From assembly GCA_000175855.1 (NCBI GenBank), contig ACYB01000042.1, positions 1 through 32,000 on the forward strand: a stretch of DNA of 32,000 nucleotides, given 5' to 3'. The translations under genes and the position numbers were made by a program. The DNA comes from Raphidiopsis brookii D9 (GTDB lineage Bacteria > Cyanobacteriota > Cyanobacteriia > Cyanobacteriales > Nostocaceae). Below, one piece after another: positions 1 through 32,000 of the stretch. Below the pieces are notes generated by a model that searched no databases, was not told the origin of the DNA, and was given only the letters and a program-made list of their open reading frames with translations. How positions within the stretch are numbered: position 1 is the stretch's first letter; each line of letters begins with the position of its first letter.

Positions 1-59
1 TACAGCACTTTGTCTAACAGTTTGGTACAATAGTTGAGAAGATAAAGGTAAAAAATAAG

Positions 60-458
60 ATGAAACCCTACTCAATAGATCTGCGGGAAAAAATTATTAG
101 CGTTTACGAAGCGGGAAATACATCTATTCGGAAAGTCGCAGAAAGATTCAAGGTAAGTAAGAATACAGTACAAAACCTGGTGAAGCGAAAACGAGAAAAA
201 GGGACACTAGAGCCAAGTGTAGCGACTGGAGGAAAACCGAGCCAACTATCTGGGTATGAACAACAGATAGAGGAAATGGTAGCAGAGCATCTAGACTATA
301 CCCTAGCCGAGTACTGTGAGTATTGGGAAGAAAAGACAGGGGTAAGGCTAAGTGAGAGTGCAATGTGCAGATTTCTTCAAAAACAGAAGCTCACTCTCAA
401 AAAAAAACAGTACGAAGCAGTCAAGCAGGGACAGAAATTACACAAAAAAAAAGGTTAG
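60..458 (+). CDS. IS630 transposase, N-terminal helix-turn-helix part (orfA)
   Basis: 132 aa. The sequence MKPYSIDLREKII..YEAGNTSIRKVAERFKVSKNTVQNLVKRKRE is a typical IS630/Tc1 paired-like HTH. It ends after two A9 runs (399-407 and 444-452). Confidence 0.8.
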   Translation: MKPYSIDLREKIISVYEAGNTSIRKVAERFKVSKNTVQNLVKRKREKGTLEPSVATGGKPSQLSGYEQQIEEMVAEHLDYTLAEYCEYWEEKTGVRLSESAMCRFLQKQKLTLKKKQYEAVKQGQKLHKKKG

Positions 459-1006
459 ATTACTGGGAAAGCATCCGAGATGTTCTTGCAGATGACCTAG
501 TTTTTGTGGATGAAATGGGAGTATTACTAGGATTAATGAGGGGAATGGGCAGAAGTAAAAAGGGAGATAGAGTCTACGATGTCAAACCTTTTTACCGTGG
601 AAGCCGAGTTACCGTAGTGGGGGCTATTAGCAATAAGTCAATCTTGGCACTCAAGACATTAGGGCAATCAATGAATGGAGAAGACTTCAAAAAATTTGTG
701 GAGGAAGAGCTATTACCAAAATTGTGGAAAGGGGCAGTAGTGGTAATGGATAATCTCAAAGCACATAAAATGAAGGGGATTATTGAAATGATAGAGTCCG
801 TAGGCGCAAGGGTAGTTTATTTATCACCGTATTCACCTGAATTTAATCCCATAGAACATCTCTGGTGGCAACTAAAAGCATTCATCAGGAAGTTTTCACC
901 GAAAAATAGTTTGACAGTAGTCCAACTGTTGTCAGTAGGGGTCCTCTTATGCTCCAGCCAACAACTCCAAAATTATTTTTCTCACTGCTGCTACTGTACC
1001 AGTTAG
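365..1006 (+). CDS. IS630 transposase, DDE catalytic part (orfB)
   Basis: DDE-type motifs are present: VFVDEMG, VVMDNLKAHK and YSPEFNPIEHLW. The family-typical continuous sequence LTLKKK|TVRSSQ..QKKRLDYWE is restored by a -1 shift inside the A9 run at 399-407. Confidence 0.8.
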   Translation: MQISSKTEAHSQKKTVRSSQAGTEITQKKRLDYWESIRDVLADDLVFVDEMGVLLGLMRGMGRSKKGDRVYDVKPFYRGSRVTVVGAISNKSILALKTLGQSMNGEDFKKFVEEELLPKLWKGAVVVMDNLKAHKMKGIIEMIESVGARVVYLSPYSPEFNPIEHLWWQLKAFIRKFSPKNSLTVVQLLSVGVLLCSSQQLQNYFSHCCYCTS

Positions 1007-1023
1007 TCGCGCAAAGTGCTGTA

Positions 1024-1363
1024 TTCTTTAAGAACTTTGGCCTATACCAGAAAAGTTTCCCGTCTAATGTTCCAGCGCTTGGGTGCTGAGGACTATACTC
1101 ACTATGACCCCAAGGATCCCGGGTATTTTGAGTTTGAAGGATCTGGTTACGTTTATAAGGGTGGAAACCACTTCTCCGGTACTCACATTATGGGAACTAC
1201 CCCCAAAAACTCAGTGGTGGATCAAAATCTAAAGTGTTGGGATCATCCTAATCTCTATTTAGTCGGCTCTGGTAGTATGCCTACAATTGGCACATCCAAT
1301 ACCACGGTGACAATTGCTGCACTGACCTTTAAAGCTGTTGAGCAAATGCTCAAAGAGTTATAA
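1024..1363 (+). pseudogene. GMC-family oxidoreductase, C-terminal fragment cut off by the IS630 insertion
   Basis: The translation ...GGNHFSGTHIMGTTPKNSVVDQNLKCWDHPNLYLVGSGSMPTIGTSNTTVTIAALTFKA matches the GMC_oxred_C signature (H.MGT..MG...VVD......NLyv.d.S..Pt). The frame is open right up to the IS right end and has no credible native start. Confidence 0.75.
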
Positions 1364-1463
1364 GTCTGGCAGTTTTTTGAGGGAATTTTGAGAGGCTTTT
1401 ATTTATTTAGTCCTCCTTTCAGAATCGAGAACAGATTATTACTGAGAAAATACTGAGAAAAAT

Positions 1464-2594
1464 ATGCCCACACAAACCGGTTATACATTGATTAAGACAG
1501 TAGAGAACCTGCACTTTTATCTCAAGCAGGCACTTAGACTGGAACATGCCACAATCCCCCCCTATCTGACGGCTTTGTATTCTATCAAACCTGGCAAAAA
1601 TGTGGACGCTTTTCATATTATTCGACAGGTAGCCGTAGAAGAAATGCTGCATCTGACCTTGGTGTCCAATGTGTTGAATGCAGTGGGAGGAAGTCTTAAA
1701 GGTACTCTAACACACCCAGATTTTATCCCCAACTACCCAACTCCGATTCCCACTGGAGCAAGTGACTTCGAAGTGGATTTAATAAAGTTCTCTCCTCAGG
1801 CGATCGCCACCTTCATGAAGATCGAGCGCGCAGAAGAGGTAGAACCGGATAAACCCCTAGTAGTAGCTCGAGAAACACAAGAGAAACAGAACTTCCTCAC
1901 TCTTCATGAAGGCCATCCTTCCAATACTTTTTATAGCATTGGACTGTTTTATGCAGAAATTATTCGTGGTTTGAATGCTTTGCATAAGGAAATGGGTAAC
2001 AAATTGTTCTGTGGAGATCCTAATTTACAGATTACCCCTGAATACTATTACAACGGTGGTGGGGATATAATTGAAGTCACAGATTTACGTTCAGCTATCC
2101 GCGCCATCAGAATTATTCAGGAACAAGGGGAAGGTTCCAGAATTGGGGCTATCTATGATGCAGAAAGAGAAATGGCCCACTTCTATCGTTTTGAGCAGCT
2201 CACACAGAGTAAGTTTTATACCATTAACCACGATGATCCTTTAGAATCTGACTCACCCCATCAACCATCTGGGCAGTCTTTGAAAGTCAACTGGGATGAG
2301 GTGTATCCAATCAAAACCAACGCTACACTAGCTGACTATCCGGAAGGGGAACTACATCAAGCAGCAGTGGCATTCCAAAAAGAATACAGCAAGTTTTTGG
2401 CAGAAATTGAAGCCTCTTTTACGGGGAACCGTGAGAAGCTAATTCCAGCAGTAGGGGCCATGTTCCGCCTTAAAGAACTTGCTGCCCAATTAATTCGTAA
2501 TCCGATCCCTGGAAATGCTGAAGGACTGCATGGGGCTCCTATATTCCGAGTCACACCCAATATTCAAGATCCGCAAAAACGCTATCCCTGGTAA
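1464..2594 (+). CDS. Ferritin-like domain protein (PF12902-type)
   Basis: 376 aa. The N-terminal LKQALRLEHATIPPYLTALYSI...VAVEEMLHLTLVSNVLNAVGG is the hallmark of the ferritin-like family often found next to oxidoreductases. Confidence 0.7.
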   Translation: MPTQTGYTLIKTVENLHFYLKQALRLEHATIPPYLTALYSIKPGKNVDAFHIIRQVAVEEMLHLTLVSNVLNAVGGSLKGTLTHPDFIPNYPTPIPTGASDFEVDLIKFSPQAIATFMKIERAEEVEPDKPLVVARETQEKQNFLTLHEGHPSNTFYSIGLFYAEIIRGLNALHKEMGNKLFCGDPNLQITPEYYYNGGGDIIEVTDLRSAIRAIRIIQEQGEGSRIGAIYDAEREMAHFYRFEQLTQSKFYTINHDDPLESDSPHQPSGQSLKVNWDEVYPIKTNATLADYPEGELHQAAVAFQKEYSKFLAEIEASFTGNREKLIPAVGAMFRLKELAAQLIRNPIPGNAEGLHGAPIFRVTPNIQDPQKRYPW

Positions 2595-2680
2595 GCTGTC
2601 GTGCACTCAGTATACGGAGTAATCCAGTTGGAAAGTAAATTTGACCGATGTGACGATGTTCTTGTAGAGGTAAATAACAG

Positions 2681-3145
2681 ATGGGCAATCAAAAACCCGA
2701 ATTGGTAGGGTATTTTCTGGATTTATCAGTGGTTTTAACTGGGTTTTCTCGATTTCATCTTCAGGGAACCGGACAAACCAGTCTTTACTTTGATACAGTA
2801 AGTAGTGTAGTAGGAGAAGGACTTTTTGAGGAGTTATTAACCACCTTTCACAACCTTGAGAATCAAAGTCAAGGATTGCGGTTGAATATATTAGGGTCAG
2901 AAAAATTGGGACCAATTGCCCGCAATATCATTAAGCTCTGGTATTTATCTACATGGTATCAATTACCTCAAGAGTGGCGAGATGTTTATGGTACAATCCC
3001 CAATGATAAAACCTTCATTCCTGCATCTGCTGCTTATCCTGAAGGATTACTGTGGCCAGCTGTTGGTGTGAACCCCAAAGGGGCTAAAGGTCAAGGATAT
3101 GGTACTTGGAGTGAACCTCCCCTAGTAACTCTGGATCAGAAATAA
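2681..3145 (+). CDS. Hypothetical protein, possibly a sugar-dehydrogenase small-subunit-like protein
   Basis: 154 aa ORF in the gene-dense plus-strand run. FLDLSVVLTGF... and the C-terminal AAYPEGLLWPAVGVNPKG resemble, from memory, small subunits that partner GMC flavoprotein dehydrogenases. This is unverified. Confidence 0.35.
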   Translation: MGNQKPELVGYFLDLSVVLTGFSRFHLQGTGQTSLYFDTVSSVVGEGLFEELLTTFHNLENQSQGLRLNILGSEKLGPIARNIIKLWYLSTWYQLPQEWRDVYGTIPNDKTFIPASAAYPEGLLWPAVGVNPKGAKGQGYGTWSEPPLVTLDQK

Positions 3146-3205
3146 CCATAGTGTTGATCTTTTCCTAACCGCACTTCATCCAATAAGTATTCTCCCAAAA
3201 CAAAA

Positions 3206-3874
3206 ATGAACATTGTATCTTGCTTGCGTAAAGTTTCCGCAATTGCTCTGGCAGTAATTCTTAGTTTGACAGTCTTCAGCTTGCCAGCTCGGGCTTTTGT
3301 TTGCAAAGACTATAGTAAGTTACTGGAAACAAATGCCTGTGTTGGTTGTGATTTATCAAACCTAAATTTGGAAGGAAAGGATTTGTATGGCAGCGCACTA
3401 AGTAATGCTAATCTCTCTAACACTAACCTTTCTAAGGCTCTGATGAATGATGCCAAGCTAGATGGGGCAAATTTGACGGGTGCCAATTTATCCGATGGCA
3501 ATTTGACTGGGATAGTTTTATCAGGGGCCAACCTAACAGGTGCTAACCTCTTCCATGCGGAATTGTATAACGCCTTGCTAGATAAAGCGAACTTGTTCCG
3601 GGCAAATTTAAGTAGTTCTGATTTGAATTCAGCCATTATCTCGGATGCAAATTTAACCGAAGCTGTAGTCAAATCTGCAAACTTAGAAAAAGTTAACCTC
3701 TCGCGTTCTAACCTATCAGGCACAGATTTTTCTGAAAGTAAGATGCGAAGAGCAAAATTATCAAAGGCAATTCTTCAGGGAGCTAAATTTACTAAAGCTG
3801 ACCTATTTGAGTCCCTAATGCCTGATAGTACCACCTATAATGGCGATCTGTCTAAATTTGGCGCATTGAAATAA
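3206..3874 (+). CDS. Secreted pentapeptide-repeat protein
   Basis: 222 aa. It has an N-terminal signal peptide (AIALAVILSLTVFSLPARA) followed by about 30 A(D/N)LXX pentapeptide units (ANLSNTNLSKALMNDAKLDGANLTGANLSDGNLTG...). Confidence 0.9.
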   Translation: MNIVSCLRKVSAIALAVILSLTVFSLPARAFVCKDYSKLLETNACVGCDLSNLNLEGKDLYGSALSNANLSNTNLSKALMNDAKLDGANLTGANLSDGNLTGIVLSGANLTGANLFHAELYNALLDKANLFRANLSSSDLNSAIISDANLTEAVVKSANLEKVNLSRSNLSGTDFSESKMRRAKLSKAILQGAKFTKADLFESLMPDSTTYNGDLSKFGALK

Positions 3875-4005
3875 AACCACTAAAACTAACACCGCAGAGT
3901 TTTTGTGTGTTCTAAATTTGCACACTCCGTTAGCGTTGGGCATAACTAGAATACATTTTTACAAGCGGTATTCAATGATTACTTAATGAAAATCACACAA
4001 GAACC

Positions 4006-5106
4006 ATGTTGTCAAAAATTAGCAGGATGTTTCGTTTATCAGTAGTTTTAGCTACTTTACTGTTAGTTGGCCTTACTAGCTTGCCACTAACGGTGATGGC
4101 TGCTACTAATGACTCCAACTCGGTTTTAGTATCTCTGGTTTCTTCCACAACCAAACCCCTGTTGGATCCCACCTTTGATAGTGCAAAAGTGAAGTTAGGT
4201 ATTACACCAACAGGATGGAGCAACAGTGATGATTTAACTATTGATCTCAATCCCCCTATTCCATTCCAACAAATCCTTAGCGAAATTGCACTGTCGGGTT
4301 ATAAGGGGACACAAAATGCACCTAAATTTCCTAAAGCACTTGGGGATTTACAAAGGGAGTTAAATATCAGAGGACTGAGAATTTCTGAGCCTTGGGTAGG
4401 AACCGAATTTACCATAGGCAAAGCTAAAGAGACTTTTGATGAGTTAGAGAAACAAATAGCCTTCATGAAAGCGATGGGAGGCAACACTATAGTTGTGGCT
4501 GAATTAGGTGGTGCTGTTCATCAGAAAAAAGTTCTAGACAAGAACGGTGTCAATATAGGTGTGGATCCATTAAAAGAGAGACCTCGTTTTAATGATCAAC
4601 AATGGTCTGATTTATTAAGTGGTTTGAATCAAATGGGTAAAAGGGCCAAAGAGGAAGGTATGCAGTTAATGTATCATCCTCATATTGGTACTGGGGTAGA
4701 AAACTCTCAGGATATTTGCCGTTTGATGTCGGGCACTAACCCTGAATATGTAAACTTGCTGCTGGATACTGGTCACTTGTACTATGCAGGAGTTGACCCT
4801 CTAACCGTAGCAAAACAACATGCCAATCGAATTAAGCACGTGCACTTGAAAAATATCCGCCAGTCGGTATTAAATGATTCTAAGAATACTGGTCGGAGCT
4901 TTTTAAATTCCATTCGTGCAGGAATATTTACTGTTCCTGGAGATCCCAATGGTGCTATTGATTTTCAGCCTATTTTACAAGAACTTGCCAAGGTTAACTA
5001 CCAAGGATGGTTAATGGTAGAAGCTGAGCAGGATCCTAACAAAGCTGAACCATTACAATACGCTCTTATGGCTCGTCAATACCTGCAAAAACTAATAGGT
5101 TTTTAG
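4006..5106 (+). CDS. Xylose-isomerase-like TIM-barrel protein (sugar phosphate isomerase/epimerase, IolE-like) with signal peptide
   Basis: 366 aa. The signal peptide is LLLVGLTSLPLTVMA. The motifs MYHPHIGT, LLLDTGHLYYAGVDP, IKHVHLKNIR and WLMVEAEQD are typical metal-binding strands of the AP_endonuc_2/IolE fold. Confidence 0.7.
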   Translation: MLSKISRMFRLSVVLATLLLVGLTSLPLTVMAATNDSNSVLVSLVSSTTKPLLDPTFDSAKVKLGITPTGWSNSDDLTIDLNPPIPFQQILSEIALSGYKGTQNAPKFPKALGDLQRELNIRGLRISEPWVGTEFTIGKAKETFDELEKQIAFMKAMGGNTIVVAELGGAVHQKKVLDKNGVNIGVDPLKERPRFNDQQWSDLLSGLNQMGKRAKEEGMQLMYHPHIGTGVENSQDICRLMSGTNPEYVNLLLDTGHLYYAGVDPLTVAKQHANRIKHVHLKNIRQSVLNDSKNTGRSFLNSIRAGIFTVPGDPNGAIDFQPILQELAKVNYQGWLMVEAEQDPNKAEPLQYALMARQYLQKLIGF

Positions 5107-5195
5107 TTTTTTTAGGTTATTTAACAAGTTTTTGAGTGGGGAGTAGGAATTAATCCATTTCTACTCCCGGATAAATAGGAATCAGGAATAGAATT

Positions 5196-5594
5196 ATGCA
5201 AGTTCAGAATTTGAGTGATGTAGAAGAAATTAGGAAAGTGTTCGAGAGGGATTATGCAGATGCCATGAGACTGCGCAATCCTGAGGTTTATGGTCAAATG
5301 TATACCCAGGATGCTGTTTGGATGCCACCCAACGATACTAATCGTAGCGGGGTTGCTAATATTAAGATTGGATTTACTAACCAAATTGCTGATAAATATA
5401 TAGATCCCAAATTCACCGCCGAAGAAATCAAAATTATCGGTGATTTAGGATATGTAATTGGCTTTTCTATTGCTCAAGTTACCCCCGTAGCTGGTGGTGC
5501 AACTAAAACTGTTCGTTTTCATGCATTATGGATCATGAAAAAGGAAAATGGAAAGTGGAAAATTGATCGCCAAATTTGGAATAACAAACAGTAA
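5196..5594 (+). CDS. NTF2-like (SnoaL/DUF4440-type) small protein
   Basis: 132 aa. The length and the C-terminal pattern ...ALWIMKKENGKWKIDRQIWN are typical of DUF4440/SnoaL-like folds. Confidence 0.45.
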   Translation: MQVQNLSDVEEIRKVFERDYADAMRLRNPEVYGQMYTQDAVWMPPNDTNRSGVANIKIGFTNQIADKYIDPKFTAEEIKIIGDLGYVIGFSIAQVTPVAGGATKTVRFHALWIMKKENGKWKIDRQIWNNKQ

Positions 5595-5693
5595 TCTCAA
5601 TCTAATATCTTAGATCCTGGGATCTCAGATCCCAAAAGGTTTTTTCAGAATCCTTCCCAAGCAAACTCAATCTCAATTTTTTCGGGTAGATAT

Positions 5694-6731
5694 ATGAGTA
5701 CCAAAGAAATTTACTTTAGTTTTTTCATGTTCACTAGTAACGTGAAACCCCATGATCAGCAATATCGTCAGGTTATTGTCCGACATATTAAAGAGCTGGC
5801 AAGTTATGGTTACACAGGATTTGAGTTTCCTATTGCTCCACCACAAACAGAAACGGAACACGTACCAGCCAAATACGCAGAAGATTTAGTTAACTATACC
5901 AACCTGCGCCGTCATTTGGATGAACAAGGATTAGGTCATATTAAAATCAGCACTAATGTTGGAGTCACTAACACAGCAGATCCCAGTTCATCAAACCCAG
6001 ACACCCGAGCAAAAGCATTAGAATACTTGAAGTCACGAGTTGACATCACCAAGGCCTTGGGTGGTGAAATCATGATGGGTCCAATTATTGTTCCCTACGC
6101 TGCTTTTCCCGAAAAACCATCTAATGAAAGTGGCAAGAGTGAGAATAAAAAAGAGTATTTTTGGAGTGATGAACTACAGCAACATCTAAAAATTCGCTAT
6201 GACAACGCCCGACCCGTCCTGAATGAGTTAGGTAAGTACGCGGAAACGAAGAAAGTTAAATTAGCCATTGAACCAATTACCCACTGGGAAACACCAGCAC
6301 CGAATAAACTATCTCAATTAATTCAGTTTTTGGGAGGAGTACAAAGTAAACAGGTAGGAGTAGTTATAGATAGTGCCCATGAAATTTTAGATGGAGATGG
6401 ACCAGAAATCTTTAAAACTCAAGTAGAACACCTCGCCCGTGAGGGAAGACTCCATTATATCCAAATATCCCCTCCAGATAGAGGTGCTGTCCACTCTGGT
6501 TGGATACCCTGGCAGTCATTTTTGGAACCAATTTTACCAGTCTATAAAGGACCTTTTTCTATTGAGGTTTTTAATGCTCTTCCTGAATTCCAGGAGTTAT
6601 TCCGACTGACTAGACGTAAGTTTTGGATCCCCGGTGAGGACAGTGCCAATGATTACCCAAGCGCCTATCAAATTGCAAAACTGGCTATTGAGATTACCCA
6701 AAAACAATTGAGTAAAGTTCAATCTAAGTAA
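5694..6731 (+). CDS. Xylose-isomerase-like TIM-barrel protein (sugar phosphate isomerase/epimerase family)
   Basis: 345 aa. The motifs GYTGFEFPI, KLAIEPITHWETP, VVIDSAHE and FSIEVFN follow the conserved strand pattern of the family. Confidence 0.6.
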   Translation: MSTKEIYFSFFMFTSNVKPHDQQYRQVIVRHIKELASYGYTGFEFPIAPPQTETEHVPAKYAEDLVNYTNLRRHLDEQGLGHIKISTNVGVTNTADPSSSNPDTRAKALEYLKSRVDITKALGGEIMMGPIIVPYAAFPEKPSNESGKSENKKEYFWSDELQQHLKIRYDNARPVLNELGKYAETKKVKLAIEPITHWETPAPNKLSQLIQFLGGVQSKQVGVVIDSAHEILDGDGPEIFKTQVEHLAREGRLHYIQISPPDRGAVHSGWIPWQSFLEPILPVYKGPFSIEVFNALPEFQELFRLTRRKFWIPGEDSANDYPSAYQIAKLAIEITQKQLSKVQSK

Positions 6732-6749
6732 TTATGATCTCTCAAAATC

Positions 6750-6797
6750 ATGATGTCTAAAAACAATGGTGTCTAAAAACAATGGTGTCTAAAAATA
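6750..6797 (+). repeat. 3 x 16-bp tandem repeat spanning the start codon of the oxidase gene
   Basis: The units are 6750 ATGATGTCTAAAAACA, 6766 ATGGTGTCTAAAAACA and 6782 ATGGTGTCTAAAAATA. Each unit carries an ATG. Confidence 0.95.
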
Positions 6798-8668
6798 AGA
6801 AATCTGTCAATATTATCTCGACTTTTCTGACTTTTCTTCTAGCTATAGCTATCACCTTGTGTGGATTTGGAGAAACAATAGCATTAGCAGCGTGTGGACC
6901 AGAAAAAGAAATGGGCGCATGGGAGACCATACCTCTTCCACCACCATCCAATCGAATGCAGTCCGTTCACACTATCCTTCTCCCTAATGGCAAAGTGCTA
7001 ACTTTGAATGGAAGTAGCTTTCGTACTACTCTCACCAAAGATGAAAATGGTAACAACAAATTTATAGAAGGGGTAGATGTCACAGATGATAAGATAGTTG
7101 ACAATACTGGTTTGCTGGATCCGGTTAGCGGACAATTCAAACGCACTTCCACGCCACCTGCTATGCAATTTGGCGAAAGTAATGATTTATTTTGCTCAGG
7201 TCATGTACAATTAGCCAATGGTAATGTTCTATTTATTGGTGGTACTGGAAGGTATTATCCAGGGGGAGCATTTACAGGTTCCAGACAGGTGAATATTTAT
7301 GACTGGAAAACCGATACTTGGTCTGCTGTAGGGCAATTAAAACAAGGCAGATGGTATCCTAGTTTAATTCCCCTAGCAGATGGCAAGGTAGTAATTTTTT
7401 CTGGTCTGAAATTAGATGCTCCTAACCAGATTAATCCTAGTTTGGAAATCTACGATCCCAGTACCGGGAAAATCTCCTATGTGGATCTGACAAAAATCAA
7501 AAACAGTCCCTTCAATACCAAACTCAAAGATGTTAATAGCTACGATAGCATAGATCTTTATCCTAGAGTATTCCCCACCGCTGATGGTAGATTATTAATT
7601 ACTGGAGATGATGGTGGTATTGGTGGAGTTTTAGTCTCCCAGTCCAGCAAAAAAAAACCTAATTTAATGTCCATCAAAGACAATGGGGATAACAACTTCT
7701 CAGTTAGTTTTGAAGTAGGACCGGAAAAAGGCGAAACATCTAAAGCTTATGGCACTGCTTTACAGGTTCCTAACTCCGAAGATGTTCTACTATTAGGTGG
7801 AATTATTGGTACAAACGATATTAACTTTGGTCGAGGGGGAAAAACAGAAGGATTTCCTGCTGGTTCCAGAGTTGCGGATAGCCTACAACGCTGGGTATCC
7901 CCACAAAAGAGTGGAGAAAAGAATGGTAAATGGGAAATTGTAGATCACTTTCTCGACAAACCCAGAGCCAACCTGGAGGCGGTAATTCTCCCCACTAAGG
8001 AAATTCTAGTAGTTAATGGTGGTGAATATCCAGAGTATAAACCTGTCTATGAACCCTTGTTAATGACTCCTGATGATCAGGTTCCCGGGGGTTATACTAA
8101 GAAAAGTATGAACCCTGCTAAACTGCCTAGATTATATCATAATGGGGCAGTTTTATTACCCGATGCTCGTGTTTTAGTTACTGGTGGTAACGCTAATAGA
8201 GCTTCACTAGAGAAAGATGGAACTGTTCATGTGAATGTGGTGAAAGATCCAACGACATATTATAAGTTTCCTGAACTAAACAAGGAATTTAGTATCGAGG
8301 AGTACTATAAATCTCCCCAAAGTTATTTCTTAGTAGAAGGAGACAGTCAACCCTTCGTTCCCGCAGAAATTTGGCAGGCTGAAATCTTCAGTCCTCCCTA
8401 TTTATTTCAACCTGGGTTACGTCCAGAAATAGTTCAGGTTCCAACAACCCTAAACTATGGTAGAAAGGACGGTATTTTAGTGAAGAATGCTACTGAAAAA
8501 GGCTCTGTTGTCCTGGTGAAATTAGGAGCAGTTACCCATTCCTTTGATTATGGACAAAAGTTAGCGGAACTATCTAATGTGAATGTGCCTAACGTCATGG
8601 GGGATAAATCTTTGATTGTCTTCAAAACTCCCGAAAATGCTAATCTCTACCCCCAGGTTATTACATGA
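6782..8668 (+). CDS. Copper-radical oxidase (glyoxal/galactose-oxidase-like, Kelch + DUF1929), C-terminus frameshifted
   Basis: 628 aa. The active-site context matches the family: LFCSGH (crosslink Cys), GRWYPS (crosslink Tyr), PRLYHNGAVLLPDARVLVTGG (Tyr-His) and VTHSFDYGQK (His). It has an N-terminal signal or lipoprotein-like sequence (LAACG). The family-typical C-terminal strand PPGYYMMFYLNNLGKPSIAKMVKL is encoded in another frame at 8653-8748. Confidence 0.85.
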   Translation: MVSKNKKSVNIISTFLTFLLAIAITLCGFGETIALAACGPEKEMGAWETIPLPPPSNRMQSVHTILLPNGKVLTLNGSSFRTTLTKDENGNNKFIEGVDVTDDKIVDNTGLLDPVSGQFKRTSTPPAMQFGESNDLFCSGHVQLANGNVLFIGGTGRYYPGGAFTGSRQVNIYDWKTDTWSAVGQLKQGRWYPSLIPLADGKVVIFSGLKLDAPNQINPSLEIYDPSTGKISYVDLTKIKNSPFNTKLKDVNSYDSIDLYPRVFPTADGRLLITGDDGGIGGVLVSQSSKKKPNLMSIKDNGDNNFSVSFEVGPEKGETSKAYGTALQVPNSEDVLLLGGIIGTNDINFGRGGKTEGFPAGSRVADSLQRWVSPQKSGEKNGKWEIVDHFLDKPRANLEAVILPTKEILVVNGGEYPEYKPVYEPLLMTPDDQVPGGYTKKSMNPAKLPRLYHNGAVLLPDARVLVTGGNANRASLEKDGTVHVNVVKDPTTYYKFPELNKEFSIEEYYKSPQSYFLVEGDSQPFVPAEIWQAEIFSPPYLFQPGLRPEIVQVPTTLNYGRKDGILVKNATEKGSVVLVKLGAVTHSFDYGQKLAELSNVNVPNVMGDKSLIVFKTPENANLYPQVIT

Positions 8669-8821
8669 TGTTCTATCTGAATAATTTAGGTAAACCTTCC
8701 ATAGCCAAGATGGTCAAACTGGAGAAAACGGGGACTACTCCACAGTAACAACTAAAACATGAGGACACTGTCCTCATAAACAATAAATCAATCAACTGAC
8801 ATCAAAAATCAGCAAAAAATT

Positions 8822-10231
8822 ATGGCACTAACAGAAAAAGATTTGCAAGAATTACCGGAAGATGGCATAGACCCAGAAAACCCAGGGAAATATGAGGTTT
8901 TACTAAAGGAATTACAAGGTAACATTCTCAGGGGACACGGGCGCGATTATAGTGTACACTTGTTTTTGGAATTTAAACCCGATAAACTGGTTGAAGTTAA
9001 GCAATGGATTCAAACCTTTGCCCAAAAGTACTTAAAGTCGGCTAAGAAGCAGTCAGATGAGGCTGTAAATTATCGACAAAACAGTATCAAGGGCGGACTA
9101 TTCACCAACTTTTTCCTCTCTTGCAAGGGTTATGAATATCTGGAAATTGAACCATTTTTGATTCCCTCAGATAGTCCATTCCGTCAGGGAATGAAAAATG
9201 AAAATATTAGAGCTGTTTTGGGTGATCCAAAAGTTGACCAGTGGGAAAGTGGATTTCAACGACAAATTCACGCCTTAATCCTCATTGCAGATGATGACAT
9301 TATTGCTCTGCTTCAGGGTGTGAATCAAATGATGCAAAAACTACGTCTAGTCGCTGATATTGTCCACCGGGAAGATGGCTTTATTTTCAGAAATGAAGCA
9401 GGGCAAATTATAGAACACTTTGGCTTTGTCGATGGTTTGAGTCAACCACTGTTTTTAAAAAGGGATGTTGTCCGTTCCCGTATTCAGGACAGTGGTTTTA
9501 GTAAATGGGACTCTAGAGCTCCCCTTGATATCATTTTAACTAAAGATCCTAATGGCAAAACAGAGGATAGTTACGGTAGTTATTTAGTCTATCGAAAACT
9601 TGAACAAAACGTTAAAAAATTTCGTGGTGAGCAGGAGTCCCTAGCAAAAGCCTTAGAAATTAAAAAGGATCTAGCAGGGGCGTTAGTTGTAGGTCGTTTT
9701 TATGATGGCACTCCCGTCACTCTTACGGATATACCAACTTTTTTACACAATATTACCAACAACTTTAATTACGATGATGATCTTGCTGGTACCAAATGCC
9801 CATTTCATTCTCACGTTCGCAAAATGAATCCTCGTGGGGATACGGGAAACGTAGTATCTTCCTCTGGGTTTGACGAAGCTTTAGCAGTGGAAAGAAAACA
9901 TCGGATTGCCCGCAGGGGAGTGAGTTATGGAAGTAACGATCCCGCACACGACCCAGAAACGGATTCAGGATTATTATTTTTGTGTTTTCAGGCGGATATT
10001 GAAAACCAATTTAATTTCATGCAAACCCGATGGGCGAATGCGACAGGTTTTGTCCAAGCTAATGTTGGACCGGATCCGATCATTGGTCAACCCCAAGGAA
10101 CTCAAAAATGGGTAAAAAACTGGGGACTCTCCGACTCCAAACCGCTTAAGTTTGAACTATGCGTGACTATGAAGGGTGGGGAGTATTTTTTTGCTCCTAG
10201 TCTCAGTTTTCTCCAGAATATTACTGATTGA
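8822..10231 (+). CDS. DyP-type haem peroxidase
   Basis: 469 aa. It carries the GXXDG motif FGFVDGLSQP (distal Asp), the proximal His context CPFHSHVRKMNPR and the distal Arg context RIARRGVSYG. Its size matches the characterised Anabaena DyP (AnaPX). Confidence 0.85.
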   Translation: MALTEKDLQELPEDGIDPENPGKYEVLLKELQGNILRGHGRDYSVHLFLEFKPDKLVEVKQWIQTFAQKYLKSAKKQSDEAVNYRQNSIKGGLFTNFFLSCKGYEYLEIEPFLIPSDSPFRQGMKNENIRAVLGDPKVDQWESGFQRQIHALILIADDDIIALLQGVNQMMQKLRLVADIVHREDGFIFRNEAGQIIEHFGFVDGLSQPLFLKRDVVRSRIQDSGFSKWDSRAPLDIILTKDPNGKTEDSYGSYLVYRKLEQNVKKFRGEQESLAKALEIKKDLAGALVVGRFYDGTPVTLTDIPTFLHNITNNFNYDDDLAGTKCPFHSHVRKMNPRGDTGNVVSSSGFDEALAVERKHRIARRGVSYGSNDPAHDPETDSGLLFLCFQADIENQFNFMQTRWANATGFVQANVGPDPIIGQPQGTQKWVKNWGLSDSKPLKFELCVTMKGGEYFFAPSLSFLQNITD

Positions 10232-10458
10232 GACATTAACTTAGGGGTCAATTATAACCTTCAAATTAAAAATCATGGTCTTCAAAGTGAAAATTATGAA
10301 CACAATCATTAGTGGGTGGTGGGTGGGCAAGGAACGAAATATGTAGGTTATCGATAATCTACGTATAACAATCAAGCTGGTAAAGCTCTTAGTTAATAAC
10401 ACGAAAGTGTTATGTAATGGTTCCGTATATTCCATAGTACACTTTTTGCATTCTAATT

Positions 10459-12975
10459 ATGCGAAGATCAAAGTTCTCGATTTGGCTTACATCCTTTATT
10501 TTTGTGTTTGTGGCCCTGGGTTCAGTCTTTCTAGAACCTAGAGTAGTTTTAGCTGAAAATGCACCTTGTGCACCTGGAGCTTCCTCCTTGTGGGCAACCT
10601 CAGTCAAGGATTTTGTCGGTACTTCAGCCAGCAAAAAATCCAATGTCTATTTCACTGGTGCAGAAGGTATTTTGACAGAGGTGTTTTATCCCACTGTAGA
10701 TAACGTGCAAAATGTTGACTTACAGTTTTTAGTTACCGATGCCAAAAAAACCTGGGGTGACGAAGAACGCAAGCAGGACCATAAGGTTACCCAGGTTAAT
10801 AAACGCTCAATGGTGTGGGAAGTCATAACTACAGATAAAGACAAACGTTGGCAAATCACTAAGAGATTTTTTAGTGATCCCAATCGTCCTACTGTAATTG
10901 AACGAGTTACTTTCGCTACTCTTGAACCGGGAAAAACAGTCCAAGACTATAACCTCTACCTGCTGAATAATCCTTCTATCAACAATTCAGGTAGTGGGAG
11001 TCCTGCTAATGCTTGCAGTGGACCACAAGCAACAGGTGGAGACAACTCTCGCACCCTGTCATCCAATGGTCGAACTTTCCTAGCAGCTTCTGAGCCTAAT
11101 TCTACCTCTTCAGCTGTCACGACCTCACTACCTTGGAAGAAGATTGATGGCACCTTAATGGTATCTAATGGCTTTGTGGGTCAAAGCGATGGTTATACTG
11201 ACCTTTTTGTTGGAGCAGGTGACAAAACCATGAACTGGCATTATAACAATGCTGTTGGTGGTAACGTCGCTCAAATTGGCTGGGTAGATTTTGGCAATAC
11301 CACTGGTGCCAAGATTTCTTTTGATGTAGTCTTGGGATTCGGTAACAGTGAGCAAGCGGCTATAGATGTAGTAAATGCTACTCTAAATACTGATTTGGCT
11401 ACTGTAGAAAGTGATTATACCAAAGAATGGGTAGCCTATACGGATAAACTCAGTGATCAAAATGGATTAGCTGATGATCAGTATTACTTGGCAGCCATGA
11501 ATCTCAAGAGTATTCAAGATAAGACTAATGGTGCCATGGTAGCAGGTCCTGCAACACCTTGGGGGGAAACTAATACTGATAAAAATCAGGGTGGTTATCA
11601 TTTAGTTTGGCCCCGGGACTTGTTTAAATTTGCCAGTTCTTTGATTGCTGCTGGTGACACAGAGTCAGCTAATGAAGCTGTTGATTACTTTTTCAACATT
11701 CAGATGCAGACTAAAACCAGTGATGAGCCTTATTCCCGTCCTGGGCGCTTTCCCCAAAATAACTATGTGGATGGTAGAATATATTGGAATGGCACCCAGA
11801 TGGATCAAACTGGAATGCCCATCATCTTGGCTTGGAAACTTAACCGCACTGATTTGTGGCCCAAAATTAAGTTAGCAGCAGAATATTTAGCTAACTATGG
11901 ACCATACACCCAGCAAGAACGTTGGGAAGAAATGCGTGGTTACTCACCTTCCACCATTGCTGCAGAAATTGCTGGTTTAGTCTGTGCAGCTGACTTGGCT
12001 AAAAAATCCAATGATCCAGAAGCAGCTAAGTACTATCTCAAAAAAGCTGATGAGTGGCGTAATAACGTTGCCAATTGGACTTTTACAACCACTGGTTATC
12101 ACGGTAATAAGCAGTATTATGTACGGATTACTAGTGATAAAAATCCCAATGATGGTGTACGGTTAACCTATGGTAATGGTGGGGGAACCCATGATCAGCG
12201 CTATATCATCGATGGTGGATTTTTAGAGTTGGTACGTTTAGGGGTGATGAGCGCCAATGACTGGACAATTTTAGAAACCATTCCTGAATACGATGAAATT
12301 CTCAAGCAAACCATTACCAAAGATGGTGTAGAAGCTGAAGCTTGGTTCCGCTATAACTACGATGGTTATGGCGAATACAATGACGATCGCAATTTTGATA
12401 CTAGTGGTCGTGGTCGTTTGTGGCCAATTTTCACCGCTGAACGTGGTATTTATGAGATTGCCAAATCTGGTGCGGGATGTGCTGGTCAAAAATATCTCAA
12501 AGATCTGAAAGTCATGTCTTCAGAAGCAGGATTTATTCCTGAGCAAGTTTGGAATAACAGCACTACCATTACAGGTTGGGAAACAATTACCCCTGCATCT
12601 CATCTTCCTGGTACTTCTACACGCTCTATACGTCCTCTTAGCTGGGCTATGGGTGAGTATATTAACCTGATTGCAGCCGTTAAAGATGGTAAAAGTGATG
12701 CTCCGGATGTGGTTTGTCAACGTTATGCTTGTGATAAACCCCAAACTGATGTGACTTTCACAGCTAAAAATGCGACTACAAAACCAGGTGAGAATGTGTA
12801 TTTGGTTGGTAATAGTCCCTTACTAGGCAATTGGGAACCCACTTCCGGTGTTAAGCTTTCTCCTGTTAGTTATCCTACTTGGAGTGTTAAGGTTTCTTTA
12901 CCTGCGTCTACTAGCTTTGAGTACAAGTTTGTTAAACTTGATGCTAGTGGCAACAAAAATCTGGGAAGAAGCTGA
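10459..12975 (+). CDS. Secreted GH15 glucoamylase/glucodextranase with C-terminal CBM20 starch-binding domain (3' end frameshifted)
   Basis: 838 aa. The signal peptide is FVFVALGSVFLEPRVVLA. GH15 motifs are GGYHLVWPRDLF, QERWEEMRGYSPST and RLWPIFTAERG. The CBM20 region is VTFTAKNATTKPGENVYLVGNSPLLGNWEP...FEYKFVKL. The CBM20 ending (K)IWEEAEKHTLETPATGE... continues in another frame to 13033. Confidence 0.85.
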   Translation: MRRSKFSIWLTSFIFVFVALGSVFLEPRVVLAENAPCAPGASSLWATSVKDFVGTSASKKSNVYFTGAEGILTEVFYPTVDNVQNVDLQFLVTDAKKTWGDEERKQDHKVTQVNKRSMVWEVITTDKDKRWQITKRFFSDPNRPTVIERVTFATLEPGKTVQDYNLYLLNNPSINNSGSGSPANACSGPQATGGDNSRTLSSNGRTFLAASEPNSTSSAVTTSLPWKKIDGTLMVSNGFVGQSDGYTDLFVGAGDKTMNWHYNNAVGGNVAQIGWVDFGNTTGAKISFDVVLGFGNSEQAAIDVVNATLNTDLATVESDYTKEWVAYTDKLSDQNGLADDQYYLAAMNLKSIQDKTNGAMVAGPATPWGETNTDKNQGGYHLVWPRDLFKFASSLIAAGDTESANEAVDYFFNIQMQTKTSDEPYSRPGRFPQNNYVDGRIYWNGTQMDQTGMPIILAWKLNRTDLWPKIKLAAEYLANYGPYTQQERWEEMRGYSPSTIAAEIAGLVCAADLAKKSNDPEAAKYYLKKADEWRNNVANWTFTTTGYHGNKQYYVRITSDKNPNDGVRLTYGNGGGTHDQRYIIDGGFLELVRLGVMSANDWTILETIPEYDEILKQTITKDGVEAEAWFRYNYDGYGEYNDDRNFDTSGRGRLWPIFTAERGIYEIAKSGAGCAGQKYLKDLKVMSSEAGFIPEQVWNNSTTITGWETITPASHLPGTSTRSIRPLSWAMGEYINLIAAVKDGKSDAPDVVCQRYACDKPQTDVTFTAKNATTKPGENVYLVGNSPLLGNWEPTSGVKLSPVSYPTWSVKVSLPASTSFEYKFVKLDASGNKNLGRS

Positions 12976-13101
12976 AAAACACACTTTGGAAACTCCTGCA
13001 ACTGGAGAAGTTTCACAACTTAATACACTGTAATTTATCCTGATTTTTCACGACCCAAAAAACTAAAATTGAAGTCTTCTTTTTAGGGTCTTCTCTAAAT
13101 T

Positions 13102-13132
13102 CTTCCCACTTCTAGGGGTGGGAAGGTTTTTT
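13102..13132 (+). terminator. Rho-independent terminator downstream of the glucoamylase gene
   Basis: The stem CTTCCCAC (13102-13109) pairs with GTGGGAAG (13118-13125) across an 8-nt loop and is followed by GTTTTTT. Confidence 0.7.
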
Positions 13133-13289
13133 ACCGTTTTAAAAAAAAGGGAGTATAAATATCCTGAGAATGGGGATTGAGATAAGGATGTTGTAACTGG
13201 ATGTTTTGTAATGCAAACTGTTCAAAGATAGCACTTATGCGATCCTCTGGAGTATGATTACCCGCTAGCCAGGCTTCAATTAATCCATT
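13133..13289. repeat. 157-bp direct repeat, copy 1 (orphan copy of the 3' end of the HopA1-like gene)
   Basis: It is identical to 14048-14204 except for 2 substitutions (T/A at the T/A-run junction and A/G at 13242). It corresponds to the last ~50 codons plus stop and 7 nt of 3' flank of the gene at 14055-15152. Confidence 0.95.
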
Positions 13290-13432
13290 TCTTGTCTCTT
13301 CTGAATATCCTCTGTGGGTTTCGTAATTATCAATAAATTGTCTACCACAGTTTTTACAAATATAATTTTGTTTGCTTTTTTATGACCATTTTTATTAATC
13401 TTGCTTGACTTACATTCTGGACACTGAATCAT
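13290..13432 (-). pseudogene. IS1-family transposase (InsA-like zinc-ribbon) N-terminal remnant
   Basis: The minus strand from ATG 13432 reads MIQCPECKSSKINKNGHKK, and after a 1-nt frame slip reads KQNYICKNCGRQFIDNYETHRGYSEETRN. This is the CPxC...CxxC ribbon typical of cyanobacterial IS1 transposases. It is truncated at 13290, where it abuts repeat copy 1. Confidence 0.65.
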
Positions 13433-13493
13433 ATTTTTACCTTGATTACTCTATTTCTACCAGTGATCGCTTTTTCCTCTTATCATACCCTAA

Positions 13494-14036
13494 TTCAGCA
13501 ACGCCCGTTACTTTTTACGTAGGCGATCAGACCAAGTTGCTGATGGTGCAGGTCAATACCATATTGTTCCATCGATGGTTTTTCAGCCCACGGGTACTGA
13601 TCCCTTTGATCCGGATTCCTACAACCTAGAGAAGACTATCTTGAAAGAAGTAGCTGAAGAGCTATTTAATTATGAAGAAGGTGACTTTAATCCCTTATCC
13701 TACCCTGAAATCGCTGACCTAAAAACCCTATTAGACCAGGGTGGTGCAACCCTTAAGATTACAGGGATCGGGATGGATTTACTCTGTTTGCGACCTGAGT
13801 TTTTGACCTTACTGTATATTCAGGATTCAAGCTGGTTTGAACGTCATGGGGGATCTATATGTTTCTCTGAGCATGAGTATGATTACGATCCATCTAGCAG
13901 GAAAAGTTGGCGATCTATCCTTGATGGTGAACCTTTTCAATCAGAGGGAGAATTAGCACCACATCGTTGCGTAGCGACCGGGGCAATTAGTGCCCTCCTG
14001 GCTAGGCAATATTTATTACAACATCTTGTCGTCTAG
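13494..14036 (+). pseudogene. 5'-truncated ORF of unknown function
   Basis: The frame is open from 13494 with no start codon until M at 13575. The upstream in-frame residues (..GAGQYHIVPSMVFQPTG..) read like protein interior. The ORF starts where the IS1 remnant's outer end should lie. No family was recognised. Confidence 0.35.
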
Positions 14037-14047
14037 CTAGGTCCTAG

Positions 14048-14204
14048 ACCGTTTTTAAAAAAAGGGAGTATAAATATCCTGAGAATGGGGATTGAGATAA
14101 GGATGTTGTAACTGGATGTTTTGTAATGCAAACTGTTCAAAGATAGCACTTATGCGGTCCTCTGGAGTATGATTACCCGCTAGCCAGGCTTCAATTAATC
14201 CATT
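14048..14204. repeat. 157-bp direct repeat, copy 2 (native 3' end of the HopA1-like gene)
   Basis: See copy 1 at 13133-13289. Confidence 0.95.
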
Positions 14205-15152
14205 AGCAATAATTTGACAGCGGTGAGTACCGAAGCTCTCTTGGTCGCCAAATTTCTGCTCTGGTTCTTCAGCACAACCCAATCCAGGTGCTAGTATTTT
14301 AGTAAACATGGGAACCGGTTGCTGAAAGTATAATTCATTTTCTGCATAAATTTTTTGCAACACTGGCCAGACGGTCTGATGTTGACTTTTATTAAAATAG
14401 AGGACAGCTGAATCGTAACGTTGATAATCGCTGGGTTCATATAATGCTTTAAAAGAGAATGAAATATCAAGATCATTAAGATATTCCGTTACACTTTCCA
14501 TCACTGTTGGTGCTCCTTCAGCTGCTATATTAAAGTAAATGCGCGTAATCTCCAGGTTGTTTTGAGTTCCCGCATTAGCTACGGCCATATAAAAGCCATT
14601 TTGTACCAGATTTTTCGGCATTTTAACGGATATAGTCTTTCCAGCGCTGAGACTTTGAGTTGTTGGTGATAAATGTATATTGGGGTCAACATGCAGTGTT
14701 AATCCGTTCTTATAGACTGCTAAGGTACCGTCTGTCTCTTCCTTGACAATCTCCCAATTGGGACTCCAGTAACCTTTACCTTTGTTCCCATTGTGTAGAC
14801 GATCATAAAATTCTAGATCTACCCCAAATAAACTATTGTTTTCAAGCTGTTTATTTAATTTACTGCTGTTTACGTTCTCATCTGTACTTGATTTATTGTT
14901 TGTGTTAACGTTATAATAGTTGCTGTATATAAAGTTACGCAATTGAAATTTTAAATGTTGCTGCTGTATCTGTAAAGGTAGCTTTTGAAACTGAGAAATT
15001 ACAGAATCTGGCATGGTTGAATGTTTGTAGCGTGTATGTTTAATAGAGTAATAAGACTCAATTTGAATGTGACTAACCATATCCTGTAGAGAATCTTGCA
15101 ACTGCTCAGGAAGTTGTGTCAACTGAAATTTGCGAGAATTTAATAATTGCAT
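14055..15152 (-). CDS. HopA1-family-like protein, putative phospho-Ser/Thr lyase partner of the adjacent kinase
   Basis: 365 aa from ATG 15152, which is preceded by AGGTGA 9 nt upstream. The ORF track extends it to a TTG at 15245, overlapping the kinase. The blocks YWSPNWEIVKEETDGTLAVYKNGLTLHV, ITRIYFNIAAEGAP, YQRYDSAVLYFNK, MFTKILAPGLGCAEEP and FGTHRC match my recollection of cyanobacterial proteins annotated as T3SS effector HopA1 family, which usually sit beside a phosphotransferase. No HMM was run. Confidence 0.55.
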   Translation of the reverse strand: MQLLNSRKFQLTQLPEQLQDSLQDMVSHIQIESYYSIKHTRYKHSTMPDSVISQFQKLPLQIQQQHLKFQLRNFIYSNYYNVNTNNKSSTDENVNSSKLNKQLENNSLFGVDLEFYDRLHNGNKGKGYWSPNWEIVKEETDGTLAVYKNGLTLHVDPNIHLSPTTQSLSAGKTISVKMPKNLVQNGFYMAVANAGTQNNLEITRIYFNIAAEGAPTVMESVTEYLNDLDISFSFKALYEPSDYQRYDSAVLYFNKSQHQTVWPVLQKIYAENELYFQQPVPMFTKILAPGLGCAEEPEQKFGDQESFGTHRCQIIANGLIEAWLAGNHTPEDRISAIFEQFALQNIQLQHPYLNPHSQDIYTPFF

Positions 15153-15213
15153 AGTTTTGTCACCTATAGATAAAAACAACAAAGTCCCCTTTACTGACCT
15201 TTTAGCAAAACTC

Positions 15214-16380
15214 TTAATTAGATCTAAAATTAATGTCCTCCCCAAAAATTGTGCCGAGGGATGCTTGAGGACGACACAACAGAGTTTTGGCTAACTGAAG
15301 AATAGCAATGCCAGAATTACCAAAAGTCTTTTCGTGTTGCAGTTTAGCTTGGATGGACGTAATTAATGAAAAGCCAGTAAACTGTACAACTAATTGCAAA
15401 AAATTAGGTCGACGTTCTAAAATCTCCGGAAAGCTATTTAAATAACCACCTACTAATTCTGCTATGGAGGGTTGTATTAAGTGCAAAGGAATAGCTGCTA
15501 ATCGTAGAGATTCTTCGATTGCTATGGTTCGACTGGTTACCATACTATATAGCCAAATTTGTAAATAACTAGCAATTATGGAACCTAAATCACTTGCTGG
15601 GTCTCCCCAATTACCACGTTCCCAATCAATGAGGCGAATTATTTTTCCCCCTCCATTATTACCGGATGATTGATTTATTGTAGATTCCCAATTTAAAGAC
15701 AGGAGAATATTATTGAGTTTCAGGTCATTATGGGTTAAACAACAAGCATGATAAGATTGACCCAATTGGGAAATTGCTTTGCCTAAATTGTCATAACGCT
15801 GATACAAGGAAAAGAATTTTAAACCATCTGCAGTCAGATGACCAAATAGTTCTGGTGTAATTCTAGGTATTCCCTCATGTAAGTGAGAATTTTTATTTTT
15901 TCTGGTGACCTCAGGATTTTGGAAGAAATTTTCATATTCTGGACTATCTAAAGTCAACCGATGAATTGATGCTAATATTTCCCCTAGGGAGCGAGCAATT
16001 GTCATGGGAAATAAATTTTCTCGAGCATAAAACTCACCTATATCCCGATATTCTCTGAGATAGTTGAAGACAAGTATGGAATTGGCTTGATCAAAATGTA
16101 TTGCTTCTGATAGAGATGAACGGAGATGATTTACTGCTGAAAATGTCTGAAAAAAATTATGAACTTGCCATTCATCTATAAACTCACCACTGGTTTTACC
16201 CTCTCGATTAATACGTTCTTGTTTCACCAATAATTGACGGTTATCAGGCAAAGTAAGTAATAGATTAAAATTTTTAGCGGATTTGAGATCAATCTTGCTG
16301 GCTGATTGCTCTTCTTGAGTGCAAATTTTTTGAGAAATCAGGTAAGGAAAAACGTTTTCAGAACTTAAAACAAATGGCAT
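15214..16380 (-). CDS. Aminoglycoside-phosphotransferase-like (protein-kinase-fold) kinase
   Basis: 388 aa. It has the catalytic loop CCLTHNDLKLNNILL (HxDxxxxN), the metal-binding LIDWERGNWGDPASDLG (IDWE, the APH/choline-kinase equivalent of DFG) and the candidate ATP-binding Lys in LLVKQE. It starts 17 nt after the stop of the upstream peptide gene. Confidence 0.75.
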   Translation of the reverse strand: MPFVLSSENVFPYLISQKICTQEEQSASKIDLKSAKNFNLLLTLPDNRQLLVKQERINREGKTSGEFIDEWQVHNFFQTFSAVNHLRSSLSEAIHFDQANSILVFNYLREYRDIGEFYARENLFPMTIARSLGEILASIHRLTLDSPEYENFFQNPEVTRKNKNSHLHEGIPRITPELFGHLTADGLKFFSLYQRYDNLGKAISQLGQSYHACCLTHNDLKLNNILLSLNWESTINQSSGNNGGGKIIRLIDWERGNWGDPASDLGSIIASYLQIWLYSMVTSRTIAIEESLRLAAIPLHLIQPSIAELVGGYLNSFPEILERRPNFLQLVVQFTGFSLITSIQAKLQHEKTFGNSGIAILQLAKTLLCRPQASLGTIFGEDINFRSN

Positions 16381-16397
16381 GACTTTCAGATGATATG

Positions 16398-16607
16398 TTA
16401 TTCTCGAAAAGAATATGCTAGAAAAGAAATGGCATTAATAGCTGTAATAACAACCATAAACTCAAGGGTTTTGATGCCAAAATTGAACAGTCCATCAAAA
16501 TAAGGATTTTCACCACCAAAAACAGCCTGAGAATTATGATTATTCAGATCATTAATGAATGTTTCCGAGTTAATAGGCGCCAGATCATTAATAATAATCT
16601 TAGCCAT
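16398..16607 (-). CDS. Double-glycine-leader peptide D (divergent, hydrophobic core)
   Basis: 69 aa: MAKIIINDLAPINSETFINDLNNHNSQAVFGG|ENPYFDGLFNFGIKTLEFMVVITAINAISFLAYSFRE. The core tail ISFLAYSF aligns with IAYLAKSY of peptides A-C. The gene is tightly coupled to the kinase gene. Confidence 0.55.
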   Translation of the reverse strand: MAKIIINDLAPINSETFINDLNNHNSQAVFGGENPYFDGLFNFGIKTLEFMVVITAINAISFLAYSFRE

Positions 16608-16704
16608 TGATATTAATAGTTAAAGTTTTCCTAGAGCTTTTTTGATTGGCTCTCCTGGAATCAAATTCAACAGGAAAGCCAAACTAGCTAATTATTCCAG
16701 TGCA

Positions 16705-16938
16705 TTAGTAGTTGTAGTCACTGTAAGACTTAGCTAAATAAGCAATATTACCAATACCATAGGTATTGACAAATGCTTCTGCTAATTTGGTGAATACGGA
16801 CATATCACTGAAATCATAATATCCACCACCATGGACAGAAATAGAATTGATATCACTCATTTCATTCAGAAAACTTTCCGAATCTTGAAACAGTTCAGAA
16901 CCATTGGCTTGCAATTGATCCAGTTTGATACTTGCCAT
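16705..16938 (-). CDS. Double-glycine-leader precursor peptide A
   Basis: 77 aa: MASIKLDQLQANGSELFQDSESFLNEMSDINSISVHGG|GYYDFSDMSVFTKLAEAFVNTYGIGNIAYLAKSYSDYNY. It has a strong SD, GGAGGAAATTATG, and is one of 3 tandem paralogues. Confidence 0.75.
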   Translation of the reverse strand: MASIKLDQLQANGSELFQDSESFLNEMSDINSISVHGGGYYDFSDMSVFTKLAEAFVNTYGIGNIAYLAKSYSDYNY

Positions 16939-17015
16939 AATTTCCTCCCCAAGGATTTGTTATTGACTTACTACGAGTGAACCAGAAGTGACCAATAAAT
17001 GATCTGGTAATTTTC

Positions 17016-17252
17016 TTACCAATAATAATCATGATCACTATAAGATTTTGCTAAATAAGCAATATTACCAATACCGTAAGTATTGACAAATGCTTCTCCT
17101 AATTTGGTGAATACGGATATATCACCGAAATCAGATCCACCACCATAAACAGAGATAGAATTGACATCGCTCATTTCATTGAGAAAACTTTCGGAATCTT
17201 GGAATAATTCAGAACCAGTGGTTTCCAGTTGACCAAGCTTAATACTTGCCAT
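17016..17252 (-). CDS. Double-glycine-leader precursor peptide B
   Basis: 78 aa: MASIKLGQLETTGSELFQDSESFLNEMSDVNSISVYGG|GSDFGDISVFTKLGEAFVNTYGIGNIAYLAKSYSDHDYYW. It has the same SD, GGAGGAAATTATG. Confidence 0.75.
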   Translation of the reverse strand: MASIKLGQLETTGSELFQDSESFLNEMSDVNSISVYGGGSDFGDISVFTKLGEAFVNTYGIGNIAYLAKSYSDHDYYW

Positions 17253-17315
17253 AATTTCCTCCTCAAAGACTGATTGCTAGTGATAGACATTGCCAAAATC
17301 AACAGTGTTTTAGTT

Positions 17316-17546
17316 TTATACTCCACTGCTATAAGACTTAGCCAAATAGGCAATATGAGCAATACCGTAGGCATTGACAAATGCTTCTGCTAGTTTGGTG
17401 AATATGGACATGTCACTTACAGTGGAGTTGAATCCACCATGGATAGAAATAGAGTTGATATCGCTCATATCATTGAGAAAACTTTCGGAATCTTGGAACA
17501 GTTCAGAACCAGTACTTTGCAATTGATCCAATTTGATACTTGCCAT
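17316..17546 (-). CDS. Double-glycine-leader precursor peptide C
   Basis: 76 aa: MASIKLDQLQSTGSELFQDSESFLNDMSDINSISIHGG|FNSTVSDMSIFTKLAEAFVNAYGIAHIAYLAKSYSSGV. It has the same SD, GGAGGAAATTATG. Confidence 0.75.
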   Translation of the reverse strand: MASIKLDQLQSTGSELFQDSESFLNDMSDINSISIHGGFNSTVSDMSIFTKLAEAFVNAYGIAHIAYLAKSYSSGV

Positions 17547-17579
17547 AATTTCCTCCTAGAAAACTTGTTCTTACTGGTG

Positions 17580-17607
17580 AATATGGGAGCATTTGAGATT
17601 TGCTCAA
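17580..17607 (-). promoter_or_regulatory. Candidate sigma70-type promoter for the precursor/kinase/lyase genes
   Basis: On the minus strand, TTGAGC (17607-17602) is followed by a 16-nt spacer and CATATT (17585-17580), about 35 nt upstream of the peptide C start. This rests on sequence pattern only. Confidence 0.25.
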
Positions 17608-17668
17608 CCGATACTCCTATTTTTATGGGAGAAAATTTAAAAAATCAAGGGTTTGAACTGTGTTGATT

Positions 17669-17700
17669 GGACATTACTCATGATTTAATGTCCTTTTATA
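17669..17700 (+). terminator. Plus-strand intrinsic-terminator-like hairpin antisense to the peptide operon
   Basis: GGACATTA (17669-17676) pairs with TAATGTCC (17686-17693) across a 9-nt loop and is followed by TTTTATA. The T-run is on the plus strand only. Confidence 0.35.
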
Positions 17701-17852
17701 TCGCTGGTTCCATATCAATCTCTGATTAGATTAGCGATAATTTCTCGAATGATGATCAATCTGTTTTTAAAAACAGCTACCTGATATATAATAATAAATC
17801 CCCCTTCAGCAAGGGAGGAATAATAAGAATTAGTAAAAACTTAACTCAAAGG

Positions 17853-18089
17853 TTAGAAGGTGACTGAATCTCTCAATTCATCTAGGGTGTCATCAATCTC
17901 GGCTCTCCATCTTTCTAGGTTGTCGTTGACACGTCCTAAAACTTGGGAAATATCAACACTCTCGACCGAATTAGGATTTCTCCTTCTTCGTCTTACACCT
18001 CCTTTGATATTAACCATTTCGCCAGGAGTAACTTCTTGCAAAAGGTCGCCATCACCATTGGGGTATAGATCACTGATTTTTATGTCCAT
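17853..18089 (-). CDS. Double-glycine-leader peptide E (poly-Arg, highly charged core)
   Basis: 78 aa: MDIKISDLYPNGDGDLLQEVTPGEMVNIKGG|VRRRRRNPNSVESVDISQVLGRVNDNLERWRAEIDDTLDELRDSVTF. It has a canonical GG-type leader (L..E....E...I.GG) and the SD GAGGTG 8 nt upstream. Confidence 0.6.
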   Translation of the reverse strand: MDIKISDLYPNGDGDLLQEVTPGEMVNIKGGVRRRRRNPNSVESVDISQVLGRVNDNLERWRAEIDDTLDELRDSVTF

Positions 18090-18304
18090 TTTTGCATCAC
18101 CTCGTGAGATCTGAATTTCAAATTCTTTTTTTTATTGTTCTGAAATCATCTCTCGAAATTGCAACCTTTCAACATCAAGTTTATGGACATAATTTCAGGC
18201 TTATTGTCTCTAAATTACCCCACTCTATGAGCTAGAAACTCTGGGATTTATCAGTGGGGTAAGAGTTTTAAACTGGTTTGCTATCTCTCAAAGAGATTTA
18301 CTTT

Positions 18305-19822
18305 TCAGTTGATTTTTGATCCTGTGTCTTGAGATCCGGGAATGGTGATATCTATCGGTGTAATTTTACCTGCTAACTGGGTTAATGGTGGTTGAATGGC
18401 ACCTTGATTTCCCACAACTAACGTAACTAAATTCTCTGGTTTGAGATATTTTTGAGCCACTCTTTGCACATCTGTAGCTGTGGTTTTTGTGACCGCTTTT
18501 TGATAACGAAACAGAAAGTCAGCAGGATAACCATAATATTCATAACGCATTAACCGTGACAGGGTTTGACCTGGGTCCTGAAAATTGAATACAAAAGAAT
18601 TTAGGGTGGACTCCTTAGCATACCTTAATTCTTTCGCTGTTATTGGTTGTTTTTGAATGCGCTCAATCTCTAATTGAATAGACTTTATAAACTGTACTGT
18701 AGCATCGGAACGGGTTTGTCCACCAGCAATAAACATACCCGGATAATCAAAACGGGGATTCCATGAGCCATATACAGAGTAGGCTAAACCTTGGCGCGAT
18801 CGCACTTCATTAAATAGTCTTCCTCCGAACCCATTTAGCACGCCATTCATTACATCTAATGCTGCATAATCTGGACTATTGAATTTTCCGCCCAAATGTC
18901 CCATTAAAATGCTGCTCTGTGTCAGTTGTGGTTGATTGACAAAGAATAACCCACTTAAATTAGCCTGCTGCACTGGTGGTAATTGGGTTTTAGCAATATT
19001 GAGATTAGGTTGCCAATCACCCAGTTTAGTCTGAATCAGAGAGCGCATTTTTTTCGGGTTAAAATCCCCCACAATTCCCAGGATTATGTTATTGGGATGG
19101 AAATATTTCCGATAGAAGTTAATCACATCTTCTCGCTGGATTTTATCGAGAGTTGCATATTCTGTAGTGCGTGCATAGGGACTATTTTGACCATAGATTA
19201 ATTTGCGAAACTCCCGACTGGCAATATTGTCAGAGTCATCATTGCGACGGGTAATACTTCCCTTAATTTGAGTTTTAATCAATTCCAACTTTTCCGGAGC
19301 AAAAGCTGGTTCTCGTAAGACTTCTGTAAACAACCCGAACACAGTTTCTAAATCTTCAGTTAAACTTTCAAAACTGGCAGTTCCAGCACTTTCACTAATG
19401 TCAGTTTCTACGGATGCTGCTCTTTGTTCCAAAATTTCATTTAGTTGATCCGGGGAATGTTTGGCAGTCCCCCCAATGCGCATCAGTGAACCTACAATGT
19501 CACCTAAACCGACTTTATCTCCTGCTTCCCAACGACTACCAGTCTTAATTAGGGTTGTTCCACTAACTAGGGGTAATTCATGATCTTCCATTAAATAGAC
19601 GACTAAACCGTTGTTTAATTGGAATCGCTCATACTTTGGCAGTTTAATTCCCGGTAAAGAATTGAATTGTAAGTCGGTATAATGCTTGGCTGCTGCTGTT
19701 GCTACCCTGGAGAAATTCAAGGTCAATACTAAGGCAATTACTAAGGCAAAAAATAATTGCCAAGTTTTACCCAATTTGGGGAAAATATTGCGTGAAAATT
19801 TCAATTTTTTACTCCTGACCAT
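18305..19822 (-). CDS. M16-family peptidase, non-catalytic-type subunit (zinc motif lost), signal peptide
   Basis: 505 aa with an M16 two-domain architecture. At the position of HxxEH it reads GLGDIVGSLMRIGGT. The N-terminal signal is FALVIALVLTLNFSRVATAAA. Confidence 0.8.
   Translation of the reverse strand: MVRSKKLKFSRNIFPKLGKTWQLFFALVIALVLTLNFSRVATAAAKHYTDLQFNSLPGIKLPKYERFQLNNGLVVYLMEDHELPLVSGTTLIKTGSRWEAGDKVGLGDIVGSLMRIGGTAKHSPDQLNEILEQRAASVETDISESAGTASFESLTEDLETVFGLFTEVLREPAFAPEKLELIKTQIKGSITRRNDDSDNIASREFRKLIYGQNSPYARTTEYATLDKIQREDVINFYRKYFHPNNIILGIVGDFNPKKMRSLIQTKLGDWQPNLNIAKTQLPPVQQANLSGLFFVNQPQLTQSSILMGHLGGKFNSPDYAALDVMNGVLNGFGGRLFNEVRSRQGLAYSVYGSWNPRFDYPGMFIAGGQTRSDATVQFIKSIQLEIERIQKQPITAKELRYAKESTLNSFVFNFQDPGQTLSRLMRYEYYGYPADFLFRYQKAVTKTTATDVQRVAQKYLKPENLVTLVVGNQGAIQPPLTQLAGKITPIDITIPGSQDTGSKIN
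18796..18803. repeat. HIP1 palindrome GCGATCGC (one of 11 copies in the window)
   Basis: Exact GCGATCGC starts at 1800, 18796, 20132, 21296, 22040, 24352, 24723, 25515, 27381, 29631 and 30497. This is the hallmark highly iterated palindrome of many cyanobacteria. Confidence 0.9.
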
Positions 19823-19845
19823 GGTTCTGTTTTCGTCCTCTATAC

Positions 19846-21393
19846 CTATGATTTTTGAGAAAGTAATTTACCAATCGTGCGATTTTCCGCTGTGAAGGTT
19901 GATTGTGCTACCCTTTGAATATCCGCAGGGGTAACCTTTGTAATGTCATCCAATTGCTTAAATAAATTCTGCCAAGAACCTGTTTTCACCTCATATTCCA
20001 ATAGTTGCTGTGCCATACCCATGTTGGAATCTAAACTCCTCAGTAAACCTGCTCTAGCTTGTGTTTTAACTCGCTCTAATTCTTTCTCAGATACGAACTG
20101 GGTTTGCAATTTACTAATTTCCTGACCTAGGGCGATCGCCAATTCATCTACTGTATGGCCTGGTGCTGTCAGGGCATAAAATAACATTAAATTGGGATAC
20201 TTGTCCCCTGGAAAACCACTAATCCCCTCAGCCACCAAAGCCACTCTTTGGGTTTCAATCAAGGATTTATACAGTCGTGAAGTCCTACCATCACTTAGTA
20301 AACTGCTAATAATATCGTAAACAGCATTATCGGGATCAGTTATACTGGGACGATGATAGCCCTCTAAGTACCAAGGTTGGGAGGGTAGTTTTACGGTAAT
20401 TTCTCTGGTGCTGGTTTGTTTAGGTTCGGGGGCAATTTTAGCTTGTGCTTTCGGTTTAGCTGGATATCTACCAAAATAAATTTTGGCCAATCTTTTAACC
20501 TGATTAGGGTTAACATCACCCACCACCGCAATAGTTAAATTACTGGGAACATAATACTTGTTAAAAAACTCCCTCACATTAGCTGGAGAAAGGTTACGAA
20601 TATCTTCATCATAACCAATAACAGGTCTCCGGTAAGGGTGAACTTTAAAAGCAACATCGGTGAATTTTTCAACCATTAACCCTACGGGAGAATTTTCTAC
20701 CCGCATTCGTCTTTCTTCCAAAATCACATCCCTTTCTTTATAAAATTCTCGGAATACTGGTTCTAAAAATCTTTCTGATTCCAGAGACATCCACAACTCC
20801 AATTTATTAGCAGGAAAACTATAAAAGTAACGGGTTGCTTCACTAGAAGTGTTAGCATTTAAACCCACACCTCCAGCTTGTTCAACTATTTGACCTATTT
20901 CATTTTGTTTCACCAATTTCCCAGCTTGAGCTTCTACAGCTTTAAACTCTTTTTGTAGCTTTTCTAGTTCTTCCGTTCTATTTTCACTCTTGGCAGATCT
21001 AATTTGATTGTCTAATTGCTCTAACTTGTCTAATAAAGGCTTCTCCACTGTGTAGTTTGTTGTACCAATGCGCTTGGTTCCCTTAAAAGCTAAGTGTTCT
21101 AAAAAATGAGCTATTCCTGTTTGTCCATCTGGTTCATCTATCCCCCCAACATTTGCATAAGTCAGAAAAGAAACCACGGGTGCTTGATGTCTTTCCAAAA
21201 CAATAAACTTTAGACCGTTATCTAAAGTAAACTCTGTTAGTTGCTTAACAACGCGGTCTAAATAGGGCTTAATCGAAGTTTGATTACCCTGCAGGGCGAT
21301 CGCTGTTTGAATGGGAAAATTACCACAAAATAAGAAAAATGCTAGGGTTATTACTAGAAAACGGCTCGTAGAAGTCAAAATCCAATGGCTCAT
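19846..21393 (-). CDS. M16-family zinc peptidase (pitrilysin/insulinase-like), catalytic-type subunit, signal peptide
   Basis: 515 aa. It has an intact inverted zincin motif, GIAHFLEHLAFKGT (HxxEH), plus the downstream NANTSSEATRYFYSF block. It lies 23 nt upstream of the second M16 gene. Confidence 0.85.
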   Translation of the reverse strand: MSHWILTSTSRFLVITLAFFLFCGNFPIQTAIALQGNQTSIKPYLDRVVKQLTEFTLDNGLKFIVLERHQAPVVSFLTYANVGGIDEPDGQTGIAHFLEHLAFKGTKRIGTTNYTVEKPLLDKLEQLDNQIRSAKSENRTEELEKLQKEFKAVEAQAGKLVKQNEIGQIVEQAGGVGLNANTSSEATRYFYSFPANKLELWMSLESERFLEPVFREFYKERDVILEERRMRVENSPVGLMVEKFTDVAFKVHPYRRPVIGYDEDIRNLSPANVREFFNKYYVPSNLTIAVVGDVNPNQVKRLAKIYFGRYPAKPKAQAKIAPEPKQTSTREITVKLPSQPWYLEGYHRPSITDPDNAVYDIISSLLSDGRTSRLYKSLIETQRVALVAEGISGFPGDKYPNLMLFYALTAPGHTVDELAIALGQEISKLQTQFVSEKELERVKTQARAGLLRSLDSNMGMAQQLLEYEVKTGSWQNLFKQLDDITKVTPADIQRVAQSTFTAENRTIGKLLSQKS

Positions 21394-21544
21394 AGCAAAA
21401 ATTCAAGTAAATTTACACTTCTTTAAAATTCGGGTCAGTTAGCACACAAAGCATTAATCTTGTATTAAGCTTTCCGTGCTTCCTAACTTTCATGTTAGAC
21501 AATGCAGATAAAATTCGTGTTCCCTAACACACAGGAATAACTCT

Positions 21545-22171
21545 ATGCCAGTTTCTCATTATTCCTCTCCTTCAGAAGCTCAAACCCGTAGCCGCATTCT
21601 TATAGCAGCACTGCGTTTATTTGCTTCCGGGGGATTTGATGGCACTACCACCCGTGACTTGGCCCACGCTGCAGGAGTTGCTGAGGGTACACTCTTTCGT
21701 CATTTTGCCAATAAAAAGGCAATTCTGGTAGAGGTAGCGACCAATGGTTGGGTAGAAATTCTCACGGACCTACTGACAGAATTGAGTGAAATGGGTAGTT
21801 ATAAAGCCATAGCCCAAGTTATGCGTCGCAGAATGTGGAACATGCAAAAGAATGTTGATTTGATGCGAGTTTGTTTCATGGAGGTGCAGTTTCATCCAGA
21901 TTTGCAGGATCGCATCCAAACTGAAGTGATTGATAAAATGACCAGTGTTACAGAAGCATTCTTCCAAACCGCTATGGATAGGGGTATTTATCGTCAAATG
22001 GATGCTAAATTGGTTGCTAAAGTGTTTTTAGGAATGTTTGCGATCGCAGGTTTTTCTCATCAAACCCTAATTGATCCCCATGGGTCTCCCCAGGAAATGC
22101 AACAAATGGCTGAGGGTTTAGCAGATATATTCTTAAATGGGGTTTTGGTTAAGGAATTCACAATTCAATAA
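21545..22171 (+). CDS. TetR/AcrR-family transcriptional regulator
   Basis: 208 aa. The N-terminal HTH is TRSRILIAALRLFASGGFDGTTTRDLAHAAGVAEGTLFRHFANKKAIL. It is divergent from the M16 pair. Confidence 0.85.
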   Translation: MPVSHYSSPSEAQTRSRILIAALRLFASGGFDGTTTRDLAHAAGVAEGTLFRHFANKKAILVEVATNGWVEILTDLLTELSEMGSYKAIAQVMRRRMWNMQKNVDLMRVCFMEVQFHPDLQDRIQTEVIDKMTSVTEAFFQTAMDRGIYRQMDAKLVAKVFLGMFAIAGFSHQTLIDPHGSPQEMQQMAEGLADIFLNGVLVKEFTIQ

Positions 22172-22496
22172 TAATTCTCACCGAGAATCTGCTCAGTGGA
22201 AAAAGGACATTTTTCTGGGTAATCACCCTGGGAATGAACACAACCCCAGGGATGCTGGTCATTTTTGGGGGTCAGATCCTAACCAAAAGTATTTGTGGGG
22301 TAATCATACTAGAAGACCTGTGCCTGTTTATTATCAAGGAGCTTATTCCGGTAATTTAACCATATATGCAGGACAAAACGTAAAATTTACAGACAGTACT
22401 GGGTCTACCTATACCATACCGGGTGGACGTGGTTTAGTGGACCAAACTCACATATTTCAAACCATGAAAAGAGCCATAACGGGTTCTAATCTTTAA
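22137..22496 (+). CDS. Hypothetical ORF (doubtful start, overlaps the tetR 3' end)
   Basis: 119 aa ORF. Its only ATG start lies inside the TetR gene. No family was recognised. It may be a remnant or may use an unrecognised start. Confidence 0.2.
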   Translation: MGFWLRNSQFNNNSHRESAQWKKDIFLGNHPGNEHNPRDAGHFWGSDPNQKYLWGNHTRRPVPVYYQGAYSGNLTIYAGQNVKFTDSTGSTYTIPGGRGLVDQTHIFQTMKRAITGSNL

Positions 22497-22514
22497 AAAC
22501 TAGTTTCTTCAGCA

Positions 22515-23573
22515 ATGAAATTAAACCGTCGTCAACTGCTTAATGTTTCTCTGGCCAGTCTAGTATGCTTTTCTTCAATAGGTTACAGCTTCCCTACCCT
22601 GGGAAACACTACTAATAGTACTATCAAACCACGGAGACTAAAAACTGGTAATGGCGTTGGTCTAATTAGTCCTGCTGGTGCTACCTTTTTACCAGAGGAA
22701 GTAGAAATCGTCCAGGATGCTGTTAAAGCATTGGGAATGATTCCCTATGTTGCTCCTCATCTTTTGGCACGCTATGGCTATTTGGGGGGGACAGATCTAC
22801 AGAGAGCAGCTGATATCAATCAGTTTTTTGCTGATGGTAAAATCTCCATGTTATTACCAATGCGTGGAGGTTGGGGTGGTGCCAGGATTTTGCCCTATTT
22901 GGACTATCAACTAATCAGGAAAAATCCCAAAGTGTTAGTAGGTTTTAGCGACTTAACGGCATTAAATTTAGCAATTTATGCTAAAACTGGCTTAGTCACC
23001 TTCCATGGTCCTAACGGTTTAACATCCTGGCGTGCTGAACAGGTAAATTGGTTTCGACGGGTTCTGTTTGCTGGGGAAAAGCTCAATTTTGGCAATGAAA
23101 CAGACCCAGACGATAGGGGAAGGTTGATGAAGGTAAAAAACCGTATTCAAACCATTACCCATGGAAAAGCACAGGGGCGCTTAGTCGGAGGAAATCTTTC
23201 GGTTATTTCAGCCATGGTAGGATCCGCTTATTTGCCCAATTTTGAAGGGGCAATTTTGTTTGTGGAAGATGTGGGAGAAAATATTTACCGTATAGATAGG
23301 ATGTTAACACACCTGAAATTGGCAGGAATTTTACAAAATTTACAGGGGTTTATTTTTGGTCAGTGTACTAATTGTCCACCAGATGGAGGGTATGCTTCCC
23401 TAACCCTGGAAGAAGTTATCCGCGACCATGTTCAATCTTTGGCAATCCCTGCTTGTATGGGATTGCAAATTGGACATCTGGAAAATATTGTCACTTTGCC
23501 CATTGGTATCAGGGTGGAAATGGATGCCACCGCTGGCACAATTGTTATGCTAGATTCAGCTGTAGTTACTTAA
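22515..23573 (+). CDS. LD-carboxypeptidase (peptidase S66, LdcA/MccF-like) with Tat/Sec-like signal
   Basis: 352 aa. The N-terminus is MKLNRRQLLNVSLASL. The nucleophile motif is VGFSDLTALNLA, and the catalytic Glu and His contexts are FVEDVGENIYRIDRML and QIGHLENIVTLPIG. Confidence 0.8.
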   Translation: MKLNRRQLLNVSLASLVCFSSIGYSFPTLGNTTNSTIKPRRLKTGNGVGLISPAGATFLPEEVEIVQDAVKALGMIPYVAPHLLARYGYLGGTDLQRAADINQFFADGKISMLLPMRGGWGGARILPYLDYQLIRKNPKVLVGFSDLTALNLAIYAKTGLVTFHGPNGLTSWRAEQVNWFRRVLFAGEKLNFGNETDPDDRGRLMKVKNRIQTITHGKAQGRLVGGNLSVISAMVGSAYLPNFEGAILFVEDVGENIYRIDRMLTHLKLAGILQNLQGFIFGQCTNCPPDGGYASLTLEEVIRDHVQSLAIPACMGLQIGHLENIVTLPIGIRVEMDATAGTIVMLDSAVVT

Positions 23574-23736
23574 GGTATTGTTATTATGTTAACGCCTACA
23601 TAAATAGGGGGCTGGCTCGTAGCGACTTGGGTGATAAGCAAGGTGCCATAGATAATTAAAAATTCTCCTGATCACTTAACATTTTTGGTAAAACTACTAT
23701 AATTAACTAAGTTAATAACAAAAGTAGTTCCTAATT

Positions 23737-24699
23737 GTGTTTACAACCACACTAGCTCGAACCCAGAGCAAACCACCCCTGGATTTATTTACTGCCATTA
23801 ATAATTTAAAAACCGAATTAAATGCAGTAATACTAGCTCACTATTATCAAGAACCAGATATACAGGATATAGCGGATTTTGTTGGAGACTCTTTACAACT
23901 GGCAAAAGCAGCAGCCAAAACCAATGCGGATGTGATTGTATTTGCCGGTGTTCATTTTATGGCGGAAACGGCAAAAATCCTGAATCCTGATAAATTAGTG
24001 TTGTTACCAGACTTAAATGCTGGTTGTTCCCTCGCTGATAGTTGTCCTCCGGAAAAGTTTGCAGCATTTAAAGCTGCTCACCCAGATCATATAGTCATCT
24101 CCTATATTAACTGCTCCGCTGAAATAAAAGCTATGAGCGATATTATCTGTACCAGTTCCAACGCGGTCAAAATTGTCCAGCAAATACCTAAAGACCAAGG
24201 GATAATTTTTGCTCCTGATCGCAATCTGGGAAAATACGTAAGCCAACAAACAGGAAGGGATATGATTTTATGGCAGGGTAGCTGTATTGTACATGAAACC
24301 TTCTCAGAAAAGAAAATAGTTGAGTTAAAAATTGCACATCCTCACGCCCAGGCGATCGCCCATCCGGAATGTGAGAGCAGTGTTTTGCGTCATGCGGATT
24401 ATATTGGCTCTACTGCTGCGCTCCTCAATTATTGTCAAAAAAGCCCTGCTGTGGAGTTTATAGTTGCCACGGAGCCAGGAATTATCCATCAGATGCAAAA
24501 ATTAGCACCGGGCAAACACTTTATCCCCGCTCCTCCTGAGAATAACTGTAATTGCAACGAGTGTCCATTTATGAGATTAAACACCTTAGAGAAGCTATAT
24601 TTAGCCATGAAGAACCGGACCCCAGAAATCACTATTTCCGAGAAAATTCGTGTTCAAGCATTAAAACCCATAGAAAAGATGTTGGAAATGAGTAATTAA
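23737..24699 (+). CDS. nadA: Quinolinate synthase
   Basis: 320 aa with a GTG start. The NadA blocks are [61 protein letters not shown] and the C-terminal [15 protein letters not shown]. Confidence 0.92.
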
Positions 24700-24765
24700 G
24701 GAGATCTCAATCATGGAAATCCGCGATCGCATTAAACAGTTCAATATTTACTTTCCTAGATGATT

Positions 24766-25140
24766 ATGAACCTAAAAACGAAAAAAGCTATTGAACAACT
24801 AGAAAAATTCGTTTCTACTCCCCTAGAAGAAACACTGAGACAGCATGAAAAGACTACACATCAATAAATAGCAACTAACCTATTTAAGACTGTAGTCAGT
24901 ACCATACCAGCTTACCAATCGTTTTTAGCGACACATAAGATCAAAGGGGAAACAATTCAAACTTTGGCGGACTTTCAAAAATTACCGGTAATTTGTAAAG
25001 AAAATTATATTTCTGTTTACAGTTTGCCAGAACTATGTAAAGATGGAGAATTAGGAGGCTGTGATATGATCACGGCCTCCTCTTGCTCGGTGGAAAAACC
25101 CACATTTTGGCCCCGATTCTTCCCACTCTCCCAATTTTGA
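24766..25140 (+). pseudogene. Remnant of a phenylacetate-CoA-ligase / F390-synthetase-like adenylating enzyme (N-terminal ~120 codons, in-frame stop)
   Basis: The frame reads MNLKTKKAIEQLEKFV...HQ*IATNLFKTVVSTIPAYQSFLATHKI..LADFQKLPVICKENY...ITASSCSVEKPTFWPR. This resembles the N-terminus of PaaK-like ligases (vPaY...lP...K..y....sSG(S/T)(S/T)GkPt). TAA at 24865-24867 interrupts it, and the rest of the gene is absent. Confidence 0.5.
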
Positions 25141-25148
25141 CTATAACC

Positions 25149-26372
25149 ATGATTTCTACCCTCCCTAATTCTGGTACTCAAAATCTACCTAATGTGCGTT
25201 TACAAATCCGTGCACTGTTGCCACAACTTATAGAATGGAGACGTAAAATACATCAAAGACCAGAATTGGGGTTTCAAGAAAAACTAACTGCTCAGTTTAT
25301 TTCTGAGCAATTACAAGCCTGGGAAATAGAGCATCAAACCGGTATTGCCCAAACTGGTATTGTGGCTACAATCACAGGAACAGGATCCGCCACTGGTAAG
25401 GTTTTGGCTATTCGTGCTGATATGGACGCGTTGCCAGTTCAAGAAGAAAATAAGGTATCCTACTGTTCCCAACAGGATGGAATCATGCACGCTTGTGGAC
25501 ATGATGGACATACTGCGATCGCATTGGGAACAGCATATTACCTACAAAAACACCGTCAAGACTTTAGTGGTCAGGTAAAAATCATCTTTCAACCAGCAGA
25601 AGAGGGACCTGGTGGAGCTAAACCAATGATTGATGAGGGAGTATTAAAAAATCCTGATGTGGATGCTATTATTGGTCTCCACCTATGGAATGATCTATTG
25701 GTGGGCACTGTAGGGGTTCGTCCAGGTCCTTTTATGGCGGCAGTGGACTTTTTTAACTGTACAATCTTAGGTAGAGGTGGACATGGAGCTTTACCTCATC
25801 AGACCATTGATTCGGTTGTGGTTGCAGCTCAGATTGTGAATGCTTTACAAACTATTGTAGCTCGAAATGTCAATCCCCTGGATTCAGCAGTGGTGACCAT
25901 TGGTGAACTTCATGCTGGCACAAGAATGAACGTAATTGCTGATACTGCAAGAATGAGCGGGTCAGTGAGATATTTTAATGGTCAATTGGCAGAATTTTTC
26001 AAGCAAAGAATCACGGAAATTATCCGGGGGATTTGCGAAAGTCATGGGGCTAATTACGAGTTAGAATATACACATCTTTATCCACCCGTAATCAATGATG
26101 AGGTGATGGCACAATTGGTGAGAAAGGTAGCAGAACAAGTGGTAGAAACACCGGTGAATATTATCCATGAATGTCAAATTATGGGTAGTGAGGATATGTC
26201 ATTTTTCTTGCAAGAGGTTCCAGGTTGTTATTTCTTTTTGGGTTCTGCTAATCCTGAGAAACAGTTGAACTACCCCCATCACCATCCGCGCTTTGACTTT
26301 GATGAAGTAGCTTTAGCAGTGGGGGTAGAAATATTTGTGAGATGTGTGGAAAACTTCTTAATACCGCATTAA
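25149..26372 (+). CDS. M20-family amidohydrolase (N-acyl-amino-acid / hippurate hydrolase-like)
   Basis: About 407 aa from ATG 25149. The ORF-track TTG start at 25083 overlaps the upstream remnant. Motifs are IHQRPELGFQE, ACGHDGH, IFQPAEEGPGGA and HHHPRFDFDE. Confidence 0.85.
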   Translation: MISTLPNSGTQNLPNVRLQIRALLPQLIEWRRKIHQRPELGFQEKLTAQFISEQLQAWEIEHQTGIAQTGIVATITGTGSATGKVLAIRADMDALPVQEENKVSYCSQQDGIMHACGHDGHTAIALGTAYYLQKHRQDFSGQVKIIFQPAEEGPGGAKPMIDEGVLKNPDVDAIIGLHLWNDLLVGTVGVRPGPFMAAVDFFNCTILGRGGHGALPHQTIDSVVVAAQIVNALQTIVARNVNPLDSAVVTIGELHAGTRMNVIADTARMSGSVRYFNGQLAEFFKQRITEIIRGICESHGANYELEYTHLYPPVINDEVMAQLVRKVAEQVVETPVNIIHECQIMGSEDMSFFLQEVPGCYFFLGSANPEKQLNYPHHHPRFDFDEVALAVGVEIFVRCVENFLIPH

Positions 26373-26387
26373 TACTGCAAGAGTAAA

Positions 26388-28175
26388 TTAAACCCCATCC
26401 TCACCTGTTGGTTCTTCTGTGGGAGGAGTAGGAGTTGTAGTAGGAACGGGATTTTCCACAGGAGGAGGAGTGGGAATGGAATTTTCCACAGGAGGAGGAG
26501 TAGGAGTTGTAGTGGGAATGGGATTTTCCACAGGAGGAGTAGGAGTTGTAGTAGGAATGGTGGTTTTAGGAGGAGTGGGAGTTGTAGTAGGAATGGTGGT
26601 TCTAGGAGGAATAGGAGTTGTAGTAGGAATGGTAGTTCTAGGAGGAATGGTGGTTCTAAGAGGAATAGGATCTCGTTTAATTGGAGCTTCTAAAGCGACA
26701 GATAAACTATAGTTACTTTGAGGAACTGTTGTAGACAAAGTCAGTTGGATAGTTAACCTCCCCCTACTTGTTAAGACTCCCTCATAGCTAGTAACTTTTT
26801 GAGCATCAATGCTAAGGGGTTGACCGTCAGCAGTAAGAATAGTTAATAAAACGCCACTTTCCTCATTAAGTCCCACGGTGAGCTTTTGTCCTGGACTACC
26901 TCTAAAACTGTATTCAATTACTTCCCCAAATTTGATTATTCCTTCTTCATTAGCATTATTAGATGAATCCCATGCTAAACTCCGTAGTTCCGTTTTGCTA
27001 GGTGTGAGTGTCAATGTAGAATCGGGTGTAGATCTGGGAATTACAGGGGAAGGAAAATTCTGGGGTGTGGTGGATAATCGGGGAAATAACCCTTGATCAC
27101 GAAGGTAATTAACTAGGGACCAAGAACCAAATCCCGCCAAAATAACTACAAAACTACCAATAGTCACCACGGCCAAAGTATTGTCCAAAATCGAACTATT
27201 AGTATGAGTAGTATGAGTAGTGTGAGGTGATATTACTGGTTCAGGTGAGTTAGTTGGGGTAGGAGATGGATGACTAATAGCAATAGTGGGTAAATAGGAT
27301 AGATTAGGATCCGGAGGGTTTAAGGGACTTGAGACTTCTAAATTATTTAAATCAAGAATAACTTCCTTAGCATTTTGATAGCGATCGCCTGGGATACGAT
27401 TTAGCATGCGATTTATTACCTGAGCGAACTTAGGACTAACTTGTACCCAGTGCTGCCATTTCCAAACAAAAGTAGTTTCATCAAATAGATCCGCTGGTTC
27501 TTTTCCGGTGAGGAGAACTATAGCCGTAACAGCCAGTGCATACAAATCACTATTGGGATAAGCTTTTCCGGTTTGGACTTGTTCTATGGGGGAATACCCC
27601 GGTTTACCTACTGTAGTAGATTGATGGACAGAATAAGTTGATAACCTAGTTGCTACTTCTTTAACAACACCAAAATCAATTAACACAGGTTTTTGGTCTG
27701 TGCTGCGTAAGATTAAATTATCGGGGGAAATATCCCGGTGAATGATCTTAGCTTTGTGAATATACTCTAAAACCGGTAATAGAGATTGTAATAAATATAG
27801 TATTTCCGCTTCAGTAAAACTTTGACCTTGAGTACGACGTTCATTTAAGATGGTATGGTAGGTTTTCCCTCCCACGAAATCCTGGACTAGGAACAACCGT
27901 TGGTCTTGGGCAAATTTTTCTCGGAACTTAGGAATTTGGGGGTGATCAATTTGATATAGTATGGATGCTTCCCGATCAAACAATTCTTGAGCTTTTTTAC
28001 CCTTGTATGAATCTGGGTCTAAAATAACCAATTCCTTGATAGCGCAAAGTTCGTTAAAACGTCCTTGGTCTTCTGCTAGATAGGTTCTACCAAATCCCCC
28101 CTGTCCCAAAAGACGAATAATATGGTAGCGATTTTGGAGAATAGTTCCAAGGTTAATGGGTAATGGCATAATCAT
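26388..28175 (-). CDS. Membrane-anchored Ser/Thr protein kinase with Pro/Thr-rich repeat tail
   Basis: Hanks kinase motifs are GQGGFGRTYLA, CAIKEL, HRDISPDNLIL, DFGVVK and GKPGYSPIEQ. One TM helix is present (AVVTIGSFVVILAGFGSWSLV). The C-terminal tail is (P)RTTIPTTTPTPP / VENPIPTTTPTPP repeats. The start is at ATG 28175 or 28169 rather than 28202. Confidence 0.88.
   Translation of the reverse strand: MIMPLPINLGTILQNRYHIIRLLGQGGFGRTYLAEDQGRFNELCAIKELVILDPDSYKGKKAQELFDREASILYQIDHPQIPKFREKFAQDQRLFLVQDFVGGKTYHTILNERRTQGQSFTEAEILYLLQSLLPVLEYIHKAKIIHRDISPDNLILRSTDQKPVLIDFGVVKEVATRLSTYSVHQSTTVGKPGYSPIEQVQTGKAYPNSDLYALAVTAIVLLTGKEPADLFDETTFVWKWQHWVQVSPKFAQVINRMLNRIPGDRYQNAKEVILDLNNLEVSSPLNPPDPNLSYLPTIAISHPSPTPTNSPEPVISPHTTHTTHTNSSILDNTLAVVTIGSFVVILAGFGSWSLVNYLRDQGLFPRLSTTPQNFPSPVIPRSTPDSTLTLTPSKTELRSLAWDSSNNANEEGIIKFGEVIEYSFRGSPGQKLTVGLNEESGVLLTILTADGQPLSIDAQKVTSYEGVLTSRGRLTIQLTLSTTVPQSNYSLSVALEAPIKRDPIPLRTTIPPRTTIPTTTPIPPRTTIPTTTPTPPKTTIPTTTPTPPVENPIPTTTPTPPPVENSIPTPPPVENPVPTTTPTPPTEEPTGEDGV
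26410..26680. repeat. Imperfect ~39-42-bp tandem repeats encoding the Pro/Thr-rich kinase tail
   Basis: The plus strand shows reiterated GGAGGAGT(A/G)GGAGTTGTAGT(A/G)GGAATGG... units. These create the spurious Gly/Val-rich antisense ORF at 26419-26712. Confidence 0.85.
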
Positions 28176-28370
28176 AGTAGTTGAAATTAAAATTAAAAGC
28201 AAAATATTTAGAGGGTTAAATAAAGCATAAACTAGATCACAGGAATATCAAACCTAAAAATGCTTGCTGGGGATATAGTTACAAAAGGAACTCATAAAGG
28301 TTCCCAGAAAGCAAAAATCCTCCAGCTTCCAGTTGTGGGAATTTTTACCTTAATTATCTACAAATCTACA

Positions 28371-29462
28371 ATGCTAAAAGCTGGAATAGTTGGACTTCCC
28401 AACGTTGGAAAATCAACTCTATTTAACGCTGTAGTCGCTAACGCTAAAGCGGAAGCTGCTAATTTTCCATTTTGCACCATAGAACCGAATGTAGGCATTG
28501 TTGCAGTACCAGATGATCGGTTAAACGTCCTGGCCAAACTGGCCAGCTCTGAACAAATTATACCTGCGCGGGTTGAATTTGTGGATATTGCTGGTCTGGT
28601 GCAGGGTGCTAGTCAGGGTGAAGGGTTGGGAAATCAATTTTTGTCTCACATTCGGGAAGTGGATGCTATAGTGCATGTGGTCCGTTGTTTTGAAAATGAT
28701 GATATTATTCACGTTAGTGGTTCGGTGGATCCAGTACGGGATATTGACATTATTAATTTGGAATTAGGTCTGTCAGACCTGGCTCAAGTTGAAAGACGCA
28801 TAGAAAGATCACGCAAGCTAGCACGAACTAGCAAAGATGCGCAATTTGAAGTTACAGTTTTAGATAAATTAGTAGCAGCTCTCAACGAAGGTAAGTCCGT
28901 TCGTCAAGTCAGTTTAACTCCAGAAGAAGCTGCGGTAATTAAAAACTTAGGCCTGCTGACTAGTAAACCAATTATCTATGCTGCTAATGTAGCTGAGGAT
29001 GACCTAGCTACAGGTAATGACTTTGTGGAGAAGGTACGAGCAGTCGCAGCACAAGAAAATGCTCAAGTGGTAATAGTCTCTGCTCAGGTGGAAGCTGAGT
29101 TAGTAGAATTACCTGATGCAGATAAGGTTGACTTTTTAGCATCTTTAGGTGTGCAAGAGGGGGGTCTCAAATCTTTGATTCGTGCTACCTATGCTCTTTT
29201 AGGTTTACGGACATATTTCACCTCTGGACCCAAGGAAACCCGCGCTTGGACTATTCATGCAGGAATGTCCGCACCTCAAGCAGCGGGAGTCATTCACTCT
29301 GATTTTGAGCGGGGGTTTATTCGCGCAGAAACCGTTGCTTATGAGGATCTGGTTACCCATAGATCTATAAATGCTGCTAAGGAAAAAGGTCTGGTCAGAA
29401 GTGAGGGTAAGGAATACATTGTACAAGAGGGAGATGTGATGTTATTCCGATTTAATGTTTAG
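28371..29462 (+). CDS. ychF: Ribosome-binding / redox-regulated ATPase YchF
   Basis: 363 aa from ATG 28371 (MLKAGIVGLPNVGKSTLFNA P-loop). It carries FVDIAGLVQGASQGEGLGNQFL and the C-terminal TGS-like region WTIHAGMSAPQAAGVIHSDFERGFIRAE. The upstream 37-codon extension in the ORF track is not family-like. Confidence 0.92.
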   Translation: MLKAGIVGLPNVGKSTLFNAVVANAKAEAANFPFCTIEPNVGIVAVPDDRLNVLAKLASSEQIIPARVEFVDIAGLVQGASQGEGLGNQFLSHIREVDAIVHVVRCFENDDIIHVSGSVDPVRDIDIINLELGLSDLAQVERRIERSRKLARTSKDAQFEVTVLDKLVAALNEGKSVRQVSLTPEEAAVIKNLGLLTSKPIIYAANVAEDDLATGNDFVEKVRAVAAQENAQVVIVSAQVEAELVELPDADKVDFLASLGVQEGGLKSLIRATYALLGLRTYFTSGPKETRAWTIHAGMSAPQAAGVIHSDFERGFIRAETVAYEDLVTHRSINAAKEKGLVRSEGKEYIVQEGDVMLFRFNV

Positions 29463-29488
29463 ATAGGAAGGTGGAAATGGGGACAAGA

Positions 29489-30665
29489 CTAAGCAATACT
29501 CCCCCTCTTCCTGGCTTCTTTATAGGAAATACTAACATTTTTAACTCCCGCTTTAATCATCTCTCTTTCTAAAAGGGCGAAGAACTGATTTCTATCCCCA
29601 CTTCTAACTACTGCTTGATTATGTGCTTCCGCGATCGCCACTGGATAGCCATACCCCTTTTGTATTTGTGCTAATACTAGTCCCAGAGCTTGATCTATCA
29701 TCTGAGGGTCATTTACTACCCATGCTGGAAACTCAATTCTGGCGATTTCTGTGCCCACATGTAAATAACAAAAGTAAATGACTTGATCATCATATAATTG
29801 TAGAATCCGGGAATTGCTGCGCCATAATGCGCTCCTTTGACCAGGTTGGAGCTGGGTGGCCCATAATGTGGTGTCTCGCAAACCTTCAAATTTTTTACAG
29901 GGAACGTAATCTAGTTGATCTGGACAATAGTTAATACAGTCGGGAACGGGATAGGGACAGTTTAATAAACGCAATAGATTTTTTGCTTCGTTGTTACGAG
30001 CTGCACTTAGATATCCAACTATGGGGATTCCTGCTTGACGTAACTTTCCCCAAGCTTCTAGGATAGGTAGTAAAATTTGATCCCTAGCTTCTAGTGGTAG
30101 CTGTTCTAAAAACCAATAGATTAGGGAGCCATCTACCATCGCTAGGGAAGGATGGTCGTTTTTTACGCTACAGGCTAGGTCAGCTAGTACCGTAATTTCC
30201 GAAGCAGTTCGGCAATGACTCATCCATTCTTCGGTTTTTAAACCCCATTGACGGGCAATGTATAGGTCTTCTTCTCGGTAAAATATCTCTGGTAAGCTAT
30301 CTAGCAGGGGATGACGATTTTGTCCATAATATAAAACCACTCTTCCAATATTTAGTAGGTAGCAATAGGCAATTTCATGATGGTTAGGAGCAATTTGAGA
30401 ACCGTCCGTAGCAATTATCGTATGTAGTTTGGGGGGAGTAGAAATTTGAATACAAGTGTCTAGAGGTTCTAGGGGTGTAGCATTGGCAAAAGTAATGCGA
30501 TCGCGCCATTTTTCCTGACGCTTGACTATTTCGTCTTGACACTGGCAAGCCTTTTTTTAAATTTTCTTTTGCTAACTCCAACTTACGGTTACTTTCAGCT
30601 ACTTCAGAGCAAAGGTGCTGGCTTAAACCCTGCATTTGCCCAGCTAGTTTGGTTAAATCTAACAT
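29489..30665 (-). pseudogene. NurA-domain nuclease, frameshifted
   Basis: The ORFs 30665-30384 and 30340-29489 form one gene. After LELAKENLKK, the family-like sequence ACQCQDEIVKRQEKWRDRITFANATPLEPLDTCIQISTPPKLHTIIATDGSQIAPNHHEIAYCYLLNIGRVVLYYGQN continues in another frame into the 283-aa ORF. The break is in the T7 run at 30552-30558 (A7 on the coding strand). Confidence 0.7.
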
Positions 30666-30684
30666 GATTGGTATCTAACATTAT

Positions 30685-31488
30685 TCACATCAACAGATGG
30701 TGGGATAACCACTTAGAAAAATCTTGCACAAAGCGAGAAAGTGGGAGCAACTGAATGCGCGGGTCATTTTGTCCAGCTTCTCTTTCTGATTGGGTATTAT
30801 AACCCCAATCTGCTAAAAAAAGCCCCACCTTGTCTAAATCCGATTGTTGTTGAACCAGTTGTAGAGTTTTCAATCTATCTTCCACAAACCATAATCTTGC
30901 TGGTTGATATTCTGTTGTACGAATTAATTCTCGTAAAATTTCGTATTTGGGAAGTTTTACTTCTTTACCAAAAATTGCCTTTTCTGGTAAATTAACCCCC
31001 TCTTGTTCTAACAATTGCTTGACAAAACGTTCCTCTTTAGTGGTAACAATAAACAATTCCACTTCACTATCAATGGTAAGCTTCAATCTTTCTATCACTC
31101 CTGGATAAAATCTATGTAATCCTAACCACCCGCCTAAATCGTTAGATATCCACTGATCGCGCAAACCATCCAGTTTATTACCAACTTCTTGAGATGATAG
31201 CTGGGATGTTTCTAAAATCTCTGTGACAATTTTTAGCCAGTCTTGTAAGATTTGCTCATCAGAAAAACCATCAATTATAGCTTTAATTAAAATCGGCATT
31301 TCCCAGCCCGTTTCAATCACAGGACGGAGACGATAAAATCTCAAAGCTAAATCATCTGGTATTATTTCTTGCTGAGATGGATAAAATTGACAGTAGGTAC
31401 GCCATGCTACCTCAAAGTATTCAATGAGTCCGTCACAGATGACCCCATCAAAGTCTAGAGCTAAAATTGTGGGATGATTTACTGTCAT
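30685..31488 (-). CDS. HAD-superfamily hydrolase
   Basis: 267 aa. The N-terminal motif I is ILALDFDGVICDG (DxDG). Downstream motifs are IVTTKEERF (motif II-like) and VEDRLKTL (motif IV-like). Confidence 0.7.
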   Translation of the reverse strand: MTVNHPTILALDFDGVICDGLIEYFEVAWRTYCQFYPSQQEIIPDDLALRFYRLRPVIETGWEMPILIKAIIDGFSDEQILQDWLKIVTEILETSQLSSQEVGNKLDGLRDQWISNDLGGWLGLHRFYPGVIERLKLTIDSEVELFIVTTKEERFVKQLLEQEGVNLPEKAIFGKEVKLPKYEILRELIRTTEYQPARLWFVEDRLKTLQLVQQQSDLDKVGLFLADWGYNTQSEREAGQNDPRIQLLPLSRFVQDFSKWLSHHLLM

Positions 31489-31942
31489 GGTTTAAATATA
31501 TATAAAAAACTGCTGATTTCAACTTATCAGAAGAGCATAGGTTATTTTTTGTATTTAGGGAAGTCGGGAAATTTAGACTGACATAAAAAAATACCTAATT
31601 TATGTGATAATATTTATATTTATATATTTTAATAACTTATTTTACGTAATTAACATGGGTAAAAGTATCTGATTTATTTATGGTAGCAGGTACTGTAATA
31701 GTGTTATGATGTCGAATGTACGCTGTGTATAGTTTTTGAGTTTTTGTATTGTGACTATAGCTCTACTACATCGGCCCTACCTTTTCATACTTTTTTTTGG
31801 TTAAGGTATTCTTATATATCTTTTGATAGATGTAATGAGACTTTCTAATTTTTTATAATGGTACTGTTTAGTCACAGTAATGATGTAATTTCTCCCTTGG
31901 TTAAAATTCTCTCTAATTGTCTCTAGTGGATTTTATATACCT

Positions 31943-32000
31943 ATGTTAACTATGCTGGAACAAATCACTGCCCTTATTCTTACTTACAACGAAGCACCCA
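31943..32000 (+). CDS. Start of a probable family-2 glycosyltransferase (partial, runs off the window)
   Basis: MLTMLEQITALILTYNEAP resembles the N-terminal beta-strand plus NE motif of GT2 enzymes (..vIipTYNEa..). Only 19 codons are visible. Confidence 0.35.
   Translation, partial: MLTMLEQITALILTYNEAP

Follow-up and report, generated by a model that had tools for sequence, protein, structure and literature searches.

A double-glycine-leader peptide operon with a LanK/LanY-like kinase and HopA1-family lyase in Raphidiopsis brookii D9

The 32,000-nucleotide stretch of Raphidiopsis brookii D9 DNA analyzed here (the window) carries, on the minus strand at 14055-18089, a single string of five double-glycine-leader peptide genes, a kinase gene and a HopA1-family gene. 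This locus belongs to the cyanobacterial double-glycine-leader/kinase/HopA1-lyase family, and corresponds to "Family 1A" of Eyles et al. and to the modification half of the "group II" bacteriocin clusters of Wang et al. The kinase and phospho-lyase probably convert Ser/Thr residues of the peptides to dehydro-amino acids. Every element of the gene string proposed in an initial annotation was found in its place, and the split dehydratase, the GG leaders, the Cys-free cores and the lack of a cyclase described there all stood; its view of the system as undescribed did not. The locus is real, was correctly read and had already been catalogued in 2011 and 2021.

The genes are ordered peptide E, C, B, A and D, then the kinase, which starts 17 nt past the peptide D stop codon, and then the HopA1-like gene (Table 1). 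All seven are intact, and the peptides, kinase and phospho-lyase form a real operon. A terminator-like hairpin between peptides E and C may be an attenuator separating peptide E from the remaining operon; terminator-like sites from the consensus scan are in total no more numerous in this region than in shuffled sequence, so the hairpin is weak evidence.

Table 1. Features of the operon and its surroundings in the window
Feature	Position	Strand	Evidence or context
166-nt duplicate of lyase 3' end (copy of 14039-14204)	13124..13289	-	direct repeat, 96% identity; alignment
HopA1-family phosphoSer/phosphoThr lyase, 365 aa, LanY-like	14055..15152	-	PF17914, LxmY match, catalytic residues
APH-fold Ser/Thr kinase, 388 aa, LanK-like subunit	15214..16380	-	PF01636, NCBIfam LxmK, conserved motifs
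Precursor peptide D, 69 aa, divergent A-type core 37 aa (…LAYSF)	16398..16607	-	ORF; leader HMM match
Precursor peptide A, 77 aa, A-type core 39 aa, C-terminal LAKSYS	16705..16938	-	ORF, RBS + start
Precursor peptide B, 78 aa, A-type core 40 aa	17016..17252	-	ORF, RBS + start; dN/dS 0.08
Precursor peptide C, 76 aa, A-type core 38 aa	17316..17546	-	ORF, RBS + start; dN/dS 0.14
Terminator-like hairpin	17800..17817	-	just past peptide E; consensus scan
Precursor peptide E, 78 aa	17853..18089	-	ORF; leader HMM match; dN/dS 0.26
Two M16 peptidase genes	18305..21393	-	directly upstream of string; Pfam
TetR-family regulator	21545..22171	+	Pfam; divergent from M16 pair

The five leaders are of the bacteriocin type and all end in GG; the cores, of 37-47 aa, are free of Cys. 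Peptides A, B and C are tandem paralogues with a mean DNA column identity of 86%, which includes their common ribosome-binding site and start, GGAGGAAATTATG. Peptide D has a shorter leader variant, and its core groups with the A-C core family. The leader of peptide E, MDIKISDLYPNGDGDLLQEVTPGEMVNIKGG, precedes a 47-aa core that has poly-Arg at its head and also contains a Ser/Thr stretch and an amphipathic helix; 41 loci have a single E-type core each, and in all 41 it belongs to the first peptide. Values of dN/dS for the peptide genes against C. raciborskii range from 0.08 to 0.28, which argues that all five are genuine coding sequences under purifying selection. The leader consensus, MANITLSEL…FQDSESFLNEL…I.GG, places Leu at -12, Asp/Glu at -8, Ile/Val at -4 and Gly-Gly at -2/-1. 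This geometry fits the exporter-type GG consensus, and the conserved N-terminal segment exceeds what an exporter requires. Among 343 distinct cores across the family, Ser/Thr are present in all (median 8) and Cys in only 8. Ser/Thr positions are poorly conserved, save for one Ser in the A-type cores, where (numbering by peptide A, 234 cores) conservation is 95% for K13, 89% for E16, 83% for K32, 96% for S33 and 79% for S35. As a candidate modified site, we rank first the near-invariant Ser in the K-S-[F/Y]-S motif of the A-type cores.

The HopA1-like ORF spans 14055-15245 at its full extent. Homologues are nearly all 357-376 aa (n=120 among the matches listed), placing the true start at the ATG at 15152. 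The two checks proposed for this protein in the initial annotation, a HopA1 profile search and a structure prediction, both favored a lyase. It matches Pfam HopA1 (PF17914) with an E value of 2.5e-67 over the full profile (1-170), and its family profile matches LxmY (9dk1_B; E 1.6e-9). The AF2 model (pLDDT 84) has LxmY as its best match, superposed over the whole length (E 3e-16, TM 0.77), followed by HopA1, class III LanKC lyase domains and SpvC. Residues R204, K235, R245 and Y252 correspond, with equal spacing, to R187, K219, R229 and Y236 of CaoY and are invariant in 55 sequences. CaoK/CaoY have been reconstituted biochemically; mutation of three of the four CaoY residues impairs or abolishes elimination, and the fourth aligns with a catalytic Tyr of SpvC (PMC9486802). 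The LxmKY structure (PMC12141560, citing Randall 2024) is a further precedent.

The kinase is of the APH fold, with LxmK as its nearest family. It matches Pfam APH (PF01636) above the cut-off (E 4.2e-08), and its HNDLKLNN and IDWE motifs, on which the fold had first been assigned, are kept in 84 orthologues. Conservation in these orthologues is at least 97% for K53, E70, H217-x-D219-x-K221-x-N223-N224 and D252; the catalytic Lys/Glu, the HxDxKxxN loop and the Mg-binding Asp are thus all conserved, and the catalytic loop is intact. The best NCBIfam match is LxmK (E 1.6e-21, residues 37-377), but its score of 76.8 bits falls far short of the equivalog cut-off of 315, and a search of the family profile against PDB did not retrieve LxmK. 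Together, the lyase fold, the lyase catalytic residues and LxmK as nearest kinase family support the proposed split Ser/Thr dehydratase of LanK/LanY type. The stable products might instead be phosphopeptides or partly dehydrated peptides, with the lyase acting at few sites or mainly as a scaffold: the His acid and the Lys104 equivalent known from the OspF/SpvC enzymes have no counterpart in HopA1-type lyases (PMC9486802), and Eyles et al. allowed that the thioamitide homologue TsaD might have a role other than catalysis (PMC8153245). We consider this improbable, given that the four catalytic residues are invariant across the orthologues and that CaoY, with the same residue set, carried out eight eliminations in vitro.

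Co-occurrence across cyanobacterial genomes, a further check that had been suggested, adds to this, and the enzymatic (split dehydratase) reading is well supported. The kinase and lyase genes are adjacent in 85/85 fetched loci (86 in all), as they are in the window, and every one of the 86 loci contains leader-type peptides, for a total of 387. All but 11 of these (376/387) are on the same strand as the kinase; 98% of those 376 lie upstream of it, and in 70/86 loci no more than 300 nt separate the last peptide from the kinase. Adjacency and same-leader peptides in all 86 loci argue that the association is not due to chance. Likewise, Eyles et al. (2021, PMC8153245) found a neighboring phosphotransferase for 96% of 1,340 HopA1 proteins, the contexts being RiPP-like. 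These observations, the tight co-directional spacing among them, and a conserved N-terminal leader segment beyond the needs of an exporter leave little room for the idea that the peptides are exported unmodified, as class II bacteriocins or signal peptides, while the pair acts elsewhere, for example on a protein. That idea draws on the match of the leaders to the exporter-type consensus, on the few leader peptides that have the transporter operon, not the kinase, as their neighbor, and on HopA1 itself being a protein-targeting effector.

We therefore favor, with moderate confidence, a scheme in which the kinase-lyase pair makes lanthionine-free Dha/Dhb peptides from GG precursors. The five precursors would be translated and docked by their conserved N-terminal leader on a kinase-lyase heterodimer; the APH-fold kinase would phosphorylate core Ser/Thr, and the HopA1-fold lyase would eliminate the phosphate to give dehydroalanine/dehydrobutyrine. 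LanC, a second APH (LanX), YcaO, rSAM, flavoprotein and ABC transporter genes were not found among the scanned ORFs of the window, which took in most of those of at least 100 aa. Since the cores lack Cys and no cyclase is encoded there, the products would be free of lanthionine, as had been predicted. A C39 ABC exporter bearing a cyclic-nucleotide domain would then, together with HlyD and a SurA-like protein, cut after GG and export the peptides; in this lineage the exporter operon would be at a separate locus. Counted against this scheme were the lack of an observed product in the searched literature, the low LxmK score, the poorly conserved Ser/Thr and the exporter lying outside the window.

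Reactive Dha/Dhb would be an unusual end state for a long linear peptide, and further chemistry may follow. The dehydro residues could be intermediates, captured by a non-Cys nucleophile, for example through lysinoalanine formation between Dha33 and the conserved Lys13 or Lys32, or reduced to D-Ala/D-Abu, either spontaneously or by enzymes encoded elsewhere. Retention of K13, K32 and S33 in A-type cores is consistent with this, as is an aldo/keto reductase gene directly after the lyase in 16 related loci, which indicates that the family recruits further tailoring enzymes. However, the cores at those loci are NS/NT repeats and not A-type, the scanned window ORFs include no cross-linking or reductase gene, and the conserved Lys/Glu could be mere helix or target-binding residues. 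Such capture or reduction seems rather unlikely.

GG leaders require a C39 exporter, a need overlooked in the initial annotation. In related loci an operon of PPIase-like, HlyD, cNMP-C39-ABC and HTH genes converges on the cluster, and the C39 exporter (PCAT) is adjacent in 54/74. The sister species C. raciborskii has an intact copy of this operon, detached from the cluster and elsewhere in the genome, a layout kept in many Cylindrospermopsis and Raphidiopsis genomes. C. raciborskii and about 27 loci carry a HetP-like gene after HopA1, but the window contains nothing that matches it. The window thus holds a trimmed version of the cluster, with the exporter operon outside it and the HetP-like gene lost; the duplicate of the lyase 3' end sits where relatives have the HetP-like gene and marks a rearrangement by which that gene was replaced. 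The two repeat copies flank an InsA-like fragment, and a neighboring ORF is truncated. Although such traces, with the missing HetP-like gene and exporter, could indicate a decaying remnant severed from its partners, the seven intact genes, the low dN/dS of the peptide genes, the many genomes sharing the detached layout and the intact exporter operon of the sister genome make decay highly improbable.

Of the two M16 genes, that at 19846-21393 is of the active type (HFLEH) and that at 18305-19822 lacks HxxEH; both proteins have hydrophobic N-termini. Among the 58 loci with enough flank, 38 have the pair upstream of the cluster and 32 have the TetR gene, always with M16 present. A PhzF-DUF4332-TetR-M16-M16 block occurs in Dolichospermum with no peptides nearby, and identity is 70-83% for the M16 block versus 50-65% for kinase/lyase. 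The M16 pair is a conserved neighbor that the system does not require, possibly an accessory protease.

Comparison with known systems places the cluster firmly in Family 1A, a cyanobacteria-only family defined by Eyles, Vior, Lacret and Truman (Chem Sci 2021, PMC8153245) from 570 double-glycine-leader peptides in 183 HopA1 plus phosphotransferase clusters. It is the same system: several non-identical precursors share a conserved double-glycine leader and have variable cores with no conserved Cys, and we see no structural difference from the window cluster. Peptides B and C appear letter for letter in dataset 2 of that study under WP_009343975, whose sequence is exactly that of the lyase encoded in the window. 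That study, which is bioinformatic only and describes no product, reports no conserved Ser/Thr family-wide, whereas one Ser is near-invariant in the dominant A-type core subfamily here. The narrower claim of the initial annotation, that the system is not characterized, is borne out within the literature searched, in which we found no published product of any family member.

The group II bacteriocin clusters of Wang, Fewer and Sivonen (PLoS One 2011, PMC3140520), one of which was counted in R. brookii D9, likewise have GG-leader precursor arrays, extra modification genes and M16 peptidases, together with adjacent HetP-like genes, a long C39 ABC exporter, HlyD and SurA. The window has the precursor, modification and M16 half only, with exporter/HlyD/SurA and HetP-like genes not adjacent; the kinase and lyase were not recognized as such in 2011.

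The class V LanK/LanY pairs (LxmKY of lexapeptide, PDB 9DK1; CaoK/CaoY of cacaoidin) also set a split APH-fold kinase and HopA1-fold lyase side by side, with the lyase fold and catalytic Arg/Lys/Arg/Tyr conserved and LxmK as the best curated family for our kinase. The window differs in lacking the LanX cyclase, LanD decarboxylase, LanJ reductase and substrate Cys, in having GG rather than actinobacterial-type leaders, and in a lyase with about 18% sequence identity to LxmY in the structural alignment. Thioamitide TsaC/TsaD (TvaC/TvaD) and kintamdin KinD/KinC similarly use a kinase plus HopA1 pair to form Dha/Dhb in RiPPs outside the classical lanthipeptides, but add YcaO/TfuA thioamidation and AviCys-type or bis-thioether rings on Cys-needing substrates, none of which is encoded here. 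Finally, unmodified C39-exported double-glycine bacteriocins share the leader geometry, and related loci have a dedicated C39 exporter and HlyD; in contrast to those bacteriocins, this family has a modification enzyme pair invariably attached and a leader with an extra conserved N-terminal segment.

The locus is a string of seven co-directional genes on the minus strand, 14055-18089. Its last gene, listed as a 396-aa ORF with a TTG start, encodes the HopA1-like lyase; nearly all of its 120 listed homologues are 357-376 aa long and start at the MQLL… methionine, and we therefore take 365 aa as the real length. Peptides A, B and C are tandem paralogues whose genes have in common a ribosome-binding site and start, GGAGGAAATTATG, and 86% DNA identity by column. 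This paralogy was visible only by direct alignment, as Tandem Repeats Finder reported no arrays in the window. All five leaders close with GG, and the five cores are 37-47 aa long, with 4-8 Ser/Thr and no Cys. Scans for promoters and terminators differed little or not at all from shuffled sequence, so that the operon boundaries are tentative, and a search of the window against Rfam gave no RNA family. Directly past peptide E, ahead of the 306-nt gap that separates this peptide from peptide C, is a terminator-like hairpin with a T-rich run behind it, a consensus match only; it could give peptide E a different expression level.

Features of the window, in order of position
Feature	Position	Strand	Remark
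IS630-family transposase	60-1006		two overlapping ORFs: HTH 60-458, DDE_3 365-1006
GMC oxidoreductase, C-terminal fragment	1016-1363		isolated; after the transposase
Run of oxidative and carbohydrate genes	1464-12975	+	unrelated to the peptide cluster
Direct repeat, lower copy	13124-13289		166 nt
InsA-like zinc-ribbon fragment	13280-13432	-	weak Pfam match; between repeat copies
153-aa ORF	13575-14036	+	between repeat copies; fragment of a 372-374-aa protein
Direct repeat, upper copy	14039-14204		166 nt
HopA1-family protein, 365 aa	14055-15152	-	start set by homologues
Kinase, 388 aa	15214-16380	-	start 17 nt past the peptide D stop
Precursor peptide D	16398-16607	-	ORF
Precursor peptide A	16705-16938	-	ORF
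Precursor peptide B	17016-17252	-	ORF
Precursor peptide C	17316-17546	-	ORF
Terminator-like hairpin	17800-17817	-	consensus match only
Precursor peptide E	17853-18089	-	ORF

The lyase (EFA71901.1 / WP_009343975.1) covers the complete Pfam HopA1 profile (PF17914, E 2.5e-67). With a profile of its family, the sole solved relative found by sequence was chain B of 9DK1, the lexapeptide lyase LxmY (E 1.6e-9); 9DK1 is the lexapeptide dehydratase complex LxmKY (PMC12141560, which cites Randall et al. 2024). LxmY was likewise the best Foldseek match, over the full length (E 3e-16, TM 0.67/0.77), of an AlphaFold model that drew on 55 homologues (pLDDT 84). In CaoY, the cacaoidin lyase, elimination of the phosphate requires R187 and K219 and is efficient only with R229; Y236 aligns with a catalytic Tyr of SpvC (PMC9486802). 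The equivalents in the window are R204, K235, R245 and Y252, spaced 31/10/17 compared with 32/10/17 in CaoY; all four are invariant in the 55 sequences compared and line up with their LxmY counterparts. Alongside such an active site, we think it improbable that phosphopeptides are the stable end products.

The kinase matches Pfam APH above threshold (E 4.2e-08), and its K53, E70, HNDLKLNN and IDWE are conserved at 97% or more among 84 orthologues. The closest NCBI curated family is LxmK, the lexapeptide kinase (E 1.6e-21, full length), with a score far under the equivalog cut-off, so that the window kinase is a distant relative of LxmK and not its orthologue. A profile of 15 kinase sequences searched against the PDB retrieved generic APH and 4-hydroxytryptamine kinases and not LxmK, which single-sequence phmmer reached at E 0.066 only. 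The single-sequence AlphaFold model of the kinase, made with no alignment, was unusable (pLDDT 33.7).

Relatives of the lyase were sought in one genome per species, and at least 457 genomes were positive. We compared 86 loci (80 fetched, five earlier ones and the window), the fetched loci being mostly from Nostocales, with Leptolyngbyaceae, Waterburya and Allocoleopsis also represented. The kinase adjoins the lyase in 85 of 85 fetched loci, as it does in the window. An HMM of the leader found 387 peptides, with at least one in every locus (86/86); 376 of them are on the same strand, 98% of these upstream of the kinase, and the last peptide ends no more than 300 nt from the kinase in 70 of the 86 loci. 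Kinase, lyase and GG-leader peptides are thus found together in all 86 loci. The initial annotation was borne out in this, as in the HopA1 membership of the lyase, by profile and by structure, and in the APH fold of the kinase, by family profile and conserved motifs. The peptides might still be left unmodified, the kinase-lyase pair acting on another substrate; beside so constant an association, we give this little credence.

The 387 leaders have the consensus MANITLSELH(AGSEL)FQDSESFLNELNDVDSISIYGG, its later part reading …FLNELNDVDSISIYGG. Gly fills position -2 in 361 and position -1 in 343 of them. The double-glycine site and the conserved hydrophobic and acidic positions (-4, -8, -12) are those of leaders handled by PCATs, the C39-peptidase ABC exporters, and the peptides are predicted substrates of such an exporter. 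Only 8 of the 343 distinct cores have a Cys, so that the lack of Cys, correctly reported for the five window peptides and there called unusual, is a property of the whole family. All cores contain Ser/Thr (median 8). The largest core family, the A-type, comprises 234 cores from 63 loci and holds peptides A-D. Its pattern is K13 (95%) and E16 (89%), then [L/I]-A-K32 (83%)-S33 (96%)-[F/Y]-S35 (79%), and the near-invariant Ser would be the best candidate for the modified residue. Peptide E represents a second family, the E-type, in which a poly-Arg head is followed by a Ser/Thr stretch and an amphipathic helix. E-type peptides are found only alongside A-type peptides, exactly one per locus in 41 loci and always first.

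We consider it probable that the kinase would phosphorylate core Ser/Thr under the guidance of the leader and that the lyase would then eliminate the phosphate, giving Dha/Dhb in the cores. The products would stay lanthionine-free; their cleavage after GG and their export would fall to a transporter encoded elsewhere. That the Dha/Dhb go on to cross-linking without Cys, or to reduction, seems unlikely. Directly past the lyase, on the same strand, 16 of the related loci (L036, L042, L048, L056, L057, L060, L061, L065, L067, L068, L072-L074, L077, L078 and L084) carry an aldo/keto reductase gene. Their cores are quite different, with Asn-Ser/Asn-Thr repeats such as …NSVGNSLLNTFGNSVNVSF, and these loci may form a subfamily with extra chemistry. 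Action of the reductase on an N-terminal dehydro residue was considered and found unconvincing, Ser/Thr-first cores numbering 8 of 49 at these loci and 29 of 294 elsewhere.

Cleavage and export of GG-leader peptides is normally the task of a C39-peptidase ABC transporter. A scan of the window ORFs, covering most of those of 100 aa or more, found no C39 ABC exporter, HlyD or SurA-like protein. In related loci, a convergent exporter operon lies just past the lyase. Among the 74 loci with enough flank, this operon includes a PPIC-type (SurA-like) rotamase in 60, HlyD in 53, a protein of about 1016 aa with cNMP-binding, C39, ABC membrane and ATPase domains in 54, and an HTH regulator in 49. C. raciborskii CP073250.1 (L086 7267-13083) has an intact operon of HTH regulator, cNMP-C39-ABC exporter, HlyD and SurA-like rotamase, at a great distance from the operon of peptides, kinase and lyase and without leader peptides in its neighbourhood. 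It thus appears that the cluster was split from its exporter in the Cylindrospermopsis/Raphidiopsis lineage.

The region past the lyase is also rearranged. In about 27 loci, including those of C. raciborskii and a Leptolyngbyaceae genome, a HetP-like gene lies about 55-310 nt past the lyase, and in about 14 loci a second copy heads the exporter operon. No trace of it was found in the window when 13000-14054 was compared with the related locus L001 (11243-11500); the gene is lost here, and R. brookii D9, to our knowledge, forms no heterocysts. Where it would lie, the window has the lower copy of the direct repeat, the InsA-like fragment and the 153-aa ORF. The two copies of the repeat are 96% identical; in the lower one, the final ~150 nt of the lyase gene recur together with the stop. 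Between the copies are ~750 bp of unrelated sequence, in which the 153-aa ORF, identical to EFA71900.1 of R. brookii D9, is a truncated copy of a protein that is intact in C. raciborskii CENA303. The rearrangement would suit a decaying remnant, but we hold it very improbable that the cluster is one: relative to the C. raciborskii orthologues, the five peptide genes have dN/dS values of 0.08-0.28 and the lyase gene one of 0.19, and the genes are real and constrained.

Directly upstream of the cluster, Pfam identifies two M16 peptidase genes and a divergent TetR gene; one of the M16 proteins contains HFLEH and the other lacks the motif. Of the 58 loci with enough flank, 38 have this block upstream of the cluster, and it is better conserved than the kinase and lyase. 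The three fetched loci assigned outside Nostocales lack it, and in Sphaerospermopsis it lies ~15 kb away in an arrangement unlike that of the window. In Dolichospermum a PhzF-DUF4332-TetR-M16-M16 block stands alone, with no leader peptides within 10 kb. The pair may still have a trimming role, as Wang 2011 suggested (PMC3140520). We set it aside as a dedicated leader protease, since it belongs to a conserved syntenic block that can stand alone; in our reading it is a conserved neighbour that serves at most as an accessory protease.

The IS630-family transposase looks like an insertion into a GMC oxidoreductase gene. Beyond it run genes for a ferritin-like protein, a pentapeptide-repeat protein, two xylose-isomerase-like TIM barrels, a DUF4440/SnoaL-like protein, a galactose-oxidase-like Kelch protein, a DyP-type peroxidase and an 838-aa glucodextranase (GH15) with a starch-binding domain.

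The peptide set is fixed, one Arg-rich E-type with several hydrophobic A-type peptides. Since it lacks Cys, is conserved in hundreds of species, mostly Nostocales, is paired with an exporter bearing a cyclic-nucleotide domain, and often has adjacent HetP-like genes, a family tied to heterocyst formation (Wang et al. 2011, PMC3140520), we suggest, as a long shot, that it is a modified-peptide signal or cell-surface system of filamentous cyanobacteria and not an antibiotic. The near-invariant Ser of K-S-[F/Y]-S would become dehydroalanine and possibly be captured by a conserved Lys; if true, the cross-link would be of a type not known for the kinase-lyase pair. With relatives of the lyase in at least 457 species-level genomes, the family is the largest group of HopA1/kinase clusters on record. 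The literature searched, whose coverage misses most subscription journals, contains no characterised product, and the family stays a fair target for natural-product chemistry. The question it poses is what a lanthipeptide-type dehydratase makes when no cysteine closes rings.

With the LanK/LanY dehydratase the window shares the HopA1-fold lyase, its active-site residues and an adjacent APH-fold kinase, and the locus would work as a class V lanthipeptide dehydratase does. It does not belong to class V, however, failing on Cys, cyclase and decarboxylase. Class V cores contain Cys for lanthionine or AviMeCys, whereas the window cores have none; class V clusters encode the LanX cyclase, a second APH-like protein, and usually LanD, neither of which is in the window. 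No second APH or flavoprotein was found in the window or among the recurrent genes of the 86 loci. Liang et al. 2022 listed cyanobacterial "type-B" candidate substrates, keeping only Cys-containing ORFs (PMC9486802).

The system had been put forward as a candidate undescribed one, a reading that two published catalogues overturn. The group II clusters of Wang et al. 2011 have a long C39 exporter, HlyD, SurA and further modification genes, with M16 and adjacent HetP-like genes (PMC3140520). In group II the exporter, HlyD and SurA adjoin the precursors, which is not so in the window, and the window has the M16 pair without the HetP-like gene. For R. brookii D9, Wang et al. count one cluster of group I and one of group II (PMC3140520), which fits the split layout. 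The locus is real, well read and already catalogued, and is not to be counted as a discovery in a genome scan. What the present analysis adds is the order of one E-type peptide followed by several A-type, the near-invariant candidate Ser, the apparent split from the exporter in the Cylindrospermopsis/Raphidiopsis lineage and the loss of the HetP-like gene in the window. Eyles et al. 2021 found 1,340 HopA1 proteins, 96% of them adjoining a phosphotransferase, and peptides B and C appear verbatim in their dataset 2 under WP_009343975 (PMC8153245). Their Family 1A, 570 peptides in 183 clusters from cyanobacteria only, has a conserved double-glycine leader, several precursors per cluster and variable cores without conserved Ser/Thr/Cys (PMC8153245). 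The locus shows all features of this family: it is cyanobacterial, and has the enzyme pair, several non-identical GG-leader precursors and variable, Cys-poor cores.

Follow-up and report, generated by a model that had tools for sequence, protein, structure and literature searches.

Three tandem double-glycine-leader peptide genes beside a kinase and a HopA1-type lyase in Raphidiopsis brookii D9: probable precursors of a conserved Nostocales operon

Do three small tandem genes of Raphidiopsis brookii D9, each encoding a peptide with a double-glycine leader, supply the substrates of the kinase and lyase encoded next to them, and what would these enzymes make of peptides devoid of cysteine? The stretch of DNA analysed, hereafter the window, is 32,000 nt long; the three genes, named pepB1 to pepB3, lie on its minus strand, a point left unstated in an earlier sequence-only reading:

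pepB1, 16705..16938, minus strand, ORF, 77-aa precursor with the tail DYNY
pepB2, 17016..17252, minus strand, ORF, 78-aa precursor with the tail DHDYYW
pepB3, 17316..17546, minus strand, ORF, 76-aa precursor with the tail SGV

All three ORFs are ATG-initiated, with start-to-start spacings of 314 and 294 nt that match the repeat periods given by that reading. A direct-repeat search returned two three-copy families, one of 139 nt at 82-86% identity and the other of 126 nt at 71-84% identity, both with the same spacing as the start codons; the proposed tandem triplication of leader-bearing precursor genes is thus confirmed by ORFs and repeats alike. The sequence GGAGGAAATTATG (reverse complement of the window) precedes every pepB start codon, in agreement with the identical start context claimed for the three units, and the Shine-Dalgarno is strong and identical in all copies. 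The leaders read ..S(V/I)(H/Y)GG at residues 34-38, the segments that follow the GG vary between copies (GYYDFSDM, GSDFGDI and FNSTVSDM), and the leader, core, post-GG and tail sequences quoted earlier were all found as described. The cores contain no Cys, and their net charge ranges from 0 to -3.

Could the repeats be untranslated, as a tandem duplication that is non-coding or in decay? The pepB peptides match no model of Pfam or NCBIfam, the pepB profile finds in the PDB just a chance-level internalin match (E 0.009), and the AlphaFold2 model of pepB1 (82-sequence alignment, pLDDT 55) displays one helix in the leader and one in the core, with no tertiary information. Against such a reading, there are 325 database homologues with full-length conservation, and omega is 0.05-0.12 for the leader and 0.05-0.33 for the core despite a dS of 0.67-0.75 between paralogues, indicating purifying selection; the repeat is therefore not a chance one. 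In addition, neither the frames nor the tails are disrupted between species, and all three copies keep their strong ribosome-binding site. The sole expression statement found is that asl1933, an orthologue in PCC 7120, was 'not expressed' after nitrogen step-down in one RNA-seq study (PMC4365693), which speaks for absent translation; near-identical paralogues can lose multi-mapping reads in RNA-seq. Overall, pepB1-3 are real genes, and the untranslated alternative is scarcely credible.

Each copy has a positional orthologue in Cylindrospermopsis raciborskii (locus L001): pepB1 at 10001-10234 (dS 0.43, omega 0.12), pepB2 at 9687-9923 (dS 0.34, tail identical) and pepB3 at 9393-9623 (dS 0.43, tail identical). 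pepB1 also shows 99% identity to protein P0001 and 90% to C. raciborskii P0002. The idea that the ends diversify freely does not hold: the paralogues differ, yet each tail is identical to that of its C. raciborskii orthologue or one residue apart, at a dS of about 0.4. A recent duplication is ruled out by the dS of about 0.7 between paralogues and by the presence of the same three copies in C. raciborskii. On the best explanation, the three copies present a single conserved helical core, each with N- and C-terminal extensions of its own that are conserved in their own right.

The three-gene unit is itself incomplete, as two more double-glycine-leader genes, pepA and pepC, flank it within a larger set of genes (the slash marks the end of the leader):

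TetR-family regulator, 21545..22171, plus strand, divergent, Pfam TetR_N 1.3e-16
M16a, 19846..21393, minus strand, catalytic M16 peptidase subunit, Pfam and conserved synteny
M16b, 18305..19822, minus strand, non-catalytic M16 peptidase subunit, Pfam M16 and M16_C
pepA, 17853..18089, minus strand, ORF, 78-aa double-glycine-leader peptide (..MVNIKGG/VRRRRRN..)
Terminator-like hairpin, 17800..17817, minus strand, between pepA and the pepB array, weak, from a pattern scan
pepC, 16398..16607, minus strand, ORF, 69-aa double-glycine-leader peptide (..AVFGG/ENPYF..)
Kinase, 15214..16380, minus strand, APH-fold peptide kinase of LanK/LxmK type, Pfam APH 4e-08
Lyase, 14055..15152, minus strand, HopA1-family phospho-Ser/Thr lyase of LanY/LxmY type, Pfam HopA1 (PF17914) 2.5e-67 over the full model

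For the lyase, translation was assumed to begin with the ATG at 15152; the resulting 365 aa equal the length of the orthologues. After its GG, pepA carries a basic patch, a Ser/Thr-rich stretch and an amphipathic helix that contains a conserved Trp; pepC has a hydrophobic core related to that of pepB (K-x-L-E-F ... A-I-x-A-I-S-x-L-x-x-S-F), and its stop codon lies 17 nt from the kinase start. Both M16 proteins have an N-terminal signal-like segment, M16a with the HFLEH motif and M16b, which is 98% identical to its counterpart in C. raciborskii KL1, without HxxEH. The best explanation of this arrangement is a minus-strand operon in the order M16a-M16b-pepA-pepB3-pepB2-pepB1-pepC-kinase-lyase with a divergent TetR gene. 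Note that the promoter and terminator scan of the region gave site counts no higher than shuffle expectation, so that no transcription-unit boundaries are claimed and the hairpin counts as weak. Neither an inverted repeat nor an operator was found in the TetR-M16a intergenic region, and scanning the full window at Rfam gathering thresholds returned no RNA family.

We then compared the window with 84 loci fetched via the HopA1 protein (85 loci in total). pepB lies directly upstream of the kinase-HopA1 pair in 81/85 loci, and the other four (L011, L013, L015 and L023) are N-masked or truncated inside pepB and are not true absences; the order pepB-kinase-HopA1 is thus kept in all 85 wherever sequence is present. 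The claimed linkage of the precursors to the kinase and lyase stands, and in these HopA1 loci we observed the opposite of homologues that are always unlinked to the two enzymes. The cluster across Nostocales comprises the divergent TetR gene (position kept in 40 loci), M16a, M16b (upstream of pepA in 42 loci), pepA (homologues between M16b and pepB in 48/85), one to nine copies of pepB, pepC (same position in 57/85), the APH-like kinase and the HopA1-like lyase, usually accompanied by a HetP paralogue, an HlyD protein and a C39 ABC exporter (PCAT). Within 10 kb on either side of the lyase, the only conserved neighbours in the 85 loci are a PPIase, HlyD (59/85), PCAT (60/85), an HTH protein, the two M16 peptidases, TetR and HetP; no LanX-type cyclase, LanD decarboxylase or reductase is among them, and no conserved small immunity-like gene was found. 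There is no C39-peptidase ABC exporter inside the 32-kb window: in D9 the HetP, HlyD and PCAT genes lie apart from the cluster, and exporter and HlyD genes are located elsewhere in the genome. The distribution is clade-wide and not strain-specific, with the cluster in nearly all heterocyst-forming cyanobacteria.

What the two enzymes could do is best seen by comparison with the class V systems of lexapeptide and cacaoidin (LxmK-LxmY and CaoK-CaoY), which have the same split into a kinase and a HopA1-type lyase. The lyase matches PDB 9dk1_B, the LxmY of the LxmKY dehydratase, at 3.8e-08, and its H39, R204, K235, R245 and Y252 are invariant in 85 orthologues, with K-to-R and R-to-Y spacings as in CaoY, whose equivalent residues H57, R187, K219, R229 and Y236 are needed according to mutagenesis (PMC9486802). 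The kinase is more distant: its best NCBIfam match is LxmK at 1.6e-21 and 76.8 bits, below the 315-bit cutoff, and no PDB sequence match was found; its K53, H217, D219, N224 and D252 are likewise invariant in 85 orthologues. Judged by sequence, the pair keeps all catalytic residues of a class V LanK/LanY dehydratase. The precursors differ, as the pepB leader is of the double-glycine type and type-A actinobacterial precursors form a sequence group apart from the cyanobacterial ones (PMC9486802). With no Cys in the cores and no conserved cyclase gene, a class V lanthipeptide is ruled out; the lanthipeptide analogy thus holds up to dehydration and fails beyond it, and neither LanX nor LanD nor a reductase is present here. 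[quoted passage not shown]

The locus belongs to a catalogued family. HopA1 Family 1A (Eyles 2021, PMC8153245) is what Wang, Fewer & Sivonen (2011, PMC3140520) had called group II bacteriocin gene clusters; it is defined by precursors encoded beside HopA1-phosphotransferase pairs, is predicted to be RiPP-like, has a conserved double-glycine leader with highly variable cores, and is the largest kinase/HopA1 group obtained by genome mining, with 570 peptides in 183 clusters in 2021. The window displays this combination in a cyanobacterium, namely a HopA1 protein, an APH-like phosphotransferase and several non-identical double-glycine-leader peptides upstream, in a family restricted to cyanobacteria; shared as well are the M16 peptidases, the HetP-like gene, a long cNMP-C39 ABC exporter, HlyD and PPIase. 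In PCC 7120, the group II cluster is asl1933-asl1938, with precursors asl1933-37 of 77-83 aa and a pI of about 4 (PMC3140520), and pepB agrees with these in size, charge, order and neighbours as far as the descriptions in Wang 2011 Table S3 go. The Cylindrospermopsis/Raphidiopsis copies are absent from the listing of Wang 2011 (PMC3140520), and pepB1-3 fall in a conserved-core sub-family: about 29 of 786 peptide clusters (50% identity) sharing the leader type match pepB over its full length. The cluster is thus known from genome mining, while its product is chemically uncharacterised; we found no literature report of a product for Family 1A or group II clusters.

Which residues might be modified? 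The sequence-only reading had named the conserved Ser and Thr as targets and suggested mapping conservation onto them. On an alignment of 251 pepB family sequences, S71 (211/251) and S73 (205/251), the two Ser of KSYS, stand out together with S44/S47 of the SDxS region, which are likewise conserved, whereas the Thr of FTKL and of NT are often Glu or Val; the proposal is thus retained for the Ser and not for these Thr. The AKS(Y/F)S motif lies precisely where the conserved core gives way to the variable tail. Adjoining the conserved Ser are K51 (197/251), K70 (203/251) and H64 (120/251). Family-wide, Cys occurs in 2/249 cores, and the median core net charge is -1. As for the leader, G37 is invariant and G38 present in 222/251 sequences; most members read D-V-D-S-I-S-G-G before the cleavage site, which fits a hydrophobic -4/-7 and acidic -8 pattern, and in the window copies two residues are inserted (..NSISVHGG), so that, by reading the sequences, just -4 (V/I) fits the PCAT-leader pattern. 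Being conserved throughout the family, the Ser of AKS(Y/F)S and SDxS appear to be the best candidate sites.

From these data we infer, with a probability of roughly 0.6, that pepB1-3 are precursors of a Nostocales operon that are dehydrated by a LanK-LanY-like kinase-lyase and exported after cleavage at the GG. The leader of about 38 aa (MASIKLxQL..GSELFQDSESFLNEMSD..GG) would offer its helix as a docking element for the kinase, which would form with the HopA1-type lyase a LanK-LanY-like heterodimeric dehydratase; core Ser/Thr would be phosphorylated and the phosphate then eliminated, leaving dehydroalanine or dehydrobutyrine. Without Cys in the cores and without a cyclase gene, these dehydro residues would not be turned into lanthionine. 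The leader would be cut after the GG by a C39-peptidase ABC exporter with its HlyD partner, and an exported M16 heterodimer may trim the product. Most likely, the outcome is dehydropeptides (or phosphopeptides) that lack Cys and are modified at the conserved Ser of AKS(Y/F)S, of SDxS or of both. Several findings speak against dehydropeptides: strong conservation and a mostly negative charge set the core apart from the hypervariable cores usual in RiPPs; the kinase reaches 76.8 bits where the LxmK family cutoff is 315; the window has no exporter; the family has no known modified product; and the one expression statement, that on asl1933, is negative. Moreover, pepA, Ser/Thr-rich and with its RRRR patch, could be the real or main substrate. 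The conserved-core sub-family, with a Cys-free substrate, two modifying enzymes only and few conserved Ser, offers a tractable entry to the question of what a LanK/LanY dehydratase produces in the absence of thiols.

The peptides might instead be secreted unmodified, as class II bacteriocin-like or EbfG-like matrix or adhesion proteins, the kinase and lyase acting on pepA, pepC or a protein. A double-glycine leader with PCAT and HlyD nearby in relatives would suffice for export; the helical core with small-xxx-small motifs (YGIGxI) and the hydrophobic partner pepC recall multi-peptide bacteriocins, and the Tyr/Gly-rich tails resemble low-complexity material. EbfG1-4/PteB of Synechococcus elongatus PCC 7942 share the tandem small GG-motif genes and the C39 ABC export, and EbfG1-4 act unmodified in biofilm formation, a physiological and not an antibiotic role (PMC4997328, PMC12267927); compared by description, that cluster has no kinase or lyase mentioned for it. 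Here, on the contrary, the gene order with kinase-HopA1 is invariant across the 85 loci, pepC nearly abuts the kinase gene, and the leader type is common to the 786 peptide clusters of a family defined beside HopA1-phosphotransferase pairs. pepB also shows none of the hallmarks of class II bacteriocins, i.e. a cationic amphiphilic peptide, an immunity gene and a patchy distribution: its cores are anionic, no immunity-like gene is conserved and its occurrence is clade-wide. We thus hold secretion without modification to be somewhat unlikely.

Another outcome would be a phosphopeptide as end product, or dehydration followed by a non-thiol reaction, for example attack of a conserved Lys or His on Dha, or hydrolysis there that removes the variable tail, with K51, K70 and H64 taking part. 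The conservation of these residues beside conserved Ser, the position of AKS(Y/F)S at the core-tail border, and the stable phosphopeptides made by the kinase alone in the cacaoidin system (PMC9486802) are consistent with it. However, the conserved neighbours include no enzyme that would carry out such a step, and the phosphate is probably eliminated since the catalytic residues of the lyase are invariant. This outcome, which we consider quite improbable, would refine the dehydration of pepB by the kinase-lyase pair rather than replace it.

As to function, a doubtful proposal regards the whole cluster as a module for peptide signals or for the envelope in heterocyst-formers, and not as an antibiotic pathway; pepA, pepB and pepC would be dehydrated, exported by a HetC-like cNMP-C39 ABC transporter, processed by the periplasmic M16 pair and active in heterocyst commitment or maturation; they would then be the missing substrates of the HetC-like transporter family. 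The pepB family is essentially restricted to Nostocales and is listed among Nostocales signature proteins and heterocyst-former-specific gene families. In many genomes the gene after the lyase is a paralogue of HetP, a regulator of commitment; its PCC 7120 representative is asl1930, whose deletion advances commitment. Molecular-weight matching to the PCC 7120 orthologues gave coincidences only. Going by locus-tag order, the M16 pair of PCC 7120 is probably All1940/All1939, i.e. Abp1/Abp2; inactivation of Abp2 abolishes hepA/hepC expression and heterocyst maturation, and such an insertion would be polar on the downstream peptide, kinase and lyase genes. Should these links hold, the cluster would be a candidate, open to testing, for the source of the peptides that this exporter family handles during heterocyst development.

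The three tandem precursor genes, pepB1 to pepB3, are ATG ORFs with start-to-start spacings of 314 and 294 nt, each preceded on the coding strand by GGAGGAAATTATG, and none of the three peptides contains a cysteine. A repeat search of the window returned two families of three-copy direct repeats at the pepB spacing; their repeat lengths are 139 nt (82-86% identity) and 126 nt (71-84% identity). ORFs and repeats together confirm the three units at 294/314 spacing described in the sequence-only reading, whose peptide strings were also correct on re-reading. The genes of the array and its surroundings are:

14055-15152 (first ATG), minus strand: HopA1-family protein (PF17914, 2.5e-67, whole model)
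15214-16380, minus strand: kinase, APH fold, downstream of pepB (Pfam APH, 4e-08)
16398-16607, minus strand: pepC, small ORF flanking the array, double-glycine leader (..AVFGG, then ENPYF..)
16705-16938, minus strand: pepB1, 77 aa
17016-17252, minus strand: pepB2, 78 aa
17316-17546, minus strand: pepB3, 76 aa
17853-18089, minus strand: pepA, small ORF flanking the array, double-glycine leader (..MVNIKGG, then VRRRRRN..)
18305-19822, minus strand: M16b, upstream of the array, M16 peptidase without HxxEH
19846-21393, minus strand: M16a, upstream of the array, M16 peptidase with the HxxEH zinc motif (HFLEH)
21545-22171, plus strand (divergent): TetR, upstream of the M16 pair

A database search with pepB1 gave 325 homologues, which keep 58-99% identity along their whole length and all belong to genera of the Nostocales (Cylindrospermopsis, Sphaerospermopsis, Anabaena, Dolichospermum, Trichormus, Nostoc, Halotia and Fortiea), with several often encoded on a single contig. 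C. raciborskii carries the same three genes, with equal lengths (76, 78 and 77 aa) and equal 294/314 spacing. In a Nei-Gojobori analysis of these six genes, dS was 0.67-0.75 between paralogues and 0.34-0.43 between positional orthologues, with omega values of 0.05-0.12 for the leader and 0.05-0.33 for the conserved core; the orthologue tails are identical (SGV, DHDYYW) or read DYNY versus DYEY. These values and the shared triplet with the same tails indicate that the triplication is old and that each copy is under selection. A non-coding origin of the repeats is excluded by the selection data. The ends do differ between paralogues, as had been proposed, but each tail is conserved in its C. raciborskii orthologue, so that, judged from these alignments, they are paralogue-specific and conserved, not drifting. 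Having three copies is nothing unusual in the family: the 58 loci with an upstream boundary contain between 1 and 9 copies, most often three or four.

Using HopA1 as query with one genome per species, the best 80 of 282 relatives' loci were taken, giving 85 sources with four loci found via the peptides and the window itself; ORFs were mapped by phmmer. The recurring order is TetR< M16a> M16b> pepA> pepB(x1-9)> pepC> kinase> HopA1> [HetP>] [PPIase] HlyD< PCAT< [HetP<], PCAT being a C39-peptidase ABC exporter. The expected linkage of homologues to kinase and lyase was found: pepB lies directly upstream of kinase-HopA1 in 81/85 sources; of the remaining four, two are masked with N across pepB (L011, L013) and two are on contigs that begin inside the cluster (L015, L023). 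The two masked Anabaena loci falsely seem to lack pepB because N runs replace it (L011 ~8130-8440, L013 ~8120-8270), beginning straight after MANIKLSELNAAGSEL / MASIKLSQ and stopping before SLAKSFS. When ORFs of 90 aa or longer were clustered, HopA1 and the kinase came up in all 85 loci, PPIase in 70, HlyD in 58, PCAT in 54, an HTH protein in 49, M16 in 42, TetR in 40 and HetP in 38 (38-44 depending on method), and among these recurring families there was no conserved cyclase, decarboxylase, reductase or methyltransferase. pepA and pepC are positionally conserved in 48/85 and 57/85 loci, respectively. The relatives' exporter comprises cNMP-binding, C39, ABC membrane and ATPase parts. One or two extra GG-leader-like genes (~85-90 aa) lie on the opposite strand between HopA1 and HlyD in L013, L014, L015, L020 and L023 (Dolichospermum/Anabaena; e.g. 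MATIIISDL...TVYDGIN...DNKIFxLDFS), and phmmer placed them with pepC via the leader only.

In the window, the region beyond HopA1 is rearranged and lacks HetP, HlyD and PCAT, and no C39 ABC exporter occurs in the 32 kb. Relatives carry HetP where the window has a 166-nt direct repeat region, so HetP seems to have been displaced by an insertion or rearrangement. The repeat copies (13124-13289 and 14039-14204; 96% identity, 915 nt apart) enclose a 153 aa ORF with no family assigned (13575-14036, plus strand) and a 50 aa ORF (13280-13432, minus strand) starting MIQCPECKSSKINKNG, which may resemble an IS1 InsA-type zinc finger; the second copy takes in the final ~50 codons of HopA1 and a further 16 nt. 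Past the rearranged end, 6782-12975 encodes a galactose-oxidase-like protein, a DyP-type peroxidase and a GH15 glucodextranase with a starch-binding domain, with no synteny with the cluster in other genomes.

The window cluster belongs to a family already catalogued twice. Wang et al (2011; PMC3140520) described "group II" cyanobacterial bacteriocin clusters with M16, APH_ChoK-like and HetP-like genes, a long C39 transporter and a rotamase; their Nostoc PCC 7120 list (asl1930, HetP; an unannotated 73 aa CDS; asl1933, asl1934 and asl1935, 77 aa each, pI 3.97; asl1936, 81 aa; asl1937, 83 aa; asl1938, 85 aa) agrees with the order pepC, five pepB, pepA. According to Eyles et al (2021; PMC8153245), 96% of HopA1 proteins have a phosphotransferase partner; the peptides of their "Family 1A" (570 peptides, 183 clusters, cyanobacteria only) share a conserved GG leader but vary in the core, where no Ser, Thr or Cys is conserved. 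Candidate precursors of "type-B" from cyanobacteria, chosen for Cys content, were noted by van der Donk and co-workers (PMC9486802). The literature searched contained no characterised product of the cyanobacterial kinase/HopA1 family, and Eyles et al assign none to Family 1A.

The best NCBIfam model for the kinase is LxmK, a subunit of class V lanthionine synthetase (1.6e-21), but its 76.8 bits fall well short of the 315-bit cutoff; the sequence of the HopA1 protein hits LxmY in the solved structure of the lexapeptide dehydratase LxmKY (9dk1_B, E 3.8e-08). All 85 orthologues keep the kinase's ATP-binding K53, HxDxxxxN loop (H217, D219, N224) and metal-binding D252, and the lyase's H39, R204, K235, R245 and Y252; with these catalytic residues kept, both proteins are very probably active. 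In CaoY, mutagenesis showed that R187, K219, R229 and H57 matter for phosphate elimination (PMC9486802). Its K219/R229/Y236 spacing equals that of the window lyase (K-to-R +10, R-to-Y +7), and R204 precedes K235 by 31 residues, versus 32 in CaoY, an equivalence drawn from motif and spacing, not direct alignment. By analogy, the pair would form a heterodimeric Ser/Thr dehydratase, with the leader bound through the kinase.

The leader hardly varies among 251 non-redundant pepB sequences (M-A-x-I-x-L-S-E-L ... G-S-E-L-F-Q-D-S-E-S-F-L-N-(E/D)-L ... G-G); conservation in the core falls on K51, E54, V57, Y60, I62, A69, K70, S71, F/Y72 and S73. The conserved Ser and Thr residues had been put forward as kinase/lyase targets; conservation agrees with such a role for S71 (211/251), S73 (205/251) and, among closer relatives, S44 and S47, but not for the Thr of FTKL and NT, often replaced by Glu or Val. 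After GG comes a G/Y/S/D-rich segment of varying length; the tail (median 6 aa, Y/G/S/D-rich) ends in Tyr in 115/196 sequences. Cores are mostly anionic (median net charge -1). AlphaFold2 places a leader helix at 6-31 and a core helix at 46-73 in pepB1, with a pLDDT of only 55. Searched against 1.84 billion representative proteins, the pepB profile matched 786 clusters at E <= 1e-3, a number that drops to 29 at E <= 1e-10. Leader and core are both covered in the ~30 best; the others match over the leader only, with unrelated cores (Cys in 36/150), so the leader marks a large family with hypervariable cores, of which pepB1-3 are, by profile, a conserved-core branch. Hundreds of 50%-identity clusters (database proteins P0274-P0394) share the leader M-A-x-I-K-I-S-E-L-x-P-A-G-S-E-L-F-Q-D-S-E-S-F-L-N-E-L...GG over unrelated cores, many of them Ser/Thr/Val/Asn-rich repeats such as NANTxGN, some with Cys.

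The best-supported reading, to which we give a probability of about 0.6, is that the pepB products are dehydrated by the adjacent LanK/LanY-type pair without lanthionine, cleaved at GG and exported. The peptides would be leader-guided substrates, dehydrated most likely at the Ser of AKS(Y/F)S and/or SDxS; a PCAT encoded elsewhere in this genome would cut the leader at GG, and the exported M16 pair might act afterwards. Both M16 proteins start with signal-like hydrophobic segments, and the pair (18305-21393) looks like an exported M16B heterodimer; M16 identity within Nostocales is 71-81%, far above that of the lyase (51-68%). Lanthionine formation would be impossible in pepB products, and a lanthipeptide identity was rejected: cores are nearly Cys-free (Cys in 2/249 pepB, 0/36 pepA and 1/60 pepC cores) and a conserved cyclase is lacking.

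The main rival, which we consider unlikely, has pepB exported unmodified while kinase and lyase act on pepA, pepC or another target. pepA has a basic RRRRR patch, then a stretch rich in Ser/Thr, and an amphipathic helix, and it may suit the kinase better as a substrate than pepB does; pepC repeats the pepB core pattern in more hydrophobic form. Against this rival stands the constant place of pepB beside the pair wherever sequence is present. A refinement of dehydration, in which the end product stays phosphorylated or Dha undergoes a non-thiol follow-up (Lys/His addition, cleavage at the core-tail border), draws on K51 and K70, conserved beside the conserved serines, and seems improbable. The sequence-only interpretation is partly supported: the precursor family beside kinase and lyase holds, without well-kept Thr sites or freely diversifying ends.

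Three features count against a strain-level antibiotic role: syntenic occurrence across the clade, a core that is both conserved and anionic, and no immunity gene. Many genomes, that of C. raciborskii among them, have a HetP paralogue after the lyase; deletion of asl1930, the PCC 7120 paralogue, advances heterocyst commitment. The relatives' exporter has the same architecture as HetC. asl1936/37 are listed as Nostocales signature proteins, and asl1933 falls in gene families specific to heterocyst-formers and was reported not expressed after nitrogen step-down (PMC4365693). Going by locus-tag order, the M16 genes beside asl1938 would be all1939/all1940 (Abp2/Abp1). Inactivation of abp2 blocks hepA/hepC expression and heterocyst maturation; if All1939 is the cluster M16, the insertion would have polar effects on the genes for peptides and dehydratase. 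We regard this heterocyst lead as a doubtful hypothesis. The described role of Abp1/Abp2 as "DNA-binding proteins" fits poorly with an exported peptidase. Elsewhere in the window, a Ser/Thr protein kinase (26388-28202, minus strand) has a Pro/Thr-rich repeat in its C-terminal third (TTIPTTTPTPP..., PPVENxIPT...).
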